Below are positions 1-64,000 of a stretch of DNA of 64,000 nt, piece by piece. Below the pieces are notes generated by a model. It ran no database searches, had not been told where the DNA came from, and saw nothing but the letters and a program-made list of their open reading frames with translations. Source of the stretch: Bacillota bacterium. Its GTDB lineage: Bacteria > Bacillota > Sulfobacillia > JBFLWA01. The position numbers were made by a program, and so were the translations under genes. The stretch spans positions 76,759 to 140,758 of the forward strand of contig JBFLWA010000004.1 of NCBI GenBank assembly GCA_040758135.1. Reading direction: 5' to 3'. Within the stretch, counting starts at the first letter, position 1; each line of letters begins with the position of its first letter.

Positions 1-454
1 GGTCACGGGAGCTGAAGGGAAGGAGCGTGACCTCCTCCAGTTCCACGTCCAGACCGGCCGGGCTGATGGATAAGCCGGCTAGCCGGAACCGCAGCGGGAA
101 CGGGAGCAGGAACTGGGCCAGGTCAATGATAAGCTGGCCATTCTGGTAGTCGACACCCACCAGGTCCAAACGATCCACCACCAGGTTCAGCAGCCAGGTG
201 CGGACCAGGGTGGGGGCGACCCGCAGATTGGCCAGGTGGATATCGAGAACCAGCTGGTCGGGACTGATGTCGGCCACTCTCAGTTGCAGTTGGTAGGGGA
301 AGCGCAGTGGCCCGCCGCTCCACTTTCCGCTCAGCTGCAGGAAGCCATCTTCCATTTGGCTGCTGATTTCGCCGGCAGCCTCGCCCAGCAGCTGTTCCAA
401 AGTGCTTTGCCAGTCTTCCGGGGAGATATGGGCCTTGACTCGCGTGATCTTCAT
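1..454 (-). CDS. hypothetical protein, partial (continues past the left window edge; absent from the ORF track)
   Basis: My own translation from ATG at 454-452 reads MKITRVKAHISPEDWQSTLEQLLGEAAGEISSQMEDGFLQLSGKW... and stays open to position 1. A GGGAGG-type RBS lies just upstream. ATGA overlap with the stop of the methyltransferase gene (451-453). Confidence 0.5.
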   Translation of the reverse strand, partial: MKITRVKAHISPEDWQSTLEQLLGEAAGEISSQMEDGFLQLSGKWSGGPLRFPYQLQLRVADISPDQLVLDIHLANLRVAPTLVRTWLLNLVVDRLDLVGVDYQNGQLIIDLAQFLLPFPLRFRLAGLSISPAGLDVELEEVTLLPFSSRD

Positions 455-1644
455 GTTCTCCCTCCCGCCTGCCGCGCCCGGAAGAAACGCTCCACCGCCG
501 GGTCGACCCCGAACATCGCCCGGTAGCGGAGGTACTCCTCCTGCCGGCTCCGGTTACCCCGGCTCACCTTCTCTGCCCGCAGCATGATGTTCTTTGGTGT
601 ATCCAGGGGTGAGACATATTCTACCACCGAGGTCCGGTAGCCGTGGGCCTCCAGGAAGAGGGTGCGCAGGGCATCTGTGAGCAGATCAGCGAAGCGCCGT
701 CGGTAGACGGCGGGTTCCAGTAGCGCGCCCAGGAGGCCCGGGTCGAGCTGACCGTAGAGCTCGGTCTGGCAGCAGGGGACCACCACGATTAGCTCCGCCC
801 TCCAGGCGATCCCGGCCGCCAGGGCGGCATCGGTCGCCGTATCGCAGGCATGGAGGCTGAGCACCACATCTACCGGGTTATCGGGCCGGTAGGTCTGGAT
901 GTCGGTGGCGACAAACCGCATGTTCCGGTAGCCCAGCTGCCGGGCCATTTGGCTGGCGGTCTCCACCACCTGGGCATTGGAGTCGAGCCCCGAGAAGAAA
1001 CAGTGGGTACGCAGCTTCTCCCGGAGGTAGTAGTTGATGGCGAATGAGAGATACGATTTGCCGCAGCCGCAGTCGACCAGCTCCACCCGCTCGCGCGGCC
1101 AGTCGCGCCTAAGCAGGGGGTCGAGGAGTTCGATGAAGTGGTCGATCTGGCGGTACTTGCGGCGGCGGTCGGCCCGGATTTTCCCATCGGGGCTCATCAG
1201 CCCCAGCGCTTTCAGGACCGGATCGGCCTCGCCCGGAGCCAAGTACCATTCGCGGGGCCCCTCCAGCGCAGCGCCACTGTGTCCTCCCTCGGCATCGTGC
1301 GCCGTCTGGCGGTTGCTAATGGTCACCTGGTCGCCCCGGATGGTGATCTCCAGGGTCGAGACCCGGTCAGTGCAGGTGATGCGGGCGGCCGGTGCCTCTG
1401 CCACCAGGGCCAGCAGGCGAGCCGGTAATTCGCCCGGTTCAATATTCTCGCGGGTGCCGCCGCTCCGCCATTCGAGACGCCCCGGCCGGTCAGCCGGCCT
1501 GGCCTGGACCGAGGCGGTCATAGCAGCTCCCCCGGCGTCGGCGAAGACGGTGGCCTCCAGTTCCCGAAAATCCAACTCATTGGAGACCCGCCCGACCAGC
1601 CCCAACAGGGCCAACTGGAGCTTGCCCCGGCGGTCAGCGGCCAC
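451..1644 (-). CDS. class I SAM-dependent methyltransferase
   Basis: 397-aa ORF with SAM motif I-like VELVDCGCGKSYLSF and downstream VLSLHACDTATD, typical of Rossmann-fold MTases. Its start overlaps the ArsR stop by 11 nt. Confidence 0.8.
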   Translation of the reverse strand: MAADRRGKLQLALLGLVGRVSNELDFRELEATVFADAGGAAMTASVQARPADRPGRLEWRSGGTRENIEPGELPARLLALVAEAPAARITCTDRVSTLEITIRGDQVTISNRQTAHDAEGGHSGAALEGPREWYLAPGEADPVLKALGLMSPDGKIRADRRRKYRQIDHFIELLDPLLRRDWPRERVELVDCGCGKSYLSFAINYYLREKLRTHCFFSGLDSNAQVVETASQMARQLGYRNMRFVATDIQTYRPDNPVDVVLSLHACDTATDAALAAGIAWRAELIVVVPCCQTELYGQLDPGLLGALLEPAVYRRRFADLLTDALRTLFLEAHGYRTSVVEYVSPLDTPKNIMLRAEKVSRGNRSRQEEYLRYRAMFGVDPAVERFFRARQAGGRT

Positions 1645-2017
1645 GCTTCTTGCCCTCGCACTCCCGGCAGGAAACGATGGGGTCTTGAGCCAGCCGGCTC
1701 AGGGCTGCCGCCTCTCGCCGGAACCCCTCCAACTCGTCGGGACTGGTCTCAAGGATAGTCTTGAGCCCCATAGAGGCGGCTACCAAGGCCTCCCGGTCCA
1801 GAGAATGAAAGACCCACTGCCCCTCTCGCCGCTCCCGGACCAGGCCGGCATCCTTCAGGGCCCGCAGGTGCTGGGAGATGGAGGGCTGGTTCATGCCCAA
1901 CACCGTTTCCAGCTCACAGACACAGAGATCCCGAACAGCCAGGCACTTGACGATCCGAAGCCGGTTAGCCTGGCCCAGTACCTTTAGCAAGCGTTCATAT
2001 TTAATGAACAGATCCAA
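1634..2017 (-). CDS. ArsR/SmtB family transcriptional regulator
   Basis: 127-aa ORF with the ArsR wHTH signature LRIVKCLAVRDLCVCELETVLGMNQPSISQHLRALKDAGLV. Confidence 0.85.
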   Translation of the reverse strand: MDLFIKYERLLKVLGQANRLRIVKCLAVRDLCVCELETVLGMNQPSISQHLRALKDAGLVRERREGQWVFHSLDREALVAASMGLKTILETSPDELEGFRREAAALSRLAQDPIVSCRECEGKKRGR

Positions 2018-2072
2018 AAGGCCTTCCTCCTTGGTCTCAGCGCCGAAGTCATGGTATAGTCGTACTTAGTAT

Positions 2073-3014
2073 GTGCCCACTGCACGAGGAGATGAGACTT
2101 TGCTGACAGTTATTGCTCCACTCCTGGCCGGCGTCATCCTGGGGCGCCGCTTCGCTCTTCCCACCATCATGCGGGTCTTCGAGACTCTGGTTCTGGTCTC
2201 ACTGGTCTTTCTCCTGCTGACCATGGGCGCCCTCATTGGCTCCGACCCTCAGGTAATGGCCTTCCTTCCCGTCATCGGCTGGCACGCTCTCTGGCTGGCC
2301 CTGGCCGCGGTGGCGGTGAGCACCGGCGCGGCCTGGCTGGTGCAGAGGGGGTACCCCGGTGACTGGCTGTCCGGTGGAGCCGACCAGGAGGTAGCGGCCG
2401 AAGAGCGCGGACTCCCAATGACCTGGCTGATCGTGGGCGCGGTTGGTGTCGGCCTGCTCCTGGGCCGACTGGTTCTGGACGGGGCCTGGCGGCTCCAGTT
2501 GACCTCCCTCAGCTCGCTTTTCCTCGGCCTCCTGTTGCTGGGGATCGGTGTCGATTTGGGCTCCCGGTGCTCGCTCCCCGGGCAGCTAGCTTCCCTCGGC
2601 TGGCGCGCCCTGCTGCTGCCGGCGGCGGTCGCTTCGGGCAGTATCGCCGGAACGGCGTTGGTGGGAGGCATCTTCGGCCTGCCGCTGCGCGAAGCCGCGG
2701 CGGTGGGTGCTGGCTTCGGCTGGTACAGCCTGTCGGGGGTAATCATCAGTAGCTTGCATGGCACCCAGTTAGGCGCCCTGGCCTTCCTGACCAATGTTCT
2801 TCGGGAGCTGTTGGCCGTGGTGGCCATCCCCCTGGTCGCCCGCCGGCTCGGGCCGGTAGCCGCGGTGGCACCGGGCGGCGCCACTGCCATGGATACTACA
2901 CTCCCGCTCATCGCCCGGGCGGCGGGGCCCCAGGCCGCGGTCCTCGCCTTTCTCAGCGGGGCCATCCTCTCCAGCCTGGTCCCGGTTCTGGTCCCCTTGT
3001 TCCTCTCCAGCTGA
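2073..3014 (+). CDS. LysO-family (DUF340) membrane exporter-like protein
   Basis: 313-aa polytopic membrane ORF starting at GTG 2073. The two-half hydrophobic architecture and C-terminal GGATAMDTTLPLI resemble the lysine exporter LysO/DUF340 family (from recollection). Confidence 0.6.
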   Translation: MPTARGDETLLTVIAPLLAGVILGRRFALPTIMRVFETLVLVSLVFLLLTMGALIGSDPQVMAFLPVIGWHALWLALAAVAVSTGAAWLVQRGYPGDWLSGGADQEVAAEERGLPMTWLIVGAVGVGLLLGRLVLDGAWRLQLTSLSSLFLGLLLLGIGVDLGSRCSLPGQLASLGWRALLLPAAVASGSIAGTALVGGIFGLPLREAAAVGAGFGWYSLSGVIISSLHGTQLGALAFLTNVLRELLAVVAIPLVARRLGPVAAVAPGGATAMDTTLPLIARAAGPQAAVLAFLSGAILSSLVPVLVPLFLSS

Positions 3015-3403
3015 CCAGAAGAAGTGTCCGGTGAGTCTGTCGGAATTTCCCGGGAAATGGCCGGTGGTGCAGTCAGCTATACTTCGCGCCCTTCCGGTGT
3101 TTTCCCTGAGATGCTGTTCGGTTCCGGCCCGGAGTCCAACTGCCTCAGCTCCGTGTACCATAACAATGACCATCATCGCCAACCGGCGGGTGAGCAGGAG
3201 GGTTTCGAAGCGGTTAAAGTCTTCCAGAGTCTCACCGGACAGACGCTGGTATCCATTGAGGACGGCTGGGGCAAGTTTAGATTGGCCAAACACGTGGGCC
3301 ATGACCTCCGCATTGGCCGGATCGACCCGGGGGGCGGCGATGCAGGCCGAACCCCACTCAACTACAGCCACTGCACCTGGTGCGGGGTCGCATATTTCCG
3401 CGG

Positions 3404-5839
3404 TTAACGGAACTCGCCCATCGGGTTATATCGCTTGAGCAGGGAGGAATTGGTGACCACTGAGACCGAACTGAAGGCCATGGCCGCGCCGGCCAGGATC
3501 GGGCTGAGTAACCCAGCCGCAGCCACCGGAATCCCCAGGGTGTTATAAATCAGGGCCCAGAACAGGTTCTGCCTGATCTTGCGCATGGTCATCCGGCTCA
3601 GCTTGATAGCGGCAGCGATCCCCCGCAGGTCGCCCCGCATCAGGGTGATGTCAGCAGCTTCCATGGCCACATCGGTGCCGGTGCCGATGGCCATCCCCAC
3701 ATCAGCGGTGGCCAGGGCCGGCGCATCATTGATCCCATCGCCGACCATGCCCACTACCTTGCCGGCCGCCTTCAGCTTGGCTACCTCGTTGGCCTTATCT
3801 TCGGGAAGGACCTCGGCCAGGATTCGGTCGATCCCCACCTGCCGGGCGATCGCCTCGGCGGTGCGCTGGTTGTCGCCGGTGATCATGATTACCTCGATCC
3901 CCATCTTCCGCAGAGCCTCCACCGCCGCACGAGAGGTCGCCTTGACCGTATCAGCCACCGCCACCACCCCGGCCAGCTGCCCATCAATGGCGACCAGCAT
4001 GGCGGTCTTGCCCTCCCCTTCCAGCCGCTCTACATCAGGCAGAATGGCGGCCAGGTCGATCTGGTTTTCGGCTATCAGGCGACGGGTGCCGATTAACACG
4101 TCCCTCTCGCCTACCCGGGCCCGAACCCCGCGGCCGGGGATTGCCTCAAACTGGTTTGCCTCGGCCAGCTCCAGCCCCCACTTTTGGGCAGCGGCAACGA
4201 TTGCCTGGGCCAGCGGGTGCTCGGAACCCCGCTCGGCCGAGGCCACCAGCCGGAGTAGCTCCCGCTCGTCGCCAGTGGTAGGCAGCACATCGGTCAGCTC
4301 GGGCTGGCCCTTGGTGATGGTCCCGGTCTTGTCCAGGACCACCGTGGTCAGGCTGTGGGCCTTCTCCAGGTGTTCTCCGCCTTTGATCAGGATCCCGTTC
4401 TCGGCACCCCGCCCGGTACCGACCATGATAGCGGTAGGGGTAGCCAGCCCCAGGGCGCAGGGGCAGGCGATGACCAGGACGGCCACGGTGTGCAGGAGCG
4501 AGTTAGTCACCGATGCGCCCAGGAAGAAGTACCAGACGACAAAGGTCAGGAGCGAAATGCCGACCACCGCCGGGACGAAATAGGCGGAGACCACATTGGC
4601 CAGGCGCTGGATGGGTGCCTTCTGCCCCTGAGCCTCTTCCACGATGCGGATTATCTGGGCCAGGGCGGTGTCCCGCCCCACCCTGGTGGCTCGAAACTTC
4701 AGCGCCCCATAGCGGTTGATGGTGGCTCCCACCACCTCGTCGCCTATCTTCTTGTCCACCGGCAGGCTCTCGCCGGTGAGCATCGACTCGTCCACGGTAG
4801 AGTTGCCCTCGATGATCTCACCATCTACAGGGATCTTCTCTCCCGGGCGGACGATGATGATCTCACCCACCTCGACCTCCTCCACCAGGACATCCAGCTC
4901 GACACCGCCCCTCACTACCCGAGCCGTCCGGGCCTGTAGCCCCATGAGCTTTCTGATGGCCTCGGAGGTCCGGCCCTTGGCCACCGCCTCCAGCAGCTTG
5001 CCCAGAAGGACCAGGGTGATGATAATGGCGCCGGTCTCGTAGTAGACGTGATGGTAGCCGATGGATCGTCCCCAGACGGTCACCCACAGGCTGTAGAAAT
5101 AGGCGGCCGAGGTTCCCAGGGCCACCAACACCGACATGTTAGCGCTGCCGCCCCGGACCGACTTGTAGCCATCGACATAGAAATGCCAGCCAGCCATGAA
5201 CTGGACCGGGGTGGCCAGCACCAGCTGCAGCCAGGGGTTGGCCAGCAGCGGCAGGGGGTTGACCGTCATGATCTCGAAAGTCATCTGGAGGAGCATGGGA
5301 AAAGAGAGTATCGCCGAGATGACCAGCAGCCGCTTCTGGCGGCGGATCTCGGCCTCGCGAGCCCTCCGCTCGGTATCCTCTTCTCCGGGAGTAGCCGGGT
5401 CAACCGCCTGGTAGCCAGCCTCGGCTACCGCTTTGGTCAGCTCCGGTGCTCCGGTGACCATTGGCAGATACTCGACCGAGACCGTCTCGGTGGCCAGGTT
5501 GACCACCGCGCTCACCACGCCGGGTGCCCGGCTCAGGGCCTTCTCCACCCGGGCCGCGCAGGCCGCGCAGCTCATACCGACGATGTTCAGCCGGGTCTTG
5601 GCTATGGCCAGATCGTAACCGATGGTCTTGACCGCCTCGTGCAGCTGCCTGATGGTGACGCTCTCATCGTGGACTACTATGGCCTTTTCGGTGGCCAGAT
5701 TGACAGTGGCCGTACTGACTCCGGGCAGCTCAGCCAGGCCCTTCTCCAACCGCTTGACACAGGCAGCGCAGGTCAGGCCGGTAACAACCAGAGTGGTCTT
5801 AACTCGTTCGCTCAGTCCGGGACCCTCCTTTGCCAGCAC
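3404..5839 (-). CDS. copA: copper-translocating P1B-type ATPase
   Basis: 811-aa ORF with two N-terminal HMA domains ([16 protein letters not shown]), TGES, the CPC motif ([11 protein letters not shown]), DKTGTIT and GDGINDAP. The exact start codon is uncertain: the TTG at 5839 has a poor RBS. Confidence 0.95.
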
Positions 5840-5870
5840 CTAGCTCGATAAATCCGCTAAACGTTCTCAC

Positions 5871-5929
5871 ATACCCTACGGGGGTATCGTACTTTAGTCC
5901 ATCATACCGCTACCTCCGGCCGCTGTCAA
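5871..5929 (-). promoter_or_regulatory. copA promoter with CsoR-type operator
   Basis: On the minus strand, TTGACA (5929-5924), a 17-nt spacer, then TATGAT (5906-5901). The palindrome ATACCCTACGGGGGTAT (5871-5887) lies just downstream of the -10 element and matches my recollection of the CsoR operator upstream of Bacillus copZA. Confidence 0.6.
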
Positions 5930-6037
5930 CCAATGTTTTCTCAACGCGCAAGGAGACCACCGCTCCAACGGTAGTCTCCCCTGTTTCCCATCGCCTCTGC
6001 CCACCTCCGTACGGAGGCGGGTTTAAGCCAGTGTCAA

Positions 6038-7450
6038 TTAGCGGCGCGTCGGCCGGGTCTGGTGGATGGCGTGGCCCAGGATATCCTCGGCCGCCTCGGC
6101 CACCGCCTCGGGTAAGGTCGGGTGGGCATGGATGGTCCCGGCGATCTGCTCGGCGGTAAGCCCGTGGTTAACCGCCAGCGCAATTTCGGCAATCAGGTCA
6201 CTGGCGTGGGGGCCCATTACCTGGCCGCCAATAATCCGGCCCGAAGCGGCCTCGGCGACCAGCTTGACCAGGCCATCGGTCTCGCCCAGAGCCATGGCCT
6301 TGCCATTGGCGGCAAAGTTGAACCGTCCAGTGCACACCCCGATCCCCGCCTCAGCGGCACTGGCTTCAGTATGACCGACACTGGCCAGTTCGGGGAAGGT
6401 GAAGACGCAATTGGGGACAACCCGGTAGTCAATGGGCCGCTTACGCCCGAACAGGTTCTCGGCGGCCACGATCCCCTCCATCGAGGCCACATGGGCCAGG
6501 AGGGGTTCACCAATACAGTCGCCCACCGCCAGGATACCAGAGACTGAGGTCTCCAGGTATTCGTTGACCATGATGCCGCGCCGGTCGTACTGGATCCCCA
6601 GGCGATCCAGGTCGAGCCCGCCGAAGAAAGGGCGCCGGCCGGTGGCCAGGTAGACCCTTTCGGTCACCAGGGTCTGGTCCCCCTCGGCGGTAACCACTGT
6701 CACCTCCAGACCGCCGTCGCCCGGAGCGATCTCGGTCACCCGGGCCTCGGTCAGTAGCCTAACCCCGCGCTTCTTGAGCGCCAGGGTAAAGCGCCTGACC
6801 ACATCCTGGTCAAACATAGGCAGAACGCTGGGCAACAGTTCGACCACGGAGACTTCCACTTCAAGGGCGGCGAAGATGGAAGCATACTCCAAACCGATGA
6901 TGCCCCCACCGATGATCACTGCCGACTCTGGCAGCTGGCCCTTGAGCTCTAACGAAGTGCCGAGAGCGGCCGCGTGTTCCAATCCCCTGATGGGCGGGAA
7001 GATGGGCTCAGAGCCAGTGGCAATGATGATCTGAGCGGTCTCGAACTCGCTGTCCCGGCCGTCGCTATTGGTCACCCGGACCCGACCGGCCGCCTCAATC
7101 TGGGCGGTTCCGTGGATGACATCGACCCCGTGGCTCTTGAGCAAGGTACCGATGCCGCGGCGCAAGCGCTCGGCCACCGACAGCGCGTGCTCGAAGACGC
7201 CCGGCGGCCGGCCGCCGAGGCAGTCAAGCCTGGCCAGCCCGAAGGTTTCTACCTCTTTCAGCAAGCCGAAGACCTCGGCCGAGCGGTGCAGGGCCTTGGT
7301 GGGGATACAGCCCCGGTTGAGGCAGGTCCCCCCCAGCTGGTCCTTTTCGATGACCAGCACTCTGGCCCCCAGTTGGCTGGCGCGGATGGCCGCCACGTAG
7401 CCGCCGGGACCGCCGCCGATGATAATCAGGTCACAGTTCAAACTCCTCAC
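6038..7450 (-). CDS. lpd: dihydrolipoyl dehydrogenase (L protein / E3)
   Basis: 470-aa ORF with FAD motif IIIGGGPGGYVAAIRASQLG and redox disulfide GGTCLNRGCIPTK. Its start overlaps the end of the ligase gene; an alternative TTG start lies at 7441. Confidence 0.9.
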   Translation of the reverse strand: MRSLNCDLIIIGGGPGGYVAAIRASQLGARVLVIEKDQLGGTCLNRGCIPTKALHRSAEVFGLLKEVETFGLARLDCLGGRPPGVFEHALSVAERLRRGIGTLLKSHGVDVIHGTAQIEAAGRVRVTNSDGRDSEFETAQIIIATGSEPIFPPIRGLEHAAALGTSLELKGQLPESAVIIGGGIIGLEYASIFAALEVEVSVVELLPSVLPMFDQDVVRRFTLALKKRGVRLLTEARVTEIAPGDGGLEVTVVTAEGDQTLVTERVYLATGRRPFFGGLDLDRLGIQYDRRGIMVNEYLETSVSGILAVGDCIGEPLLAHVASMEGIVAAENLFGRKRPIDYRVVPNCVFTFPELASVGHTEASAAEAGIGVCTGRFNFAANGKAMALGETDGLVKLVAEAASGRIIGGQVMGPHASDLIAEIALAVNHGLTAEQIAGTIHAHPTLPEAVAEAAEDILGHAIHQTRPTRR

Positions 7451-8261
7451 CTCTTCCCTCGAGATTCCAGCGGTCGGTGCCGTACTTGCCGGCCACCAGC
7501 CGGTCAGCCAGCCGGCGCTCCTCGGGGGTCAGCCCATCGGGAACCAGTGGAGCCCCCAGCGCCTCAGCGAACCCCGCCTCCACCGCTACGGCTACCTCCT
7601 CCGGTCCCGGGCTATACCCCAGCACCCGTCCGAGCCAGCTCATGCGGGTCGCGGCCAGCCGCCGGGCGACCGCGGCCGTTATTCCGAGGCTGCCGGCCAG
7701 CCGCTCTACATCGAGATCGATGAGGATCGACCCGTGCTGCAGAAGAGCTCCCCAGCGGCGAACCTGCGCGCTGCCCACCAGCTTACGCCCTTCGGCCATT
7801 AGCTCGTGGCGGGATGGGGCATCGAAGCAGGCAGCGGTCTCGCCCCGGCCGTGCAGGGCCGGCTCGGAGAGGGACAACCGGGCCCCGAGGAGGGTCAGAC
7901 CCCGCACCAGGCATAGACTGAGCCGGTAGTAGGACTGCTCCACCGACCCCCTGGCCAGCGGATGGTCGTCGGGCAGGGCCACGCTGTAGGTGAGCTCCCG
8001 GTCGTGCATTACTGCCCGCCCTCCGGTGGGACGCCGGACCAGCCCCAGCCCGTGGCGGGCCAGGTAGTCGCGGTCTACGGCCCGCGCGGTGCGCTGGAAG
8101 TAACCCAGGGAGACGGTAGCCGGCTCCCAGCGGTAGAGGCGGAGCGTAGGCGGGCAATCGCCGCGCCCCACGGCCCGGGCAATGGCCTCATCGACTGCCA
8201 TGTTTTCCGCCCCGGGGCGGGCGCCGTCCCGGATGATTCGCCACGTCTCTTTTTCACTCAA
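7431..8261 (-). CDS. lipoate-protein ligase family protein (LplA/LipM-like)
   Basis: Carries the conserved N-terminus WRIIRDG..PGAENMAVDEAI and RLYRWEPATVSLGYFQ. The track ORF extends to 8450 but would overlap the upstream gene. I place the start at TTG 8261-8259, preceded by GGGAGGG, giving an 8-nt overlap with the upstream stop. Confidence 0.8.
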   Translation of the reverse strand: MSEKETWRIIRDGARPGAENMAVDEAIARAVGRGDCPPTLRLYRWEPATVSLGYFQRTARAVDRDYLARHGLGLVRRPTGGRAVMHDRELTYSVALPDDHPLARGSVEQSYYRLSLCLVRGLTLLGARLSLSEPALHGRGETAACFDAPSRHELMAEGRKLVGSAQVRRWGALLQHGSILIDLDVERLAGSLGITAAVARRLAATRMSWLGRVLGYSPGPEEVAVAVEAGFAEALGAPLVPDGLTPEERRLADRLVAGKYGTDRWNLEGRGEEFEL

Positions 8262-9243
8262 AGGCAATCCCTCCCGCGGCCAGCTGGAAGGCCTCCTCAG
8301 CCTCCTCCGGCGCCAGTGGCACCGGGTAGTTGTAGGGGACTTGCCCTGGACGCTCGTTGTAGTAGGGGCGGTTGCAGTCCCGGCATCCGCTGGTGCGAAA
8401 GGCCTCGCCCCCGTCCAGGGCAGCCCGCAGGGCCTGTCGTCCGGCCTCACCGGGGCCCCAACCCCGCAAGACCGCCAACCGGCCGTCGGTGAACCCCAGT
8501 TGGTCGGCGGCGACCTCCCTAACCGCGATCAGCCAGCGCAAGAGCTGGACACGGCGGTAATAGTCCAGGGGCGGCGACGGACGCCCGGCCAGGCGAGTCC
8601 CCCGCACCGGGGTGAAGGCGAAGAGCCCGGCGGTGACCCCCCAGCCTTGCAGCCGGAGCCAGAGGCGGGCCAGATCCTCCTCGGTCTCTCCCAGTCCAGC
8701 GATGAAGTGGGTGGTGATCCGGCCCGGAAAGCGCTGGGCCGCCTCCTCCAGCGCGGTCAGCCCGGCTTCCAGGTCGCCGCCCTTGACCGCGTGGTAGAGC
8801 TCGGGCGTGGCGGCATCCAGCGGGACGGCCACCCGGTCTGCCCCCGCCTCCAGCAGGGCTGGGATAGTTCCAAGCTGGCTGGGGTGGAGCGACAAAGAGA
8901 CCGCTCGCCCGGTGAACGCCATGGCCGCCACCAGCCGGGGAAGACGCCGGGCCACGCCCGGCTCGCCCACCACCTGCAGGCACACCCGGCGGAGCCGCTG
9001 GCCGCCCTCGGTCGCCAGGGCTTCCTCGACTTGGGACAGGGGAAACTGGGGCCAGCTGACCCGGGAGAGCAGCCCGGTCTGGGCCTGGCTCGCCCGGGCC
9101 TGGGCGCAAAAAGCGCAGTTATTGGCGCATTGCTCCCCGATCATCAGGTAAGCCGTGGTCGGCCAGGCCGCCACCCGGACCCGGCTGAGTCCGAGGGCGG
9201 CGGCGGTGCCGGCCGAGACGCGCACCATGGTATCGGCGGTCAT
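8254..9243 (-). CDS. radical SAM protein, LipS1/LipS2-like candidate
   Basis: Single CX3CX2C motif (CANNCAFC). ATGA overlap with the upstream radical-SAM gene (ATG 9243-9241, TGA 9242-9240). I could not see a LipA-type RSSY C-terminus. Confidence 0.65.
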   Translation of the reverse strand: MTADTMVRVSAGTAAALGLSRVRVAAWPTTAYLMIGEQCANNCAFCAQARASQAQTGLLSRVSWPQFPLSQVEEALATEGGQRLRRVCLQVVGEPGVARRLPRLVAAMAFTGRAVSLSLHPSQLGTIPALLEAGADRVAVPLDAATPELYHAVKGGDLEAGLTALEEAAQRFPGRITTHFIAGLGETEEDLARLWLRLQGWGVTAGLFAFTPVRGTRLAGRPSPPLDYYRRVQLLRWLIAVREVAADQLGFTDGRLAVLRGWGPGEAGRQALRAALDGGEAFRTSGCRDCNRPYYNERPGQVPYNYPVPLAPEEAEEAFQLAAGGIAFE

Positions 9244-10148
9244 AGGGCACAGCACTCCTCGCCCCAGGCAATGGCCAGTCCCAGGCCGGCAGCGAATTCC
9301 TCCAGCCCGGCCGCGGGCTGGACAATGGCATTGATCCCGGCCCGCACCGCCAGCTGGTCCAGCTCCTGCCGGTAGCGGCCGCCAGGGCGCAGGCAGCCCA
9401 GGAGTAGCCGGGTGCCGGGAAGCCGGAGGCGGGCCTCGGCCAAGAAGGCGGCCACCTCGGCCAGGTCGGGGCGGGGCCGGTCAGCGTAGGCCGTCCCCGG
9501 GGTGGGGATAAAGACAATGAAGACCAGTACCTCAGGGGGCTCGGCGGCCAGGCGCTCCAGGGTGCCCCATTCTCCGTCAATGGCACCACCCTTAAGCCCC
9601 AAGCAGACATGGGGCACCGTCCGCACCCGCTGGCTCAAGGCGCGATAGGCCCGCCAGTAAGCATCGCCGGAGACCGCCAGACCATAGACCTCCCGGATGG
9701 TCTGGTCATCAGTGACCAGATCGAAGGAGACCGTGTCGGCCAGCCCCTCCAGCTCGGGCCAGCGCTCCACCGGGAAGAGCCCGACATGGAAGTTGAGCCT
9801 AACCTGCCGGGCCAGTCGGGCCAGTTGGGTCCGGTGCGGCGAGAAGTGGAGGCTGCCGTCGGCGGCGCAGCCTCCACTCACCAGTACACTGGAAATGCGT
9901 CCGGCTTCGGCCTCCTGCCCGACTCGCTCCAGATCCCCCATGGGTAGCAGGTAGCGTCCGCCGCAGTGGGCGCAGTTCAGGGCGCAGTCGGAGCCGGTGA
10001 GGCTCACCGCCCTGGTACGCCCCAGTCGGATCAGAGTCAGGAGCGGGGCGAAGTTGGCCTCCCGCACCGCCCAGGCCCGGGCCAGGGAGTCGCCGCCACC
10101 CCCCGGTGGGGGCGACGGCGCCCGAAGGCTCACTGCCCGGCCCGCCAC
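9240..10148 (-). CDS. radical SAM protein, LipS1/LipS2-like candidate
   Basis: Single CX3CX2C motif (CALNCAHC). Start is GTG 10148 or GTG 10133; the latter gives a GTGA overlap with the gcvPB stop. Confidence 0.65.
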
Positions 10149-11614
10149 CGGATTACCGGATTGCGGGCCGCGCCCACATCGTCCAGCCGTCCCACCGGAG
10201 TGGTCAGTGGAGCGCCAGTCACCTGCTCCGGGCTGTTCTCGGCCTCACGGGCAATGGCAATCATGGCCTCGGCAAAGGCGTCCAGCGCCGCCTTGGGCTC
10301 GGTCTCGGTCGGCTCAATCATAATAGCTTCTTCGACGATGAGGGGGAAGTAGATAGTAGGGGCATGGACGCCGAAGTCCAGCAGACGCTTGGCCATGTCG
10401 GCAGTATGCACGCCGAGCTTGGCCTGGCGCCGCCCCGAGAGTACGAACTCGTGCTTACAGATGCGGTCATAGGGCAGGTCGAAATGGGGTCGCAACTTCT
10501 TCAGCAGGTAATTGGCGTTGAGGATGGCATCCTCGCTCACCTGCCGCAGCCCGTCGGGGCCGAGGCTCAGGATATAGGCCCAGGCCTTGACCACTACGCC
10601 GAAATTGCCGTAGAAAGCGTGGACCCTGCCGATGGATTGGGGGCGGTCATAATCGAGGGCATAGCCGTCATCGCGCCTGACCACCACCGGCACCGGGAGG
10701 AAGGGGAGCAGTTCCTGCTTGACGCCGACCGGCCCCGAGCCGGGACCGCCGCCGCCGTGCGGGGTGCCGAAGGTCTTATGCAGGTTCAGGTGGATCACAT
10801 CGAACCCCATGTCGCCAGGGCGGGTGATCCCCAGGGTGGCATTGGCATTAGCCCCATCGTAGTAGAGCAGGCCCCCGGCCTCGTGGACCAGGTTGGCTAT
10901 TTCGACGATGCGCTCTTCGAAAAGCCCCAGGGTGTTGGGGTTGGTCAGCATCAGAGCCGCCGTCCTGGGCCCCACCTTGGAGCGGAGGTCGTCCAGGTCG
11001 ACATTGCCCCGATGGTCCGATCTCACCTGGATCACATCGTAGCCGCAGAAAGCGGCGCTGGCCGGGTTAGTGCCGTGGGCCGAATCGGGGCAGATCACCT
11101 CGGTCCGCCCGCCCTCGCCCCGGGCCTCGTGGTAGGCCTTGATCAGGAAGAGCCCGGTCAGTTCGCCGTGGGCACCGGCCACCGGTTGCAGGGAAAAGCC
11201 ATCCATGCCGGTGATCTCGGCCAGCCACTCCTGGGTTTCGAACATCAGCTCCAGGGCCCCCTGGACCATCGACTCCGGCTGGTAGGGATGGAGCCGGGCG
11301 AACCCGGGGAGCCGGGCGATATCTTCGTCAATCTTGGGGTTGTACTTCATAGTGCAGGAACCCAGCGGATAAAAACCGGAGTCAACCCCGTGGTTCAGGC
11401 GCGAGAGCCCGGTATAGTGCCTAACCAGCTCGATCTCGCTGACCTCGGGCAGGCCCGGTACCTGCGACCGCAGGTACCCAGCGGGGAGCAGCTCCTCCAG
11501 GGGGCGCTCCGACACATCCAGCGGGGGCAGACTGAAGGCGGTACGGCCAGGCTGGCCCAGCTCGAAGATGAGTGAATCGCCCCACAGATCGGACCGGCGA
11601 CCAGTCATAGCCAT
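10130..11614 (-). CDS. gcvPB: glycine dehydrogenase (decarboxylating) subunit 2
   Basis: 494-aa ORF with PLP-lysine region [18 protein letters not shown]. Sits in canonical order after gcvPA. Confidence 0.95.
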
Positions 11615-12963
11615 CCCTCCAGTGCCCCGACCAGACGGTCGAGTTCGGCTTTAGTCCTGACCTCGGTGACGCAGAAGAGCTGGAGCCCGGACAGGCCGGG
11701 GCTGTCGCTCCCCAGGTCGTAACCGCCAATAATCTTCTGCTCCAGGAGCCGCTGGTTGATCTCGGCCACCCGGAAGTTGGTATCCACGGCGAACTCCTTG
11801 AAAAAGGGCGCCTCGAAGGCCAGAGGCAGGCCGATCTGACCCAGGCGGTCGGCCACGTAGTGGGCCTTATGCAGCGAGGCTTCGCCCACCTGCCGCAACC
11901 CGGTCGGACCCATGGCCGCAAGGTAGATGGTGGCGGCCAGGGCGCAGAGCGCTTCATTAGAGCAGATGTTGGAGGTGGCCTTCTCCCGGCGGATATGCTG
12001 TTCCCGGGCCTGCAGGGTCAGGACGAAGCCGCGTCGCCCCTCCCGGTCAGTAGTCTGGCCGACGATGCGCCCCGGCACTCGCCGCATCAGCTTCTCGGAA
12101 GCGGCCAGGAAACCCAAGAGCGGCCCGCCGTAGGAAGTGCTAAGCCCCAGCCCCTGGCCTTCGCCGACCACGATATCGGCCCCGTACTCGGCCGGGGCGG
12201 CCAGGACGGCCAAGGAGACCGGGTCGACCACGGCCACCGCCAGGGCTCCATGGCGGTGGGCCAGTTCGAAAGCTTCTTTGGCCTCTTCCACACAGCCAAA
12301 GAAGTTGGGGGTCTGGATGATCACCGCCGCGCACTGGTCATCGATGGCCAGGTCCAGGCAGCTGAGGCAGGTAACCCCCTTGGAGCGGCTGATCTCCACC
12401 TCCCCCACCTGTACCCCGCGGGCCCAGGCGTAGGTGGCTAAAACCCGGCGGTAGGCCGGATGAACGCTCTTGGAGACCAGCACCTTGCTGCGGCGAGTGG
12501 CGCCGATGGCCATGATCATCGCTTCAGCCACCGCGGTAGCCGCGTCGTACATGGAGGCATTAGCCACCGGCAGGCCGGTGAGCTCCGAGATCATGGTCTG
12601 GTACTCGAAAATGGCCCGCAGGGTGCCCTGGCTGATTTCAGCCTGGTAGGGCGTGTAGGCAGTGTAGAACTCGGAGCGGGAGATCAGGTGCTGGATGACA
12701 CTGGGCGGAAAATGCTCGTAGATACCGGCCCCCAGGAAGGACAGGTACTGGTCGAGGTTGGTATTGCGGTCGGCCAGTTGACGGGCGCGCGCCAGCAGCG
12801 ACGGCTCTGATAGGGCGGCCGGTAGCTCCAGCGGGCGCTGGAGACGGACCTCCACCGGGATATCGGCCAACAGCTCATCCACTGACGAGATACCGATCTC
12901 GGCCAGCATCTCGGCCCGGTCTTGCTGGGTATTGGGAAGGTACCGATAACCGGAAGCTGGCAT
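11605..12963 (-). CDS. gcvPA: glycine dehydrogenase (decarboxylating) subunit 1
   Basis: 452-aa ORF with the conserved [13 protein letters not shown] and the expected operon context. Confidence 0.95.
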
Positions 12964-13358
12964 CAGTGGCCCTCCTCGGCGATGAACTTCTCGTACCCGG
13001 ACGCGTCCATCAGCCCCTCCAGTTCACCCTCATCTTCCAACTCGATGACCAGGAGCCAGCCCTCGCCATATGGATCGCTGTTAATAAGCTCCGGTGAATC
13101 CAGCAGGCTGTTGTTAACCTCGCTGATCCGTCCGCTGACCGGGGCGTAGACATCGGAGACCGCCTTGACCGATTCGATGACACAGACGGAGTCGCCCTTG
13201 CCTACCGTTTCCCCAGCCCCGGGCAGTTCGACGAAGACCACATCGCCCATCTGCTCGGCCGCGTAGTCGGTGACCCCGACGCGGGCCCGGTTCCCCTCCA
13301 GCTTGATCCATTCATGCTCTCGAGTGTACTTCACATCATCCTTGGCCATTCTACTCAC
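12963..13358 (-). CDS. gcvH: glycine cleavage system H protein
   Basis: 131-aa ORF with lipoyl-lysine motif VIESVKAVSDVYAPVSG. Confidence 0.95.
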   Translation of the reverse strand: MSRMAKDDVKYTREHEWIKLEGNRARVGVTDYAAEQMGDVVFVELPGAGETVGKGDSVCVIESVKAVSDVYAPVSGRISEVNNSLLDSPELINSDPYGEGWLLVIELEDEGELEGLMDASGYEKFIAEEGH

Positions 13359-14461
13359 TCCTTCTTATAGGCTTTAGCGTAAAAGGGTGCTTTGACCACC
13401 CGGGCTTCCACCTGCTTACCCCGGATCTCCACCGTCAGCTCGTTACCCAGCTGGCCGTGACCCCGTTCCACCAGAGCCAGGGCCATATTCTTCCCCAGGC
13501 TGGGGGCATAGGAACCCGATGTCACCTGCCCGATCTGCCGGTTGTCGGCGTACACCGGATAACCGGCCCGGGCAATCCCCCGGCCCACCATCTCGAGACC
13601 GATGAGACGGCGGGGAATCCCGGCTTCCTTCTGCGCCCTGAGGGCCTCGGCTCCGATGAAGTCGCCCTTGTCCAGCTTGATGAAATAGCCCAGCCCCGCC
13701 TCGAGGGGCGAGATATCCCGGTCGATCTCGTGGCCATATAGGGGCAACCGGGCCTCGAAGCGCAGCGTATCCCGGGCGCCTAGCCCGGCCGGGAGCAGCC
13801 CGTCGGGCTGGCCGGCAGCCAGGATCGCCCGCCAAAGCCGGGGACCGGCCTCGGGGCGGCAGTAGATCTCGAAACCGTCCTCCCCGGTGTACCCGGTGCG
13901 CGAGATCAGGCAGGGTTCACCGTCGATGACCACTGCGGGACAGCAGTAGAAGAACCGGAGAGAACCAAGGTCGAAATCGGTCAGCCGCTGGAGGATGATC
14001 TCGGCCTTGGGCCCCTGGAGGGCCAGCTCAGCGTAATGGTGGGAGATATCCTCCACCATTACCTTCATCCCCTGGGCCTGCTCCTGCATCCACGCGACAT
14101 CCTTATCGATGTTAGCGGCATTGACAACCATGAAATAGCGCTCATCGCCCAGTTTGTATACAAGGCAGTCGTCGACACAACCACCATCGGGGTAGCACAT
14201 CGGGCTGTAGATGACCTGGTGCAACTCCATGGGAGCCGCATCGTTGGTGATTAGCTTCTGGACCAGTCCCAATGCCGCGGGGCCTTCGATCATCACCTCT
14301 CCCATGTGGGAGACATCGAAGAGACCGGCCGCCTGGCGGGTGGCCTGGTGCTCCTCGATGATCCCCCGGAACTGGACCGGAAGAGCCCAGCCCCCGAAGT
14401 CAACGATCTTGCCCCCACTCTCTTCATACACTTGGTAAAGCGGGGTTTTCTTGAGTTCCAA
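13355..14461 (-). CDS. gcvT: aminomethyltransferase (T protein)
   Basis: 368-aa ORF with a typical GcvT N-terminus (KKTPLYQVYEESGGKIVDFGGWALPVQF). TTG start at 14461, with GGGAGGTGA 7 nt upstream. Confidence 0.95.
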   Translation of the reverse strand: MELKKTPLYQVYEESGGKIVDFGGWALPVQFRGIIEEHQATRQAAGLFDVSHMGEVMIEGPAALGLVQKLITNDAAPMELHQVIYSPMCYPDGGCVDDCLVYKLGDERYFMVVNAANIDKDVAWMQEQAQGMKVMVEDISHHYAELALQGPKAEIILQRLTDFDLGSLRFFYCCPAVVIDGEPCLISRTGYTGEDGFEIYCRPEAGPRLWRAILAAGQPDGLLPAGLGARDTLRFEARLPLYGHEIDRDISPLEAGLGYFIKLDKGDFIGAEALRAQKEAGIPRRLIGLEMVGRGIARAGYPVYADNRQIGQVTSGSYAPSLGKNMALALVERGHGQLGNELTVEIRGKQVEARVVKAPFYAKAYKKE

Positions 14462-14506
14462 CTACCTGTCACCTCCCTGTGGATCTAGCCTGGGGCCTCT
14501 TCTGGC

Positions 14507-14560
14507 AAAAAACAAAAACACAGGAATAAAGCATGCCGCATGAACTGCTCTTTCCCGTGT
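14507..14560 (-). terminator. intrinsic terminator inside the gcvT 5' leader (or terminator of the upstream membrane-protein gene)
   Basis: Minus strand: ACACGGGAAAGAGC, a 14-nt loop, GCTTTATTCCTGTGT, then TTTTTGTTTTTT. This gives a stem of about 14 bp with one bulge and G-U pairs. It lies 46 nt upstream of the gcvT start. Confidence 0.7.
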
Positions 14561-14580
14561 TTCTTCTGGAGTGAGATGAA

Positions 14581-14598
14581 TTGTGCAAATGGTCACAA
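14581..14598. promoter_or_regulatory. candidate Rex operator upstream of gcvT
   Basis: TTGTGCAAATGGTCACAA matches 12 of the 14 defined positions of the Rex consensus TTGTGAA-N4-TTCACAA. Confidence 0.45.
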
Positions 14599-14637
14599 AC
14601 CATAGGCTGTCTCCGGTAGAGACAGACCCGGGTCAAC

Positions 14638-15123
14638 CTAGCCGGTCCTCCTCCGGCCGTGAGCAATCAGGGCTAAGCCGATTCCTATCAGCAGCAGAGG
14701 CCAGATGCGCCCGATAGTAAGCGCCCAGGGGAGACCGAAGTCCCCGAGACTCCCCACCAGGAAGGCCGCGCCCACCACTGTGCAGGCCGTACCCGGAATC
14801 AGCGCCCACCAGGCGCCGCGGACCACCGCCGCCGTGGTGAAGAAGGCCAGTCCGGGAGCGAGTACCCACAGCGCCCACCAGCGCTCCATGGAGTAGCCGG
14901 CCAGAGTCAGGTAGAGTGGGACACTAACCAGGGTGAGGATGCTCCCGGGCAGGATGAGCATGCGCTCCCGGCGACCGCCAACCGCCTGCAGGATGAAGAA
15001 CATCCCCAGCAGGAATGGGATGGCGGCGACCAGGGTCACGCTGAAGGGAAGGAAACCCAGGTTGACCAGGAGGAAGAGCAGGCCAAGCCCGATAAGGACC
15101 AGCCCACTCCAGTTAAACCTCAC
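14638..15123 (-). CDS. small polytopic membrane protein, function unknown
   Basis: 161-aa ORF that is almost entirely hydrophobic helices (LVLIGLGLLFLLVNLGFLPF..., WPLLLIGIGLALIAHG). Confidence 0.6.
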   Translation of the reverse strand: MRFNWSGLVLIGLGLLFLLVNLGFLPFSVTLVAAIPFLLGMFFILQAVGGRRERMLILPGSILTLVSVPLYLTLAGYSMERWWALWVLAPGLAFFTTAAVVRGAWWALIPGTACTVVGAAFLVGSLGDFGLPWALTIGRIWPLLLIGIGLALIAHGRRRTG

Positions 15124-15156
15124 ATCCGTCCCCCCTTCCTATCCATTCTCAGGGTT

Positions 15157-16461
15157 CTATTCTTGGCCACCGGCAAATTCTCCTTTTGGCGCCGCGGCTT
15201 TTTCCCGTACCAGCCAGGTAGCGGCAAAGGCCACAACTGACAAAGCCAGGAAGGCCAGGAAGGTGGAGCGGTAGCTCTCCAAGGTGTAGAAACGCATCCC
15301 GTCGGCTATCTGGCCTGTCCAGCCCTGGTCCAGCCAGGTGCCGACCGCCAGGTTGAGTAGAGCGGTACCGATGAAGCCGGCTGAATTCACAAAACTGGTG
15401 GCCATGCCGGAAAAGGCCGGGTGGTTGACCTCTTTTACATTGGCAAAGGTCAAAATAAAACTGATCCCGCCCAAACCCATCATGAAAAAGATGGGAGACA
15501 GCGCGGCCACGGGCGGCTTGCCGCCCGCCACCACCAGGAGGTAGAACCAAAGCAGGGCGACCATCCCGGTCCCGGCCATCATCACCGGCTTCTTGCGGCC
15601 CAGCCGGTCAGAGAGCCAGCCCACCAGGGGCGAACCCACCAGGACACCGGCGGTCAGATAGAGGATGTACTGGGCGGCCTCCGCCTTGGCCATCCGGTAA
15701 GTGTGCATCAGAAACGGCACTCCCCAGAGCCCGGAAAAGGCATTGATGATGCTCATGGCGGAGAAAAGGATGATGAAGTTGGGCCAAGTCGCGGGGTTGG
15801 TGACAATCATCTTCAGGCTCGTGCCCAGGCTGATCCCCTCTCGGTCGGCCCGGGGCCCCTGGGCAGGGTAGCCGGCCGCCTCGGGCCGGTTCCGCACCAC
15901 CAGGTAGATGGCAACCGCTACCGCCACCGAGACCGCGGCGATGGCCAGGAAGGTCGGCCGCCAGCCGACGAAGGTCACCAGCAGAGCCAGCGGAGTGGTG
16001 GCCAAGATCCCACCGATATTGCCCACCACCGAGGTCAGCCCGGAGATCGTGGCGAACTCGCGGGGCCTGAACCACTCGGCTTGGATTTTCAGGGTGGAGA
16101 CAAAAATCACCGAGACGCCCAGCCCCACCAGGAGCCGTCCTACCAGAGCTGGCGCGGGGACTGCAGCAATGGCAAAGAGGAGCGAACCGGCCGCCGCCAC
16201 CAGCATGCCCAGGGCGGCAGTGAGGCGCGGACCGACATAGTCGGCCAGGATACCCGAGGGTATCTGCATGACGGCATAGGCGTAGAAGTACATAGAGGCC
16301 AGGTTGCTGAGGGCGGCGCCGGTCAAACCCAGTTCCCGGGCCAGGTCGTCAGCGACCGCAGCGATGGAGTAGCGGTGAATGAAAACAACCAGGAAGGCCA
16401 CAGCCATCAGAGACCAGATGAGCCATTTGCGGTAATGGATGCTACCGTTCTCGGCGGGCAA
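15157..16461 (-). CDS. MFS transporter
   Basis: 434-aa ORF with about 12 predicted TM helices and a central loop (RNRPEAAGYPAQGPRADREG), the usual MFS two-half organisation. Confidence 0.85.
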   Translation of the reverse strand: MPAENGSIHYRKWLIWSLMAVAFLVVFIHRYSIAAVADDLARELGLTGAALSNLASMYFYAYAVMQIPSGILADYVGPRLTAALGMLVAAAGSLLFAIAAVPAPALVGRLLVGLGVSVIFVSTLKIQAEWFRPREFATISGLTSVVGNIGGILATTPLALLVTFVGWRPTFLAIAAVSVAVAVAIYLVVRNRPEAAGYPAQGPRADREGISLGTSLKMIVTNPATWPNFIILFSAMSIINAFSGLWGVPFLMHTYRMAKAEAAQYILYLTAGVLVGSPLVGWLSDRLGRKKPVMMAGTGMVALLWFYLLVVAGGKPPVAALSPIFFMMGLGGISFILTFANVKEVNHPAFSGMATSFVNSAGFIGTALLNLAVGTWLDQGWTGQIADGMRFYTLESYRSTFLAFLALSVVAFAATWLVREKAAAPKGEFAGGQE

Positions 16462-16576
16462 CAGTTCCTCCTCCTCCTGGTAAACTCACACTGCCTCAGC
16501 AATTATAGCATAAATGGCCAACCGGGAAAGAGGGAAAGAGGTTCCAGTGGCGAAGTAGCCCGGTCGAGGTGAACAC

Positions 16577-17386
16577 ATGCCGACGAATCTCGCTTCCTCC
16601 CCTGCCCTGCGCTTCTGCTCCCTGGCCAGTTGCAGCGTCTATGGCAATGCCTACTATATAGAGAGCGCCGCTGGGACTCGCATCCTGGTAGACTGTGGAG
16701 TGCCCCTCCGGCGTCTGGAGCGGGAACTGACCGGTCTGGGCTGTCCGCCCGACCGGTTTGACGCTATCTTCGTCACCCATGAACACATTGACCACATCCG
16801 GGCCCTCACCCTCAAGTACCCCTTCAGCCTGCGCCATCGTGTGCCGGTCTTTGCCCCCGGCCGCGTCTGGTCCGGCTGGCGCCACCCCGGTGCCCTCGGC
16901 CGGCAGGAAGTACTGGATGCCTCGGATACGGTGAGGGTCGGCGACCTGACCATCAGTGCACTGGCCAAGCCCCACGATGCGGTGGAGCCCGTGGCCTACC
17001 TGGTCGAAGGCGGCGGAACTCGCCTGGCAGTCGTCACCGACTTGGGGATGGTCCCGGCCACTCTCGTCGATGAGCTCCGAGGCAGTGACTTCCTCATTTT
17101 CGAAGCCAACCATGACCGGGAGATGGAACTCCGCTCTGACCGGGCCTGGCCAGTGATCCAGCGTGCCTTAAGCGACCACGGCCACCTCTCCAACGAACAG
17201 GCGGCAGCGGCTCTGGCCCGCATCATCACCTCCCGGACTCAAGCCATTCTCCTGGCCCATCTCAGCCTAGACTGCAACCGGCCCGAGCTGGCCCTGGAAG
17301 TGGTCGGGCGGTCGCTGGCCAGGGCCGGTTACTCCGGCACCCTGGAGGCGGCACCCGCCTGTGGTTCGAGCCGGCTGATCGGCTGA
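16577..17386 (+). CDS. MBL-fold metallo-hydrolase
   Basis: 269-aa ORF with the HxHxDH motif (FVTHEHIDH) and a later conserved HLS. Confidence 0.85.
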   Translation: MPTNLASSPALRFCSLASCSVYGNAYYIESAAGTRILVDCGVPLRRLERELTGLGCPPDRFDAIFVTHEHIDHIRALTLKYPFSLRHRVPVFAPGRVWSGWRHPGALGRQEVLDASDTVRVGDLTISALAKPHDAVEPVAYLVEGGGTRLAVVTDLGMVPATLVDELRGSDFLIFEANHDREMELRSDRAWPVIQRALSDHGHLSNEQAAAALARIITSRTQAILLAHLSLDCNRPELALEVVGRSLARAGYSGTLEAAPACGSSRLIG

Positions 17387-17502
17387 AGCAGCAGCCCCGG
17401 CACGTCAGGCTACCCCTCCTTTAACTATAACTTCAGTACCTCAGAAGAGCGCAAGAGCGGGCCGCGTTGACGCGAGCCCGCTCCTACTCATCCTGCGTTG
17501 GG

Positions 17503-17580
17503 CTACTCAGCTCCCAGGAAGAAGAAGAGCAGGATGATGAGGACCAGAATCTCAGTCATGCCGCCGTTGAAACGGAACAT
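17503..17580 (-). CDS. 25-aa hydrophobic peptide (YjcZ-like?), below the ORF-track size cut-off
   Basis: My own translation gives MFRFNGGMTEILVLIILLFFFLGAE. GGGGGGTGA lies 5 nt upstream of the ATG. A paralog lies 250 bp away. Confidence 0.55.
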   Translation of the reverse strand: MFRFNGGMTEILVLIILLFFFLGAE

Positions 17581-17701
17581 TCAGGTCACCCCCCGGGAAG
17601 GACTGGTGGGCTCCGGGCCCACACTACAGGATATTCAGCGCCCACGAAGCCCGAAAGGGGACAACCGCCATTAGTACTACCCCTCACATTCATTGGCCCA
17701 A

Positions 17702-17727
17702 CCAAAAAGGAGCCTTGGCGGGCTCCT
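17702..17727 (-). terminator. intrinsic terminator after the second small-peptide gene
   Basis: Minus strand: AGGAGCC cgccaa GGCTCCT followed by TTTTTGG. Confidence 0.65.
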
Positions 17728-17752
17728 CTCTGGCTGCTTTGACGACTTGGCC

Positions 17753-17827
17753 TTACTCTGCACCGAGGAAGAAGAACAGCAGGATGATGAGGATCAGCAC
17801 CTCAAAAGGTCCCTTGAAGCTGGACAC
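17753..17827 (-). CDS. 24-aa hydrophobic peptide, paralog of 17503-17580
   Basis: My own translation from a GTG start gives MSSFKGPFEVLILIILLFFFLGAE. GGAGGTGA lies 6 nt upstream. The C-terminal 16 residues are nearly identical to those of the neighbouring peptide. Confidence 0.55.
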   Translation of the reverse strand: MSSFKGPFEVLILIILLFFFLGAE

Positions 17828-17961
17828 GCGCTATCACCTCCGGAGGAAGCGGACTTGTGAAGGATGGCTCCACTACATAATACTCGGCCCACGCCACCTG
17901 TCTGAGGAAGGCCAAGCCCTTTGTCCTCTCCGATCCGGGGCCTAAAACGCCGCCCGTCTTT

Positions 17962-18933
17962 TTGGACAGAGCCTTGAGTATGCTAGGGGCGAGACCGCAC
18001 CGAGAGGAGGATCGCCCCTTGCCCATCTGGGGCCTGCTCAGCTTCATTCTCCTGCGGGTGGTTCCAGCCACAGGCGACCTGGCCCTGCTGCCCCCCTACG
18101 CGGCCCTGGAAAGCCGGTTGGCTGCCTATGTCGCCACCCGCCCTGGAGAATACGGCATCTATTTCAAGGATCTGGAGACAGGCACCAGCATCGGCCTGGG
18201 CGCCCGGGAGAGCTTCTTCGCCGCCAGCACGGTGAAGGTACCGGTGGTCCTGTACTTAATGGAGAAAGTTCTGGCCGGCCAGGAGTCGTTGACCAACAGC
18301 GAGATCTACCTGCCCGGGGACTACGAATGGGGGTCGGGCGTCATCCAATTCCAGCCCACCGGCTCCCGCTACACTCTGCTGACACTGGCCCAGTACTGCT
18401 TCCGCTATTCCGACAATGTTGCGGTGAATATGCTCCGGCGCCGCTTCGGGCCGGCCGATATTGGCGCCTACCAGAAGAGCCTGGGTGCCAGTGTGGTACT
18501 GGGCGAGTCCAATGTCACTTCACCCTACTCCACCGCCCTCTATCTCAGGCGCTGGTTGGAGATAGCCGATACCGACCCAAGGGCCCGGGAGCTTTTCGCC
18601 ATTTTGGAGAGTTCCAAGCCACTGGACCGCATTCCGGCCGGCCTGCCCCCGGGGATACGCTGTGCCCACAAGATCGGCAACTGGCACGGGGTCATCAACG
18701 ATGTGGCCGTGGTATATGCCCAACACCCCTACATTCTCTGCCTGTATAGCCGCGGAGTCACCTACGGCCAGGGTACCACCTCGCTAGCCGGACTCTCGGC
18801 CCTAGTCTACCAGTATCAGGCCGAGCACTGGGCCGCCGAGAGGGAGCGCCTGGAGCAACAGCGGCTCTTCTCGGGCATCGAGGCATTCCTCCGGACCGTC
18901 GAGAGATGCCTGGGAAGAGGGCCCGGGGGTTAA
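17962..18933 (+). CDS. class A beta-lactamase-like serine hydrolase
   Basis: 323-aa ORF with SxxK (AASTVKV), SDN (RYSDNVAVN) and a KTG-like HKIGNW, plus an N-terminal hydrophobic segment. Confidence 0.75.
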   Translation: MDRALSMLGARPHREEDRPLPIWGLLSFILLRVVPATGDLALLPPYAALESRLAAYVATRPGEYGIYFKDLETGTSIGLGARESFFAASTVKVPVVLYLMEKVLAGQESLTNSEIYLPGDYEWGSGVIQFQPTGSRYTLLTLAQYCFRYSDNVAVNMLRRRFGPADIGAYQKSLGASVVLGESNVTSPYSTALYLRRWLEIADTDPRARELFAILESSKPLDRIPAGLPPGIRCAHKIGNWHGVINDVAVVYAQHPYILCLYSRGVTYGQGTTSLAGLSALVYQYQAEHWAAERERLEQQRLFSGIEAFLRTVERCLGRGPGG

Positions 18934-19042
18934 ACAGCCTGCCCCGAGTGCGGTACAACTGACCCTATTCCCGGCTCTCCCCAGGCCACCCCCCCATAGT
19001 ATAGAGAGTGAGACAGCACTCTCGCTGCAAAGGGGGGTTACC

Positions 19043-19237
19043 ATGGACCGTCGCGCCTTTTGCCTTAACCTGAAGGAGGCCCTCATGGACGAGGGCGAAG
19101 CGGGGGAGTTCTACAAGCGGTTGGCCGAGATGGCCCCGGATCCGGGAATCGCCGATGCCATTCTGTGCATCCGGGAGGACGAGCTGAAGCACCGGGCCAT
19201 GCTCGAGCGCATCCAGCGCCGTTACTGTCAGGAGTAA
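19043..19237 (+). CDS. small ferritin-like/four-helix-type protein
   Basis: 64-aa ORF carrying EAGEFYKRLAEMAP and CIREDELKHRAMLERI (an ExxH-type motif). A paralogous gene follows. Confidence 0.5.
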   Translation: MDRRAFCLNLKEALMDEGEAGEFYKRLAEMAPDPGIADAILCIREDELKHRAMLERIQRRYCQE

Positions 19238-19270
19238 CCCGCCCGAAACCCGGAGAAGGAGGGATATCGG

Positions 19271-19471
19271 ATGCGCGATTGCTGCCGGATGGCCCGCGAG
19301 GGTGTGGAGCTATGCAAGGCTCTGCAGCGGCATTATGACCTGATGATAAACATCTGCGACCAACGATACCGCGAGGGGCTTATGTGCATATACGACGATA
19401 TACGTAAGCATATCTCCATGCTAGAGCGGATGTGCCAACGGGTTTGCGAGGAAGAAGGTACACCCGATTAA
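19271..19471 (+). CDS. small Cys-rich protein, paralog-like to 19043-19237
   Basis: 66-aa ORF preceded by a GGAGAAGGAGGG RBS. It shares the C-terminal motif CIYDDIRKHISMLERM with the upstream protein. Confidence 0.5.
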   Translation: MRDCCRMAREGVELCKALQRHYDLMINICDQRYREGLMCIYDDIRKHISMLERMCQRVCEEEGTPD

Positions 19472-19616
19472 GCGCTTGGCGCAACCGGCGGGGCCTCCCC
19501 GCCGGTTATTCTTATCCCGGACACGACATAATCATGGGGAAGGATCGCCAGCCAATGGCACAAGGCAATTGCCGGCCAACCTGCCATCTGCTAGGCTGGT
19601 ACTAGGGGGAATAATT

Positions 19617-20630
19617 GTGTTACATACCAGATACACTCCGACAATCGTACTCATCCTCATCCTGATTATCATAGCCCTGACCCCAACTTGCCGCCTGGCG
19701 GCGGTCGGCCCGATTCAGCAACCGGGGGAACCCCCACCGGCCTCCACTGTCCCCAATCCGCCCCCGACATCCGAGCCCAGGGCGGAACTGCCGGGCGCGG
19801 TAGCGGTGATAATCGATGACCATGCCGATGCCCGACCACAGAGCGGGTTAGCCGTGGCCGACCTGGTCTACGAGATCATTGCCGAAGGCGGGATCACCCG
19901 CTTTCTGGCCTTCTTCTACAGCCGGAATCCAGGCGACATCGGACCGGTGCGCAGCGCCCGCCCCTACTTCCTCCAGATCGTGCGTGCCTACCAGGTGCCC
20001 TTATTCCACTGTGGCGGCAGTACCGAGGCCCTGGAGCTCATCCCCCGTCTGGGGATTAAGAGCGTTAATGAGCTGACCGCTGACCGCGTCTACTTCTACC
20101 GGGCCAAAGGACGCCAGATGCCCCATAATCTCAGCACCAGCGGTGAGCTGATAGCTCGGGCGACGCAGCGCAAGGGCTGGGTGGTAGCTCTGCCGACGCT
20201 ACCCCAGGGCCAGGCGGAAGGCGGTCGGCCGGTGGCCGGGGTCTCCCTAGAATACCGCGCTTTTGGGTGGCAGGCGGTCCGGATCGACTGGTCTCTGGCC
20301 GATGGTCGCTATCAGCGCAACCTCAATGGGGCCGTGGCCCGGGATGCGCAGGGGCGGGAGATCGTGGCGGATAATGTCATCATCCTGGAGGTTCCCTCCC
20401 GCTCGGTGACGGTTGACGGGATCCTCCTCTCGGAGGTGGACATCATCGGCCACGGCCGGGCCTGGTTCTTCAGCCGGGGGCGCCTCTACGAGGGGACCTG
20501 GGAGAAGAGTTCGGCCGAGAGCCATTTCCATTACCGGGTGGGCGAGACCGAGATGAAGTTCGCTCCTGGCGTGACCTGGGTACAGGTAGTGCCGGACCTG
20601 GACAAGCTGGACGTTAAGGAGAACTCCTGA
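19617..20630 (+). CDS. DUF3048 (YerB-like) secreted/lipoprotein-type protein
   Basis: The conserved segment IDDHADARPQSGLAVADLVYEIIAEGGITRFLAFF recalls the DUF3048 family. I chose the GTG at 19617, preceded by AGGGGGA and followed by a hydrophobic signal/anchor; the track ORF starts at 19476. Confidence 0.7.
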   Translation: MLHTRYTPTIVLILILIIIALTPTCRLAAVGPIQQPGEPPPASTVPNPPPTSEPRAELPGAVAVIIDDHADARPQSGLAVADLVYEIIAEGGITRFLAFFYSRNPGDIGPVRSARPYFLQIVRAYQVPLFHCGGSTEALELIPRLGIKSVNELTADRVYFYRAKGRQMPHNLSTSGELIARATQRKGWVVALPTLPQGQAEGGRPVAGVSLEYRAFGWQAVRIDWSLADGRYQRNLNGAVARDAQGREIVADNVIILEVPSRSVTVDGILLSEVDIIGHGRAWFFSRGRLYEGTWEKSSAESHFHYRVGETEMKFAPGVTWVQVVPDLDKLDVKENS

Positions 20631-20740
20631 ACGATTGCCGAGGGGCGGTCGCCGGACCTCGTCCCCACGCGATAGACCCCGGGCACCGGCCTACGCCGGA
20701 GCCGGGGTCTCGTTCTTCTTAGTGATAGCTTGGCGGCCGC

Positions 20741-22030
20741 CTACTGCCCCGGCAGCGGCTTCAGGGTAATACAGCTCTCCAGAACCTCCAGCTGACGGCC
20801 GATGAGCCCCAGGCGCCAGAGGGCGATGCCCTTCAGGCGGTATCGCTTGGCCAGGCCAATCTTGGCCGCCAGGCTCTCCACCGTCTCGCTCCAGGTGGAG
20901 ATCCCCAGGAGCAGCTTCTCGCGGGGAATCTTGGCCAAGGCCAGCTCGATGGCTTCCATCACCAGATCCACCGGTTCAGGGCCAGAGACTCCGGCGGGAT
21001 GGTAATCGTAGGCCATAATCAGTAGTTCATCCACCCTGGCCGCCAGGAACTCGTAGTCATAGCCGCCGGCGAAGGAGCTATTGGGCGCGTGGATGGCCAG
21101 AGAAAACAGTTTCCCCTCAGCCCGCAGCTGTTCGGAGAGCTTCACCACCAAGGCATTAAACTTGGTGGCCATCACCGCCCGTTGGCCATCATGCCTAATC
21201 AGGCCCAACCCCTCGAAGTCCAGCATCAACCCATCGAAGCCCCGCTCCCGTATTGCCGCCACCGCATCATCCACAAATTGGGCCACCAAGGCGTCATCAG
21301 TAAGGAAGCGCTCCAGGAACCCGTTGGGGTTAGCGGCATAGACCATCAGGTAGCGGATCCCCCCGGAGGCCGCAGTCTCAGCCAGGAGCACCTCGGGGGT
21401 GATCTCATTGGCACTGGCCGGCCAGTTGAAGTCACGGCCGGTGAAGGTGAGCCGCCCCTGGTCATCCAGGCGCGACCAGCCGAAGGCGGTGGCATCGAAA
21501 CGCTGAGTCAGCTGGCGCTCCCCGAAGGAGCGGATGGCGTAGAAGCCCAGCACATGCATGGGGCAGGAAGGAGAGGTGACCAACACTGTGTAGCTGGCCT
21601 GGTCCCAGTCCACCTTGGCCCCGAAGGCATCGGCAAAGAAGCGAACCGGTACAAGAGTGGTGTTCTCAGTGGCGATGGGGGCTACCTCGAACTCGGTGGC
21701 TACCCCGTCGATGACCACCAGCCGGCTGCCGATCTCCAGTTCCACAGTGCGCCCCAACCCGCTGGCAGCAATATGGTTGCCTCCCAGCCAGGTAACCTCG
21801 GCCCCGAGGCTTTCGGCGATGACCCGCAGTGGGACCATCACCCGCCCGGAATGGCTGGTCGGGGGTACCCCAAAGGATAGAGGGACTCCGTCCAGGAGCA
21901 CAGTGATGGGCGGAGGTGGAGCAGAGCTGGCGACACCGGTGGCGCCCAGGATCGCCAAGAGGATTACAGCAACAGCAATTTGTCTCACACGCAGCCCCCC
22001 TTTGCTTTCAGAACTGTTCGATACAGCCAT
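20741..22030 (-). CDS. GH18 glycoside hydrolase with N-terminal copper-amine-oxidase-like (stalk) domain
   Basis: GH18 catalytic motif GFDGLMLDFEG. The N-terminal repeat VPLRVIAESLGAEVTW / VPVRFFADAFGAKVDW is typical of the CAO N-terminal-like domain. ATG at 22030 is followed by a signal anchor; the track ORF extension to 22318 is arginine-rich junk. Confidence 0.8.
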   Translation of the reverse strand: MAVSNSSESKGGLRVRQIAVAVILLAILGATGVASSAPPPPITVLLDGVPLSFGVPPTSHSGRVMVPLRVIAESLGAEVTWLGGNHIAASGLGRTVELEIGSRLVVIDGVATEFEVAPIATENTTLVPVRFFADAFGAKVDWDQASYTVLVTSPSCPMHVLGFYAIRSFGERQLTQRFDATAFGWSRLDDQGRLTFTGRDFNWPASANEITPEVLLAETAASGGIRYLMVYAANPNGFLERFLTDDALVAQFVDDAVAAIRERGFDGLMLDFEGLGLIRHDGQRAVMATKFNALVVKLSEQLRAEGKLFSLAIHAPNSSFAGGYDYEFLAARVDELLIMAYDYHPAGVSGPEPVDLVMEAIELALAKIPREKLLLGISTWSETVESLAAKIGLAKRYRLKGIALWRLGLIGRQLEVLESCITLKPLPGQ

Positions 22031-22148
22031 CGCCCTCACCTGCCGGCCCTCCCTCGACAGCCAACGACTTTTGCCTCCCTCCGGGCGGAAGGAACATATG
22101 TTCTCCCTATGGAATGAGTAGAGAAGCCCATTCCATGGAGGTTTCTCT

Positions 22149-23267
22149 ATGCGCTTCCTGCACTCAGCCGACTGGCACCTGGATACGCCCTTCCCGGGCC
22201 GGCTGCCCCGCCCGGTGGCCCGCCGCCGCCGGGAAGAATTGCGCCAGACCTTTGCCGCCTTTGTCGACCTGGCCCTGGCCGAAGAGGTTGATCTGGTACT
22301 CATCGCCGGCGACCTCATCGAACAGGATCAGGCCTCCCCGGCCACCCTGCGCTACCTCGATGAAGAACTCTCCCGGCTGGACGGGCGGCCAGTCTTCATC
22401 GCCGCCGGCAACCATGACCCGCTCTCTCGCTCCTCCCTCTACCTCACCCATCCCTGGCGGAGCCGGGGAGTCCATATCTTCGCCGGTGAGGGCTGGGAGA
22501 AGGTCGAGCTCTCCGGGGTAACTGTCTGGGGATTCAGCTGGACACGCCCGAAGATAACCCGGCCCATGTTCGCCGAGCTGACAGCGGGGCCTGAGCCCTC
22601 TATTGTTTTGGTTCACGCCGACCTGGTCAGCCAGGGCGAACCCTCGCCCTACCTCCCCTTTTCCCTGGCCGAGCTGGCCGCCGTCGGTACCAGTTACTGC
22701 GCGCTGGGCCATTTACACCAGCCCCGCCTGCTGCACGGGCCCGACGGGCGCCTGCTGGGGGCCTACCCGGGAAGCCCGGAGCCACTCAACTGGGGCGAGC
22801 CGGGCGAGCACGGAGTGATCCTCGGCCAACTGACCGAAGGCCGGGTGGAGGTTAGCTTCCGCCCGCTGGCTACCCGGGCCTACCTTACGGCGGAAGTAGC
22901 AGTAGAGCCGGAACTAACCACCGCCCGGCTGCTGGAGCGGATCCGGGATAGCTTTTCGCCACAGCAGTGCCACCGCGATCTCTGCCGAGTCCGGCTGATT
23001 GGCCGTCGCGACCCGGATGAAACTGTCGACCGCGACCACCTCGCGGCCAACCTAACCGACTTCTACTGCCTAGAGATAGACGACCAGACCCAGCCCGACT
23101 ACGACCTGGAGGCACTGGTCCAGCGCGAGGCCTCGCTGCTGGGGGACTATGCCCGGGCGGTCTGGGCCGAGCTCGAGCGAGCCAGCGGTGAGGAGCAGGC
23201 CATTTGGGAGCGGGCTCTCTACCTCGGCCTGGATGCGCTCACCGGAAGGGGGGTGGGGCGGCCATGA
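22149..23267 (+). CDS. SbcD-like metallophosphoesterase (YhaO/SbcF-type DNA repair exonuclease)
   Basis: Carries MRFLHSADWHLD, LVLIAGDL and AAGNHDP motifs. Confidence 0.85.
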   Translation: MRFLHSADWHLDTPFPGRLPRPVARRRREELRQTFAAFVDLALAEEVDLVLIAGDLIEQDQASPATLRYLDEELSRLDGRPVFIAAGNHDPLSRSSLYLTHPWRSRGVHIFAGEGWEKVELSGVTVWGFSWTRPKITRPMFAELTAGPEPSIVLVHADLVSQGEPSPYLPFSLAELAAVGTSYCALGHLHQPRLLHGPDGRLLGAYPGSPEPLNWGEPGEHGVILGQLTEGRVEVSFRPLATRAYLTAEVAVEPELTTARLLERIRDSFSPQQCHRDLCRVRLIGRRDPDETVDRDHLAANLTDFYCLEIDDQTQPDYDLEALVQREASLLGDYARAVWAELERASGEEQAIWERALYLGLDALTGRGVGRP

Positions 23268-26023
23268 GGCTCACCCGCCTGAGCCCCGAGGGGTTCGGCC
23301 GGCTCCGTCAAGTTGAGCTGAGGCTGAAGCCCGGTCTGAACTTGATCTTCGGCTCTAATGAATCGGGAAAGAGCACCCTTCGGAAGTTCATTGAGGGAAT
23401 GCTGTATGGTTTCAAAAAACCCCACCGGCGGCGCCGGGCCTACACTGATGACCTGGAGCGCTACCGGCCCTGGGTGGGCACCGCTTACGGCGGGGTTTTG
23501 GAGTACTGGCACAGGGAGCGGCATTACCTGGTCGAGCGCTCCTTCGACCCCGATCAGACGATAATCCGGGACGGGGCCACCGGAGAAGAGCTACATCACC
23601 TGTTCACTCTCGACCCCCACCTGCGAGAGTACGACTTCGGCCGCCAGCACCTGGGGCTGGGAGCAGCGGGCTTCGCCAATACCATTTGCCTGGGCCAGAT
23701 GGCTCTGGCCCCCGGACCGGAACTGGCCGACGAGATCCGGGAGCGGCTGGTGGCGGCGGCCAGCGGCAGCCGGGAAGAGACCACTGTCCGTCAGGCCCTG
23801 GCCGCCTTAGACCGGGCTCTGGCCGAGCTGGGTACCCCCCGGGCTCCGACACGGCCCCGGGGTAGTGCCGCCCAACGGCTGCAAGAGCTGACCGCCGAGA
23901 GCCAACGAGTGGCGGCCGCGTTGGCCACCACCCGCGAACTAGCCGCCCGTCTGGCCGCGGCACGCACCGCCCTGGCTGCTGCCAGGGACCAGGCCGCGGC
24001 CTGCTCTGCCCGACTCCAGGAGCTAGAGGCCCGGGAGGCGGCCCGGCGGGCTTCGGTCGTATCGGCCCTCCTGTCCCAACGCCGGGAGCTGGAGGAGCAG
24101 TTGGCGGCACTGGCCGACTGCGCCGGCTTCCCGGCCGACCGCCGTGCCGCTGTTGAGCAGCTGGAGACCCAGCTGGCCGCGCTGGCACAGCGGCTGGCCG
24201 CCCTCACTGCAGAACTGGAACAGCTGCGCCGGCAGATCGCTGAGGGCGAAGCCCGGCTCATGGAGAATCCCGCCTTCTACCACCTGGAAGATGACTTCGC
24301 TCTCCTCCTGCGGGAAGAGCTCAACTCCGTAGAACGCTTGGAACAGGAGGTGGAGCGCCTGACCGGGGCCGCCGACCTGACCACCCGGAGGATGGCCGAG
24401 GTCGCCTTCCAGCTGGTCCAGTTGGAGGCGGCCGCCGCCGGGGCGCCCGACCCGCTGGACGAAATGGCCGGGATTGAGAGCGAACTGCGGGGGCTGGAAC
24501 GCTCGTCGCGCTGGGCCGAAGAGAGCGAGCTGGCCCGGGAACGCCGCCTTCACCAAGGCCGGGTGCGCCACAGCGCCACGCTGGCCTGGCTCTCGCTCCT
24601 CTTTGGGGCGGCCCTGGGCTGGCTGGGAATGGAGGGCCACCGCCTGTTCCTGGTCGGAGCAGCATTGGCGGGGGCCCTCTTCCTCGCGTTTTTCCTGCGG
24701 CTGGCCGGTATGGCCCGCCAGGGCGCGGTGCTGGCCGCCCGCCAGCAGGAACTGGCCCGGCAGGCAGCGGCCGGGGAAGAGCGCCGGCGCGGGCTGGAGG
24801 AGGAACGGGCGCGCCTCCTGGGCCTCTGGGGGGCTAGCACCCCTCGGGAGCTGCGGGAAACCCACTACCGTTATCGCGCCCTGCTCACCGAGAGACAGCG
24901 GCTAGGACTAGAGCAGCGGGCTATCGAACGGGAACTCAAGAAGAACAGCGAAGAATTGACTAGACACGCTCAGAAACTCACCGCCACCCTGGCCGGGGCC
25001 GGCTACGCGCCTTGCGCCGAGTATCCCCGAAGGCAGCAGGTGCAGAGGCTCCTGGCCGACCTGGCTGTCTACCGACGGCAGGCCGGAGAGCTGGATAACC
25101 TGGGCGAACAGGCCACCCAACTGCTCCGCCTCATCGGACAGCTGGAGGGAGAAGAAAAGGGCTATCGCCAAGAGCTGGCGGCCATCCTGGAGCTGGCCGG
25201 GGTTGACACGCCGGAGGCTTTCCGAGCCATGGGCCAGCGCTGGGACCAGCGGCAAGAGCTCTCCCGGCAGTTGGCCGAAACCGAGCGCCTGCTGGAACAG
25301 GCCACCGATGGCCGGCCGCCCGGGGAGCTGTTGGCCCGGGCTAGCCCAGCCGAACCGGGTCCAGCGGTGGATCCGGAAGAGCTGGATGAGGCTCGTCGTG
25401 CTATCGCCGCGGCCGGAGAGCGGGTCAGAGAGTGCACCGCCGAGACCGCCGCCCTCCAGCGGGAGCTGGAGACTCGCCTAGAGGGGCTGCCCGATCCCGG
25501 CGAGGTGGCTGAGGAGCGGCAGGCGGCAGCTGACCGCCTGGCCGAACTCGACCAGGAGTATGGGGCCCTGGAGCTGGCTCGGGCGACCATTGCCCGCCTG
25601 GCCGAGGAGAAGCAGCGGGAGATCTCGCCCGCCCTCAGCCAGGGGATAAGCTCCCTGGCTGCCCGCCTGACCGGCGGCCGCTACCAAACGGTGCGGCTGG
25701 CCCCAGACCTCTCCCTGACCGTCACCGCGCCCGAGACCGGGCGGACGGTGCCCCTCTCTGCCCTAAGCGGAGGGACCATCGATCTCCTCTACCTGGCCGC
25801 CCGGGTGGCCATTGCCGATGCCGTCACCGGCCAGAGCGATACCCCGCTGATCCTGGATGATAGCCTGGTCCAGCTGGACGAGGCCCGGCTGGAGCGCGCC
25901 CTGACCTACCTGGGGGAGCTGGCCCGAGACCGTCAGATCGTCCTGCTCACCTGCCATGAGCGGGAGCGCCGGTCCCTGGAGCAGCTGGGGGTGGAGCACT
26001 GGGTAGTGGAACTGGGGCAGTAG
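23264..26023 (+). CDS. SbcC-like AAA ATPase (YhaN/SbcE-type)
   Basis: ATGA overlap with the upstream gene. Walker A is GSNESGKST. A long Ala/Glu/Arg-rich coiled coil is followed by signature ALSGGTIDLLYLA and Walker B PLILDDSLVQLD. Two hydrophobic helices sit mid-protein (nt ~24573-24712). Confidence 0.8.
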   Translation: MRLTRLSPEGFGRLRQVELRLKPGLNLIFGSNESGKSTLRKFIEGMLYGFKKPHRRRRAYTDDLERYRPWVGTAYGGVLEYWHRERHYLVERSFDPDQTIIRDGATGEELHHLFTLDPHLREYDFGRQHLGLGAAGFANTICLGQMALAPGPELADEIRERLVAAASGSREETTVRQALAALDRALAELGTPRAPTRPRGSAAQRLQELTAESQRVAAALATTRELAARLAAARTALAAARDQAAACSARLQELEAREAARRASVVSALLSQRRELEEQLAALADCAGFPADRRAAVEQLETQLAALAQRLAALTAELEQLRRQIAEGEARLMENPAFYHLEDDFALLLREELNSVERLEQEVERLTGAADLTTRRMAEVAFQLVQLEAAAAGAPDPLDEMAGIESELRGLERSSRWAEESELARERRLHQGRVRHSATLAWLSLLFGAALGWLGMEGHRLFLVGAALAGALFLAFFLRLAGMARQGAVLAARQQELARQAAAGEERRRGLEEERARLLGLWGASTPRELRETHYRYRALLTERQRLGLEQRAIERELKKNSEELTRHAQKLTATLAGAGYAPCAEYPRRQQVQRLLADLAVYRRQAGELDNLGEQATQLLRLIGQLEGEEKGYRQELAAILELAGVDTPEAFRAMGQRWDQRQELSRQLAETERLLEQATDGRPPGELLARASPAEPGPAVDPEELDEARRAIAAAGERVRECTAETAALQRELETRLEGLPDPGEVAEERQAAADRLAELDQEYGALELARATIARLAEEKQREISPALSQGISSLAARLTGGRYQTVRLAPDLSLTVTAPETGRTVPLSALSGGTIDLLYLAARVAIADAVTGQSDTPLILDDSLVQLDEARLERALTYLGELARDRQIVLLTCHERERRSLEQLGVEHWVVELGQ

Positions 26024-26079
26024 AAAACCTCTCCCGGGTGGAAAGGGCTTGGCGCGCTGGCTGATTACCGGAGGGCGGA

Positions 26080-27549
26080 TCAGTCGGCTACCTTCAGCGC
26101 GGCTGCCAACCGCCTGATCCCTTCACCAATCTCACTCGGTTCCTGAGCAGCAAAATTGAGGCGCAAGTAATTCTCCCCACCGTCACCGGTCGGGAAGAAG
26201 CCCCGGCCGGGAGTGAAGGCGACTCCCTCCCGACAGGCCAATAGGAGGAGCCGCTCGGCTGATAGCTCACCAGGCAGGCGCAACCAGATGAAGAACCCGC
26301 CCTGGGGGGGCCGTATGGCCATCACGGCTGGCAGGCACCTCCCAATCGCCTGCATCATGGCGTCCCGGCGCTGCCGGTATATGCGGCGGGAGCGACGCAG
26401 ATGGGCCTGGTAGCGCCCGACGGTGACGTACTCCTCCACGACCCGCTGGATCAGAGCAGACGTGGATAAGTCGTAGGCGCGCTTGAAGCTGACCAGGCTC
26501 CTGCCGACCGGGCCCTCAGCCACCACAAACCCGACGCGCAGCCCAGGCATGAGCATTTTGGAGAAGGTACTAACATAAATAACCCGGCCACCGGGGTCGA
26601 GGGCTTTAAGGGCGGGCAGGGCGCTCCCTTCATAGCGCAGATCGCCGGCGAAATCATCTTCCAAGATGGGGACATTGTAGCGGTCGGCCAGGGCTACCAG
26701 CTGGCGGCGTCGGTGACCACTCAGGCAGGTGCCGGTCGGATTATGGAAATTGGGGATGGTGTAGATCAGCCTGGGGTGGTGCTGCTGCAACAGCTCCTCA
26801 AGGTGATCTACCTGCATTCCGTCCTCATCAATTGGAACCCCAACCAACCGCAGGCCAAGAGCACGGAACAGCTCTAGGGCCCTAGCATATGTGGGGCTCT
26901 CTACCACGATGGTATCGCCCGGTCTCAGCAGGATCTGTGAGACCAGGGCCAGCCCCTGCTGGGCGCCGGAGGTGATGAGGATATTCTCCGGCCGTGCCTC
27001 CAGGCCCTGGCTGGCCAGAACGCTGGCAATAGTCTGGCGCAGCGGAGCGTACCCGCTCGGGTCGCCGTAGCCCAGGGCGGCGATACCGTCGCGGCGCAGG
27101 ACCGATCGGATGGTTCGCCGCAAGTCTTCCACGGGATACAAGCGGGGGTCTCCGCTGCCGCCAGCGAAGGAGATCGGATCCGGGTGACCGCAAGCCCGCA
27201 GCATCTCTTCGGGTGCAACTGGCTCCCGAGCCTCCTCTCCACCGGTCAGGGCCCGTTGCCAGGAGGGCCACGGCGCCCCACGCCCCTCCTCCGAGCGGGG
27301 CGGTGCTGGCCAGGGCGGCAGGACGTAAGTGCCACTGCCGAGCCGGCGCGTGACCAGGCCGGCGGCTTCCAGCTCAGCGTAGGCGTTCTCTACAGTGATA
27401 CGGCTGACGCCCAGTTCGTGGGCCAGCTGACGGCTGGCCGGCAAGCGCGTACCCGGCAGCAGGCTGCCCGAGAGTATGCTCTGGCGCAGGTAGGCCTGAA
27501 TTTGCTGGTAGAGTGGCTCGCCAGTCTCGGGGTCAAGAGGGATGCGCAT
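26080..27549 (-). CDS. MocR-type regulator (GntR HTH fused to a class I aminotransferase-like domain)
   Basis: N-terminal GntR HTH (LPASRQLAHELGVSRITVENAYAELEAAGLV) and a PLP-lysine context (YVSTFSKMLMPGLRVGF). Confidence 0.9.
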   Translation of the reverse strand: MRIPLDPETGEPLYQQIQAYLRQSILSGSLLPGTRLPASRQLAHELGVSRITVENAYAELEAAGLVTRRLGSGTYVLPPWPAPPRSEEGRGAPWPSWQRALTGGEEAREPVAPEEMLRACGHPDPISFAGGSGDPRLYPVEDLRRTIRSVLRRDGIAALGYGDPSGYAPLRQTIASVLASQGLEARPENILITSGAQQGLALVSQILLRPGDTIVVESPTYARALELFRALGLRLVGVPIDEDGMQVDHLEELLQQHHPRLIYTIPNFHNPTGTCLSGHRRRQLVALADRYNVPILEDDFAGDLRYEGSALPALKALDPGGRVIYVSTFSKMLMPGLRVGFVVAEGPVGRSLVSFKRAYDLSTSALIQRVVEEYVTVGRYQAHLRRSRRIYRQRRDAMMQAIGRCLPAVMAIRPPQGGFFIWLRLPGELSAERLLLLACREGVAFTPGRGFFPTGDGGENYLRLNFAAQEPSEIGEGIRRLAAALKVAD

Positions 27550-27615
27550 ATTGACTCCACCCTTTTTGTTAATTGGATATAGCCAAGAACCGGATAAGTG
27601 GCACTATGCACCATA

Positions 27616-27661
27616 CCAATTCCGTCTTACGATAACAGTGAAGTCTATCTACCGGAATTGG
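27616..27661. promoter_or_regulatory. 9-bp perfect inverted repeat in the MocR/EamA divergent intergenic region
   Basis: CCAATTCCG (27616-27624) pairs with CGGAATTGG (27653-27661), with 28 nt between. A further AATTGG lies near 27571. Confidence 0.4.
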
Positions 27662-27673
27662 AGTGACGCAAGT

Positions 27674-28648
27674 ATGACCAACTCTACTTCTGATACCTCT
27701 ACCTTCGCCCGCGGCTACTCAGTGGCCATGATCTGTACCGTCGTTCTGTCGACGACGGCCATCTTCATCCGCCACCTCACTGAAGCCTACCACCTGCCCC
27801 CGCTAGTGCTCGCCTTCTGGCGGGATGCCTTCACCGCACTCGCTCTCCTGCCAGTGCTGGCCTTGGTGAGGCCGGGCCTGCTCTGCGTGGGACGGTGCCA
27901 CCTGGTCTATCTCATGGCCTACGGCCTGGTGCTAGCCGCTTTTAACGCGCTCTGGACCCTTTCGGTCGCGGCCAATGGGGCAGCCGTTGCTACCGTCCTG
28001 GTCTACAGCTCGGCGGCCTTCACCGCCGTGCTGGGCCGGTGGCTCCTGAAGGAGCACCTGAGCTGGGTGAAGCTCCTGGCTGTCGCCCTGAGCTTAGGCG
28101 GCTGCTTCCTGGTGTCGGGGGCATCGAGCCCGGCAGCCTGGCAGACCAACCTGACCGGCCTCCTAACGGGGACAGCCTCTGGCCTCGGCTACGCTGCTTA
28201 TAGCCTGATGGGCCGCTCCGCCTCCCAGCGCGGCCTCAACCCATGGACGACTCTTCTCTACACATTTGCCTTCGCCACCCTCTCCCTGCTGGTCATCAAT
28301 CTGCTACCGGGACAGCCCCTGCCCGGCGCGGCCGCCCGCCCGGCCGACCTACTCTGGCTGGGAAACTCCATGGCCGGCTGGAGCATCCTGTTTCTGCTGG
28401 CGGCGGGACCAACGGTGATCGGCTTCGGGCTTTATAACGTTAGCCTGCAATACCTGCCCTCTAGCGTAGTCAACCTGGTGGTCACTCTTGAACCGGCCTA
28501 TACCGCGGTCCTCGCTTACTTCCTGCTGGGCGAGGTGATGAGCGGAAGTCAAGTAGGCGGCAGTCTACTGATCCTGGCGGGTGTGGTCTTCCTGCGGCTT
28601 GGTAAGAACTTGATAGCTGGCCGTTCCGGCTGCTACGGTCAGGCGTAG
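27674..28648 (+). CDS. DMT-superfamily (EamA) transporter
   Basis: About 10 TM helices in two EamA-like halves. I chose the ATG at 27674; the track ORF starts at 27542, inside the regulator's promoter region. Confidence 0.85.
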   Translation: MTNSTSDTSTFARGYSVAMICTVVLSTTAIFIRHLTEAYHLPPLVLAFWRDAFTALALLPVLALVRPGLLCVGRCHLVYLMAYGLVLAAFNALWTLSVAANGAAVATVLVYSSAAFTAVLGRWLLKEHLSWVKLLAVALSLGGCFLVSGASSPAAWQTNLTGLLTGTASGLGYAAYSLMGRSASQRGLNPWTTLLYTFAFATLSLLVINLLPGQPLPGAAARPADLLWLGNSMAGWSILFLLAAGPTVIGFGLYNVSLQYLPSSVVNLVVTLEPAYTAVLAYFLLGEVMSGSQVGGSLLILAGVVFLRLGKNLIAGRSGCYGQA

Positions 28649-28649
28649 T

Positions 28650-28770
28650 GCCTCCAGGGGCTCGTACCCCCGGCGCAGCCCGGCCAGAAAGCTGTCCCCC
28701 GAACCCACCGGGCTGACCGCGGCGGTTGGCGGCGGCATCACCCGCCAATCGGTTCCGCCCACCCGGGCAC
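28650..28770 (-). pseudogene. C-terminal remnant of a PfkB-family sugar kinase
   Basis: The fragment ...AAVSPVGSGDSFLAGLRRGYEPLEALRLTVAAGTASY carries the PfkB C-terminal GSGDS signature, but nothing corresponding to the first ~250 aa is present. Confidence 0.5.
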
Positions 28771-28805
28771 CCCGCTCCCTCCCTAGCTTCACTAGGTGCC
28801 GGTAG

Positions 28806-29125
28806 CTATGGCTGGGCAGCAAAGCCGGCCGCGGTGATCTCCTGCCGCAACTTGCCTCCGGCGGTTAGAGCCAGTAGCCGGGCGCTGCGGCGGCGGGCTA
28901 CTGAGAACGCACTCAGGGTTTCCTCGGTGTTGCCAGAGTAGGTGACACCGATGGCCAGAGTGCGGGGGCCGACCCAGGCCGGTAGGTCGTAGCCCTGGCT
29001 GACCAGAATGGGCACACGGGCCCGGTCGCTCAGATACGAGCGCAGCAGGTTGCCGCTGGCGGCCGAGCCGCCGCCGGTGCCGAGGATGATGACCCCCTCG
29101 ACCTCTCGGAGCGTCTCGGCGGGCC
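28806..29125 (-). pseudogene. N-terminal fragment of a SIS-domain phosphoglucose/phosphomannose isomerase
   Basis: VIILGTGGGSAASGNLLRSYL...LAIGVTYSGNTEETLSAF...LLALTAGGKL is a SIS-domain N-terminal half. It ends after about 105 aa, with no C-terminal domain. Confidence 0.55.
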
Positions 29126-29785
29126 GGTGCCAACAGCTTATCACCAGCCAGGGCCACACCGCCCCCAATGACCACCCGCTCCGGGCTGAGCACCGCCAGC
29201 GCGCTGGCCAGCCCGATCCCCAGGAACTCGCCGGTCCCATAGGCGCTGGGGCAGCGGATCACCCCGGTCGGCCGCTTGCGAGACCAGCGTGGCGGTGAGG
29301 CGGTCCGGATCCTGGCCGCAGAGCGACCAGAGCAGTGATTCCGGGTGCCGGCGCAGTGCCTGCCGGGCGCGCCGGACGATGGCCGGCGCCGAGGCGTACT
29401 GCCCCAGACAGCCGTTGTTGCCGCAGTTGCAGACTGGGCCATCCCGGTCGACAGTGATATGTCCGACCTCGCCGGCGCTCTGGGTGTAGCCCCGCCAGAG
29501 ACGCCCGTCGAGGATAATCCCGGAGCCGATGCCGGTCCCCAGAGTCAGACAGAGCCGGGAACGCACACCCTGCCCGGCTCCAAATAGGTACTCGCCTCGG
29601 GTGGCGGCCCGCACACCGTTATCGATGGCCACCAGGCAGCCGTGGGCCTCCCGGAAGAAGACCGCCACCGGCCAATCCTCCCAGCCGGGGAGATTCGGCG
29701 TATCTCCTCCGGCCGACGGCCAGGCTGACCGATTGCCCCCCCCCCCGGCAATCTTGGTCCCGCCCAGATCAATGCCTACATACAC
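29100..29785 (-). pseudogene. ROK-family sugar kinase, internally deleted and frameshifted
   Basis: MYVGIDLGGTKIAGG jumps directly to NLPGWEDWPV, so about 40-50 aa appear to be missing. The junction sits at an 11-nt homopolymer (29736-29746). The zinc motif GHITVDRDGPVCNCGNNGCL is intact. The C-terminal EFLGIGLASALAVLSPERVVIGGGVALAG is in a different frame. Confidence 0.65.
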
Positions 29786-30284
29786 ATTACCACTCCGGCC
29801 TGCCCCGATTTTTTCAGGCTGGTCTTCGCCCTTGCTCGGGTAAATCCTCCACTTTTCGGCGCTACTACCATGCCCATTGGTGAGCTATCCTTGTGATCAA
29901 CATCTTTAAACAGAAAACCGGACTCCGCGGTCCGGTTTGAGAAAGAGAGCATTTTTCACTACATTGGTCGTTTGGGCCAAGTTCGGTGCAGTTGTCCGAT
30001 GGCCACTATCAGGCCATACAAGAAACGCCATCCCCAGGCAAACAGAACGAGAGTCGGCAGCCAACGGAAGAGGATCATTCCAGCACCTCCTCAATATAGT
30101 TTATGGTCTGGAGCAAGCTGGAATAACCGTGAAAAAGGGTGTAAAGTAGCTTTAATATTATGTTAACAATTCAAGAGAGCAGAAAACCCGGAGATACCTG
30201 CGGATTTATTGGTTTGCCCATCTGCGCTTTGTTTCGTATACTGAAATCCATGTTAAAGAAAAACAGCAACTAAGGGAGGGTTTG

Positions 30285-30992
30285 ATGATGCTGAAGAGAG
30301 CCGCTGTGCTACTGCTGGCTCTGGTGGTGATCCTGACCGTTCTGCCGCAGGGCACGGCCGGTGCTGCTACCCTGGGCCAACGGGTCCTGAGCTATGGAGA
30401 GCGCGGCTATGATGTAGCCCAGCTCCAGCGCAAGCTGAATGGCTGGGGTTACTGGTCGGGACCGGCGGACGGCATATTCGGCCACCAGACCTACCGCGGT
30501 GTTCTGAACTTCCAGCGAACCAACGGCCTGCCCGCTGATGGCATTGTTGGGCCGGTCACCCTGCGGGCTCTGGGCGTGACGCCCCGACTGGGCGGCGACC
30601 GCCTCTACTACCCGCGAGGCAGCTTCACCAAAGCCGAGGTTGACCTGCTGGCCCGACTCGTGAGCGCCGAAGCCAAGGGCGAGCCTTACATGGGCCAGGT
30701 AGCGGTAGCCGCCGTGGTTCTGAACCGCCTCTACCACCGGGACTTCCCCAACACCATGTGGGGCGTTATTTACGACTACCACGGGGCGATCCCGCAGTTT
30801 GACCCGGTGGTCAATGGCGAGATCAACCGGCCGGCCACCGACATCGCCCGACGAGCGACCATTGATGCATTGAACGGCTGGGATCCGACCAACGGGGCAC
30901 TGGTCTTCTACAACCCGTCCAAGACCACTAATCAGTGGGTGCGCAACCGCCCACTAGCCATCACCATCGGCGATCATGTGTTTAGATATTAA
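30285..30992 (+). CDS. sleB: spore cortex-lytic enzyme SleB-like (PG-binding domain plus Hydrolase_2 domain)
   Basis: Signal peptide, PG_binding_1 repeat (GYDVAQLQRKLNGWGYWSGPADGIFGHQTYRGVLNFQRTNGLPADGIVG) and a SleB catalytic region (LLARLVSAEAKGEPYMGQVAVAAVVLNRL). AGGGAGGG RBS. Confidence 0.85.
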   Translation: MMLKRAAVLLLALVVILTVLPQGTAGAATLGQRVLSYGERGYDVAQLQRKLNGWGYWSGPADGIFGHQTYRGVLNFQRTNGLPADGIVGPVTLRALGVTPRLGGDRLYYPRGSFTKAEVDLLARLVSAEAKGEPYMGQVAVAAVVLNRLYHRDFPNTMWGVIYDYHGAIPQFDPVVNGEINRPATDIARRATIDALNGWDPTNGALVFYNPSKTTNQWVRNRPLAITIGDHVFRY

Positions 30993-31142
30993 TGCGCATG
31001 CATGTTACAATCCAGGGCAGTCCGAACGGGCTGCCCTGGCTCTGTTATGCACCCGGAGCTTCCTTCTCGCCAACCCACCGCCAATCTGCTAGAATAGCTG
31101 TGAGACTAAACCCCAGCTTCATCGGGGACAGGGAGGCCAGAC

Positions 31143-32039
31143 ATGCCGCGCGAGACCGCCCATCGAGGCTGCCTGCTGGTCCTCATCTCCTCGTTGGGCT
31201 ACGGCACCCTGGGGCTCTGGGGTAAGTTCGGCTACCGCCTGGGATTCACACCGCTATCCCTGCAGTCGGTTCGCTTCGCCATCGCCGCGCTCTTCCTCTG
31301 GCTGCTGGTGCTGGCCACTGAGAAGCGCCTGGCGGTCCCCAGAGGCTGGTGGCAGCTATGGCTGCAGGGCGGGTTGGGAATGGCCCCCACAGCCCTCTGC
31401 TTTTTCTACGCCCTGCACTACCTGCCGGTGGGGCTGGCCAGCATCCTCTTCTACCTGCACCCTCTTTTCACTAACCTGGCCGCTATTTGGGTATTCGGCG
31501 AAGCCTTTACCTCCCGCAAGGCGGCTGCGCTGACTCTGGCCATTGGGGGCGCTGCCCTGCTGGCCAATGCGGCCACCGGCCAGGCGGTCCACCCGGCCGG
31601 CATCGCCTTCGCCCTGGGCGGCGCTTTAGCCTATTCTCTATTCAGCCTGGCCGGGCAGTCTACCTCCGGCTTGGCCTCCCCGCTGGTCCGCACCGCCCAT
31701 ATTACCCTGGCCTGTGCGGTCTCCATTAACTTGCTGGCCGGGACAAGCTGGTCGGCGCTGACGTCCCTGACCCCGGCCATGTGGGGAATCGCTGCCGGGC
31801 TGGGCCTGGTGGCGACCGTCATGGGGATGCTCTTCTACCTGTGGGGAATCACCTATATCGGTGCGACCCGGGCGGCCATTGTGGCCGCCGCCGAGCCGCT
31901 TAGCGGGGTACTCCTGGCCGCCCTGGTGCTGGGCGAACGGCTGACCGGCCTGCAGACCATGGGCGCGCTGCTGGTGGTGGGGGCCATACTCTGCCTGCAA
32001 CGGCCGGCCAAACGAGGTGATAAGCAGTGGAACTTCTGA
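31143..32039 (+). CDS. DMT-superfamily (EamA) transporter
   Basis: 298-aa ORF with 10 TM helices in two EamA halves. Overlaps the nagA start by 13 nt. Confidence 0.85.
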   Translation: MPRETAHRGCLLVLISSLGYGTLGLWGKFGYRLGFTPLSLQSVRFAIAALFLWLLVLATEKRLAVPRGWWQLWLQGGLGMAPTALCFFYALHYLPVGLASILFYLHPLFTNLAAIWVFGEAFTSRKAAALTLAIGGAALLANAATGQAVHPAGIAFALGGALAYSLFSLAGQSTSGLASPLVRTAHITLACAVSINLLAGTSWSALTSLTPAMWGIAAGLGLVATVMGMLFYLWGITYIGATRAAIVAAAEPLSGVLLAALVLGERLTGLQTMGALLVVGAILCLQRPAKRGDKQWNF

Positions 32040-33178
32040 TCGTCGGAGGCCGCATCGTTACCGAGACAGCTGTCCTGGATCCCGGCTGGCTGTTGGTTCG
32101 GAGTGGGACCATTGCCGCCATGGGGGCCGGACGCCCGCCAGGCATCGCGGGCACCACTCTGGACGCCCGCGACCTGACGGTGGTCCCGGGCTTCATCGAT
32201 TTACATACCCACGGGCGGGCCGGGCTGGATGTGATGGAGCCTTCAGCTGATGCCCTGAACCATTTGGGCCTGGCCATGGCGGCAACCGGGGTAGTTGCTT
32301 ATCTGGCCACCCTATGGGCGGCACCGATTACAACCTTGTCAACCCTGCTCGCCCGCTACTCCCTCCATCTGTCCGATCCGCCAACGGGCGCCCGGTGCTT
32401 GGGGCTACACCTGGAGGGGCCCTACCTCAACCCGGCCCGGCGGGGCGCCCAGCCCCTGCCCGCTCTGGCCCAGGCTAACCCGGCCGCCCTACTGCAGCTG
32501 GGCGCCGAATACCGGGGGCTGATCCGCCTGGTCACCCTGGCCCCGGAGCTACCAATGGGGCAAGAAATTGTCACCGAACTGACCAAACAAGGAATCATCG
32601 TCTCCCTGGGCCACTCGGAGGCCAGCTACGAACAGGCTCAGGCCGCCGTTGAGGCCGGCCTGAGTCATTGCACCCATACTTATAATGCTCTCCCCGCCCT
32701 GCACCATCGGGCGCCGGGAGCGCTGGGGGCGCTGCTCACCGATGACCGGGTGAGCTGCGAGATCATTGCCGACCTGCACCATGTGCACCCGGCCGCCATT
32801 CGGCTCCTGGTGCAGGCCAAGGGACTAGACCGGGTGGTGGCGATCACCGACTCCATCCCGGCCGCCGGGTTGCCGGATGGCGAGTACTGTATGGCCAGGC
32901 AAGTAATAACGGTGGCCAACAGCACAGCCCGCTTAACCACCGGGGAGTTGGCCGGAAGCCTCATCTCCATGAACCAGGCTTTGCGCAATCTGGTGGAGGT
33001 GGTCGGACTTTCGCTGCCCGAGGCGATCAGACTGACCAGCGCCAACCCGGCTCGCCGCCTGGGGATGGCAGGTCGCGGCCTCATCGCCGCCGGCTACCGG
33101 GCCGACCTGGCCTTCCTGGACCAAGCTTACCGGGTCAGGCAGACCCTGCTGGATGGTCTCACCGTCTACCAGGGCTGA
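32027..33178 (+). CDS. nagA: N-acetylglucosamine-6-phosphate deacetylase
   Basis: 383-aa ORF with VVPGFIDLHTHG, SLGHSEA, THTYNA and the typical C-terminal ADLAFLD. Confidence 0.9.
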   Translation: MELLIVGGRIVTETAVLDPGWLLVRSGTIAAMGAGRPPGIAGTTLDARDLTVVPGFIDLHTHGRAGLDVMEPSADALNHLGLAMAATGVVAYLATLWAAPITTLSTLLARYSLHLSDPPTGARCLGLHLEGPYLNPARRGAQPLPALAQANPAALLQLGAEYRGLIRLVTLAPELPMGQEIVTELTKQGIIVSLGHSEASYEQAQAAVEAGLSHCTHTYNALPALHHRAPGALGALLTDDRVSCEIIADLHHVHPAAIRLLVQAKGLDRVVAITDSIPAAGLPDGEYCMARQVITVANSTARLTTGELAGSLISMNQALRNLVEVVGLSLPEAIRLTSANPARRLGMAGRGLIAAGYRADLAFLDQAYRVRQTLLDGLTVYQG

Positions 33179-33302
33179 GGCCCGGCAGACCAGGCAGTCA
33201 ATCAGGTGACTTTCAATCTTCATAATCTCTTGACATTGTCCCGACAACTTCTCGAGAGACGCTGGTTAAAATGAGCCCAAGAACTCTGTAGGAGGTGGCA
33301 AA

Positions 33303-34010
33303 ATGAAGAAAGGCATGCTGGTTTCGTTGATTGTCGGTTTGCTGGCTCTGGCGCTGGCTGTGCCGGCCTTCGCCTGGGGCGGCGATCCGGCCGCCGAGCC
33401 GTCCGGCCTTGCCCTCGGCCGCCAGGGTAAGGGCATGGGCCCGGCCCGCTTCGGCTTCGGTATGATCAGAGTCTTGGGCGATATGCTGGGCCTGACCCCA
33501 GCCGACCTGGCCAGCCAGATCACTGAAGGGATGACCTTTGCTCAACTGGCTGAGGCCAATGGCATCAGCTCCGAGCAGCTGGTCCAGGAGACGGTCAAGG
33601 AGACCATGACCCGAGTCGAGGCGAAAGTGCAGGAACGGATCAACCAGCCGATTCCGCCCCGTCCCAAGCCGGGCCAGGGCAACCAAAACGGCCAGCGCAA
33701 GTCGCCCCACAGCCCGATGGTTGGTCTGCCGGGCCGCCAGGTGGTGGTGACCGTGGCCGAGCTGATGAAGCTCGAGCCCAGCGCCGTTCTGGCCGAACTG
33801 CGCACCGGCAAGTCGTTGGTCCAGATCGGGGCCGAGCGCGGAGTGACCGAGGCAGCCATGCTGGAAGCCTGTCTGGTCCCGCTCCGGGATAGGATCGACC
33901 TGGCCGTAGCCGAGGGTAAGATCACCCAGGAGCGCTCCGCCGAGCTGCTTCAGAACTGCACCACCCAGATCACCAAGGCGCTCAACTTCGTGCCCAAGAC
34001 CGGCAACTAA
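33303..34010 (+). CDS. secreted protein with two internal ~50-aa helical repeats, function unknown
   Basis: Signal peptide MKKGMLVSLIVGLLALALAVPAFA. The repeats LTPADLASQITEGMTFAQLAEANGISSEQLVQE and LEPSAVLAELRTGKSLVQIGAERGVTEAAMLEA are separated by a Pro/Gly/Gln linker. Confidence 0.6.
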   Translation: MKKGMLVSLIVGLLALALAVPAFAWGGDPAAEPSGLALGRQGKGMGPARFGFGMIRVLGDMLGLTPADLASQITEGMTFAQLAEANGISSEQLVQETVKETMTRVEAKVQERINQPIPPRPKPGQGNQNGQRKSPHSPMVGLPGRQVVVTVAELMKLEPSAVLAELRTGKSLVQIGAERGVTEAAMLEACLVPLRDRIDLAVAEGKITQERSAELLQNCTTQITKALNFVPKTGN

Positions 34011-34130
34011 GAGCTAGAGCCAAACGCAGTAGGCAGTTGCAGCTAAAGACGACAAAGGCAGAGCCCGGTTGACGGGTTCTGCCTCCTCCCCAACAGGGCC
34101 GCGGCCACCGCGGCCCTACTTCTTTCCTCT

Positions 34131-34268
34131 TCAGTCGTTTCCCTCATCCTCCTGCACTGGGAAGGCCGCCCGCAGCAGGCGGATCAACATCCCCACCACG
34201 AGCATGAAGCCGAGAATCACCGGCATGCTGATGAGCGTCACCCTTACCGTCTCGCCGAAGACATTCAT
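34131..34268 (-). CDS. 45-aa single-TM protein, OadG-like (decarboxylase gamma-subunit-like); absent from the ORF track
   Basis: My own translation gives MNVFGETVRVTLISMPVILGFMLVVGMLIRLLRAAFPVQEDEGND. AGGAGGTGA lies 5 nt upstream of the ATG, and the gene starts 12 nt after the oadB stop. Confidence 0.5.
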   Translation of the reverse strand: MNVFGETVRVTLISMPVILGFMLVVGMLIRLLRAAFPVQEDEGND

Positions 34269-34280
34269 TGCGCTCACCTC

Positions 34281-35381
34281 CTACTTGACCAAGGCCAGGA
34301 TCAGCCCGCCGGCCATGATGGAGGCCAACTGGCCGGCCACATTGGCGCTGGCCGCGTGCATGATCAGGAAGTTGTGCGGATCCTCCTTGAGCCCCATCTT
34401 GTGGACCACCCGGGCCGACATGGGGAAAGCCGAGATACCGCAGGCGCCGATCATCGGGTTGATCTTGCGCGGCATGAACAGGTTGAGCCCCTTGGCGAAG
34501 AGCACACCGGCCGCGGTATCGGCGATGAAGGCGATGAGCCCCATGCCGATGATCATCAGCACCTCCGGGGTCAGGAAGCGGTAGGCACTCATGGTGGAAC
34601 CGATGGTAATCCCCAAGAGCAGGGTGACCAGGTTGGCCAGCTCCTCCTGGGCTGCCCGGGAGAGGCGCTCCAGCACCCCGCACTCCCGGATCAGGTTGCC
34701 GAACATCAGTGAGCCAACCAGGGCCACACTGATGGGGGCGATAATCCCGGCCAGGACGGTAACGACAATGGGGAATAGGATTCTGACCGTCTTGGAGATC
34801 TTGACATCGTGGTACTCCATGCGAATCCGGCGCTCGGCCGGAGTAGTCAGGGCCCGGATGACCGGCGGCTGGATAATGGGGACCAGAGCCATGTAAGAGT
34901 AGGCGGCTACCGAGATGGCGCCCAGGTAATGCTGGGCAAAGCGGGTCGCCACATAAATGGAGGTGGGGCCGTCAGCCGTTCCGATAATACCAATGGAGGC
35001 TGCCTCTTTCAGGCTAAAGCCAAATTTGGCAGCCAGCATCATGGTGAAGAAGATGCCGAACTGAGCTGCCCCGCCGAACAGCAGCATGATAGGCATGCGC
35101 AGCAGGGGAGTAAAATCGATCATTGCCCCGACGGCGATGAAAATCAGGATAGGGAAGAGCTCGGTGAGGATCCCGGCATTGAAGAGCACTGTCAAGAACC
35201 CATGCTCGCCGATGGCCGAGGAAAACGGGATGTTGGCCAGGATGGCGCCGAAACCGATGGGCAGGAGAAGCATGGGCTCGTAGTCTTTCTTGATGGCCAG
35301 GTAGATTAGGATCCCGCCCACGGCAAACATGATGACATTACCGATGGTCAGGCCGCGCAGGCCGATCAACAGTTCACTCAT
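34281..35381 (-). CDS. oadB: sodium ion-translocating decarboxylase beta subunit (OadB/GcdB/MmdB family)
   Basis: 366-aa polytopic ORF with the family-typical N-terminus (IGNVIMFAVGGILIYLAIKKDYEPMLLLPIGFGAILANIP) and GTADGPTSIY. Confidence 0.9.
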   Translation of the reverse strand: MSELLIGLRGLTIGNVIMFAVGGILIYLAIKKDYEPMLLLPIGFGAILANIPFSSAIGEHGFLTVLFNAGILTELFPILIFIAVGAMIDFTPLLRMPIMLLFGGAAQFGIFFTMMLAAKFGFSLKEAASIGIIGTADGPTSIYVATRFAQHYLGAISVAAYSYMALVPIIQPPVIRALTTPAERRIRMEYHDVKISKTVRILFPIVVTVLAGIIAPISVALVGSLMFGNLIRECGVLERLSRAAQEELANLVTLLLGITIGSTMSAYRFLTPEVLMIIGMGLIAFIADTAAGVLFAKGLNLFMPRKINPMIGACGISAFPMSARVVHKMGLKEDPHNFLIMHAASANVAGQLASIMAGGLILALVK

Positions 35382-35423
35382 AGCCTTTACACCTCCGGTC
35401 CTAAATGGGGATAGCGGGGATAA

Positions 35424-35466
35424 GAAAAAGACTCTTAACAGAAGACAGGGCTCCTGTTAAAAGTCT
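35424..35466 (-). terminator. intrinsic terminator within the oadB 5' leader
   Basis: Minus strand: AGACTTTTAACAG, a 12-nt loop, CTGTTAAGAGTCT, then TTTTTC. The stem is 13 bp with one G-U pair. It lies about 45 nt upstream of the oadB ATG and about 90 nt downstream of the predicted promoter. Confidence 0.7.
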
Positions 35467-35565
35467 CACCCGCTTGGTGTGCACCAAACCTGCAGGCCAG
35501 GGACTCGGTAAGTCCAGTGGTGTTGACCCGGCAGCTTATGGGTTACTCCCCTTTAACACAAGATG

Positions 35566-35595
35566 ATGATAACACGCCATCTGGCGCAGTGTCAA
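35566..35595 (-). promoter_or_regulatory. sigma-A-type promoter of the oadB leader
   Basis: TTGACA (35595-35590), an 18-nt spacer, then extended -10 TGtTATCAT (-10 hexamer at 35571-35566). Confidence 0.65.
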
Positions 35596-35678
35596 CGAAG
35601 ACAAGCCCAGAGTGTCTGTCACGCAGAGTTGGGTAATCTATCGGATTCCCGAAGTGAGCGTTCTTGAAAAACTGTTTC

Positions 35679-36444
35679 TCAGGCTGGCAAACTGAGCTTT
35701 CTAATTAGCCGCGACAGGCCGCCCGAGGCCGTGGTGCCGGCCGAGCGAATCAGTGGATGTGCCTGTTTGAACTGGAATGTTTCGGCGATCTCTCTGGCAA
35801 CGTGACCAGCTCCCGCTCTCAGCCGCTTCTCTACCTTCTCCAGTGTAGTCTGGTTAAGCTCCTCGCTGGCCTGTTCCAGCCGCCCTTCAAACTGCCTGGC
35901 CAGACTCTGGACGATCTGGTAGATCGCCCGGGGAAAGTACTTCACTCCCTCACAAATCCAACCGGCCCGGTCACCGTTAATCACTACCCAGGTCTTCTCA
36001 TCGATGCCGTAGATGCTGTAGAGTTTCCTGCTCGCCTCTTCCCAGAAGGCGACCTGGCCATCTGCCTCTACGAACAACACCGGCGCCTGGCGCTTCCCAT
36101 CCGGCTCATCACGGGCAGCCTCGTCATCCCTCTCTACCCGCTCCCCAAGCCTTAGAAATGGTCCCTGGACCCCCAACATGGCCACCAGTGCGCCAAGACC
36201 GGGAGCGACTCGCTGCCCCTCGGCAAGGCTCAGCATCTCGTCTGATCTCGTACCTCTGTTTGTCCCGCTCTTCGGCAATCCGGTCATCAATCGCCTGGAG
36301 GATCTGGGCCATACCTTCAGCCATCACTTCCAAGAACCTGCCAAATACTGCGCGCTCCAGTTCCCAGAAGGATATCCCGACTGCACCCTGAATGCTATCC
36401 ATGACGAGAGCACCGACCTCCTTTGTGTTGGCCTTAGCAACCAT
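35679..36444 (-). mobile_element. degenerate ISLre2/UPF0236-family transposase remnant
   Basis: The N-terminal fragment MVAKANTKEVGALVMDSIQGAVGISFWELERAVF... (36124-36444) continues out of frame as ...VLFVEADG...WVVINGDRAGWI... (35679-36290). There is at least one frameshift and apparent internal deletions. No terminal repeats were identified. Confidence 0.55.
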
Positions 36445-36553
36445 TCACTCCGGGAGAAGGTGCTTCTCGTCCTTGTTTTTGTCCTCAATTACCCAACTAT
36501 ACTTTACTCATACAGCCCGGAGGGCGGTGGATTGCCGCCCCGGCGACCGGCCG

Positions 36554-37027
36554 TCAGGCCCGAAGCAGCCCCCGCAGGTTAGCCATCTCAATGGCGGTCA
36601 GGGCCGCTTCCCAGCCCTTGTTGCCGCCCTTGGTGCCGGCCCGCTCGATGGCCTGTTCGATGGTGTCGGTGGTCAGGACCCCGAAGACGGTGGGAACCCC
36701 GGTCCCCAGCCCGACCTGGGCCACCCCCTTGGCCACCTCAGAGGCGACGAAATCGAAGTGCGGGGTGGCACCCCGAATCACCGCCCCCAGACAGATGACC
36801 GTGCTGTACTTACCGCTGCCTGCGGCGAGCTGGGCGGCCAGTGGGATCTCGAAGGCACCGGGAACCCAGATCACCTCCACATCCTCGGCCTGCACCCCGT
36901 GCCGGGTGAGGCAGTCCAGAGCCCCACTCAGGAGCTTGCTGGTGATAAACTCATTGAACCGGCTGAGGATGATCCCGAACCTCAGCCCTTCTCCCATCAG
37001 GTGACCTTCAATCACTTTGCTAGTCAC
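36554..37027 (-). CDS. ribH: 6,7-dimethyl-8-ribityllumazine synthase
   Basis: 157-aa ORF with VPGAFEIP and the conserved lumazine synthase core. It is the last gene of the rib operon. Confidence 0.95.
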
Positions 37028-37042
37028 TGCAGTTCTCCTCCC

Positions 37043-38242
37043 TTACTCCAGATGTCCGAGACGGGTTCGCTTGGTCTCCAAATACAACCGATTGCACTCG
37101 TGTTCGCCGGTCCACATGGGGATGCGCTCGACGATCTCTAGCCCATAGCCCTCCAGTCCCGCGAACTTGCGCGGGTTGTTGGACATCAACCGGATGCGCC
37201 TGACCCCCAGATCGGCCAGGATCTGGGCGCCGATACCGTAATCTCGCATGTCCGGCGGGAAGCCGAGCTTAAGGTTGGCCTCCACTGTGTCGTAGCCCTG
37301 GTCTTGTAGGGCGTAGGCCCTGATCTTGTTGGCCAGGCCGATCCCCCGCCCCTCCTGGCGCATGTAGAGGAGGACGCCGCGCCCTTCTTCCTCGATGCGC
37401 CGCAGGGCCCGGGCCAGCTGGTCACCGCAGTCGCAGCGCCGGGAGCCCAGCACATCGCCGGTCAGGCATTCGGAGTGGACCCGGACCAGAACCGGCCGGT
37501 CACTACTGACATCGCCCTTGGTGAGGGCCACATGCACCCGGCCGCTGAGCCGGTCCTCATAGGCAGTGAGCTCGAAGACCCCGTGGGCCGAAGGTAGGTT
37601 GACGGTGGCCACCCGCTCCACCATCCGCTCCCGCTGCATCCGGTATTCGACCAAGTCAGCAATGGTGATGATCTTTAGCTTGTGCTGGGCCGCGAACTCT
37701 AATAGCTGGGGAACGCGGGCCATGGTGCCATCCGGGTTCATGACTTCGCAGATAACCCCGGCCGGGTAGAGCCCAGCCAGCCGGGCCAGATCCACCGCCG
37801 CCTCGGTGTGCCCGGGGCGGCGCAGCACACCACCCTCCCGGGCCCGCAGTGGAAAGATGTGGCCGGGGCGGACGAAGTCATCGGGGCCGGCCGCTGGATC
37901 CAGGGCCCTGAGGATGGTCAGGGCCCGCTCGTGAGCGGAGATACCGGTGGTTGTCCCCTCCCGGGCATCGATGCTGACGGTGAAGGCGGTGCCCTGGTGG
38001 TCGCCGCACCCGGCGGTCATCAAGGGGATCCCTAACTGGTCCAGGCGCTCGCCGGTGAGGGGCAGACAGATGAGACCTCGGCCGTGGGTGGCCATGAAGT
38101 TGATGGCCTCGGGGGTGACCTTATCGGCCGCCATCAGCAGGTCGCCCTCATTCTCCCGGTCTTCGCTGTCGCAGACCACCACCATCTGCCCGGCGGCGAT
38201 GGCCTCTAGCGCTTCCTCAATTGTGTTGAACTTTGGCTCCAT
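37043..38242 (-). CDS. ribBA: bifunctional 3,4-dihydroxy-2-butanone-4-phosphate synthase / GTP cyclohydrolase II
   Basis: 399-aa ORF with [11 protein letters not shown] (DHBP synthase) and [21 protein letters not shown] (GCH II zinc site). Confidence 0.95.
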
Positions 38243-38257
38243 GATGATACCTCCTGC

Positions 38258-38893
38258 TCAGAACCCGAGTTCCTTCAGGCGCTCGGCGGTAAGGGGGCGC
38301 TGCCGCCCCGCCTCCCGGTAGCGGGTCAGGTATTTGGCAATCATATCGGCCTCCAGATTGACCAGGTCACCGGGGCGGCGGTCGCCCAGGTTGGTGACCT
38401 GCTGGGTATGGGGGATCAGGTCCACGGCCAGGCTGTCGGGGCGCCGGTCGGCGATGGTCAGGCTAACCCCGTCCACGGCGATGGAGCCCTTCTGGGCCAG
38501 GTAGGGGCGGACGGCTGGTGGGGCCAGGATCCAGAGCTCGGCCGAGGAGGCGCGCCGGTCGATGCGCAGCACCCGGCCGACGCCATCCACATGCCCCTGA
38601 ACCAAGTGGCCTTCGAGGTGCTGGTCGGCCCGGAGCGCCCGCTCCAGGTTGACCCGGCTTCCGCTCCGCAGCCAGCGGAGGTTGGTCTTCTCCACTGTCT
38701 CGGCCATAACATCAGCCTGAAACATATCGCCGGCCCGGTGGACTACCGTCAGGCAGACCCCGTTGACGGCAATACTATCGCCCACCGACGCGCTGGCGGT
38801 GGTGGCCGGGGCGACAATGGTCAGGCGCAGCTCGCCGGCCCTGGCCACGGCCCGGCGCACGGCCCCCACCTCGGTAATAAGTCCGGTGAACAT
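38258..38893 (-). CDS. ribE: riboflavin synthase alpha chain
   Basis: 211-aa ORF with an [11 protein letters not shown]-terminus and an internally duplicated barrel. Confidence 0.95.
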
Positions 38894-40005
38894 TAGTCTA
38901 CCTCCCCACGGGTGCTGGGATAAGCGGTTATCAACCAGTCTGCCCCCACTGCCTCCACCGTCTCAATCACCAGGGGGCGGGCCTGGCGCAGCAACTCCGG
39001 ACCCTGCCCGCCAACGGGGCCGGGAGCCGATCGCCCGCCAATGAGCATTGGGGCCACAAAGAACAGAAACTTGTCGACACATCCAGCCGCCACGAAGGCG
39101 GCGGCCACCTCGGGTCCACCCTCCACCAGCAAGCTGGTGATCTCGCGCTGGGCCAGCAATGGCAGGAGCTCGCCGGGCTCGGGGCGCGACCCGGCGGCCC
39201 GGTGCACCTCGATCCCCAGCCGGGTCAGAGCCCGCTCCCGGGCCGGGTCGGCCCCCCGCCCGGACATGACCAGGGTGGCGACCTCCCCGGCCGTGGCGGC
39301 CAGGCGCGAGGCGGTGGGCAGGCGGAGGCGGCTGTCCAGCACCACCCGCAGGGGATTCTGTCCGCCCGGCACCCGGGCGGTGAGCAGCGGGTCATCGGCC
39401 AGCACCGTGCCAATTCCCACCAGTATGGCATCATACTGGCTGCGCAGCCGGTAGACCCGCTCGCGGGCCGGCTCGGAAGTGATCCAGCGCGAGTCGCCGC
39501 CAACAGTGGCCACCTTGCCGTCCAGGCTCATGGCCGCTTTCAGCGCCACAAAGGGGCGGCGCTCCCGCATAAAGGTGAAGAAGACCTCGTTCTGGCGCCG
39601 GGCCGCCCCGGACAGGAGTCCCACCTCCACCTCAACTCCGGCCGACCGTAGCTCGGCGATACCCCGCCCGGCCACCAGCGGGTTGGGGTCCATGGCCGCG
39701 ACCACCACCCGGCGCAACCCGGCATCAATGATCGCCCGGGTGCAGGGCGGGGTGCGCCCGTAGTGGCAGCAAGGCTCAAGGGTGACATAGAGGGAGCCGC
39801 CGGCCGCCCGGCCGCCCGCCTCCCGCAGGGCCAGGATCTCGGCGTGGGGCTCACCGGCCCGCTGGTGCCAGCCGCGGCCCACGGCCTCGCCGGTGGCGTC
39901 GAGCACCACCGCCCCCACCATGGGGTTGGGGCTGACGGTGGCCCGGCCCAGCTCGGCCAGGCGCAGGGCTTCAGTCATCCACTGCCGGTCATCCACACTG
40001 CTCAC
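38893..40005 (-). CDS. ribD: bifunctional diaminohydroxyphosphoribosylaminopyrimidine deaminase / 5-amino-6-(5-phosphoribosylamino)uracil reductase
   Basis: Deaminase zinc motifs HAEILAL and TLEPCCHYGRTPPC, followed by the reductase domain. The start is uncertain: GTG 40005, GTG 39996 or ATG 39978. The track ORF start at 40065 would lie inside the riboswitch expression platform. Confidence 0.9.
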   Translation of the reverse strand: MSSVDDRQWMTEALRLAELGRATVSPNPMVGAVVLDATGEAVGRGWHQRAGEPHAEILALREAGGRAAGGSLYVTLEPCCHYGRTPPCTRAIIDAGLRRVVVAAMDPNPLVAGRGIAELRSAGVEVEVGLLSGAARRQNEVFFTFMRERRPFVALKAAMSLDGKVATVGGDSRWITSEPARERVYRLRSQYDAILVGIGTVLADDPLLTARVPGGQNPLRVVLDSRLRLPTASRLAATAGEVATLVMSGRGADPARERALTRLGIEVHRAAGSRPEPGELLPLLAQREITSLLVEGGPEVAAAFVAAGCVDKFLFFVAPMLIGGRSAPGPVGGQGPELLRQARPLVIETVEAVGADWLITAYPSTRGEVD

Positions 40006-40024
40006 CCCCGACAAACAACTAGCC

Positions 40025-40222
40025 CCGGGTCGAAAAAAACCGGGGCAATACGCGTGCGCAAACAACCAATGGCGCGCTCGAACCTTCTCCCATCCAGACT
40101 GTACTGTCGGCCCCGGAATCTCACCGGATCCTGCCGCCTAAGCGGCTCGCGGGCTCCCTCAAGGAGGTTACCGCCGGTCAGGAATTGGGGGTTTCCCCCC
40201 TCACCATGCCCCGAAGGTAGTA
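40025..40222 (-). promoter_or_regulatory. FMN riboswitch (RFN element) controlling ribD
   Basis: The minus strand reads CTTCGGGGCATGGTGAGGGGGGAAACCCCCAATTCCTGACCGGCGGTAA...AGCCCGCGAGCC...GGATCCGGTGAGATTCCGGGGCCGACAGTACAGTCTGGATGGGAGAAGG. This matches the conserved RFN core blocks. Confidence 0.9.
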
Positions 40223-40239
40223 TTAACTTGTGCTAGTTT

Positions 40240-40268
40240 ATTATATTAGGTATTTGGCCACATGTAAA
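40240..40268 (-). promoter_or_regulatory. rib operon promoter
   Basis: TTTACA (40268-40263), a 17-nt spacer, then TATAAT (40245-40240), about 20 nt upstream of the riboswitch. Confidence 0.7.
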
Positions 40269-40285
40269 TTACCTTACCAGCATTT

Positions 40286-40315
40286 TTGCGTCGATTGCCG
40301 CTCAAGTGGTATAAT
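40286..40315 (+). promoter_or_regulatory. promoter of the LCP-GNAT-FkbH-ACP::DUF43 operon
   Basis: TTGCGT (40286-40291), an 18-nt spacer, then extended -10 TGGTATAAT (-10 hexamer at 40310-40315). It lies back-to-back with the rib promoter. Confidence 0.55.
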
Positions 40316-40403
40316 ATGGTCGGACAAGGTGGTTGCGGTTTGCCGGAGCAGCGGAGCGAGGATAGTCAAAGCACGCAGAGGGCAAGGTCTGGAGGGAACT
40401 GTA

Positions 40404-41354
40404 TTGCGCAGGTCTGTTGTCATGGTGGCCGGTATCTCGCTCGCAGTTTTATGCTCCTTCGCCCTGTCCATCATCGTCCGCCCGGCGCTGCGCGCCGCGC
40501 CCGAGCCTCCGCCGCTGGCCGCCCCGAGAGCCGAAGCCTCGCCACGCGGCAGCACTCCCCACCGAGAGCTCACCACTTTCCTGCTGGTGGGGCTGGATAC
40601 ACCGGACCAGGAGGTCAAGAAGGCCCCCGTCCGGTCGGATGTGATCATCGTCGGGGCGCTGGACGCCCAGGCGGGCAAGGTGAGCCTGATCTCCATCCCC
40701 CGGGACACCTATGTCTATATTCCCGACCGCGGGATGGACAAGATCAACCACGCCTTTGCCTTCGGCGGCGGCACCAGGGGCGACGGCGGGGTAAAGCTGC
40801 TGCAGCAGACGGTCATGCGCTTCCTAGGGCTGCCCAGGATCGACTCTTACGTGGTGATCGATATGAACACCATCGTCCAGATGGTTGACGCCATCGGTGG
40901 GATCACCGTCCGCCTGGACCGCTCGGTCTGGCTAGACGAAAACACCCAACTGCCCAAAGGCGAACACCGCCTCAACGGACACCAAGCACTACTCTTAGTG
41001 CGCCAGCGCAAACTGGATCCCCAGGGCGATTTCGGGCGCATCAAGAACCAGCAGGCCTTCCTACGGGGGGTATTGGAGGAAGTCCGCTCCGCCGGCATGA
41101 ATGAGAAGCTGAGCCTAGCCTCGTATGCCCTGAAGCACGTGCGGACCAATGTCAGCCTAACCTACGCCGTCGGGATGATGAACTCCCTCAAGGATCTGAC
41201 CGTTGACGACATAACCAGCTACATCATACCTGGCACCGACCTCTGGCTGAAGGGGATCGCCTATGTCAAGCCCGACCTGAACCGGACGGCCGAGATCGCC
41301 CAAGAGGTCTTTGGGGTGGAGAACAAGAAGGTGAAAGTACGGGGAGCCCGCTAG
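40404..41354 (+). CDS. LCP (LytR-CpsA-Psr) family glycopolymer transferase
   Basis: N-terminal TM anchor, then TFLLVGLDTPD...RSDVIIVGALD...VSLISIPRDTYVYIPDRGMDKINHAFAFGG. I chose the TTG at 40404, with GGAGGGA 6 nt upstream. The track ORF start at 40230 precedes the predicted promoter. Confidence 0.85.
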   Translation: MRRSVVMVAGISLAVLCSFALSIIVRPALRAAPEPPPLAAPRAEASPRGSTPHRELTTFLLVGLDTPDQEVKKAPVRSDVIIVGALDAQAGKVSLISIPRDTYVYIPDRGMDKINHAFAFGGGTRGDGGVKLLQQTVMRFLGLPRIDSYVVIDMNTIVQMVDAIGGITVRLDRSVWLDENTQLPKGEHRLNGHQALLLVRQRKLDPQGDFGRIKNQQAFLRGVLEEVRSAGMNEKLSLASYALKHVRTNVSLTYAVGMMNSLKDLTVDDITSYIIPGTDLWLKGIAYVKPDLNRTAEIAQEVFGVENKKVKVRGAR

Positions 41355-41381
41355 CCTACAGTGACCCGGGAGGATGAGACA

Positions 41382-41870
41382 GTGACAGACGAGGCAGTGG
41401 TAGAGGTAAGAGCGGCACGAGAAGGCGATATCGCCCAGCTGGCCCGGTTCGAGGCAGAAATCGCCGCCATCTCCTTCGGGGAGGAGGCGGTGACCGACCC
41501 GGCCCAGCACACCAGGAAGCTCCACCGGGCCCTCGGCAAGGATGACGAGATCATGCTGGTCCTGGCCGAGGGTGACCAGGTGCAGGGCTGGCTGTGGGTC
41601 TCCGTCAACACCAATATGTTCACCGGCAGCCGCTACGCCAACTTCCGCAGCTTCGCCCTGGCTCCCACCTTCCGCGGCGGCCGCTGGGGCGAACAGCTCT
41701 TCCGGGCCGGGCTGGAGCGCATCCGCCGCCTGGGCGGGATCACCCGGGTGGTCGGACGGGTCCATGTGGACAACTTGCCCATGCGCCTCCTCTATAAGCA
41801 GCTCGGCTTCGTCCCCCAGCACCTGACCATGGAGCTCTGCCTGAAGGACGAGGCTGAGGGTCATGAGTGA
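41382..41870 (+). CDS. GNAT family N-acetyltransferase
   Basis: Acetyl-CoA-binding region (FRGGRWGEQLFRAGLERIRRLG) and a C-terminal LYKQLGF. I prefer the GTG at 41382, with GGGAGGA 8 nt upstream, over the track start at 41361. Confidence 0.8.
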   Translation: MTDEAVVEVRAAREGDIAQLARFEAEIAAISFGEEAVTDPAQHTRKLHRALGKDDEIMLVLAEGDQVQGWLWVSVNTNMFTGSRYANFRSFALAPTFRGGRWGEQLFRAGLERIRRLGGITRVVGRVHVDNLPMRLLYKQLGFVPQHLTMELCLKDEAEGHE

Positions 41871-42882
41871 GCCCATCAAGATCGTCTTCTGGGATCTGGA
41901 TGGTACTCTCTGGGGCGGTACCCTGGAGGAAGATGCCGACGAACTGACCATCCCCCCCGGCGAAGTGCGCGAGGTCCTACTGGAGCTGGATCGCCGGGGG
42001 ATCCTCCACTCGGTGATCAGTCAGGCGGCGTCGGCAGCGGCCGGAAGGCGCCTGGCCGAGCACGGGTTGGACCACCTTTTCCTGCGCCCCAAGTACAACG
42101 TGGTCAGCAAGGCGCAGGCCATCGCCGAGACCCTGCGGGAGCTGAACCTGCTCCCCAGCAATGCCGCTTTCATCGATGACCTCCCCTTCTACCGGGGCGA
42201 AGTACAGCAGCTGCTGCCCGAGGTGCTGACCCTCGGTCCCGAGGCTATTCCCGACCTCCCCCGCCACCCGCGCTTCGCCATCCGCTCCACCCTGGGCTCC
42301 ACCCGGCGCGAGCTCTACCGGGCGGAGGAACAAAGGGAACAGGCCGAGCTGAAGTTCGCTGGTAGCCGGGCCGAGTTCCTGGCCTCGTGCCAGATGGTGC
42401 TGACCTGCCACCCAGTCCGGGAGAGCGACCTCGCCCGCCTGCACGAGCTCTTCGCCCGCACCCATCGGCTGAGCATCCGCCCGGCGGGCGGAGAGACCGC
42501 CAGCACCGACCACGGCCTGATCCGGAAGTTCGTGGCTGAACTGAAGGACCGATTCGGCGACTATGGGCTGGTTGCCGGAGCGGCCATACATATTACCCAT
42601 CCGGAATGGAACTGCCGGCAACTATCCATCTCCTGCCGGGTGCAGGGGCGGGGCGTGGTAGAGGGATTCTTAGCCTGGCTAGTCAAAATGGCTGCACAAG
42701 ATGATGCCGTTTTGTCATTGACGGTTTCTACCGCCTCCGAGGTCAACCAGCCGCTGCGCACCGCCCTGCGTCTGGCCGGGTTCGCCCCGGCCGATAAGGG
42801 GCCGGGCTGGGAGCGCCTGGTACCGGTGCGGCCGGAGCGGCTGGGGGTGCCGGAATGGATCAGATTGGAGGAGCGCCCATGA
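41863..42882 (+). CDS. HAD-IIIC / FkbH-like domain protein
   Basis: HAD motif I IVFWDLDGTLWGG and motif IV-like AFIDDLP, with a C-terminal acyltransferase-like half, as in FkbH-family proteins (from recollection). Overlaps the GNAT gene by 8 nt. Confidence 0.7.
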   Translation: MSEPIKIVFWDLDGTLWGGTLEEDADELTIPPGEVREVLLELDRRGILHSVISQAASAAAGRRLAEHGLDHLFLRPKYNVVSKAQAIAETLRELNLLPSNAAFIDDLPFYRGEVQQLLPEVLTLGPEAIPDLPRHPRFAIRSTLGSTRRELYRAEEQREQAELKFAGSRAEFLASCQMVLTCHPVRESDLARLHELFARTHRLSIRPAGGETASTDHGLIRKFVAELKDRFGDYGLVAGAAIHITHPEWNCRQLSISCRVQGRGVVEGFLAWLVKMAAQDDAVLSLTVSTASEVNQPLRTALRLAGFAPADKGPGWERLVPVRPERLGVPEWIRLEERP

Positions 42883-44162
42883 CCCAGAATACACAGGACC
42901 AGCGACAGCTGATGGCCATTTTGAGCCGTCTCTCGGGTCGGCCGGAGGAGAACATCGCCCCCGAGCTCCCCCTCTTCGGCAAGGGGCTGGGGCTGGATTC
43001 GGTCTCCGGCGTGGCCTTGATGACCGCGCTGGAGGAGGAGTTCGGGATCACCTTGGACGATATCGATCTGCATATGGAGGCCCTAGACAGCGTAGGTAAC
43101 TTGCTTAAGCTGGTGGGCGACCCGACCCGCCGCCCCAAGAGCTGGGCCCGCCAGCTGGAGCAGGTGGCCACCGCCGCCAGGCTGCACGAAGGGCGGGCCG
43201 GGGTCGAGAGGGTCATCGGCCAGGTGGCAGCCAGTCCGGGTCTGACCTCCCGGGAGCTGGCTGCCCGTTGCTCGCTTCCCACACCGGTGGTGGCGGCGGT
43301 CCGTAAAGAGCTGGCCAGGGCCGGGCTGCTGGAGGAGGCGGGTAAGGGCGCCCGCCTGACCGGGCCGGGCGAGGAGATCGCGCGCGGCCTGCGCCTGGGG
43401 GTAGACCAGACGACCGAAGACCCAGCCGAGACGCACCGGGCCCGACGCTCGCCCCTCTTCCCCGAGCTGGTGGAGCGGCTGACGCCCCTCCTGGAGCAGC
43501 GACCCAAGGCCGACTTTGCGCTGGACCAGGCCAAGAGCCTGCCGGAGACCACCGCCGCCCGGGCCCTGCTGGCTCTGGACTATGGGGTGCTCTTGGGCAA
43601 ACGGGTGGCCTTCGTTGGTGATGACGATTTTACCGCGGTGGGCCTGGCGGTACTGGGCCAGATGATGGAAGAGCGGGGCGCGGCGGGCCCCACCCGCCTG
43701 ACGGTCCTGGACATTGATAAACGCATCCTATCGGTAATGGGCGGGTTGGCTGACCAATACGGATACCCTGTTGAGCCCGTGGAATACGACGCGCGCCTCC
43801 CCGTGCCGAAGCAGCTGGTTGGCACCCACGATGCCTTCTTCACCGACCCGCCCTACACAGTGGCCGGGGCCCGGCTCTTCGTCTCCCGGGGTGTGGAACT
43901 CTGCCGCCCCGCTGGCTTCCTGGCCTTTTTCTCCTTCGCCAACAAGGGGCCCCGGGAGATGCTGGAGGTACACCGGGCCATGGTGGAAATAGGGCTCTTG
44001 GTGCGGGAGGTAGTCCCACGCTTCAACCGCTACGAGGGAGCCAGCCTCTGGGGGAACCAGTCGCAGATGATTGTCTTCGAGGGAACCGATGTTGCCCGCT
44101 CCGTCGAGAGCGGAGAATACGGCGGCCCCCTTTACACCAGGGAGTTCAGGAAACGAGGATAG
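42879..44162 (+). CDS. fusion protein: carrier-protein (PP-binding) domain + winged-helix-like segment + DUF43/BpsA-like aminopropyl/methyltransferase-fold domain
   Basis: ATGA overlap with the upstream gene. The N-terminal ~80 aa contain GLGLDSVSGVALMTALEEEFGI (a Ser attachment-type motif). The middle contains LTSRELAARCSLPTPVVAAVRKELARAGLLEE. The C-terminal part has RVAFVGDDDFTAVGLA, LTVLDIDKRIL and DAFFTDPPYT, typical of DUF43 (N4-bis(aminopropyl)spermidine synthase family). Confidence 0.7.
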   Translation: MTQNTQDQRQLMAILSRLSGRPEENIAPELPLFGKGLGLDSVSGVALMTALEEEFGITLDDIDLHMEALDSVGNLLKLVGDPTRRPKSWARQLEQVATAARLHEGRAGVERVIGQVAASPGLTSRELAARCSLPTPVVAAVRKELARAGLLEEAGKGARLTGPGEEIARGLRLGVDQTTEDPAETHRARRSPLFPELVERLTPLLEQRPKADFALDQAKSLPETTAARALLALDYGVLLGKRVAFVGDDDFTAVGLAVLGQMMEERGAAGPTRLTVLDIDKRILSVMGGLADQYGYPVEPVEYDARLPVPKQLVGTHDAFFTDPPYTVAGARLFVSRGVELCRPAGFLAFFSFANKGPREMLEVHRAMVEIGLLVREVVPRFNRYEGASLWGNQSQMIVFEGTDVARSVESGEYGGPLYTREFRKRG

Positions 44163-44297
44163 CAGAAGACAGAGCACCGGGAGGCAGCCCTCGGCCCACG
44201 CCCAGTTTTTACTGCGGTTTTGCTGACACATTGCCACCGCGCCAGATGGGCACAATGAGCCAGAGGTCAACTAAGCCCACTGGTAAGGAGTGACAGT

Positions 44298-44504
44298 ATG
44301 ATGCGCCACAACGGAGACACCTCGAACCGCAAGATCGGCGATCGCTCCAGGCTGCCCTGGTGGCATACAGAGCACCTGGCCTCGGATATGGAGATCGCGG
44401 AGGAGATTGGTGCCCACCACCGGGAGAACCCGCTCCGAGTGACCAACTACCTGACCAAAACGCTGTTTCTTACCGGGCACTACCAAGACGGAATCTACTT
44501 CTAG
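44298..44504 (+). CDS. hypothetical 68-aa protein
   Basis: The ORF has an AAGGAGTGA RBS 4-5 nt upstream of ATG ATG. I recognised no family. Confidence 0.35.
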   Translation: MMRHNGDTSNRKIGDRSRLPWWHTEHLASDMEIAEEIGAHHRENPLRVTNYLTKTLFLTGHYQDGIYF

Positions 44505-44581
44505 GCCCAGAACAGAAAGGAAGCCAACCCCGTATGGGCCAAGGCCTCCTTCGTCTGTTTCCGGGGGTGATGGCGGGACGC

Positions 44582-45135
44582 CTAGCCCCGGGTATAAACT
44601 TCCTTACCTTCGATGAAGACCCGCTGGCAATGGGTGAGTGTATCGAAGGGATATCGAAGGGATGCCCGTCGAAGATAGCGATATCGGCATCCTTCCCCAC
44701 CTCCAGGCTGCCGACCCGGTCGGCGATTCCCAGGATCTCGGCCGGGTTAATGGTGGTGGCCTTCCAGGCCTCATCCTCCGGCAGCCCTTCCCGGACAGCG
44801 ATGCCGGTATGGATGGGCAGCCAGCGGGTGTTGGAAGAGGTGTCGACCTGAATGGCGACCTTCACCCCGGCCTGAGCCAGGATCCCGGCGTTCTTCAGGG
44901 AGACATCGTTGAGCTCCATCTTGGCCCTGGTCATCAGCAGCGGTCCGACGGTGACCCGGACGCCCTTGGCGGCCAGCAGGTCGGCAATCTTATAGCCCTC
45001 GGTGCAGTGCTCCAGGAGCTCCCGGACCTTGACCAGTGCATCGCGGAGGACGGCCGCGTTGCCCATGCGGGTGGCGGGACCGCCGTTTCTACTGCCGTAG
45101 TTGCGCTTAGGGTTCTCGCCCTTCCTACCGGGAGG
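44582..45135 (-). pseudogene. amidohydrolase-family gene remnant: 5' truncated, internally deleted, 3' frameshifted
   Basis: The homologous stretch GENPKRNYG..PATRMGNAAVLRDAL jumps to EHCTEGYKIADLLAAKGVRVTVGP...VKVAIQVD...INPAEILGIADRVGSLEVGKDADIAIFDG. Removing one copy of the 11-bp duplication restores the canonical C-terminus GHPFDTLTHCQRVFIEGKEVYTRG and a stop at 44582-44584. Confidence 0.7.
44642..44663. repeat. perfect 11-bp tandem duplication (ATCGAAGGGAT x2)
   Basis: Read directly: 44642-44652 and 44653-44663 are identical. This creates the frameshift in the amidohydrolase remnant. Confidence 0.9.
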
Positions 45136-45221
45136 AGCAGAAAAGGGTGAAGTGGCCGGAAAAGACGGGAAAAAGCCCCCCGAAGGGGGCCAGGAGCTAT
45201 TCTTCATTCGTGGGATACCGG

Positions 45222-45926
45222 TCAATCGCCGTAGTAGTACCGCTGGTGCCCCTCGCCTCCCCGCTTCACCGCGTTCAACACAATCCCCAGCAAGTGACAC
45301 TTACCTCCGATGAGAGAGCGAACCGCGTGGACCGCTGTCTCCTTAGTCACCTTGCCGGACCGCATGGTCAGCACTACGCCGTCAACCTGCATGCCCAGGA
45401 GCACCGGATCCGCCACCGCCAACATGGGGGGGGAGTCCACGATCACCAGGTCGTACACATCGCTGAAGTGCTCGATCATCTGCTTCATCCGTTGGGAGCC
45501 CACCATCTCCGCCGGATTGGGCGGGATCGGTCCAGAGGTCAATACCCATAGGTTCTCAATCCCACTGAACTGCACGAAATCGTCGAACTCGCGTGCTGTA
45601 CTTACCAAAGCAGTGCTGACCCCTGAGGTGTTGGGCAGCCGGAACGCCTTATGCACCGCAGGCCTCCGCAGGTCAGCATCGATAATCAGTACCCGCTGGC
45701 CGTTCCGGGCAAAGGAGACCGCCAGGTTACACGTGGTAGTCGTCTTCCCCTCGCCAGGTGTCGCGCTGGTTACTGCAATAGTTCGGAGAGGGTTATCCAC
45801 ATTGAAAAACTGGATGTTTGTCCTCAGCATACGGTAGGCCTCGGCCGCCTGGGAGTGCTCGGGAGCCAGATTAATGCCAGCCTGATTATTAGTGGCATCG
45901 GACCTCCTGCGCTTGCTGGTCGCCAT
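45222..45926 (-). CDS. CpsD/CapB-type tyrosine-protein kinase (BY-kinase)
   Basis: Walker A TSATPGEGKTTT, Walker A' VLIIDADLRRP, Walker B VIVDSPP, and a C-terminal tyrosine cluster QRYYYGD. Confidence 0.9.
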   Translation of the reverse strand: MATSKRRRSDATNNQAGINLAPEHSQAAEAYRMLRTNIQFFNVDNPLRTIAVTSATPGEGKTTTTCNLAVSFARNGQRVLIIDADLRRPAVHKAFRLPNTSGVSTALVSTAREFDDFVQFSGIENLWVLTSGPIPPNPAEMVGSQRMKQMIEHFSDVYDLVIVDSPPMLAVADPVLLGMQVDGVVLTMRSGKVTKETAVHAVRSLIGGKCHLLGIVLNAVKRGGEGHQRYYYGD

Positions 45927-46651
45927 TAGCCCCTGCCCCTTTCCGGACTGTTCTTCTGGACACCGCCGTTGCGCTTACTGCTGCCGCTTTCAAGGACCTT
46001 GTCGAACTCGGGGATAACACCCAATACGGGGACATCGAACAGCTCCTCCAGTTCGTCCGGATTCTCGACGGTGTTATCCATGTACTCTGCCAGAAACGCT
46101 ATTCCGAGACCGGTTAGCGCTCCGAGAAAAGCGCTCACTACCATCACCTGCATCTTCCGGGGCTTGACTGGATCGGTGGGCACCCGGGCTTCATCAATGG
46201 TTACCACATTGTCTACCTGCATAATTGAGATAACACTGCGCTTAAACGCATCGGCGGTAGCATTGGCGATAACCTTGGCCTGCACCGGGTCAGCATGTTC
46301 TACCACAATCTCAATGATCTCCGTATCGCCCCGCAGCCGGACATCCACTGCCCGGCGCAATTCGTCGGCAGTGGTATCCAGATCAAGCCAGGTAATAACC
46401 TGATCCATCACCTTAGCGCTGCGAGCGATCTCCCGGTAAGTCTTAACAATCTGTCGATTAGCCAAGATGTCTTGATAGATGATTTGCTGTTCCCCTGGTG
46501 TCTTACCTACCAGCAGCGTCGTGCTGGCTTCGTAAACGGGCTGGACAATAAAAAAGACCATGACTGCCGCTGTTGCTAAAGCGATGACTGGAATTGCTGC
46601 AATAACGGCAAACCTCTTCCGAAGTATCGTGATGACTTCTCTCAGCTCCAT
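45926..46651 (-). CDS. Wzz/CpsC-type chain-length determinant / kinase modulator
   Basis: 241-aa ORF with an N-terminal TM, a periplasmic-type loop and a C-terminal TM (VMVVSAFLGALTGLGIAFLAEYMD). There is a 1-nt overlap with the kinase gene. Confidence 0.85.
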   Translation of the reverse strand: MELREVITILRKRFAVIAAIPVIALATAAVMVFFIVQPVYEASTTLLVGKTPGEQQIIYQDILANRQIVKTYREIARSAKVMDQVITWLDLDTTADELRRAVDVRLRGDTEIIEIVVEHADPVQAKVIANATADAFKRSVISIMQVDNVVTIDEARVPTDPVKPRKMQVMVVSAFLGALTGLGIAFLAEYMDNTVENPDELEELFDVPVLGVIPEFDKVLESGSSKRNGGVQKNSPERGRG

Positions 46652-46966
46652 TTAGCTAACCCTCCGACTCACACAAGGCCTGATTAGGTCATGGCTGCCA
46701 TCTCCAAGACAGGCTAATCTTGGTGCATCGCAAGATTCGACAAGATTGGCCTATCTCCTTCCAGAGTGACTTAATATTAACACTGGACCTCTGAACTTCC
46801 ACCACCTATAGTTGCAGCGCCTGGCTTCTACAGACTTGGAGAATGACAGTCCAGGAGCATCACTCTGTACGTGTTCTCCCCTCCCCAAGGACCGTATCGA
46901 ATGCTGAATAGACTGGACCTGTAACTAGTACCGCTTATGCTCACAGCCGGCTTGTCCGCCAGCCCT

Positions 46967-47753
46967 CTATCCGGATAGCCTCAATGGTCTGCTCTCTAAC
47001 GGGTAATCTCGTAGCCCCATCAGGTAGGCGATGTCCGCCGTCGGGTCGATTACCGGTTCGATCTTCCCTGTCTTCGAGGTGAACAGGCTGGTCACTCCGG
47101 GCCCGTGACCGGCGATTACCGAATGCCGTGGATCACGATGCCAATGGACATGCCCCCTGCCAGTAAATGCGGCCAGATGAATGATCAGCATCAACAATAG
47201 CCACCAGGTCGCCCAGGCGCAGGTCCTCCAGGCCGTATTCGCGGACCACGCCCTCGTCAAAATAGTTAATATCGTAATCGCCCCGGTAGACGTTGTCCCG
47301 GCCCAGGCCGGAGCCCATCACCGCCGCCGGCACCGTGAGCCCGGATGAGGACCTTATCGCCGATAACTATCTTCTCCATAGTCTCCCGGTCGAAATCGAC
47401 CATCACCCGCTCGGCCCCGCCATGCTTGCCGGTGACCACACCCCGTGCCCCTTCGGCTTTGCCGGAGACCACAATGGCCTCATTGCCCAGGCAGGCCAGC
47501 ACGTTCAGGCCGCCGTTGGCGCCGCTGAAGCCGTCGCCTCCTTGTTCTTGATGCTCACCGCCGGCTCCACATGGTCGGCCTCCCAGTCCACCGCTGAGTC
47601 GCCCACCCGCATGTTGTAGGTAATCCCACCGGTCCCCACCAGCACCGCTAGATCGCCATCGGCGGTGACGTTGTAAGGGCTGTGACCAATCCCCGGGTGG
47701 GCCACTTCGCCTAGCACTGAAATCTCTATCAGACGTTCGATACTAGTCCGCAT
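46967..47753 (-). pseudogene. DUF4438-like gene broken by several frameshifts
   Basis: Four consecutive fragments in different frames (47505-47753, 47266-47502, 47133-47333, 46967-47260) read as one protein: ...HVEPAVSIKNKE / LACLGNEAIVVSGKAEGARGVVTGKHGGAERVMVDFD / GDYDINYFDEGVVREYGLEDLRLGDLVAI / GHGPGVTSLFTS. The family assignment is from recollection. Confidence 0.55.
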
Positions 47754-47913
47754 GCACTCTCCCCTCTCAGAGTCCTCTGCTTAAATCTTCTCAACCGAGT
47801 TCTTTTTTCCCTGCCAGCGCCGGCGCAGAAGTCACGACACCCCAGCGGGGCAGGGAAAGGCCGGGGCTGCTGCGAACTGCTTATGTGGTCTGTGCGAAAG
47901 GGAGTGGTAACAG

Positions 47914-48479
47914 ATGAGAATGCTAGCCATTAACGGCAGCGCTCGACGCGGCGGCAACACCGACCTGATCCTTCAGGAGATCCTGGCCGGCCAGCCGAGT
48001 TGGGCACCGAAACCGAAAAGGTCTATGTAGATGAGTTTGCCTTCGGTTCCTGTAAGGGCTGCCGCTACTGTAAGACTGAGGCCAACTGCATCTTGGATGA
48101 CGACTACCGCCATCTGTGGGAGAAGATCATCGCCGCCGATGGTATCGCTTTCGGCTCCCCAGTCTATATGGGGCAAGTTACCGGCCAGGCAAAACTAGCC
48201 CTCGATCGCCTCTACTTCCTGCGCCGCAGTGACCGGAGCTTAAAGCACGATGGCGGAAGCAAGAAAGGGGCAGTGATCATCGTCTGCGGCGCCGATGATC
48301 CCGAGCACCCGCAGCCTTCCGCCCGGACGCTGGATGTTTTCTTCCGTTACTTGCAGGTGCGGGAGGCCGAAAAGCTGGTGGTGACCGGCGTCGGCGGCCG
48401 GGGCGAGGTGGCTTACCGGCCCGAGGTACTGCAGCAGGCCCGGGCGGTAGGCCGGGAACTGGCGAGCCCAAGGAAATAG
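47914..48479 (+). pseudogene. NADPH-dependent FMN reductase / iron-sulfur flavoprotein-like gene with one frameshift
   Basis: The ATG at 47914 (AAGGGAGTGG RBS) gives MRMLAINGSARRGGNTDLILQEILAG, then runs into a stop. The homologous continuation AELGTETEKVYVDEF...GSPVYMGQVTG is in another frame (track ORF 48000-48479). The shift lies near 47987. Confidence 0.7.
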
Positions 48480-48615
48480 GCATCGGGTAGGGGGTGGATC
48501 TGTCCCGCCGTCCCTCCATGCCACCGGACACGTGGGTCGCATCCGGCGGTTCACCAATCCAGGAGACCTTCTCACAGACAGAGCGCCCGGCTGGCATCAC
48601 CCAGCACCTTGCGCA

Positions 48616-49056
48616 TCAGCGTGTCGCCCCTGAGAAGGCGGTAGCACATCTCATCGTACTGCTGCAGGAAATCGGCGTCTCCGTCCGGCTCCGTGCCCGA
48701 GCGGTTGCGGCGCTGTCCTCGAAGCAGATGGAGTCTGGAGCCAGCACAACCAGTCCCCGTCTGACCAGCGCCGGCCCAAAGTCCTGCCAGGAGTCGCCGA
48801 TCAGCCCGGCCACTTCGCTCTTACCGAGGTGCCGCTGGCCGGCATGCTAATGGTGCGCCAGAACAGACGCCCGCCGGTGGCAGCCCGCCGGCAGGAACGG
48901 GTAGGGTCGGATCTCGTCGGCTTCATCGCCCTGGTAGGAGATGACCTGACCTGTGAAAGCCATCCTGAACCTCCCGCTCCAGAACCTTGTAGCCGACCTA
49001 ACCTGAGTGGGTCTGAACCGTAGATAGTCCGCTATCTGAGTCCGCATATGCTCCAT
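48616..49056 (-). pseudogene. alpha/beta (dienelactone-hydrolase-like) hydrolase fragments
   Basis: Two out-of-frame pieces: ...VISYQGDEADEI...VLAHH (48847-49056) and ...GPALVRRGLVVLAPDSICFED (48616-48813). No catalytic C-terminal half follows. Confidence 0.4.
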
Positions 49057-49311
49057 CCTTCCCTCACTGGTACAAATCGGGTGAAAGGCAAGTTCGCCCC
49101 GCCGTCCTCTTCGGGATCTACCCCAATTATTCCTCCGTACACCGGGCTTCGGCTCCACTTGGAGCCTTACCTGGGTGCGCTAGCCTCCTGTTTGTTTCAT
49201 GTTCCTCGGGTCGGAAATCCGCCTCCGGCTTCCTTTGGCTTTCAGCGAGAGCTTTGACCCTATATCATCGCCCATGTCGAGCAAGAAGCGCGGGAAAACC
49301 CGTGTAGTAGT

Positions 49312-49398
49312 TTGTGAAAGTCTTCACAAATTATTGTTTACAGGCCCCTTTGAGACATGCTAGAATGCATTTAGGGTAGTTTGTGCACATCTTCATAA
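49312..49398 (+). promoter_or_regulatory. hydrogenase-operon promoter flanked by two Rex operators
   Basis: A perfect Rex box TTGTGAAAGTCTTCACAA lies at 49312-49329. The promoter is TTTACA (49337-49342), an 18-nt spacer, then TAGAAT (49361-49366). A second box, TTGTGCACATCTTCATAA (49381-49398), matches 12 of 14 positions. Confidence 0.75.
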
Positions 49399-49412
49399 AG
49401 GAGAGGAGTATC

Positions 49413-49661
49413 TTGACGGTAATCACGGTCTGCATCGGCAGTGGCTGCCACCTCAAAGGCGCTCACCGCATCATCGACCGCCTCAAGTCTCTCTTGCAGG
49501 AATATAGCCTGGCTGCCGCCGTCCGCCTCAAGGCCTCCTTCTGCCAGAACCACTGCACCCAGGGAGTGGTGGTCAGCTTTGATGACCGCCGCTACACCGG
49601 AGTTAGCCCAGAGAGCATCGATGCCCTGTTCGCCAGTGAGATTAGGAGGGGGTCGATGTGA
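49413..49661 (+). CDS. thioredoxin-like [2Fe-2S] ferredoxin (HfsA/NuoE-like small subunit)
   Basis: Four-Cys pattern CIGSGCH...FCQNHC. I prefer the TTG at 49413, with an AAGGAGAGGAG RBS, over the track start at 49383. Confidence 0.7.
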   Translation: MTVITVCIGSGCHLKGAHRIIDRLKSLLQEYSLAAAVRLKASFCQNHCTQGVVVSFDDRRYTGVSPESIDALFASEIRRGSM

Positions 49662-51343
49662 GCTGCGTCACCACCAACAAGGCCCGCTGCCAGGATTGCC
49701 ACCGCTGTATCCGCGTCTGCCCGGTAAAAGCTATCGGCCTGCGCCATGGGCAATGCTGGGTAGTGGCTGAGCGCTGCATCCTCTGCGGCGCGTGCTTGCG
49801 CGCCTGCCCGCAAAAGGCTAAGCTAGTGGCCAATGCCACCGATCGGGTGCGCCAGCTCATCGCCGCCGGGCGACCGGTGGTGGCTAGCTTGGCCCCCTCC
49901 TACCCCGCCGCCTGGTCCCGCCCGGGCCAGCTGGTGGCGGCCCTGCGCCGCCTGGGGTTCACCGCAGTGGAGGAGACGGCGGTGGCCGCTGCCCCGGTGG
50001 CCGAGACCTATCGCCAGCGTTTCGCGGCCAGCACCGCCCCGCTCATCTCGGCCTGCTGCCCGGTGGTGGTGGAGCTGATCGAATCGCGCTTTCCCTCGCT
50101 CATCCCCTACTTGGCCCCCTCGGCCTCGCCCATGGTCGCCCATGCCTCTGACCTGGCGCAGCGCCGCCCGGAGGCAGCGATGGTCTTCATCGGCCCCTGC
50201 ATCGCCAAGATGCAGGAGGCCCAGCGCACCAAGACCCAGGGCCGGGTCGCCGCGGTACTCACCTTTGACCAGCTGGCATCGTGGTTGGCTGAGGAGGGAA
50301 TCGACCCCGCGCAGCTGCCGGAGGAGCAGCCCGACCTGGTCGCTGGCCTCCTGGCTACCTTCCCCCTGACTCGGGGAATCCGTCAGGCCGCCGGCCTCTC
50401 CAGCCTCCCCTCGGCCCAGCTGATCAGTGTGGATGGGCTGGACGGCTGCCTAGAAACCCTCTCCGATCTGGCCTCCGGTGCCATCGCCCCGGGACCGGTC
50501 TTCTTCGAACTGCTGGCCTGCCGCGGCGGCTGTATCGGCGGCTCCGGCCTCTCCAGCCCGCTTGGGCTGGTCGCCCGCCACCAGGCGGTGGTGGCCCACG
50601 CCCGGGAGTGCCCGGCCCAGCCGTACCGCCCGGCCGAGGTGGCCGCTTGCTTCGCCGCCCAGACCATAGACGCACCCCAGCCCACCGATGAACAGATGCG
50701 AGAGATCCTCTCCCGCATCGGCAAACGGAGCCCGGCCGATGAGAAGAACTGCGGAGGCTGCGGCTACAGTACCTGCCGGGAGAAGGCAATCGCCGTCCAC
50801 CAGGGCCTGGCCGAACCGGAGATGTGCGTCCCCTATATGAAAGCCAAGTTTGAGACCCTGGCCCACGCTGTGGTTGACTCCAGCCTCAGCGGGGTAGTGA
50901 TTGTCAATGGTCAGATGGAGATTCAGGAGTTCAACCCGGCTGCCAACCGGATGTTCAACCCCGGCGGGCTTGACCCCAAAAACCATTCGCTGGGCACCTT
51001 CCTGGACCCGGCCGACTTCCAGCGGGTCTGGGAGCGCAAGGAGCGCATCGTGGCCAAGCGGGTGGTTTACCCCCACCACAACCTGGTTACCAGCCAGACG
51101 ATCTACCCGCTGGAGAACTACGGAATGGTGGTGGGCCTGATAACCGACATTACCGATCAGGAGAGCCGGGCCCAGGCCGAGGCCGAACTCCGGGAGAAGA
51201 CAGTGGAGAAAGCCACGGCGGTCATAAAGAACCAGATGCGGCTGGCCCAGGAGATCGCCGGCCTACTGGGCGAGGCTACCTCGGAGAGCAAAGCCACCCT
51301 GCTGGAGCTGGTCGCGCTCCTGACCAGCCGGGAGGAGGGTTGA
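49658..51343 (+). CDS. sensory-type [FeFe]-hydrogenase-like protein with C-terminal PAS domain (HydS/HfsB-like, group C)
   Basis: Two N-terminal 4Fe-4S motifs (CQDCHRCIRVCP, CILCGACLRACP). H-cluster motifs SACCP, GPCIAKMQE and ELLACRGGCIGG. An additional CGGCGYSTC...C motif, then a PAS-like segment (VVIVNGQMEIQEFNPAANRMF...GLITDITDQE). GTGA overlap with the upstream gene. Confidence 0.85.
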   Translation: MSCVTTNKARCQDCHRCIRVCPVKAIGLRHGQCWVVAERCILCGACLRACPQKAKLVANATDRVRQLIAAGRPVVASLAPSYPAAWSRPGQLVAALRRLGFTAVEETAVAAAPVAETYRQRFAASTAPLISACCPVVVELIESRFPSLIPYLAPSASPMVAHASDLAQRRPEAAMVFIGPCIAKMQEAQRTKTQGRVAAVLTFDQLASWLAEEGIDPAQLPEEQPDLVAGLLATFPLTRGIRQAAGLSSLPSAQLISVDGLDGCLETLSDLASGAIAPGPVFFELLACRGGCIGGSGLSSPLGLVARHQAVVAHARECPAQPYRPAEVAACFAAQTIDAPQPTDEQMREILSRIGKRSPADEKNCGGCGYSTCREKAIAVHQGLAEPEMCVPYMKAKFETLAHAVVDSSLSGVVIVNGQMEIQEFNPAANRMFNPGGLDPKNHSLGTFLDPADFQRVWERKERIVAKRVVYPHHNLVTSQTIYPLENYGMVVGLITDITDQESRAQAEAELREKTVEKATAVIKNQMRLAQEIAGLLGEATSESKATLLELVALLTSREEG

Positions 51344-51344
51344 G

Positions 51345-52490
51345 ATGCTTATCTCGGCCGATATTGCCTGCCGCCAGCTACCTAAGGAGGGTGAGGAGCT
51401 GTGCGGCGACGCGGTGGAAATCGTCCGCGACCGCCAGGGAGTGACAGTCATCCTCTCCGATGGTCTGGGGAGCGGGGTCAAGGCCAGCATCCTGGCGACC
51501 CTCACCGTAAAGGTCGCCGCCGGTCTGCTGCGCCGTCGGGTCGACCTCCACACCGTTCTCGAATCCGTCGCCGACACCCTGCCGGTCTGCCAGACCCGGG
51601 GGCTGGCCTACTCCACTCTCTCGATCCTGCGTCTGGAAGAGACCGGCCAGGCCAGCCTGGTGGAGATCGGCAACCCGGGGCTGCTCCTCTTCCGGGGCGG
51701 TCGACCAGTACCCGTCGAGCGCCGCACTTCCTGCATCATGGGGAAAGAGGTGGCCGAAGCTAAATTCGCTGTAGAGCCTGGCGATTGCCTGCTTCTGGTC
51801 TCTGACGGAGTGATCCACGCCGGGGTCGAGGCCCTGTTCGATCTGGGATTGGGCCCGGAGGGCCTCATCGAGCACCTCCCCGACCCCTGCCAGCCGGCCC
51901 GCACCGCCATCGAACTGGCCCGGATTATCATCGAGCTGGCCGAGGCTTGTTCCTGCGGGGCACCGCGCGACGACGCCACCGCCGTGGCAGTGAAGATCCG
52001 GGCACCGAGCCGGGTCACTGTCTGTACCGGGCCGCCCGTGCGCCCCGCCGATGACCGGCGGTTGATCCAGCGGCTCCTGGCCGATGTCGCCAGCCAGAAG
52101 GTGGTCTGCGGCGGCACCACCGGCCAGATCGTGGCCCGGGAGACCGGGCATGAGCTGACGGTGGAGCCTGAGTACGCCGACCCGGCCATCCCGCCCACCG
52201 CCGAAATCGAGGGCGTGGCCCTGGCCACCGAGGGAATCCTAACTCTCAACCGCTGTCTGACCATCCTCAGCCGGCCCGAGCCCGAGATCACCGGAGCCGA
52301 TGGCGCCTCACGCCTGGCCCGGATTCTGCTGGAGGCTGATGAGGTAACCTTCTTGGTGGGGCTGGCCCAAAACCCGGCCCACCGCGACTTGGAGACCCTG
52401 GCCCACCTATTGCCCAGAGACAAGAGCGTCGACCGCCTGCAGTCCATCCTCGAGGAGATGGGCAAGCGGGTGATGGTTGAATTCTTCTAG
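51345..52490 (+). CDS. PP2C/SpoIIE-family serine phosphatase
   Basis: EELCGDAVEIVRDRQGVTVILSDGLGSGVKASILA and LLLVSDGVIHAG match PP2C-type metal-binding motifs. The gene starts 2 nt after the HydS-like stop. Confidence 0.85.
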   Translation: MLISADIACRQLPKEGEELCGDAVEIVRDRQGVTVILSDGLGSGVKASILATLTVKVAAGLLRRRVDLHTVLESVADTLPVCQTRGLAYSTLSILRLEETGQASLVEIGNPGLLLFRGGRPVPVERRTSCIMGKEVAEAKFAVEPGDCLLLVSDGVIHAGVEALFDLGLGPEGLIEHLPDPCQPARTAIELARIIIELAEACSCGAPRDDATAVAVKIRAPSRVTVCTGPPVRPADDRRLIQRLLADVASQKVVCGGTTGQIVARETGHELTVEPEYADPAIPPTAEIEGVALATEGILTLNRCLTILSRPEPEITGADGASRLARILLEADEVTFLVGLAQNPAHRDLETLAHLLPRDKSVDRLQSILEEMGKRVMVEFF

Positions 52491-52507
52491 AGAGAGGTAC
52501 TGTTTAT

Positions 52508-52765
52508 ATGGAGAAGAAGCTTGTCGTAGAAGTCTGCGCCGGGACCACCTGTCACCTGATGGGCGCCTCCGACCTGTTGCTGGCCCTGAAGCGTCTCGAG
52601 CCGGGGCTACGGGAGCGAGTTCGCATCTCTTTCTGTGCCTGTCTCGGCGAGTGCTCCCACGGCCCCAACCTGCGGGTCAGCGGCAACCTCTACCACCGAG
52701 TCGACCCCGAGCTGCTGCCCCTGCTCCTTACTCGCCTACTGGACGAATTGGGGGATGAGCTGTGA
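52508..52765 (+). CDS. thioredoxin-like [2Fe-2S] ferredoxin, second copy
   Basis: 85-aa ORF with Cys pattern CAGTTCH...CACLGEC. Its stop overlaps the start of the next gene (GTGA). Confidence 0.7.
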   Translation: MEKKLVVEVCAGTTCHLMGASDLLLALKRLEPGLRERVRISFCACLGECSHGPNLRVSGNLYHRVDPELLPLLLTRLLDELGDEL

Positions 52766-54213
52766 AGCGCTACATCACCGAAATCACCCGGCTCAAGCGG
52801 CGGGCATACGCCGAGCTGGCCCGCATCGCCTTGGCCGGGAGGCTCACCGAGGAGATCGACTACCTCCCCCAGCGCTTGGTCAAGGACGGGATCACCATCA
52901 GCCGCTGCTGCGAGCATAAGGAGCGGGCCGTCATCACCGACCGGCTGCGGCTGGCCCTGGGCTTCGCGCCCGAAGAGTGTGGCGGCGAGCGGCTCTCCCA
53001 CACCGCCCGGCGGGCGCTGGCCAAGGGCACCCCGGCCGGCCCGGTCATCGAGGTGCTGGGCAGTGCCTGCGACCGGTGTCCCATAGATAAGATTGTAGTG
53101 ACTAACGCCTGTCGTAACTGCTCGGCCCACCATTGCCGGGCCGTCTGCCCCCGGGAAGCCATTGATATCATTGCCGGGCGGGCCTATGTTAACCAAGAGC
53201 GCTGCGTGGCCTGCGGCCAGTGTGCCGGGGCCTGCCCCTTCGGCGCGATCATCCCGGTGGAGCGCCCCTGCGAGGCGGCCTGCGCGGTGAAGGCCATCAC
53301 CCCCGATGTCAACCAGCGAGCCAGCATCAACCGAGACAAGTGCACCAACTGCGGCGCCTGCGTCGGCGCCTGCCCCTTCGGAGCCATTGGCGACCGCACC
53401 GCCCTGGTACAGGTGGCCGGCTGGCTGACCGGAGAGGCAGACAAGCGCCCCGTGGCCATGCTGGCCCCCAGTTTCGTCGGGCAGCTGGGCCCGGAGGTCT
53501 CACCGGGACAACTGGCCCAGGCTCTCATCGCCCTGGGCTTCGTGGCGGTGAGCGAGGTAGCGGCCGGGGCCGACCTGGTGGCAGCCCATGAGGCGGAGGA
53601 GTATGCCCGGAGGGTGCCGCAGGAGACCCCCTTCATGACCAGCTCTTGTTGCCCGGCCTTTGTCCATCTAGTGAAAAAGCACTTCCCCAGACTAGAGGTG
53701 CACCTCTCGCGCACCCTCTCGCCTGCTTTAGCCCTCGCGGCCGAGTTGCGCCAGGTGCAGCCCGGGCGCCCGCTGGTCTTCATCGGCCCCTGCCTGGCCA
53801 AAAAGGGTGAAGCTGCTGCCTCCGGGCTGGTAGACGCGGTCCTCACTTTCGAAGAGCTGGGGGCATTGCTGGTAGGCGGCGGGATCAATGCCGCGGCCCA
53901 GGCTAAGGTAGCACTGGGCAATGAGCCAAGCCCCGAAGCGCGGGGCTTCGGGGTAAGTGGCGGCGTTGCTCGGACCCTGGCCGAGCGGCTGGGAGGGTCT
54001 TACACCGCGGCCTGTGCCTCCGGGCTGGCCGATTGCCAGAAGAAGCTGCGCCTGGCGGCTGCCGGGCGCCTGGGCGCGGGCTTCCTGGAGGGGATGGCCT
54101 GCGCCGGTGGGTGCTGTTTCGGGCCGGGGGTGCTGGTGCCGGGAGAGGTTTCCGGGCCGGCCATGGAGAACTTTGCCGGTATCCCATCCGTCCATCGAGG
54201 TGAGACCGCATGA
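52762..54213 (+). CDS. [FeFe]-hydrogenase large-subunit-type protein (HfsD-like; catalytic or second sensor)
   Basis: Several 4Fe-4S motifs (CVACGQCAGACP, CTNCGACVGACP). H-cluster motifs TSSCCP, GPCLAKKGE and EGMACAGGCCFG. Confidence 0.85.
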   Translation: MKRYITEITRLKRRAYAELARIALAGRLTEEIDYLPQRLVKDGITISRCCEHKERAVITDRLRLALGFAPEECGGERLSHTARRALAKGTPAGPVIEVLGSACDRCPIDKIVVTNACRNCSAHHCRAVCPREAIDIIAGRAYVNQERCVACGQCAGACPFGAIIPVERPCEAACAVKAITPDVNQRASINRDKCTNCGACVGACPFGAIGDRTALVQVAGWLTGEADKRPVAMLAPSFVGQLGPEVSPGQLAQALIALGFVAVSEVAAGADLVAAHEAEEYARRVPQETPFMTSSCCPAFVHLVKKHFPRLEVHLSRTLSPALALAAELRQVQPGRPLVFIGPCLAKKGEAAASGLVDAVLTFEELGALLVGGGINAAAQAKVALGNEPSPEARGFGVSGGVARTLAERLGGSYTAACASGLADCQKKLRLAAAGRLGAGFLEGMACAGGCCFGPGVLVPGEVSGPAMENFAGIPSVHRGETA

Positions 54214-54869
54214 AGAAGAAGCCTGCCGCCGGCCAGACGGCAAAACCAGTTCCCCTGGCGGTGATCAAGCGCCTCCCCCTCTACTACGCCAGGTTGGCCA
54301 GCCTGGCCGAGGCCGGTATCCTGCGCGTCTCCTCCAGCCACCTAGCCCGGCTGGCCGGGGTGACCCCAGCCCAGCTGCGGCACGATCTCAGCCACTTCGG
54401 CTCCTTCGGCCAGCAAGGCTACGGCTACCGCACCCACGAGTTGCAGGCAGCCATCGGGCGCATCCTGGGGCTGGACCGTTCCACCCGGATGGTGCTGGTG
54501 GGGGCCGGCCACCTGGGCCGGGCCCTCGCCAACTACCAGGGTTTCAGGCGGAGACGTTTCTTCCTGCAGGCCATCTTCGACTCCGATCCGGCGCTGGTAG
54601 GCCAGGTTGTCGCCGACCTGACGGTGCAGGAGGCCTCCCAGCTCAGCGACTACCTGGGCCACCACCGGATCGAGATCGGCATCATCGCCGTCCCGGCCGA
54701 AGAGGCCCAGGCGGTGGCTGACCGGCTGGTAGCCGGCGGGGTCAAAGGAATCTGGAACTTCGCCCACCTGCGGCTAAGCGTGCCGGATGATGTCGTGGTC
54801 GAGCAGGTTAACCTCACCGATAGCCTGCTGACCCTGGCCTTCCGCCTGGAGGAAAGGAAAAAGGCCTAA
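54210..54869 (+). CDS. rex: redox-sensing transcriptional repressor Rex
   Basis: VIKRLPLYYARLASLAEAGILRVSSSHLARLAGVTPAQLRHDLSHFGSFGQQGYGY plus a Rossmann GAGHLG. ATGA overlap with the hydrogenase gene. Confidence 0.95.
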   Translation: MKKKPAAGQTAKPVPLAVIKRLPLYYARLASLAEAGILRVSSSHLARLAGVTPAQLRHDLSHFGSFGQQGYGYRTHELQAAIGRILGLDRSTRMVLVGAGHLGRALANYQGFRRRRFFLQAIFDSDPALVGQVVADLTVQEASQLSDYLGHHRIEIGIIAVPAEEAQAVADRLVAGGVKGIWNFAHLRLSVPDDVVVEQVNLTDSLLTLAFRLEERKKA

Positions 54870-55501
54870 CGCCAGCCCGGTAGCTCCCCCCAGAACCTGG
54901 CCAGGTAGCGGGCCGACCCCTGGAGCCGCAGCCTAACCCCAGGGGGCAGCGCCGCTCCATGGTAGTCAACCCCGTCGGCCAGCAGCTTTTCCAGGGGCAC
55001 GGGCTCAACGCCCAGGCCTTGGAAGACCCGGGCCTCGGTGAACAGCAGACCGGGCACCTCGGCGCTGGCCTGGGGATTGTCTACTAGCACCGCCTCGTAA
55101 ACTGCGTTGATGTAGTCGCGCTGGTAGGAGGCGCTGTCGTCGCGTCTCAGGGTCACCTGCTGTTGCCAAACAAGCAGCGGGGCTTGCTCGCCGTCAAGTG
55201 CCTCGTTGTCCAGTTCGACCCGGGAAGCTTCATCCTCGCCCCGACACCACAGGGTCCAGGGAGCGTGGACTGGGATGGCTCGGGCTCCGGTCTCCTCCAG
55301 TGCCTGGCGGCGCACCGCGCCGATCAGCGTCTCGCCTGGTTCCTGCCAGCCGCCGATACCGACCACAGGAATGATGGTTCCCTCGGGCCGAGTCTCCCAG
55401 TATTTCTGGTGGCCCAGCGCCCAGACCAGCCTTCCTTGGTACCATGCGAGTAGCCCGGTGCTAACACGTCCACCGGGGCCATAGCTCTGCAGATCCAGCA
55501 A
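54866..55501 (-). CDS. NUDIX-domain hydrolase
   Basis: Nudix box GGWQEPGETLIGAVRRQALEETG. Convergent with rex, with a 4-nt overlap. Confidence 0.7.
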   Translation of the reverse strand: MLDLQSYGPGGRVSTGLLAWYQGRLVWALGHQKYWETRPEGTIIPVVGIGGWQEPGETLIGAVRRQALEETGARAIPVHAPWTLWCRGEDEASRVELDNEALDGEQAPLLVWQQQVTLRRDDSASYQRDYINAVYEAVLVDNPQASAEVPGLLFTEARVFQGLGVEPVPLEKLLADGVDYHGAALPPGVRLRLQGSARYLARFWGELPGWR

Positions 55502-55655
55502 AGTGATTCCCCCAACGCTGTTCGAAGTGTTATCTATTTACTATGCGTTTAACGCGGACCTCATGATGACCTCCAGAGGTCGGAAGGTGAAGACGGCGGC
55601 CGGGACGAAGTCTCAGTTAGGATTATAGCGGCGCCCGACTGGCGTCGCGGCAGGA

Positions 55656-56143
55656 GTGATTATTATGCAAGGCCAGGCAGTAATGTGCCAGTGGATTCGG
55701 GCCACCCGCCAGGGTCTCTACGACTACCTGGGCGAACTCCCCGAGGCCGCCCTGACCAAGGCGGTAAGCGGGTTCGGCCACGGCACCATTGAGGATAGGC
55801 TGATGTACAATGCCAACACCTATAGATACTGGACCTCCCTCTGGAGGGGCCACAGCCCTTCGCTCCCTTCCCGGAGGGTGGCCCCAGTGACCTGAGCGAC
55901 ATCCAGCAGGCCTTCGCCGATGTGGACCAGCTGGTCGAGAGCTTCCTGCTGGAGACCACCGACCGCCATGACGCTCCCCGCACTATTGAGGTCAGTTGGC
56001 AGCCCGAGCCGCTGCGGTTGACGGCACGCTGGCTGATGACCCACATGACCACCCACGAGTTCCATCACAAAGGCCAGGTGGCAAGCATAGGGCGGATCCT
56101 GGGCTATCCACCGCCCGAAACCGATCTAGCCCTCCCCAGGTAA
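55656..56143 (+). pseudogene. DinB-superfamily protein split by one frameshift
   Basis: The N-terminal piece (55656-55895) and C-terminal piece (55922-56143, ...RWLMTHMTTHEFHHKGQVASIGRILGYPPPETD) are in different frames. The in-between sequence reads PFPEGGPSDLSDIQQAFADVDQLV in the second frame, placing the shift near 55850. Confidence 0.65.
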
Positions 56144-56144
56144 G

Positions 56145-56956
56145 ATGAAATCCTCAGGCCAGCTGCGGCACCTATTCGAGCATCGGTTTGGCGCGGGCGG
56201 GGTTATCTTCCGGGGCGGGGCCCGGGACGGAACCTGGTTTGCCGGGGAGCTGCTGGATCCCGCCGGCCGGCGCCTGGATTTCCACGGGGAGGAGCTGTGG
56301 CCGGAGGAGAAGATTCGCCCCAACGAAGAACAGTGGGTCCCCCAGAGCTGGGACCACGAGTGGGCCTGCGCCACCGGCCGCTATAGGTATCGCCTGGATC
56401 TCTGCCGGGCAGCACTGGCTTTGGGCGAGCCCATCGTGGAGCTGGCGGCCGGACCCGGCGGCGGCCAGTTGGCCCCCTTTCTCCGGCTGTATCCCAGGGC
56501 GCCAGTAGTCGCCAACGATATCGACTGGCGCATCCTCCGGGGGTGGCGGCGCTTTCTCGCCAAGCAGCTGCCGGACCATGGCGCCGAGTTCGCCGCCTTC
56601 GACATTCGCCGGATGCCCTTTGGCGATAGGACCGCGGCCTGTTTTTCATCTTGCGGAGGAATCACCAACGTGCCCGGCAGCGGCCAGGTGCTGGCCGAGT
56701 GTGTGCGCTGCCTAATCCCGGGCGGCTTGTTACTGGCTCAGGAGACCGGGCTGACCGCCGATTCCCGGGAGTGCCTCCCGGAGGGGCTGCGCCGGCAAGT
56801 GGACTACCACTCGCCCTACATCTCCCGCGGCTGGCGGGCCCTCTTGGAGGAGGCCAGCTTCAGGGTGGAGCAGTTCAGCCTGGCGGGAGAGCGAGAGATG
56901 GATCCCGAGCAAGACGGGCTGGCCCACGACGCAGCCCGGTTCGGAGTGAGGCTGAG
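56145..56956 (+). CDS. class I SAM-dependent methyltransferase, native 3' end apparently lost
   Basis: SAM motif [11 protein letters not shown] and ANDID. The track ORF runs on to 57167, but beyond ~56956 it is simply antisense to the dnaK fragment. Confidence 0.65.
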
Positions 56957-58132
56957 AATGGTGGTCGTGTTGCGCTCAATCAGCTTGGTGAAGATGCCGC
57001 CGAGCGTCTCGATGCCGAGCGAGAGCGGGGTGACGTCGAGCAGGAGAACATCCTTGACCTCGCCGGCCAGCACGCCGCCCTGGATCGCGGCGCCCATGGC
57101 GACGACTTCGTCCGGGTTGATGCCTTTGAAGCCTTCCTTGCCGAGCAGCCGCTTGACCAGCTCCTGAACCGCCGGGATGCGGGTCGAGCCGCCGACGAGC
57201 AGCACCTTGCTGATCTGGTCGGGCGACAGCTTAGCGTCGCTGAGCGCCTGGCGGACGGGGCCAGCGCAGGCCTCGACCAGGTCGCGGGTGAGTTCGTCGA
57301 ACTTGGCGCGGGTCAAGGTCACGTCGAGGTGCTTCGGACCGCTGGCATCGGCGGTGATGAACGGCAGGTTGATGTTCGCCGTCAGCAGGCTGGAGAGTTC
57401 GATCTTCGCCTTCTCCGCGGCTTCCATCAGGCGCTGCTTGGCCGTTGGGTCCTTGCGCAGGTCGATGCCATTCTCCCGCTGGAACTGGTCGGCCACGTAG
57501 TTCATGATCCGCTCGTCGAAGTCGTCGCCGCCGAGGCGGGTGTTGCCGCTGGTCGCCTTGACCTCGAAGACGTGGTCGCCGAGCTCGAGGATGGAGACGT
57601 CGAACGTGCCGCCGCCGAGGTCGAAGACGAGGACGGTCTGGTCCTGCTCCTTGTCGAGGCCGTAGGCCAGCGCCGCCGCGGTCGGCTCGTTGATGATGCG
57701 CAGGACTTCAAGGCCGGCAATCTGGCCGGCGTCCTTGGTCGCCTGGCGCTGCGAGTCGCTGAAGTAGGCCGGCACGGTGATGACGGCCTGGGTGATCTTC
57801 TCGTTGAGGAACGCCTCAGCGTCGGCCTTCAGCTTGGCGAGGACCATCGCCGAGATCTCCGGCGGGGTGTATTCCTTGTCGCCCTCGATGCGGACCTTGT
57901 AACCGGCCTCGCCCATGTGGCGCTTGATCGACCGGACGGTGCGCTCGGGGTTCGAGACGGCCTGGCGCTTGGCGCGCTCGCCGACGATGCGTTCATTGGT
58001 CTTGGTGAAGCCGACAACCGACGGGGTGAGCCGGCTGCCCTCAGCGTTCGGGATGACGGTCGGCTGGCCGCCTTCCATGAAGGCGACGACCGAGTTCGTG
58101 GTCCCGAGGTCGATACCGATGACTTTCGCCAT
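56957..58132 (-). pseudogene. dnaK: dnaK, 3'-truncated (about 390 of ~610-640 aa)
   Basis: Perfect Hsp70 N-terminus ([27 protein letters not shown]) through ...[10 protein letters not shown]. Homology stops there, and the ORF continues as unrelated sequence to 56816. Confidence 0.85.
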
Positions 58133-58207
58133 GCGTGTAACCCTCCTGTGTCTATGACTACTCTTCGTGTTCGCAGCCCTGAGGCCTCTGGGCGGGGCGC
58201 GCGCGGC

Positions 58208-58879
58208 CTAAGGCTTGCGGGAAACCTTGCACATCGCGGCGCGGATGACCTTGCCGTACATCAGATAACCGCGGCGGAAGACCTCGACAACGGTGTTATC
58301 AGGATACTCGTCGCTGTCGACCCGCATCACCGCTTCGTGGAACTCGGGGTCGAACGGCTTGCCGTCCGCATCAATCGGCTCGACGCCCTCTTTGCTCAGC
58401 GCCTCACCGAACTGCTTGACGATCAGATTGATGCCATCGCGGACGGGTCCGACCTCAGTCGCCGTCTCAGCCGACTTCTTCGCCAGGTCGAGGTTGTCGA
58501 CCACCGGCAGCAGCCGCAGGATCAGCTTCTCAGCGGCGAAGCGCGCCAGGTCGTCGCGATCGCGCTCGACGCGGCGCCGAAAGTTGTCGAGATCGGCCTG
58601 GGCGCGCCGCCAGCCGTCGAGGTTGTCGGCCGCCTTCGCCTCGGCCTCGCTCAGCCGTGCCTCGGCTTCTTTCAGCTTCGTCTCGAGTTCAGTCGCGCGG
58701 GCTTCCGCCTGCTCCAGCCTGGCCGCCAGCTCGGCCGTTGGTTCTGTCAGATCCGACGCCGGGTTGGCGTGGCCGTCCCCGGTCAGCTCGCCGAGGTCGG
58801 AGGCCGGATTCGCGGCCGGCTCGCCATGCACCTCAGCCTGGACCGCCGGGCGGTCTTTTTTCCTGTGCGTGTGCTCCAT
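58208..58879 (-). CDS. grpE: nucleotide exchange factor GrpE
   Basis: Coiled-coil N-terminus, then RRAQADLDNFRRRVERD...LLPVVDNLDLA...FDPEFHEAV. Confidence 0.9.
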   Translation of the reverse strand: MEHTHRKKDRPAVQAEVHGEPAANPASDLGELTGDGHANPASDLTEPTAELAARLEQAEARATELETKLKEAEARLSEAEAKAADNLDGWRRAQADLDNFRRRVERDRDDLARFAAEKLILRLLPVVDNLDLAKKSAETATEVGPVRDGINLIVKQFGEALSKEGVEPIDADGKPFDPEFHEAVMRVDSDEYPDNTVVEVFRRGYLMYGKVIRAAMCKVSRKP

Positions 58880-59029
58880 CTGCTCTCTGCCTCCAGACGT
58901 ACTACGCGCCGCGACCCGGGCAAGTGTCAGCGCCCGGGCCGCCGTTATGTCGCGTGATGGGCGTGATTATGCAAACGGGGACGGGCTGGCATGACCTCTT
59001 GAATGGGGTTCAAGAGGTCGACCAACAGC

Positions 59030-60645
59030 TTAAAAGTCCAGCTTGTCGAAGTCCGTGCCGCCCTGGGCGCCGCCGCCCGCCGCGCCCGCGCCGGCCGCCG
59101 TCCCGTTCTTACTCTCTTTCATCTTAATGATGGTGTCGATGCGGAGGATCGCCTCGGCAATCTCGCCCGCCGCCTTCAGCGCGTGGATCTTGACCAGCGC
59201 CGGGTCGACGACGCCGAGCTCGTACATATCAGCCAGCTCTCCGGTGTCGCAGTCGACGGCCAGCGAGTCGAGGCCCTTCGCCGCCTGGGCCGACAGCACG
59301 TCGCCGACCTTCTCGAGCGGGTTGAAGCCGGCATTGGCGACGATCTGCGAGAACGGCTTCTTCAGCGCCTCGACAACGCAGTCGATGCCGTAGACCGACA
59401 TGCCCTTGACCGAGTCGCGGGAGCGCGCCACTTCGCGGGAGACGGCCAGCTCGATCGAGCCGCCGCCTGGCACGACGCCGCCCTTAATGGCGGCCTGGAC
59501 CGACGCCGCCGCGTCCTTGGCGATCCGCTCGCGCTCGCCGACCACTTCCTGCGTGGCCGCGCCGACGAGGATGGTCGCCATCGGCTTGCCGGCGCCGCCG
59601 AGGATGCGGATGTGCTCGAGCTTCTCGTCCTCATAGGCCCGCTCCGCCTGGCCGAGGTACTTCGCCAGGTCGGCCGCCTCTTTCCTGAGGGCCGTGCGCT
59701 TGATCATCTTCGCGCCGGTGTGCTCGGCCGCCCGCCGCAGGTCCTTGCTGGCGACGCGGCTGCAGACCACGACGCCGGCGTCGGTGAAGAACTCCTCGGC
59801 GACGTCCTCGATCCCGCGGTCGATGAGGATCATGTTCACGCCGAGCTGCTTTATCTTTTCCAGATTGCGCCTGAACTCTTCCTGAAGCTCCATGTAGCGG
59901 GCGAAGCCGGCTTCGGTGCCGAGCGCCTCGTCCTCAAGCTCCTCCGGCTCGAGCGCGTCGTCGACGATGAGCAGCTTGACGCCGTTGATTTCCCTCGGCA
60001 TCTGCTTGTTCAGCCGCTCCTTGTCGACGATGACGCCGTTGAAGACCTCATTGTCGGCGCCTTCCTCGGCGATGACGGTGTCCATCAGCTTGAAGCCCGC
60101 CTCGCCGAGCTTCTCGCGGCCGATCATCCGGGCCGCCCGGCGTGGCCGGCCGCGGCGATGTCCTCATGCTCGCGGCCGGCCACGCCGGCCACCTTGAGCA
60201 GCGTCTCGCTGTCATCGTCGCCGACGGGCCTGGCCTTCGCCCTGACCGCGTCGAGGGCGGTCCGCACTCCGGCCCGGATGCCGTCGATGACGCGCGTCAC
60301 CGGCACGCCGCGGATGACCTGGTTCGCGCCCTCGGCGAGCAGCGCGCCGGCCATGATGGTGGCGGTGGTGGTGCCGTCGCCGACCTCTTCCTCCTGCGCC
60401 TTGGCTACGTTGATGACCATCCGCGCGGCGGGGTGGTTGACGTCCATGCGGGTCAGGATGGTGATGCCGTCGTTGGTGATGACGACGTCGCCGAAGCGGT
60501 CGACCAGCATCGTGTCGAGTCCCTTGCTGCCGATCGTGCCCTCGACCGCGCTGGCAATGGCACGGACGGCGTTGACGTTGGTCATCAGCGCCGCCAGGCG
60601 CTCATCGACCTCACTCTGCTGTGCCACTTGCTTGACGTTTGACAA
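59030..60645 (-). pseudogene. thermosome-like (group II/III) chaperonin with one frameshift
   Basis: The first part (60124-60645) has TIGSKGLDTMLVDRFGDVVITNDGITIL and EEEVGDGTTTATIMAGALL. The second part (59030-60127) has VVPGGGSIELAVS and GVVDPALVKIHALKAAGEIAEAILRIDTII plus a Gly/Ala-rich tail. The frames join near 60125-60150 (...AARMIGREK). Confidence 0.8.
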
Positions 60646-60675
60646 AGGTGGGCCTCCCGTTCGGGCGCCCGTGGG

Positions 60676-61707
60676 CTAGTCGCCTAGGAACTTGTCGAGC
60701 GCGTCGTTGAGCTGGGCCGAGACGAACTTGACGATGGACGCCACGCGGTCGTACTGCATCCGCTTCGGGCCGAGGACGCCGATGGTGCCGAGCGGCCGCC
60801 CGTCGACGAAGTAGGTCGCCTTGACGAGGCTGCACTCCGCCAGCTCCGGCAGGCCGTGCTCGATGCCGATGGTGATCTGGAAGCTATTCTCACCGTGCGT
60901 CAGCAGCCGCTCGACGACCGTCTCCTTCTGCAGCGCCGACAGCACCGCGCGGACCTTGTCAAAGTCGCGGAACTCGGGCTGGTCGAGGATGTTGAGCTGG
61001 CCGCCGACGACCACGCGGTCGTCCTCGTCGCCGCCTTTCGGCGTCTGGACGAGCTCCATCGTCTCGGCGAGGATGTGTTTGTACTGCGACAGCTCAGTCT
61101 CAAGGGCGCGGATCGTGCCCCGGCCGAGCTGATCGACAGTCTGGCCGCGCAGGTAATGGTTGATGACAACGGATATCTTCTCCAGGGCGTCCATGTCGAT
61201 GTCCGGCGGCACATTAATAACGCGGTTCTCGACCATGCCGTTGTCCGTGACGAGCATGATGAGGGCCTGGCCGTCGCGCAGCGCGACGATCGAGAGATGC
61301 TGGAAAACGGCTTTATCACGCCGCGGCCCGAGGACCAACGCCGTGTAGCGGGTGGCGTCAGAGAGCAGGCGCGCCGTGTTGTTGATGAGGCTGTGGAGCT
61401 TGCCGAGGCGGGCCTCGAAGGCGCCGTGGATGATATCCTGTTCGCTCTGGCTGAGCTGCCGGTCGGCCATCAGCCAGTCGACGTAAAAGCGGTAGCCGCT
61501 GTCCGAGGGGACCCGGCCGGCCGAGGTGTGGGGCTGCTCGATCAGCCCGAGGTCCTCAAGATCGGCCATTTCGTTGCGGATCGTGGCGGGGCTGACGCCG
61601 AGGCGGTACTTGCGGGCGATGGTGCGAGAGCCGACGGGCTCGGCGGTGGCGATATAGTCTTCGACGATGGCCTGGAGAACAAGGCGCTTGCGTTCATCAA
61701 GCCGCAT
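60676..61707 (-). CDS. hrcA: heat-inducible transcription repressor HrcA
   Basis: 343-aa ORF starting MRLDERKRLVLQAIVEDYIATAEPVGSRTIARKY...ATIRNEMADLEDLGLIEQPHTSAGRVPS. Confidence 0.95.
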   Translation of the reverse strand: MRLDERKRLVLQAIVEDYIATAEPVGSRTIARKYRLGVSPATIRNEMADLEDLGLIEQPHTSAGRVPSDSGYRFYVDWLMADRQLSQSEQDIIHGAFEARLGKLHSLINNTARLLSDATRYTALVLGPRRDKAVFQHLSIVALRDGQALIMLVTDNGMVENRVINVPPDIDMDALEKISVVINHYLRGQTVDQLGRGTIRALETELSQYKHILAETMELVQTPKGGDEDDRVVVGGQLNILDQPEFRDFDKVRAVLSALQKETVVERLLTHGENSFQITIGIEHGLPELAECSLVKATYFVDGRPLGTIGVLGPKRMQYDRVASIVKFVSAQLNDALDKFLGD

Positions 61708-61731
61708 CCGCCCGACCCCCTTTGCGCTGTG

Positions 61732-61758
61732 TTAGCACTCGCGCGAGGTGAGTGCTAA
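61732..61758. promoter_or_regulatory. CIRCE operator (HrcA binding site)
   Basis: TTAGCACTC-gcgcgaggt-GAGTGCTAA is a perfect match to the CIRCE consensus TTAGCACTC-N9-GAGTGCTAA. It lies 25 nt upstream of the hrcA start. Confidence 0.95.
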
Positions 61759-61770
61759 TGTGCTAAGAAG

Positions 61771-61799
61771 AAAATACCACCCGGGGGCGGTGGTGTCAA
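61771..61799 (-). promoter_or_regulatory. hrcA operon promoter
   Basis: TTGACA (61799-61794), a 17-nt spacer, then TATTTT (61776-61771), directly upstream of CIRCE. Confidence 0.65.
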
Positions 61800-61839
61800 G
61801 CGGGAGTGGCAGGGCGTCCGTTTGCTCATACCCCTGGGC

Positions 61840-62106
61840 TTATCGTTTGCCGCGATATCGATATGACGGTGGGGGCGACTTGAACTTGAGCTCCAGTCTC
61901 TTCTTGTTCTTGGCCCAATCTAGGGCTCTTTCAGCCAGGTCTTGGCTAAACCTCTTGGTCCGGGCCTCAATGAGCTCAGCAACGGGGAGCAGAACTGACA
62001 CTGCCAATCCCTTGTCAGCACCGTGCAACCTGAGGACTTCCTTATGACTATCATGCCGTGGCGTCCAAGCAACACTGCCGCCATAGGTTCCATGGTTGGC
62101 TGTCAC
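61840..62106 (-). CDS. hypothetical protein or gene fragment abutting the IS element
   Basis: 88-aa ORF from a GTG. The same frame stays open upstream to 62186, right after a TGA at the IS boundary (HIPWNLDVDLFDQVTWARGYELYSNVV...). I recognised no family. Confidence 0.3.
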   Translation of the reverse strand: MTANHGTYGGSVAWTPRHDSHKEVLRLHGADKGLAVSVLLPVAELIEARTKRFSQDLAERALDWAKNKKRLELKFKSPPPSYRYRGKR

Positions 62107-62257
62107 TACATTGGAGTAGAGTTCGTAGCCTCTTGCCCAGGTGACCTGATCGAACAGATCTACATCAAGGTTCCACGGAATGTGTCAAGATAAATGAGAC
62201 AGGTTTTCACTGAGTTTAGTGTAGATCAGCGCGGTAGTTGCTGCGCTGCCCCGTAGT

Positions 62258-63196
62258 TCAGTCGTCAGCGGCATTCGGCGCCGCGATGCGCGGCGGGTTG
62301 ATCCAAGCCGCGGTCGGTACTGCGGGCGGCGCAGGCCGCTTGTCGACGAAGCGCTCCGGGTGTCGCTCGTACGCGCCAGTCAGGGTCTCCTGTCGGGCGG
62401 CGAGAACCCGTTCCACGCGGCCGTAGTGCACGTCCTCGGGTGTCAGCAACCCGATGCCGCTATGATGGTGCTCCGAGTTGTACCAGCCGAAGAAGTACTG
62501 GCAGAAGGCCCTGGCGTCTTCGAGGCTTCCGAACCGTTCCGGGAACTCGGAACAGTACTTCAGCGTCTTGAACTGCGCTTCGGAGTAAGGGTTGTCGTTG
62601 CTGGTGTGCGGCCGGCTGTGCGTCTTGGCCACGCCCAGGTCAGCCAGGAGGAAGGCCACCGGCTTCGAGGTCATCGAGGAGCCACGGTCGGCGTGAATGG
62701 TCAACTGCCCGGGCTGGACGCCCTGCTTGAGTATGGTCTGCTCGATCAGCCTCCTGGCCAGTTCAGCGCTCTCGCGTTCGGCCACCATCCAGCCCACGAC
62801 GTAGCGGCTGAAGATGTCCATGATTGTATACAGGTGGTAATAGCGCCATTTGACAGGACCCATGAGCTTCGTGATGTCCCAAGACCAGACCTGGCCCGGC
62901 CGTTCGGCGAGGAGCTCGGGCCGCTGGTAGACGGGATGAACCAGTTGGTCGCGCCGTTCGCGGGTCTCCGCGTTCTCCCCGAGCAGCCGGTACATGGTGC
63001 TGATGGAGGCCAGGTACTCGCCCTCGTCCAGCAGCGTTGCGTAGATCTCGGGCACCGAGCGGTCGGCGAAGCGGGGCGAGCGCAGTTGCTCGAGCACCTG
63101 CTGTTGCTCCGCCTCGGTCAAGGCACGGGCCGGCTTCAGCCGGGGGCTGGGCACTCGCTTGGGCGATCGTCGGCGGTACAGCGTGGCGCGGTTCAC
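62258..63196 (-). CDS. IS3-family transposase OrfB (DDE integrase core)
   Basis: WSWDITKL, HADRGSSMTS and YNSEHHHSGIG(L)LTPEDVH are typical rve-domain motifs. The frame stays open upstream of the track start (..IDQLISAAEELAPAVGVAAACRGIGVNRATLYRRR), as expected for an OrfAB fusion. Confidence 0.9.
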   Translation of the reverse strand: MNRATLYRRRSPKRVPSPRLKPARALTEAEQQQVLEQLRSPRFADRSVPEIYATLLDEGEYLASISTMYRLLGENAETRERRDQLVHPVYQRPELLAERPGQVWSWDITKLMGPVKWRYYHLYTIMDIFSRYVVGWMVAERESAELARRLIEQTILKQGVQPGQLTIHADRGSSMTSKPVAFLLADLGVAKTHSRPHTSNDNPYSEAQFKTLKYCSEFPERFGSLEDARAFCQYFFGWYNSEHHHSGIGLLTPEDVHYGRVERVLAARQETLTGAYERHPERFVDKRPAPPAVPTAAWINPPRIAAPNAADD

Positions 63197-63293
63197 CCCG
63201 ATACCGCGGCAGGCCGCCGCGACCCCGACTGCGGGCGCCAGCTCTTCCGCGGCTGAGATCAGCTGGTCGATCCTTTCTTTGTGGAATCTATCC

Positions 63294-63659
63294 TCAGGAT
63301 CTCGGATATTTATCTTGCACTTCGATGATGGCTTCCGCTTGGGTCAGCTTGTGCTGAAGCCGCTCATTCTCGCGTTCCAGTTCAGCGACCCGGAGGGCAA
63401 GGGGGTTGGGCGGCTGGGGCTTCGGCCCGCGCTTCTTGGCCGAAAGCGCCTCCATCTCGGCTCTCTCGATCTGGTGCCGCCATTTGGCCAAGTGGGAGGA
63501 GTACAACCCTTCCCGCCGCAGCAGCGCGCCGATCTCTCCAGGCTTGCACCCGGCGGCCTCCTGCACGATCCGGCGCTTGTACTCGGCGCTGAACTTGCGC
63601 CGGACGGGCTTCGTGCTCACCTCGGGATCCGGGACGCGTTCCGCATCCTTTGCCTCCAT
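63294..63659 (-). CDS. IS3-family transposase OrfA (HTH)
   Basis: From ATG 63659: RRKFSAEYKRRIVQEAAGCKPGEIGALLRREGLYSSHLAKWRHQ plus a leucine-zipper-like C-terminus. Confidence 0.9.
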   Translation of the reverse strand: MEAKDAERVPDPEVSTKPVRRKFSAEYKRRIVQEAAGCKPGEIGALLRREGLYSSHLAKWRHQIERAEMEALSAKKRGPKPQPPNPLALRVAELERENERLQHKLTQAEAIIEVQDKYPRS

Positions 63660-63718
63660 GCTCTGGGGCAGCACTTTGAGAAGCTGGTTCGTCTATGCTC
63701 AACCTTTCCCCGCCCTCA

Positions 63719-63939
63719 TCCTGTATACTAATTTCCGGGGTGGTCAGCTGTCTCCTCCATCTTGCCACAGAGGGGGATGCCAGCCGGAGCACACGCGCCT
63801 GGACGGCGTCAGACGGGTTATGACTGATGAGTCCACAGTCGGCGCCGGCTACGCCATGGAGAATGTCCTCCTGCAGATCCTTGAGGCGCGCTTTGCTGGC
63901 ATGGTAGTCGTACAGCTCGGATTCGCAGTAACGGAACAC
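63719..63939 (-). pseudogene. 5' fragment (about 73 codons) of a small regulator-like gene interrupted by the IS
   Basis: MFRYCESELYDYHASKARLKDLQEDILHG... loosely resembles phage ArpU/RinA-type late regulators. The reading frame runs straight into the IS end. Confidence 0.3.
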
Positions 63940-64000
63940 GGATCGGCGGATACTGTATCCCTATTCAGCGAGCCGCTCAGCTCGCGCAGCTTCTCCCATG

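Follow-up and report, generated by a model that had tools for sequence, protein, structure and literature searches.

The two-protein lipoyl synthase of Thermococcus kodakarensis consists of LipS1 (TK2109) and LipS2 (TK2248) (Jin et al. 2020; Neti et al. 2022, PMC9585515), and in this pathway sulfur is inserted by LipS2 at C8 and afterwards by LipS1 at C6 (PMC9585515). The portion of Tanabe et al. 2023 (PMC10332631) that treats the sLpl(AB)-LipS1/S2 pathway of sulfur oxidisers places lipS1/S2 beside a PF03099-family gene and the gene for a client with the GcvH fold, LbpA, and its section 8 reports LipM/LipS1/S2 combinations in Schekmanbacteria, Synergistota and Thermotogota; the presence of LipM and the lack of a ligase there imply sulfur insertion into a target octanoylated via ACP transfer. 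For these combinations the section names neither Bacillota nor an eight-gene layout embedded among gcv genes, and Sporomusa (Firmicutes) is cited in the same source as a case in which lipS1/S2 are linked to genes of canonical lipoate synthesis (PMC10332631). LipM itself is a single-domain ACP:GcvH octanoyltransferase (PMC6067878). Lastly, Thermacetogenium phaeum carries an operon with the order gcvT-gcvH1-gcvPA-gcvPB-lpd-lplA1 (PMC12674515).

Here we describe a locus in a window (the whole stretch of DNA analysed) of 64,000 nucleotides. Eight contiguous minus-strand genes fill positions 6038-14461, exactly as the preliminary description had it, in the order gcvT, gcvH, gcvPA, gcvPB, lipS1, lipS2, a single-domain LplA-family gene and lpd, with open reading frames as listed at 13355-14461, 12963-13358, 11605-12963, 10130-11614, 9240-10148, 8254-9255, 7431-8450 and 6038-7450. 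We consider it very probable that the eight genes are one transcription unit that combines a complete glycine cleavage system with LipA-independent lipoyl assembly on its own H protein. The claim that the genes overlap by 1-20 nt with no intergenic DNA holds when junctions are measured with starts that have a Shine-Dalgarno sequence, save for a possible gap at the first one: gcvT and gcvH overlap by 4 nt if GTG 13358 is used, or are separated by 5 nt if the better-placed ATG 13349 is used. The overlap is 1 nt for gcvH and gcvPA, 4 or 10 nt for gcvPA and gcvPB, a GTGA at 10133 (or else 19 nt) for gcvPB and lipS1, an ATGA at 9243 for lipS1 and lipS2, 8 nt with TTG 8261 for lipS2 and the LplA-family gene, and 11 or 20 nt for the latter and lpd. 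Judged from sequence, these junctions are translationally coupled, and promoter-like and terminator-like matches inside the operon show no excess over shuffled sequence.

In Thermococcus the lipS genes lie more than 130 genes apart, whereas here lipS1 and lipS2 are adjacent, coupled and inside a gcv operon, and in place of the heterodimeric LplA/LplB ligase of Thermococcus they have a LipM-like partner of one domain. As in the sulfur oxidisers, so far as the relevant portion of Tanabe et al. describes them, lipS1/S2 stand beside a PF03099-family gene and the gene for a GcvH-fold client, but the client is a bona fide GcvH in place of LbpA, and the LplB domain, lipT and sHdr genes of that pathway are missing here (PMC10332631). 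A quick tree also has a well-supported branch (SH-aLRT 99) separating gcv-type LipS1 from those LipS1 sequences of the same phylum that are linked to sLpl/LbpA. The locus resembles the combinations of section 8 in pairing LipS1/S2 with a probable single-domain enzyme of the LipM type instead of a ligase but, set against that section's account, differs in that the module is the genome's only lipoylation route (PMC10332631). With the B. subtilis LipM-LipA route, as Christensen and Cronan 2010 is summarised in part of PMC6067878, it would share a single-domain, GcvH-specific octanoyltransferase of the LplA family fed by octanoyl-ACP; unlike that route, it would insert sulfur via LipS1/S2, and neither a LipL relay nor E2 acceptors are present. 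With T. phaeum it shares a glycine-cleavage operon of the Bacillota that includes lpd and a gene of the lipoate-ligase family, although the T. phaeum operon as described is without LipS1/LipS2 genes and has another gene order (PMC12674515).

The T, H, P (alpha and beta) and L proteins are complete, and all five score above NCBIfam equivalog or subfamily cut-offs. The gene for the aminomethyltransferase (T protein), gcvT (13355..14461, minus strand), has a TTG start with the Shine-Dalgarno sequence GGGAGGTG, and its product scores 457 bits with NF001567 (cut-off 300) and 422 bits with TIGR00528 (cut-off 236). The H protein, encoded by gcvH (12963..13349, minus; TIGR00527, 165 bits, cut-off 116), carries the lipoyl-lysine motif ESVKA, in which the acceptor lysine is residue 62 when numbered from ATG 13349. 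Glycine dehydrogenase subunits 1 and 2 are encoded by gcvPA (11605..12963, minus; NF001696, 635 bits, cut-off 364) and gcvPB (10130..11614, minus; NF003346, 778 bits, cut-off 441). The dihydrolipoyl dehydrogenase (L protein, or E3) gene lpd (6038..7450, minus; TIGR01350, 491.9 bits, cut-off 408.8) specifies a protein with the redox disulfide CLNRGC at residues 43-48.

The LplA-family gene is the member of the operon whose activity most needs weighing. Start analysis indicates that the 339-aa reading frame from 8450 is over-extended and that the real protein has about 276 aa (7431..8261, minus; PF21948, 122 bits); its catalytic domain (PF03099/PF21948) spans nearly the whole length, with no LplB accessory domain. 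The product is most likely a LipM-type octanoyl-ACP:GcvH octanoyltransferase and not an sLpl(AB) ligase, a prediction we make because Cys145 and Lys160 are conserved, the accessory domain is lacking and fatty-acid synthesis genes (fabD-fabG-acpP-fabF) are found in the genome. The two residues, 15 apart, are kept in 18 of 19 homologues (K160 invariant, C145 nearly so), and, to judge by this spacing, they may be equivalent to the catalytic pair C150/K165 of B. subtilis LipM. Among Atlas structure clusters the nearest is 'Octanoyltransferase LipM family' (TM 0.92), the nearest named relatives are labelled LipM or octanoyltransferase, and homologues from Bacilli such as Kyrpidia and Ferviditalea are about 45-50% identical. 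The protein passes no NCBIfam ligase model, nor does it pass an NCBIfam LipM model. The preliminary description had called it an LplA/LipM-like ligase; it is a LipM-like protein of one domain with a conserved Cys/Lys pair and not a two-domain sLpl(AB) ligase, which we reject given 82 bits against a cut-off of 550 (LplAB), 94 against 480 (LplA_large) and no LplB.

It is nevertheless possible, if unlikely, that the protein is an ATP-dependent octanoate/lipoate:protein ligase, acting alone or with an unrecognised helper; with comparable doubt, the starting material of the pathway might then be free octanoate or else lipoate obtained by scavenging, as in the sLpl(AB)-LipS1/S2 system and Thermococcus. 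The closest solved structure is that of a true ligase subunit, the catalytic subunit of T. acidophilum LplA (2ARS, E 1.8e-24), the top NCBIfam matches are the LplA_large and LplAB models, and homologues are mostly annotated 'lipoate--protein ligase family protein' in public records. Those ligase-model scores, together with one of 62 bits against 280, are however far under their cut-offs, and the LplB/Lip_prot_lig_C domain is found nowhere in the genome; archaeal LplA requires LplB for acyl-adenylate formation. Moreover, Cys145, which is absent from the T. acidophilum LplA structure sequence (where a Ser stands) and from an sLpl-like paralogue, fits a thioester transferase, and ACP and FabF are present. 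A further point on the side of a ligase is that, according to the relevant portion of Tanabe et al., all experimentally proven LipS1/S2 pathways to date use one (PMC10332631).

The genome searched is a 40-contig draft that is 96.6% complete, with 3.4% unassembled, where a gene for LipA, E2 or LplB might still lie. In this 96.6%-complete genome we find no match to LipA, LipB or LplB (PF10437), and no E2 acyltransferase (2-oxoacid_dh) catalytic domain. There is likewise no second lipoate ligase in the genome, which has only one LplA/B catalytic domain (PF21948), the other PF03099 protein being BirA, and no LipL-type amidotransferase was found. The operon's GcvH is the only GCV_H match; other matches to the biotin/lipoyl fold are a biotin carrier with an AMKM motif and two barrel proteins resembling RnfC_N. 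The failure to find LipA, LipB, a second ligase, LplB or E2 leaves GcvH as the one lipoyl acceptor we can recognise and makes the operon self-sufficient, with cofactor machinery that serves a single client. We think it very unlikely that GcvH has co-clients, whether because its lipoyl group is relayed to other acceptors or because LipA or E2 genes lie in the unassembled 3.4%, which would make the operon a general lipoate factory of the kind known from Bacillus. In B. subtilis GcvH is indeed the hub of a lipoyl relay (PMC6067878), and three relatives from the class (G017, G029 and G038) have gcv-type LipS1/S2 and an E2 without LipA, so that E2 there must be served by the module, either directly or through a relay; the draft state of our genome also leaves room for such clients. 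Against this stand the lack of any E2 catalytic domain, LipL-type amidotransferase or second PF21948 protein among our findings, and the fact that E2 is likewise absent from 17 of the 20 LipS1-only genomes in the class.

The radical-SAM pair is encoded by lipS1 (9240..10133, minus), whose GTG start overlaps the gcvPB stop, and lipS2 (8254..9243, minus), whose ATG start overlaps the lipS1 stop. Like the T. kodakarensis proteins, both pass the NCBIfam models built for the LipS1 and LipS2 families: LipS1 scores 252.7 bits with the equivalog NF053742 (cut-off 230; model positions 5-268 of 268 covered) and LipS2 325.3 bits with NF053743 (cut-off 270; positions 1-292 of 292). Again as in T. kodakarensis, each has one CX3CX2C, namely CALNCAHC in LipS1 (C50/C54/C57) and CANNCAFC in LipS2 (C39/C43/C46), and a motif search finds neither RSSY nor the CX4CX5C of LipA in either protein. 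LipS1 shares with its archaeal counterpart a C-terminal CC pair, one upstream Cys and a conserved His, and LipS2 a C-terminal CxxC and one upstream Cys. In an alignment of 14 orthologues, C50/C54/C57, C247, C294/C295 and H175 of LipS1 are invariant; C247, C294, C295 and H175 are the predicted ligands of an auxiliary cluster, matched to C230/C276/C277/H159 of Thermococcus LipS1 (PMC9585515) by residue spacing and numbering. For LipS2, C88, C287 and C290, invariant in 16 sequences, are the predicted auxiliary-cluster ligands, those of Thermococcus being C85/C276/C279 (PMC9585515). We reject LipA as the identity of the pair (LipS2 reaches 20.5 bits against a TIGR00510 cut-off of 310, and the LipA motifs are absent), and also BioB (33 bits for LipS2 against 225). 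The earlier observation of one CX3CX2C each and no RSSY is thus confirmed and the proposal of a LipS1/LipS2-type pair replacing LipA supported; neither a BioB score near its cut-off nor a canonical lipA emerged from the scores and the genome search. That the two are instead other sulfur-insertion or maturation enzymes (biotin synthase-like or HydE-like), with lipoate being scavenged, is scarcely credible: homologues are mostly named 'radical SAM protein' or 'biotin synthetase-like' in public records and LipS2 has its weak BioB match, but both curated equivalog cut-offs are passed, conservation extends to the residues that correspond to the mapped auxiliary ligands, the pair is invariably flanked in dozens of genomes by gcvPB or gcvH on one side and the ligase gene on the other, and no other lipoyl synthase was found in the 96.6%-complete genome.

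Taken as a LipS1/LipS2 synthase with a LipM-type transferase, the operon suggests the following route. The LipM-like enzyme would take octanoyl from octanoyl-ACP, supplied by type II fatty-acid synthesis, hold it as a thioester on Cys145 and pass it to Lys62 of GcvH. By analogy with the Thermococcus enzyme, LipS2 would make the first insertion, its radical-SAM cluster (C39/C43/C46) abstracting hydrogen at C8 and its auxiliary [4Fe-4S] cluster on C88/C287/C290 serving as sulfur donor. LipS1 (C50/C54/C57; auxiliary C247/C294/C295/H175) would then repeat the reaction at C6 of the 8-mercaptooctanoyl-lysyl substrate, yielding lipoyl-GcvH; the insertion order, and the idea that the auxiliary clusters are sacrificed, are both taken from the archaeal homologue. 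Lpd would re-oxidise the dihydrolipoyl arm with NAD(H), or reduce it in the reverse direction. The core of the original reading, that the operon makes the H protein, octanoylates it, sulfurates it and re-oxidises it, is borne out.

The suggestion that such fusion of cofactor assembly to a single client is uncommon did not survive comparison with relatives. In other families of the class the same eight-gene order recurs at 19 of 20 LipS1 loci; it is also found at 5 named MAG loci, and in a 401-genome sample of the phylum gcvPB adjoins lipS1 in at least 57 of the 101 LipS1-bearing genomes. In this Bacillota-type phylum the module is widespread, the present operon being an ordinary example of it, and among LipS1-bearing relatives it is the majority arrangement. 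The arrangement, common in this bacterial phylum, is also already published: Neti et al. 2022 reported linkage of LipS1/LipS2 to GcvH, a ligase and a disulfide oxidoreductase in a GNN (PMC9585515).

The flanks of the operon offer hints about its regulation. The leader upstream of gcvT (14462..14637, minus) contains a Rex-like palindrome, TTGTGACCATTTGCACAA, at 14581-14598 and is predicted to fold into a long hairpin with a T-run after it (about 14507-14560). It contains no glycine riboswitch (no Rfam match even at E<=1), whereas one precedes gcvT in all seven relatives compared; the genome's only glycine riboswitch sits before the glycine reductase operon. The contig that carries the operon also has two rex homologues, and formate-THF ligase is present in the genome, in which no acetyl-CoA synthase was found. 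Since the Rex-like site and the riboswitch on glycine reductase coincide with formate-THF ligase and no acetyl-CoA synthase, the module might run in reverse. We regard it as distinctly doubtful, though conceivable, that in this lineage a Rex-type NADH-sensing operator has replaced an ancestral riboswitch, so that the module is induced by high NADH/NAD+ and reversed as a glycine synthase; were this so, the module with its built-in cofactor assembly would not degrade glycine but supply a reductive glycine pathway, in a bacterium from groundwater. At the other end, the stretch from the lpd stop to the copA promoter contains two strong GC-rich hairpins, neither with a U-run (5951..6021, minus); the promoter is represented by a promoter-like site at 5929-5901. 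This region folds with a z-score of -3.6, and 0 of 200 shuffles fold as well; the hairpins probably mark the end of the transcription unit. Separately, we note that the genome has a glycine reductase operon working beside the gcv-lipoylation operon.

The eight genes of the operon are best read as a self-contained glycine cleavage and lipoylation unit in which LipS1 and LipS2 stand in for LipA, an interpretation offered in the preliminary description and supported here. GcvT, GcvH, GcvPA, GcvPB and Lpd all exceed curated Pfam and NCBIfam cut-offs; GcvH contains the canonical lipoyl-lysine motif ESVKA, and Lpd the redox disulfide CLNRGC. The two radical-SAM proteins had been described as LipS1/LipS2-like, and HMM comparison bears this out, since both pass the curated equivalog cut-offs: the first scores 252.7 bits with the LipS1 model NF053742 (cut-off 230) and the second 325.3 bits with the LipS2 model NF053743 (cut-off 270). 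The second protein scores 33 bits with BioB (cut-off 225) and about 20 bits with LipA (cut-off 310), and a BioB or HydE identity for these proteins is ruled out by the scores. A motif search recovered the single CX3CX2C previously noted in each protein (CALNCAHC in the first, CANNCAFC in the second) and likewise no RSSY in either; CX4CX5C is absent from both. LipS1 homologues in public protein records are mostly labelled 'radical SAM protein'.

In Thermococcus, Neti et al. 2022 (PMC9585515) mapped the radical-SAM cluster of LipS1 to C27/C31/C34 and its auxiliary cluster to C230, C276, C277 and probably H159, and the corresponding clusters of LipS2 to C39/C43/C46 and to C85, C276 and C279. Across orthologues from related genomes, C50/C54/C57, H175, C247 and C294/C295 of LipS1 (alignment A1) and C39/C43/C46, C88 and C287/C290 of LipS2 (alignment A3) are invariant. 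The invariant residues of both proteins are counterparts of the mapped Thermococcus ligands and are predicted to be ligands themselves, and the radical-SAM cysteines of LipS2 share the very numbering of their Thermococcus equivalents.

In the ORF list, eight minus-strand reading frames tile 6038-14461 without a gap. We chose starts from the candidate start codons and their upstream sequences, and found a convincing ribosome-binding site for every gene. All on the minus strand, these starts are TTG 14461 for gcvT, ATG 13349 (alternatively GTG 13358) for gcvH, ATG 12963 for gcvPA, ATG 11608 or 11614 for gcvPB, GTG 10133 (within a GTGA shared with the gcvPB stop) or 10148 for lipS1, ATG 9243 (within an ATGA shared with the lipS1 stop) for lipS2, TTG 8261 for the transferase/ligase gene and GTG 7450 or TTG 7441 for lpd. 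Because of these starts and their ribosome-binding sites, the junctions are overlaps of 1-20 nt, as first described, or a gap of 5 nt at most. The seventh gene has about 276 codons, its maximal ORF of 339 codons being too long. Promoter-like and terminator-like matches within the operon show no excess over shuffled sequence. The downstream neighbour, copA (3404-5929), codes for a P-type ATPase that contains two HMA domains, and the gene is preceded by a near-consensus promoter of its own (TTGACA-17-TATGAT, 5929-5901). On the upstream side, 14638-15123 encodes a LiaF-like membrane protein and 15157-16461 an MFS transporter.

The seventh gene probably encodes a LipM-type transferase. Its product carries an LplA/B catalytic domain and passes none of the NCBIfam ligase, LipL or LipB models, and among solved structures it most resembles the catalytic subunit of the Thermoplasma acidophilum ligase (2ARS, E 1.8e-24); the LplB accessory domain was not found in the genome. 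In an alignment with 18 homologues, Cys145, in the motif AACFDAPS, is nearly invariant, and Lys160, fifteen residues further on, is invariant; these two residues may correspond to the catalytic pair of Bacillus subtilis LipM. In the Thermoplasma ligase, Ser takes the place of Cys145, and the sLpl-like paralogue at L039, a locus of LbpA type, is without the segment that bears this cysteine. Nearly all of the 7,625 database relatives are 265-290 residues long, some being named LipM or octanoyltransferase, and a comparison of predicted structures puts the protein nearest to the ESM Atlas cluster 'Octanoyltransferase LipM family protein' (TM 0.92). The genome also contains a fabD-fabG-acpP-fabF cluster, so octanoyl-ACP should be available, and published work characterises LipM as a single-domain ACP:GcvH octanoyltransferase whose only target is GcvH (PMC6067878). 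It is this combination of the missing LplB, Cys145 and Lys160, the lengths and names of the relatives, the Atlas cluster, the fab genes and the published account of LipM that argues for the LipM-type assignment. An sLpl(AB) identity is rejected on the NCBIfam scores and on the lack of any LplB match in the draft genome; as a correction to the preliminary reading, the partner of the LipS pair is probably of LipM type.

The assembly comprises 2.01 Mb in 40 contigs and is 96.6% complete. Neither LipA nor LipB was found in this 96.6% complete genome, in keeping with the proposed replacement of LipA, and no LplA/B catalytic domain competes with that of the operon, which is the only one in the whole genome; the one other PF03099 protein is BirA. 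An E2 acyltransferase domain was likewise not found in the 96.6% complete genome. GcvH is present in a single copy, and the remaining biotin/lipoyl-fold matches comprise two barrel proteins of RnfC_N-like type and a biotin carrier bearing AMKM. As far as a draft genome can show, then, GcvH is the sole predicted lipoyl acceptor and the operon the sole predicted route to its lipoylation. The RnfC_N-like paralogues (142982-144256 and 150070-151431 on contig C3), of about 420-450 amino acids, consist of an RnfC_N/NqrA_N-like barrel-sandwich hybrid domain alone and match the biotin/lipoyl fold weakly.

So tight a fusion to one client system had been thought uncommon; we find that it is common. Of the 41 genomes belonging to the same class, 21 have LipS1 above its cut-off, and at 19 of the 20 loci retrieved from these 21 we observe gcvT-H-PA-PB-lipS1-lipS2-ligase-lpd, or the visible part of it at contig ends, the proteins being about 36% to 70% identical to those of the window, depending on the protein. 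A single-protein query for related loci returned six; all eight genes can be seen at four MAG loci that carry names (two 'Dethiobacter sp.', 'Clostridiales bacterium DTU086' and 'Syntrophomonadaceae bacterium'), and at a 'Bacillota bacterium' locus the part in view runs from gcvPB to the ligase gene. Limnochordales, Dethiobacter, Syntrophomonadaceae and Clostridiales DTU086 are the labels borne by the nearest named proteins. In a sample of 401 genomes from the phylum, 101 have LipS1, and gcvPB lies within about 1 kb of lipS1 on the same strand in at least 57 of them, a hand count and lower bound obtained by comparing coordinates with the best 150 GcvPB places; in 18 genomes gcvPB is clearly non-adjacent, and in 26 its position was unscored.

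Variants in the phylum include seven genes without lpd, a bare lipS1-lipS2-ligase cassette, gcvH-lipS1-lipS2-ligase-lpd in genomes without any GcvPB, and a second, more distant type of LipS1/S2 beside sLpl-like ligases and GcvH-like (LbpA-type) genes. In a quick tree, a branch with SH-aLRT 99 separates the LipS1 proteins of the gcv, gcvH and cassette contexts from those of the sLpl/LbpA type (support 100) and from an archaeal sequence. The gcvH-lipS1-lipS2-ligase-lpd module, at about 6770-11260 of L060 (genome G382) and L061 (genome G054), comes from two genomes of one family with no GcvPB genome-wide, and would comprise a lipoylated H protein that has an E3 of its own and lacks a P protein. 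At loci of the second type (L039, L050, L051, L052 and L063-L065), the ligases are without the LipM cysteine and are accompanied by one or two GcvH-like genes, probably LbpA; in one genome, G010, a single contig carries both types.

Within the 41-genome class sample, 20 genomes have LipS1 and no LipA, 3 with E2 and 17 without, and 17 genomes have LipA, 14 with E2 and 3 without; these genomes are related, and the counts describe a pattern rather than constitute a statistical test. LipA adjoins an E2 gene in many of the LipA-bearing genomes. One genome, G018, combines the eight-gene gcv operon with an E2-lpd-lipA cluster on a different contig (5121-8744 of locus L054, G018:C25:6000-22000, with an E1-alpha gene further on), and is thus a single genome with two client-linked lipoylation modules. 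Immediately past lipA in L054 is a methenyl-tetrahydromethanopterin cyclohydrolase-like gene. Since LipS1/S2 occur in gcv operons of mostly E2-less genomes and LipA occurs beside E2 genes, the data suggest that lipoyl synthases travel with their clients, which offers a testable hypothesis on substrate specificity.

That LipS1/S2 are linked to GcvH, a ligase-family gene and a disulfide oxidoreductase has already been published, as has the observation that few LipS1/S2-encoding archaea have E2 (Neti et al., PMC9585515). According to Tanabe et al. 2023 (PMC10332631), LipS1/S2 pair with sLpl(AB) ligases and some bacteria have LipM in place of the ligase. Thermacetogenium phaeum has a gcvT-H-PA-PB-lpd-lplA operon (PMC12674515), which, unlike the operon described here, is without LipS genes. 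Biochemistry in an archaeon and genetics in bacteria have established the LipS1/S2 pathway. The eight-gene operon is therefore a known and locally common system that was correctly called, and, given curated enzyme models, a demonstrated pathway and a published linkage, it has little discovery value. The locus is a clean natural minimal system, with a single acceptor, a transferase, a two-protein synthase and an E3 in one operon, free of competing LipA, LipB, ligase and E2, and is a convenient source of cognate parts with which to reconstitute the bacterial LipM-LipS2-LipS1 route on a true GcvH. To our knowledge, that route has so far not been reconstituted on a true GcvH.

Lastly, we consider the gcvT leader and glycine metabolism. 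A glycine riboswitch aptamer lies immediately 5' of gcvT in all seven relatives scanned; Rfam models detect none in the window at gathering score, nor any in 14400-14700 at E<=1. The sole Rfam family at gathering score in the window is an FMN riboswitch at 40078-40222 on the minus strand (95.9 bits). The 176-nt gcvT leader (14462-14637) contains a Rex-like palindrome, TTGTGACCATTTGCACAA, at 14581-14598, and then a long hairpin with a T-run after it. About 20 genomic sites carry Rex-like boxes, some of them perfect; three of the boxes cluster at 49312, 49381 and 49656 of the window, the first being a perfect TTGTGA-N6-TCACAA, and two homologues of rex, the gene for a redox-sensing repressor, lie on the same contig at 54249-54392 of the window and at G000:C4:7210-7347 (source-genome coordinates).

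The only glycine riboswitch of the genome is a tandem pair on contig C7 (7822-8013, minus strand, of locus L076, G000:C7:98000-106231), where it sits before a glycine reductase operon encoding grdX, a trxB-trx fusion, a grdE/grdG-family component B alpha subunit, a grdB-type selenoprotein B, whose frame ends at 350 amino acids as expected for a UGA-Sec codon, and the component C beta subunit (grdC). Because the gcv operon and this riboswitch-preceded operon share one genome, glycine cleavage is predicted to be paired with glycine reductase in the cell. Such a pairing would be compatible with glycine disproportionation, as in Peptoclostridium acidaminophilum (PMC12674515), and could equally be read as a reductive glycine pathway; formate-THF ligase is present in the genome, and no acetyl-CoA synthase domain was found there. 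DNA of the window is detected in groundwater, subsurface and biofilm metagenomes.

Follow-up and report, generated by a model that had tools for sequence, protein, structure and literature searches.

The genes for a GNAT, an FkbH-like enzyme, an ACP and a BpsA-like aminopropyltransferase form a conserved, self-contained cassette of four to five genes that is widespread in bacteria. The copy analyzed here lies in a stretch of 64,000 nucleotides of Bacillota DNA (the window). In the window's Bacillota clade the cassette is rearranged, with bpsA relocated behind acp and fused to it. Tentatively, we propose that the cassette makes an aminopropyl-extended polyamine capped with a glycerate-derived acyl group.

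Organization of the locus

As the earlier note on this DNA had described, four genes lie tightly packed on the plus strand. They encode an LCP ligase (ORF 40230–41354), a GNAT (41361/41382–41870), an FkbH-type HAD-IIIC enzyme (41863–42882) and a fusion of an ACP with a BpsA-like aminopropyltransferase (42879–44162). The GNAT and FkbH-like genes overlap by 8 nt, and an ATGA overlap joins the FkbH-like gene to the fusion gene. The features of the locus are as follows.

40286–40315, plus strand: promoter-like site, TTGCGT (40286–40291), 18 nt, extended -10 TGgTATAAT (40307–40315); read directly in the sequence
40404–41354, plus strand: glycopolymer ligase of the LCP (LytR-CpsA-Psr) type with a membrane helix at its N-terminus, translation likely beginning at TTG 40404; PF03816 140.5 bits, TIGR00350 120 bits
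41382–41870, plus strand: 162-aa GNAT specific to the cassette, with a proposed role as acyl-ACP:amine N-acyltransferase and in release; PF00583 39.4 bits
41863–42882, plus strand: FkbH-type enzyme, N-terminal HAD-IIIC phosphatase domain and C-terminal GNAT-fold acyltransferase domain, proposed ACP glyceryl loader; TIGR01686 137.4 bits
41893–41907, plus strand: HAD motif I of the FkbH-like enzyme, D11-L-D-G-T15; from the sequence
42634–42636, plus strand: codon of Cys258, which is the presumed acyl-enzyme nucleophile and belongs to the invariant SCRVxGRG motif; conserved in all 60 aligned homologues
42879–43121, plus strand: ACP (PP-binding) domain of the fusion protein; PF00550 42.2 bits, aa 10–78, with matches to ACP chains in the PDB
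42999–43001, plus strand: Ser41 codon (LDS41VSG), where helix II begins, the predicted site of phosphopantetheine attachment; conserved in 7 of 7 fused proteins
43140–43463, plus strand: BpsA-type N-terminal domain (winged-helix-like), integral to the BpsA architecture; aligns to residues 29–140 of 5XNC, 2QM3 and 6J27
43464–44162, plus strand: BpsA_C Rossmann-fold aminopropyltransferase domain; PF01861 135.2 bits, aa 196–411; 5XNC E=1e-28; top Foldseek matches are BpsA
43617–43628, plus strand: GDDD motif (G247–D250); invariant in alignments A1 and A4

The matches to domain profiles are all significant, and the motifs quoted in the earlier note (LDS41VSG, G247DDD and TDPPYT) are present. The extended -10 promoter proposed there is readable in the sequence but went unscored in a consensus scan, because its -35 element fits at only three of six positions.

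The likely GNAT start is GTG 41382, which has a GGGAGGA ribosome-binding site ahead of it, agrees with the 162-aa database call (P0185) and lies 27 nt beyond the end of the LCP gene (stop codon 41352–41354). The 5′ part of the LCP ORF, from 40230, cannot be coding because it overlaps a divergent rib promoter (40268–40240, minus strand) and is adjoined by an FMN riboswitch (40222–40078). The likely LCP start, TTG 40404, is preceded by GGAGGG.

Distribution and fusions of the cassette

A metagenome scan yielded at least 447 GNAT-related stretches. In all 80 metagenome loci that were retrieved by the GNAT alone, the remaining cassette parts are present wherever the contig permits. bpsA occurs in 28 of the 28 loci with sufficient flank, and an ACP lies behind fkbH, within 600 nt of it, in 47 of the 48 related loci that are long enough to tell; in the 48th it is also there, behind a frameshifted fkbH. 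From this arrangement, the ACP and the FkbH-like enzyme are very probably partners, as had been supposed when the ACP was named the acceptor. speD, the AdoMetDC gene, neighbours the cassette in most lineages; counting fusions, about 35 loci have it. An Sfp-type PPTase gene adjoins the cassette in five loci; the 64-kb window contains neither a PPTase gene nor speD. Across loci the GC content of the cassette ranges from 0.39 to 0.78, and among the hosts are Bacillota, Actinomycetota (Nocardioides alkalitolerans) and a Microbulbifer plasmid.

The recurrence of the same four components, in several fusion combinations, bears out the idea that the parts work together. ACP::BpsA is found in the window and six other loci, BpsA::GNAT in three loci (L023, L030 and L040) and six representative proteins including P0222, and GNAT::FkbH::ACP in P0223; BpsA is also fused to AdoMetDC in two loci (L013 and L031). 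Most cassettes keep bpsA and acp unfused, one at each end of the operon, and in three sister loci (L005, L006 and L011) the ACP is a separate gene of 88–89 aa. The ACP::BpsA fusion extends beyond this assembly and is not an assembly artefact, since it is present in seven protein clusters at 90% identity, drawn from JGI, NCBI and Logan samples that are independent of one another.

The FkbH-like enzyme and the ACP

The FkbH-like protein matches the FkbH profile TIGR01686 over positions 4–320 of 323, slightly below the cut-off of 146.65 bits. Its AF2 model (pLDDT 93.7) has HAD phosphatases and GNATs as Foldseek matches. WDLDGT, K83, D105 and S257-C258-R259 are invariant. Cys258, which also appears in every motif variant listed for the FkbH proteins compared, 56 from cassettes and 17 canonical, is presumably catalytic, by analogy with FkbH/OzmB. 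The RTHQLNTTG motif of canonical FkbH is missing from the enzymes of the window's clade, so the loaded unit might not be glycerate; the sub-threshold score also counts against the model proposed below. In the AF2 model of the fusion protein, a structure prediction suggested by the earlier note, a helix begins at residue 41, and the protein is modeled confidently as one body (pTM 0.86). The commonest motif among cassette ACPs is GLDSL.

The glycerate-utilisation pairs of polyketide pathways (FK520 FkbH/FkbJ, tetronate Tmn16/Mad7–Mad8) likewise combine a HAD-IIIC and GNAT-fold enzyme, bearing DxDxT and SCR motifs, with a small dedicated ACP that always adjoins it, and glyceryl-S-ACP is the expected product. 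FkbH relatives at 34–38% identity occur in such classical FkbH–ACP cassettes, with a discrete ACP alongside, in PKS/NRPS contexts. The glyceryl-ACP paradigm is set out in PMC7489565. The FkbH-like enzyme and ACP could by this token feed a PKS/NRPS elsewhere with a hydroxymalonyl- or methoxymalonyl-ACP extender or a tetronate glyceryl unit, with the BpsA-like protein and GNAT being an unrelated polyamine pair placed nearby by chance. We consider this exceedingly improbable: FkbK/FkbI-type dehydrogenases, an O-methyltransferase, a FabH-like enzyme and PKS/NRPS occur in no cassette locus, and the partners are instead an aminopropyltransferase and a GNAT, whose co-occurrence with FkbH/ACP is near-universal and includes covalent fusions.

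The BpsA-like domain

The earlier note had divided the last gene into three parts. The ACP and BpsA-like parts are real, but the winged-helix segment was rejected as a third module because residues 93–424 align full-length with the BpsA structures 5XNC, 2QM3 and 6J27. It is the normal BpsA N-terminal domain, with weak matches to MarR_2 and HTH_24, and the protein thus has two parts.

Like BpsA (N4-bis(aminopropyl)spermidine synthase, EC 2.5.1.128; Thermococcus kodakarensis 5XNC, Thermus thermophilus 6J27), the BpsA-like region has the same two-domain fold over its full length, belongs to PF01861 and retains the invariant GDDD, the Asp of TDPP (Tk D225) and the Tyr of FNxY (Tk Y290). GDDD in BpsA positions the aminopropyl group of dcSAM (PMC12979288). 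Its invariance, together with the linkage to AdoMetDC that is shared with BpsA, points to dcSAM as the aminopropyl donor.

In contrast to BpsA, to which it is about 25% identical, the domain has DPPY in place of DPPE/DPVE, carries a 9-residue insertion after the GDDD strand, is fused to ACP here and to GNAT or AdoMetDC elsewhere, and sits in an FkbH/ACP/GNAT operon. The review of BpsA (PMC12979288) mentions no carrier protein, acetyltransferase or gene cluster. The acidic aminopropyl-carrier tail at the C-terminus of true BpsA is missing (the fusion ends in GPLYTREFRKRG) and Gly replaces Tk-BpsA Glu259, so the acceptor may differ from spermidine.

A tethered or a free acceptor

The cassette GNATs make up a subfamily of their own, a compact one with 76 representative clusters at E<=1e-10; the window's GNAT shares 43.6% identity with the GNAT portion of the BpsA::GNAT fusion from Nocardioides. 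Their CoA-binding motif RxxGxG is degenerate, a loss of the acetyl-CoA pyrophosphate loop read from the alignment only, and they are always paired with FkbH and ACP. The canonical motif (YRYQGLGKKL) is kept in the BpsA::GNAT plus speD pairs that stand without FkbH/ACP, which look like simple aminopropylation–acetylation modules. The polyamine N-acetyltransferases SpeG, Dpa and PaiA/SSAT share the GNAT fold and differ from the cassette GNATs in these respects; profile similarity is weak, the PDB matches including the Dpa polyamine acetyltransferase 8A9O (8e-6) and SpeG 7KWJ (3e-3). These matches, the loss of RxxGxG in cassette GNATs alone and the lack of a thioesterase or other release enzyme in the cassette suggest that the GNAT may be an acyl-ACP-dependent release step.

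Fusion of ACP to the BpsA-like enzyme is of the type usually seen where an enzyme acts on a tethered substrate. On such a route, FkbH would load glyceryl on the ACP, the BpsA-like enzyme would place the aminopropyl group of dcSAM on the carrier-bound glyceryl, for example its hydroxyl, the ACP arm would replace the acidic aminopropyl-relay tail, and the GNAT would acetylate or release the product. The direct fusion, modeled confidently as one body, the missing tail, the unconserved Glu259 and the use of dcSAM shown by speD linkage fit this route, yet it appears unlikely. The two genes are separate in most cassettes, BpsA fusions to GNAT or AdoMetDC are equally frequent, stand-alone BpsA-like proteins, which lack an ACP, have identical active-site residues, and no clear release step is left. 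We know of no precedent for aminopropyl transfer from dcSAM to oxygen. The same BpsA subfamily, with TDPPYT and K-x-P, occurs without ACP in Gottschalkia acidurici. On the comparative evidence, we lean towards a BpsA-like enzyme that would act on a free amine and a GNAT that would use an acyl-ACP donor.

Envelope genes next to the cassette

The LCP gene and the cassette probably share a transcript in this genome, and a BY-kinase (45222–45926) and Wzz (45926–46651) pair was confirmed on the minus strand, 1–2.5 kb downstream. The earlier note had linked the cassette to an envelope polymer. On that model the cassette would build a modified unit for a glycopolymer that the LCP ligase attaches to peptidoglycan, with the nearby Wzz/BY-kinase pair in control. 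The short LCP–GNAT spacing and common promoter-like site agree with this. However, homologues of the window's LCP, Wzz and BY-kinase occur in none of 104 other loci scanned (L001–L104), the closest relatives (54–60% identity) included. The flanking genes vary by lineage, no glycosyltransferase, flippase or polymerase lies near the cassette in the window, and a truncated amidohydrolase pseudogene separates it from the kinase pair. The LCP gene is a lineage-specific upstream neighbour outside the conserved cassette. Any tie to cell-wall attachment would be peculiar to this genome; with no such homologues in the loci scanned, the envelope link is not supported, and we rate it very unlikely.

Proposed pathway

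The model draws on observed domain identities, catalytic motifs, gene-set conservation, fusions and speD/PPTase linkage. A PPTase encoded elsewhere would turn Ser41 into the holo form. The FkbH-like enzyme would take a C3 unit from 1,3-bisphosphoglycerate, its HAD domain stripping the phosphate while the unit is held on Cys258, and its GNAT-fold domain would hand glyceryl to the ACP thiol. With dcSAM, the BpsA-like domain would add aminopropyl to a free di- or polyamine. The cassette GNAT would then N-acylate the amine with glyceryl-S-ACP rather than acetyl-CoA, freeing the carrier. We infer the C3 and amine substrates, the order of aminopropylation and acylation, and the GNAT donor.

Siderophore pathways (petrobactin AsbC/AsbD/AsbE; vibriobactin VibB/VibH) are known to pass an acyl group from a phosphopantetheinyl carrier protein to a polyamine, at one of its primary amines, and the cassette as proposed would work in the same mode, with no sequence relationship expected. 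In those pathways an aryl acid is loaded by an adenylating enzyme and transferred by AsbE or a condensation domain, whereas the cassette would use an FkbH-loaded C3 unit and a GNAT; the petrobactin and vibriobactin operons have no aminopropyltransferase.

In line with the earlier note, we found no paper, the BpsA review included, that describes this gene set or a characterised pathway containing it. The cassette is a new combination of known enzyme families with no described function, and its expected product would be a soluble N-glyceroyl (2,3-dihydroxypropanoyl) aminopropylated polyamine.

Gene organization of the window copy

An earlier note, made from the sequence alone, had described four tightly packed open reading frames on one strand, and all four are present where it had placed them. 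The features of this region are as follows.

40230–41354, + strand: LCP open reading frame (LytR_cpsA_psr, 140.5 bits, Pfam)
40286–40315, + strand: promoter-like site TTGCGT-18-TGgTATAAT, read in the sequence
41361/41382–41870, + strand: GNAT gene (Acetyltransf_1, 39.4 bits)
41863–42882, + strand: FkbH-like gene, overlapping the GNAT gene by 8 nt (TIGR01686, 137.4 bits)
42879 (ATG)–44162, + strand: fourth gene, encoding an ACP::BpsA-like protein, with an ATGA overlap with the FkbH-like stop codon (PP-binding and BpsA_C)
45222–45926, − strand: BY-kinase gene, forming an orphan pair with the Wzz gene
45926–46651, − strand: gene for a Wzz-type chain-length protein, forming an orphan pair with the BY-kinase gene

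The Pfam and NCBIfam matches of the four + strand genes were all called significant, that of the FkbH-like protein lying below the curated cut-off. A consensus promoter scan left the + strand site at 40286–40315 unscored. The first 170 nt of the LCP open reading frame cannot be coding because they overlap a divergent promoter (40268–40240) beside an FMN riboswitch (40222–40078). The most likely LCP start is TTG 40404, preceded by GGAGGG; the GNAT gene most likely starts at GTG 41382, preceded by GGGAGGA. The divergent promoter is near-consensus (TTTACA-17-TATAAT) and, with the riboswitch (95.9 bits), serves ribD-ribE-ribBA-ribH. This riboflavin operon is complete (36554–40268, − strand: ribD 40065–38893, ribE 38893–38258, ribBA 38242–37043, ribH 37027–36554).

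Further genes were noted around this region. Two [FeFe]-hydrogenase-like genes (49658–51343 and 52762–54213, + strand), the first with a weak PAS match under the Pfam cut-off, flank a SpoIIE/PP2C phosphatase gene (51345–52490), and the three may form a sensory hydrogenase signalling unit. A 203-aa open reading frame (35679–36290, − strand) is similar to UPF0236-family transposases over a short internal segment only and looks like a mobile-element remnant.

The fourth gene encodes an ACP fused to a BpsA-like enzyme

The note had read the product of the fourth gene as a fusion of three parts, with a winged-helix segment between a carrier domain and a DUF43 domain. Both named domains were confirmed by profile matches well above cut-off: PP-binding (PF00550) at residues 10–78 (42.2 bits versus 20.8) and BpsA_C (PF01861) at residues 196–411 (135.2 bits versus 27). 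The attachment motif LDS41(V/L)SG is kept in seven of seven fused proteins, and in the confident AF2 model of the fusion (pLDDT 91.9, pTM 0.86) a helix begins at residue 41, which places the serine at the start of helix II. The third part does not exist as such. Residues 93–424 align with the solved BpsA structures 5XNC, 2QM3 and 6J27 from end to end of those structures (5XNC, E = 1e-28, and 6J27, E = 3e-21, cover residues 91–424), and the nine top Foldseek matches of the model are all of the BpsA type (eight BpsA chains and 2QM3, the Pyrococcus homologue, which was deposited as a predicted methyltransferase). Thus, the winged-helix segment is the ordinary N-terminal domain of BpsA, and the protein consists of an ACP and a full-length BpsA-like enzyme.

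Judged from its homologues, the fusion is genuine: it recurs in seven 90%-identity clusters from JGI, NCBI and Logan samples, at 56–60% identity, and is not peculiar to one assembly. In the nearest unfused relatives (54–55% identical), the ACP has a separate gene of its own, 88–89 aa long, and the stop codon of this gene overlaps with the start of bpsA.

The catalytic part resembles BpsA (5XNC, 6J27) in its full-length fold, its PF01861 match and its GDDD motif (G247–D250), which is invariant in 49 homologues and in BpsA positions the aminopropyl group of dcSAM (PMC12979288). The polyamine-activating residues of Thermococcus kodakarensis BpsA (Tk) are Asp225, Glu259, Tyr290 and Tyr316 (PMC12979288). 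D225 and Y290 correspond to D323 and Y385 of the window protein, both conserved; Y316 lies outside the alignable region. In contrast to BpsA, the window protein has glycine (G357, inside an invariant K-G-P) at the position of E259 and no acidic relay tail. In BpsA, a flexible acidic cluster at the C-terminus (E339 and D342–E345 in Tk; the DEE motif in the Thermus thermophilus enzyme) carries the aminopropyl group (PMC12979288). The window protein has no conserved acidic cluster; its C-terminus, ...GPLYTREFRKRG, ends three residues past the last position aligned to 6J27. Taken together, the GDDD motif, the D225 and Y290 matches and the speD linkage of the cassette (see below), set against the missing acidic tail and the glycine at E259, suggest an aminopropyltransferase-like enzyme that would correspond to BpsA only in part. 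The speD linkage also points, indirectly, to dcSAM as the probable donor, which is the donor with which true BpsA converts spermidine to N4-branched polyamines.

The DPPY and K-x-P motifs were considered as cassette-specific features and rejected, being nearly invariant in 49 bacterial BpsA-like proteins, including a stand-alone one from Gottschalkia. In many BpsA-like proteins of bacteria, the catalytic domain is followed by a C-terminal CxxC...CxxC zinc-ribbon (fetched loci L105, 7001–8212, and L023, 7001–8815; BpsA-like alignment A4); the window protein has none at its C-terminus.

The FkbH-like enzyme and probable loading of the ACP

The FkbH-like protein covers positions 4–320 of the 323 in TIGR01686, scoring below the curated 146.65 bits; its Nocardioides orthologue scores 146.0 bits. 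WDLDGT (HAD motif I, DxDxT), K83, D105 and S257-C258-R259 do not vary among 60 homologues, and each listed variant of the 56 cassette and 17 canonical FkbH proteins has the WDLDGT-type and SCR motifs. Cys258 of the SCR motif is presumably the acyl carrier, as in OzmB/FkbH. A PDB sequence search returned only weak HAD matches; in the AF2 model (pLDDT 93.7), a HAD phosphatase domain precedes a domain with a GNAT fold. Relatives at 34–38% identity lie in classical FkbH-ACP-dehydrogenase cassettes beside NRPS/PKS genes, and a third relative has an ACP, radical-SAM and methyltransferase genes as neighbours.

The cassette enzyme resembles the FkbH/ACP pairs of polyketide synthesis in its DxDxT and SCR motifs, its HAD and GNAT folds and its adjoining ACP, which in the window's clade is either part of a fusion or a neighbouring gene. 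In the paradigm reaction, FkbH converts 1,3-bisphosphoglycerate to glyceryl-S-ACP (PMC7489565). By analogy with this reaction, and given the motifs, the fold and the contexts of the relatives, the cassette ACP would very probably receive a glyceryl unit; a caveat is that the RTHQLNTTG motif found in canonical FkbH is lost from the window's clade, where it reads RTHRLS. A cassette-wide change of substrate was considered on this ground and dismissed, since the alteration is confined to the window's clade and the motif is largely kept in other cassette clades. The note's proposal that the ACP is the partner of the neighbouring FkbH-like enzyme is supported by its position: an ACP follows fkbH within 600 nt in 47 of 48 loci, and in the 48th it lies behind a frameshifted fkbH. 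A tblastn search of the 64-kb window found no PPTase gene and no speD.

A conserved cassette with variable surroundings

A metagenome scan with the GNAT alone returned at least 447 related stretches; 80 loci were fetched and searched with HMMs built from our own alignments. The commonest gene order is bpsA-gnat-fkbH-acp, and all 28 loci whose flanks are long enough at both ends contain bpsA. In about 35 loci a small pyruvoyl AdoMetDC gene (speD) is directly adjacent: it diverges from bpsA, is inserted between gnat and fkbH, or forms a fusion with BpsA. Five related loci have an adjacent Sfp-type PPTase gene. Fusions among representative proteins include six BpsA::GNAT, a 635-aa GNAT::FkbH::ACP (P0223) and a GNAT::ACP. 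An apparent fifth gene upstream of bpsA in 20 loci had no Pfam match and proved to be speD read on the wrong strand.

The GC content of the cassettes spans 0.39–0.78, and the hosts that have names comprise Bacillota MAGs, a Clostridium MAG, Nocardioides, and a Microbulbifer plasmid. Streptomyces yielded GNAT fragments only; the cassette is probably present there. The Nocardioides alkalitolerans locus, found through a distant BpsA match, encodes a BpsA::GNAT whose GNAT half is 43.6% identical to the window GNAT, an FkbH-like protein, an 85-aa ACP-like protein, AdoMetDC and an Sfp-type PPTase. These genes lie side by side (L023, locus positions 7001–11338, at about 688–692.3 kb of KE384533.1), and the fusion has a zinc-ribbon linker; as a cultured actinomycete, the species would lend itself to experiments. 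On the plasmid of Microbulbifer sp. MKSA007 (L106, from CP128432.1, locus positions 8–4870), a gammaproteobacterial replicon, a decayed cassette adjoins Tn3 transposases and contains speD, an 81-aa ACP-like gene, a long HAD-IIIC/FkbH-like gene, a cassette-type GNAT, a second GNAT and bpsA in two pieces; public annotation gives these genes generic names only.

The order gnat-fkbH-acp(::)bpsA is kept in all close relatives of the window copy, and the flanking genes vary, including a cyclase and helicase, SpmA/B-like Gate proteins, an isochorismatase and a metallo-beta-lactamase. This bears on the proposal that the cassette product is destined for an envelope polymer through the LCP protein. The LCP domain is real, and its gene, which may be co-transcribed with the GNAT gene, stops 27 nt ahead of the GNAT start. 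However, the LCP-GNAT adjacency is unique to the window's lineage, and the supposed LCP/Wzz/BY-kinase neighbourhood is not conserved: the 104 other loci scanned for them (L001–L104) contain no homologue of any of these three window proteins. There are no glycan-assembly genes near the window cassette, and no glycosyltransferase, flippase or polymerase genes near the Wzz/BY-kinase pair, which stands orphaned on the opposite strand with a truncated amidohydrolase gene between it and the cassette. An envelope destination is therefore, in our estimate, highly improbable.

The intervening open reading frame (44470–45300, − strand) matches only positions 189–323 of 345 in PF01979, the C-terminal part of an amidohydrolase, and is probably a truncated pseudogene. 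Beyond the kinase pair, a DUF4438 gene (46967–47753, − strand) is split over at least three frames (N-terminal 47505–47753 and 47266–47502; C-terminal 46967–47260), by either frameshift decay to a pseudogene or sequencing errors.

A high-GC lineage, probably from soil as inferred from sample identifiers, has ergothioneine-type, KdpD, thiolase and CDP-alcohol transferase neighbours, which, being missing from the other cassette clades, were taken as lineage synteny. The ergothioneine-type genes (EgtD-like PF10017 with an amidotransferase, and a GCS2/EgtA-like gene), together with a gene for a pyridine-nucleotide disulphide oxidoreductase, lie a few kb from the cassette (L085, 6106–8301; L094, 1833–5036; L046, 6199–7827; and 6–8 similar loci). 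For these, too, lineage synteny is probable, with a thiol or redox link as the alternative.

The cassette GNAT

The GNAT subfamily is compact (35 word-indexed matches; 76 representative clusters of 1.84 billion at E ≤ 1e-10), and its profile matches Dpa (8A9O, 8e-6) and SpeG (7KWJ, 3e-3) weakly, among other GNATs in the PDB. Acetyl-CoA-dependent GNAT N-acetyltransferases bind pyrophosphate through the motif A loop, (Q/R)-x-x-G-x-(G/A). Unlike in those enzymes, this loop is degenerate in the cassette GNATs, being variable and non-consensus (RGGRWG, DRSAVG, ESRYSE). The canonical RYQGLG is kept in BpsA::GNAT fusions that occur without FkbH or ACP. Such fusions are followed by speD (L024, 6373–8358; representative proteins P0034, P0290 and P0011); by their gene content they look like a simpler aminopropylation-acetylation module, possibly ancestral to the cassette.

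A proposed pathway

The cassette contains no thioesterase, so acyl release must fall to one of its own enzymes. On the most economical reading, the pathway runs in three steps: FkbH would put glyceryl on the ACP, the BpsA-like enzyme with dcSAM would add an aminopropyl group to a free amine, and the GNAT would N-acylate that amine from glyceryl-S-ACP instead of acetyl-CoA. The product would be an N-glyceroyl aminopropyl-polyamine. Transfer of a carrier-bound acyl group to a polyamine has functional precedents in petrobactin (AsbC/D/E) and vibriobactin (VibB/VibH) biosynthesis.

The main rival holds that the BpsA-like enzyme alkylates the ACP-tethered glyceryl unit itself. The direct fusion of the ACP to this enzyme and the loss of the relay tail of true BpsA speak for it; even so, we consider it unlikely. 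Equally doubtful is its corollary, that the enzyme would be the first aminopropyltransferase to act on or by way of a phosphopantetheinyl carrier protein, with the ACP arm in place of the acidic tail and an ether- or otherwise-linked aminopropyl-glycerate block as the result. If true, this block would be a building block of a so far unknown, widespread metabolite class.

The load, aminopropylate and N-acylate reading is supported by three observations. Stand-alone members of the same BpsA subfamily share the active-site residues, the GNAT::FkbH::ACP fusion resembles a load-carry-unload unit, and there is a plausible evolutionary series from BpsA, GNAT and speD to the same set with FkbH and ACP.

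Novelty and implications

The window copy is a rearranged, ACP-fused member of the cassette, whose gene set is a new combination of known kinds of enzyme. Each enzyme family is known; the combination is new to the literature searched. As the note had supposed, that search, outside which most subscription journals lie, found no characterised pathway with this gene set, nor any link of FkbH/HAD-IIIC or a carrier protein to BpsA, aminopropyl transfer or polyamines. A 2026 review of BpsA draws no link of FkbH/HAD-IIIC or a carrier protein to the enzyme (PMC12979288).

The cassette is common, with at least 447 GNAT-related stretches, many apparently from soil as judged from contig identifiers, and it suggests a class of modified polyamine that has gone unrecognised. 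If the proposed pathway is true, FkbH-type C3 loading would have a new use outside polyketide synthesis, and a GNAT would draw its acyl group from a carrier protein. The availability of cultured hosts and of a compact three-to-five-gene unit makes the question directly testable. Through the cassette, BpsA-family proteins of non-thermophiles would gain a testable role besides that of making branched polyamines for heat tolerance.

Follow-up and report, generated by a model that had tools for sequence, protein, structure and literature searches.

A probable Rex-controlled hydS-type hydrogen-metabolism operon with a terminal rex gene in an uncultured groundwater Bacillota

The main H2-evolving system of Thermoanaerobacterium saccharolyticum, hfsABCD, encodes in order a small FeS protein, a PAS-hydrogenase, a Ser phosphatase and a ferredoxin-linked hydrogenase (PMC11837493, PMC5707799), which is the order that the initial annotation of the locus described here had given. 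Genetics shows a regulatory role for hfsB (PMC5707799), and the operon has a predicted Rex site at −78 (PMC5886521, Table 5). In Ruminococcus albus 7, the plasmid-borne pRUMAL01 locus has the order rex, adhE, phosphotransferase, 2Fe-2S, 2Fe-2S, hydS, SpoIIE phosphatase, hydA2, and its HydS has been proposed as an H2 sensor controlling hydA2 (PMC5707799, PMC10838669). The biochemical model of sensory [FeFe]-hydrogenases is Thermotoga maritima HydS (TmHydS; group C, M2f), and group C enzymes as H2 sensors are still labelled putative in the literature (PMC8924675). The Rex protein of Caldicellulosiruptor represses FeFe-hydrogenase genes as well as its own gene (PMC6391272).

The window, meaning the whole 64-kb stretch of DNA analysed, comes from a groundwater MAG of an uncultured Bacillota. 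Six genes at 49413–54869, all on the forward strand, probably form a Rex-controlled hydrogen-metabolism operon of the hfs/hydS type, in which one σA-type promoter would yield a single coupled fdxA-hydS-pp2c-fdxB-hydrogenase-rex message. The genes and their predicted control elements are as follows.

49312–49329, no strand assigned: Rex operator 1, TTGTGAAAGTCTTCACAA, a perfect match to the TTGTGAANNNNTTCACAA consensus
49337–49366, + strand: σA-type promoter, TTTACA-18 nt-TAGAAT with TG extension
49381–49398, no strand assigned: Rex operator 2, TTGTGCACATCTTCATAA, 2 mismatches
49413–49661, + strand: fdxA (HfsA-like), 82-aa thioredoxin-like [2Fe-2S] protein, Cx4C...Cx3C
49658–51343, + strand: hydS (HfsB-like), 561 aa, putative H2-sensing group C [FeFe]-hydrogenase
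51345–52490, + strand: PP2C/SpoIIE-family phosphatase (HfsC-like), 381 aa
52508–52765, + strand: fdxB, 85 aa, second thioredoxin-like [2Fe-2S] protein
52762–54213, + strand: group B [FeFe]-hydrogenase (HfsD/HydA2-like), 483 aa
54210–54869, + strand: rex, 219 aa, redox-sensing (NADH/NAD+) repressor

The fdxA/hydS and fdxB/hydrogenase pairs each overlap by 4 nt (GTGA), and the hydrogenase gene and rex overlap by 4 nt (ATGA), so that the rex ATG lies over the hydrogenase stop codon; 1 nt separates hydS from pp2c, and 17 nt separate pp2c from fdxB. A Shine-Dalgarno-like purine run precedes all six start codons. The start of fdxA is a TTG behind AAGGAGAGGAG; the mechanical ORF begins at GTG 49383. 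The initial annotation had described six ORFs with GTGA/ATGA overlaps or gaps of at most 17 nt, and these were re-derived at the same coordinates. The motifs it had listed are likewise all present, the first hydrogenase carrying SACCP, GPCIAKMQE, ELLACRGGCIGG and CGGCGYSTC and the second carrying TSSCCP, GPCLAKKGE and EGMACAGGCCFG. The small/large gene pair is duplicated, as had been proposed, with one small protein ahead of each hydrogenase and both matching PF01257 above the cut-off of 24.8 bits (29.8 bits for fdxA and 38.4 for fdxB). The fdxA and fdxB products share 35% identity, and the former corresponds to the C-terminal half of NuoE/HydC. Of 77 loci, 59 have an fdxA-type gene directly ahead of hydS, and the position of fdxB between the PP2C and group B hydrogenase genes is found in only 4 of the 19 loci of that type.

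HydS matches Fer4 (twice), PF02906 and PF04060 in Pfam, and is made up of two [4Fe-4S] clusters (C11–C50), an H-domain (C134, C181, C288, C292), a Cx2Cx4Cx16C motif (C365–C390), a PAS domain at about 409–497 and a conserved helix at 499–557. The PAS segment, already noticed in the initial annotation, is sub-threshold in a single-sequence Pfam search (PAS_8, E 8e-4, 19.6 bits against a cut-off of 21.8), but is confirmed by PF00989 matches in 14 of 19 aligned homologues, by a profile of residues 398–505 that matched solved PAS domains only (best E 2.3e-5), and by an AlphaFold model with five-stranded PAS topology at 409–497 (block-mean pLDDT 83–94).

In CpI numbering, HydS has the invariant Cx2Cx4Cx16C, two N-terminal clusters and the substitutions M353 to G and M497 to L, and has lost the equivalents of E279 and E282. 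Together with the PAS domain these match the features listed for the M2f class (PMC8163306, PMC10055695), and on these marks HydS is placed in group C. The earlier reading of the first hydrogenase as a PAS-containing, phosphatase-linked group C enzyme holds, the protein showing all the architectural features of the putative sensory group C/M2f enzymes. In the comparison with CpI and TmHydS that had been proposed alongside it, the group A proton-path glutamates are lost and the proton-relay Cys is kept, unlike in TmHydS. Since the equivalents of this Cys (C299 of CpI) and of S319 are retained, some catalytic turnover of HydS is likely. All of the 19 closest family members have Cys at the C299 position, as do 38 of 80 GTDB loci; among group C sequences it is reported in only 17% (PMC10055695). 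Across the HydS family the H-cluster ligands are strictly conserved, as are the three accessory clusters. HydS and the group B hydrogenase share 33% identity over the Fer4 and H-domains.

The phosphatase matches PF07228 (SpoIIE) and has a catalytic domain at residues 1–219, in which D22, D39, D154, D209 and D210 are invariant. Residues 221–381 form a conserved C-terminal α/β domain of ~160 residues, for which sequence searches of Pfam and of solved structures gave no match. A PP2C gene directly follows HydS in 76 of 77 GTDB loci, and this linkage holds whether the downstream hydrogenase is group B or HydABC-type. None of the ~60 ORFs of the window scanned with Pfam encodes a Ser/Thr kinase, an anti-sigma-type kinase or a STAS protein, in agreement with the earlier statement that the PP2C target is not encoded there, and no homologue of the R. 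albus-type kinase was found within the same 64 kb.

The second hydrogenase is assigned to group B by NCBIfam (TIGR04105 FeFe_hydrog_B1, 492.5 bits against a cut-off of 450); its placement in group A was rejected on this assignment. Aligned to CpI, it has a complete proton path of the group A type (equivalents of C299, E279, E282, R286 and S319) and retains M497, with M353 replaced by G, and by analogy with the known systems it is likely to be a ferredoxin-dependent H2-evolving enzyme. Rex (NF003990, 260 bits against a cut-off of 233) has a winged-helix N-terminus followed by a Rossmann domain (GAGHLG). In 17 of 80 loci, rex and hydS are no more than 9 kb apart.

The promoter upstream of fdxA is a strong one, with 10 of 12 consensus matches, and is the top promoter-like site within 48.5–56.2 kb. 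It is bracketed by the two Rex operators, whose centres are 69 bp apart: 7 bp separate the end of operator 1 from the −35 hexamer downstream of it, and operator 2 follows the −10 hexamer and precedes the ribosome-binding site. By chance, 2e-5 perfect Rex boxes would be expected in 64 kb. The closest relative (L081) keeps operator 1 within an otherwise diverged intergenic region and has a matching second box at a spacing of 66 bp. Among related loci totalling 1.2 Mb there are 29 Rex-like boxes (≤2 mismatches), about half of them directly upstream of fdxA-hydS, and comparable operators precede HydS-PP2C modules across many other lineages. A weaker promoter-like site (9 of 12 matches) is located within the hydrogenase gene at 53162–53190.

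Contigs from a groundwater metatranscriptome map on hydS and span the fdxB/hydrogenase and hydrogenase/rex junctions (the latter by RNA contig 54147–54739), evidence that is contig-level and of low depth, with the promoter and the fdxA/hydS, hydS/pp2c and pp2c/fdxB junctions lying outside it. Over the rest of the window RNA depth varies greatly, and this speaks against carry-over of DNA. A terminator was looked for downstream of rex and none was found. The initial annotation had taken the terminal, coupled position of rex to imply an autoregulated transcript, and this is now backed by the promoter-bracketing Rex boxes, their conservation in the closest relative and the two junctions spanned by RNA. 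That annotation did not include the control region, and its argument was made without any operator in view.

By analogy with R. albus, Thermoanaerobacterium and TmHydS, the operon may work as follows. At low NADH/NAD+, Rex dimers would sit on both operators and obstruct RNA polymerase; a rise in NADH would release Rex from the operators and the operon would be expressed, allowing the group B hydrogenase and its small 2Fe-2S partner to discharge reducing equivalents as H2, with ferredoxin the probable donor. Rex made from the last gene would then restore repression, giving negative autoregulation. H2 would bind HydS at an H-cluster that lacks a fast proton path, and the resulting redox or conformational state may reach the PP2C phosphatase encoded next to it by way of the C-terminal [4Fe-4S] cluster, then the PAS domain and finally the terminal helix. 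By dephosphorylating a protein encoded elsewhere, the phosphatase would match hydrogenase and fermentation output to H2 partial pressure. The module of the nearest relative lacks both the group B hydrogenase and rex, so the coupling of sensor, hydrogenase and rex is not obligatory.

HydS could instead read how oxidised or reduced the pool of ferredoxin or electron carriers is, its H-cluster merely equilibrating the FeS chain with H2/H+ and its PAS domain sensing the oxidation state of the clusters or another ligand. Such a role would suit the dedicated 2Fe-2S partner that adjoins HydS in most loci, the three accessory clusters, the recurrent linkage to Rex as another redox sensor, and the description of HfsB as possibly responsive to cellular redox potential (PMC11837493). 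We consider it unlikely, given that strictly conserved H-cluster ligands would be needless in a pure FeS redox sensor and that the R. albus hydA2 transcript goes down 90-fold once a partner organism removes H2 (PMC10838669).

Quite unlikely, too, is a HydS that acts as a second, slower catalytic hydrogenase, in which case the locus would encode two working pairs, for example uptake- and evolution-biased, under post-translational regulation by the PP2C. The loss of the E279/E282 equivalents and the changes at M353 and M497 speak against this, although C299 and S319 equivalents remain, the large genes are each paired with a separate small 2Fe-2S gene, and TmHydS and TamHydS do show slow H2 turnover (PMC8163306, PMC10055695). 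Catalysis would also provide no rationale for the C-terminal cluster, the PAS domain and the conserved signalling helix, the phosphatase linkage persists irrespective of the downstream hydrogenase type, and T. saccharolyticum shows higher hydrogenase activity when hfsB is deleted (PMC5707799). That the Rex boxes or the terminal rex are functionally separate from the operon, through an internal rex promoter, another purpose of the boxes or an accidental gene order, is very improbable: the weak internal promoter-like site, the absence of rex at the corresponding position in the nearest relative and an exact gene order in only 1 of 64 informative loci would fit it, but the overlapping rex start with its RNA-spanned junction, a perfect operator beside the best promoter that is not due to chance, the conservation of the operators and the established autoregulation of Rex in other organisms (PMC6391272) do not.

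The favoured reading, a Rex-controlled hydS-type operon, makes the locus a well-preserved copy of a cluster known from fermenting bacteria and not a new kind of system. The novelty attached to it in the initial annotation is not upheld, as R. albus 7 pRUMAL01 already pairs Rex with hydS, PP2C and hydA2, a Rex site upstream of hfsABCD had already been predicted (PMC5886521), and another GTDB genome (L004) has the identical six-gene order.

Like the window, the R. albus locus holds all six protein types, tightly packed on a single strand, with identities to the window proteins of 36% for HydS (over 98% of its length), 38% for HydA2, 34% for Rex and 33% for the PP2C over its full length, C-terminal domain included. 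It differs in that rex is the first gene and not the last, both 2Fe-2S genes lie together upstream of hydS, and the locus also encodes AdhE and a 249-aa APH-like kinase, both of which are absent from the window. No TTGTGAA-type box was seen in the R. albus locus, which could be because the Rex motif in Clostridia differs.

TmHydS shares with the window HydS the two [4Fe-4S] clusters, the H-domain, the Cx2Cx4Cx16C motif, the PAS domain, Gly at M353 and the missing group A proton-path glutamates (PMC8163306, PMC10055695), but differs from it at the C299 position (Ala, against Cys in the window HydS) and at M497 (Ser, against Leu). [quoted passage not shown] A comparable arrangement is found in the [NiFe] HoxBC of Ralstonia eutropha with HoxJ/HoxA, in which a low-activity hydrogenase acts through a PAS-containing partner on hydrogenase expression (PMC5707799); HoxBC belongs to an unrelated protein family with no homology to the HydS system, and it signals through a histidine kinase and a response regulator, in contrast to the PP2C phosphatase here.

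Rex regulons of Gram-positive anaerobes, such as that of Caldicellulosiruptor bescii, share the operator consensus, but rex has not been reported in them as the terminal coupled gene of a sensor-hydrogenase operon. As described in the literature, hfsABCD has four genes and lacks the second 2Fe-2S gene and rex; the window operon extends this parts list, and adds to the known cluster its own NADH-sensing repressor, Rex, and two predicted Rex binding sites.

Six open reading frames lie head to tail on the plus strand between positions 49413 and 54869, joined by three 4-nt overlaps (GTGA, GTGA and ATGA), one 1-nt gap and one 17-nt gap; pp2c starts one nucleotide past the hydS stop codon, and a purine-rich, Shine-Dalgarno-like run precedes every start codon. 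The hfsABCD order of small FeS protein, PAS-containing hydrogenase, phosphatase and hydrogenase is present on one strand, with a second small 2Fe-2S gene (fdxB) and rex as the additional members. The initial annotation had described a tightly coupled six-gene module of this composition; all six reading frames are present on the plus strand with tight junctions, and all the motifs it quoted are found in the sequences.

Genes of the operon (49413-54869, plus strand), in order
fdxA: 82 aa, thioredoxin-like [2Fe-2S] protein; PF01257, 29.8 bits (cut-off 24.8)
hydS: 561 aa, [FeFe]-hydrogenase; two Fer4 motifs, H-domain (PF02906), PF04060 'FeS' motif, weak PAS match
pp2c: 381 aa, SpoIIE/PP2C phosphatase; PF07228, E 1.2e-19
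fdxB: 85 aa, thioredoxin-like [2Fe-2S] protein; PF01257, 38.4 bits (cut-off 24.8)
second hydrogenase: 483 aa; TIGR04105 (FeFe_hydrog_B1), 492.5 bits (cut-off 450), residues 6-459
rex: winged-helix N-terminal domain (PF06971) and Rossmann NAD(H) domain (PF02629); NF003990, 260 bits (cut-off 233)

The two small proteins, FdxA and FdxB, each carry four cysteines in a Cx4C...Cx3C arrangement, read from the sequence, and are of the NuoE/HydC C-terminal domain type. The GxGxxG motif of Rex is GAGHLG, and no terminator was detected 3' of the rex gene. On the minus strand, a 211-aa reading frame (54866-55501) is convergent with rex, the two overlapping by 4 nt at the rex stop codon. This frame is without a Pfam match and contains a Nudix-box-like stretch (GWQEPGETLIGAVRRQALEETGA); a nucleotide-pyrophosphatase-like gene may adjoin that of the NADH sensor.

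HydS has more than 3900 full-length homologues with the same architecture, and its conservation was scored on an alignment of 19 of them. The N-terminal cluster cysteines (C11, C14, C17, C21, C40, C43, C46 and C50) are invariant, as are the H-cluster ligands C134, C181, C288 and C292 (C300, C355, C499 and C503 of the group A reference enzyme CpI), which align with the group A motifs in an H-domain detected at E 3.5e-46. All four cysteines of a C-terminal Cx2Cx4Cx16C motif (C365, C368, C373 and C390; PF04060, E 1.2e-9), as defined for group C/M2f enzymes (PMC8163306), are likewise invariant. An invariant glycine replaces CpI Met353, while Met497 is replaced by leucine, and alignment with group A enzymes and the second hydrogenase places valine and threonine at the proton-path positions E279 and E282, with the equivalents of C299 and S319 retained. 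The same marks are published for putative sensory M2f/group C enzymes, most of which lack Cys at position 299 (PMC8163306, PMC10055695), and HydS is 36% identical over its full length to the HydS of Ruminococcus albus.

The PAS segment reported in the initial annotation is sub-threshold in Pfam when HydS is searched alone, and is borne out by three further lines of evidence. PF00989 is matched by 14 of the 19 homologues; a profile of residues 398-505 matches solved PAS domains only (best E 2.3e-5); and the structural model (pLDDT 83) shows a five-stranded PAS fold at 409-497 and, after it, a long helix that ranks with the best-conserved parts of the family in the 19-sequence alignment. By its architecture, HydS is a probable member of group C (M2f, HydS/HfsB type) and a putative H2 sensor. 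Group D was rejected for HydS because of its PAS domain, and group A was considered for either hydrogenase and rejected.

The second hydrogenase belongs to group B according to the curated TIGR04105 model and is 38% identical to HydA2 of R. albus. Its P1 motif is TSSCCP, with T[TS]SCCP in linked orthologues, and xTSCCPxx is the most frequent P1 motif of group B (bioRxiv 10.1101/2023.06.23.541094); subgroup B2, with TSCCCP, was considered and rejected. Alignment to CpI reveals that the equivalents of C299, E279, E282, R286 and S319 are all kept, which constitutes the whole group A-type proton path, and the PAS domain and C-terminal cluster are missing, as expected of group B. This protein looks like the working enzyme of the operon. 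The hydEFG maturase genes were not found in the window, where the sole radical-SAM gene (8254-9255) adjoins genes of the glycine cleavage system.

The phosphatase is made up of two domains. Residues 1-219 form the PP2C fold, in which the metal-binding residues D22, D39, D154, D209 and D210 are invariant in the alignment, and Foldseek searches with the model (pLDDT 87.9) retrieve SpoIIE, RsbX, the RsbU domain of Rv1364c and a Ser/Thr phosphatase from Sphaerobacter thermophilus, with E-values down to 2e-15. Residues 221-381 form a confidently modelled α/β domain with conserved TGPP, GG[TA][TS], DLVTEG and NPAH motifs. A profile of this second domain has no PDB match at E <= 10 and only noise in Pfam, and the 50 Foldseek matches listed for the whole model are to PP2C domains only. 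When 1.84 billion representatives were scanned, 763 clusters proved to contain the domain; in the best 150 of these it is always C-terminal, in proteins of ~380-430 aa or in shorter, fragment-like ones, with no alternative fusion among them.

A partner-switching module, in which an RsbU/SpoIIE-type phosphatase is joined by a STAS substrate and an anti-sigma kinase, was also considered. This was rejected since a Pfam scan of the ~60 reading frames of the window gave no match to STAS, HATPase_c or Pkinase, and the kinase of the R. albus type is not in the window; of the 80 related GTDB loci, only 3 have a homologue of it. The claim of the initial annotation that the phosphatase target is not encoded in the window accordingly holds for a kinase or STAS partner among these ~60 reading frames.

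Eighty GTDB-derived HydS loci were compared, of which 77 were informative for neighbouring genes and 64 for the downstream region. The phosphatase directly follows HydS in 76 of 77 loci, and a small 2Fe-2S gene precedes it in 59 of 77. Downstream of this pair lies either a group B hydrogenase (19/64, with a second 2Fe-2S gene in 4 of the 19) or a HydABC-type cluster. A rex gene is found within 9 kb of HydS in 17 of the 80 loci, more often upstream, and the same six-gene order with a terminal rex occurs once (locus L004). In the closest relative (L081, 9571-12655), the fdxA-hydS-pp2c core alone stands behind two Rex boxes, with HydS 67% and the phosphatase 75% identical; neither a group B hydrogenase nor rex was found downstream of this core, and thus the hydrogenase-rex half of the operon varies even among near relatives.

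The control region, which was absent from the initial annotation, contains a promoter flanked by predicted Rex operators, with a perfect box on one side and a box with two mismatches on the other.

Control region upstream of the plus-strand operon
49312-49329: Rex operator 1, TTGTGAAAGTCTTCACAA, a perfect match to the cognate consensus TTGTGAANNNNTTCACAA
49337-49366: promoter TTTACA-18-TAGAAT with a TG extension, 10/12 matches, beginning 7 bp past operator 1
49381-49398: Rex operator 2, two mismatches, followed by AAGGAGAGGAG and the TTG start of the first gene

The chance expectation of a perfect Rex box in this GC-rich window is 2e-5. In the closest relative the intergenic region has diverged, yet two boxes with one mismatch each are kept before the first gene at a spacing of 66 bp. 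Across the 80 loci from GTDB species genomes (1.2 Mb), 29 Rex-like boxes have no more than two mismatches; about half of these are found 280-490 bp 5' of the hydS start codon, directly before the small 2Fe-2S gene, and others lie ahead of rex-hydABC-hydS clusters. Because boxes are kept in the relative and upstream of the module across GTDB loci, Rex control of the HydS module appears to be old and widespread. In the present operon, rex is the last gene of a message that Rex should itself repress. The initial annotation had proposed that a terminal rex ties H2 sensing and NADH sensing into one autoregulated transcript; both the arrangement it described and this interpretation hold, and the operators strengthen them.

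Elsewhere in the window, a third Rex-like box (TTGTGCAAATGGTCACAA, 14581-14598, two mismatches) stands ~120 nt ahead of the minus-strand gene gcvT (13355-14461), the first of gcvT-gcvH-gcvPA-gcvPB. No glycine riboswitch was found upstream of gcvT with Rfam, and the glycine cleavage system, which produces NADH, is a possible Rex target.

The window belongs to a 142.8-kb contig of a metagenome-assembled Bacillota genome. Its sequence is present in groundwater, subsurface and biofilm metagenomes, and RNA contigs from two groundwater metatranscriptomes match hydS. Contigs from these metatranscriptomes also span the fdxB/hydrogenase (52685-52948) and hydrogenase/rex (54147-54739) junctions, two of the five in the operon. 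Between 30 and 49 kb the RNA depth varies extremely from place to place, a pattern that speaks for genuine transcripts rather than carried-over DNA. The proposal of a single autoregulated message is backed by the RNA contigs at these two junctions, by the two Rex boxes that flank the promoter and by the retention of such boxes in the closest relative. Within the same 30-49 kb, the gene by far best represented in two groundwater metatranscriptomes (contig depth ~160, versus no more than 43 for all other contigs) is 33303-34010 (plus strand); its 235-aa product has a signal peptide and is without a Pfam match.

Several features of the surrounding sequence were also recorded. A DUF4438 gene at 46967-47753 is broken into several short reading frames and GC content falls to 0.566 at 46-48 kb, making a decayed stretch 1.5-2.5 kb upstream of the operon control region. 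Downstream on the minus strand, a chaperonin of the Cpn60_TCP1 family (59030-61707 region) lies between hrcA (60676-61707) and grpE (58208-58879) and is split into two reading frames (60124-60645 and 59030-60127) with a 4-nt overlap, either through a frameshift or as a split gene; its place in the dnaK operon recalls the group III chaperonins, of 'archaeal-like' type, that occur in some Firmicutes. The dnaK reading frame (56816-58132, minus strand) matches the HSP70 profile over positions 1-412 of 599 only and then runs out of frame, and a plus-strand methyltransferase reading frame (56145-57167) occupies the place of the dnaK 3' part; truncation, frameshifting or an assembly join could each account for this. 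An FMN riboswitch (40078-40222, minus strand, 95.9 bits) precedes the ribD, ribE, ribBA, ribH operon (36554-40065), and an IS transposase pair (HTH_Tnp_1 and an rve integrase core; 62258-63674, minus strand) lies near the window end.

The anatomy of the operon, its operators and the conservation of these operators are direct observations, on which a mode of action can be proposed. Rex-gated transcription would answer to the NADH/NAD+ ratio, the group B enzyme would vent electrons as H2, and Rex made from the same message would close a negative loop. By inference, HydS would sense H2 and pass the signal to the phosphatase by way of its PAS domain and terminal helix; the phosphatase would in turn act on a target encoded elsewhere.

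An alternative, which we consider improbable, is that Rex, or Rex occupancy of both operators, is itself the output of the HydS-PP2C sensor, the phosphatase acting on Rex or a Rex-bound partner through residues 221-381, which would serve for docking or as a receiver. It would be consistent with the recurrence of rex near the HydS-PP2C pair (17/80 loci), with the Rex boxes that precede the module in many lineages, with the linkage of a kinase or STAS partner in few genomes only, and with the confinement of the 221-381 domain to this phosphatase family among the best 150 of the 763 clusters. If true, H2 pressure and the NADH/NAD+ ratio would converge on one repressor made from the same message, and PP2C-linked (group C3-type) hydrogenases would at last have a named target, one that has long been sought. 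The preferred reading remains that of a phosphatase target encoded elsewhere.

H2 sensing and the adjustment of electron flow in fermenters bear on interspecies hydrogen transfer, rumen methane and biofuel yields. For these questions the comparative findings are more broadly useful than this one operon, as they narrow where the sensor output should be sought: HydS and PP2C stay paired almost without exception, the R. albus kinase is rare, many lineages have Rex operators in front of the module, and a conserved 160-residue phosphatase domain matches no known family by sequence. The questions of the phosphatase substrate and of its C-terminal domain concern the whole family rather than this window in particular.

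The system is of a known kind. According to the plasmid record, the genes of the R. albus 7 pRUMAL01 locus are, in succession, rex, adhE, one for a phosphotransferase, two 2Fe-2S genes, hydS, one for a SpoIIE phosphatase and hydA2; the parts list is thus common to both, with adhE and the kinase added in R. albus. [quoted passage not shown] Compared with these systems, the present locus introduces no new principle and offers a compact natural arrangement, in which a putative H2 sensor, a phosphatase, an H2-evolving enzyme and an NADH sensor would share one message preceded by a textbook pair of Rex operators, in an uncultured groundwater lineage of Bacillota where the locus is expressed in situ.
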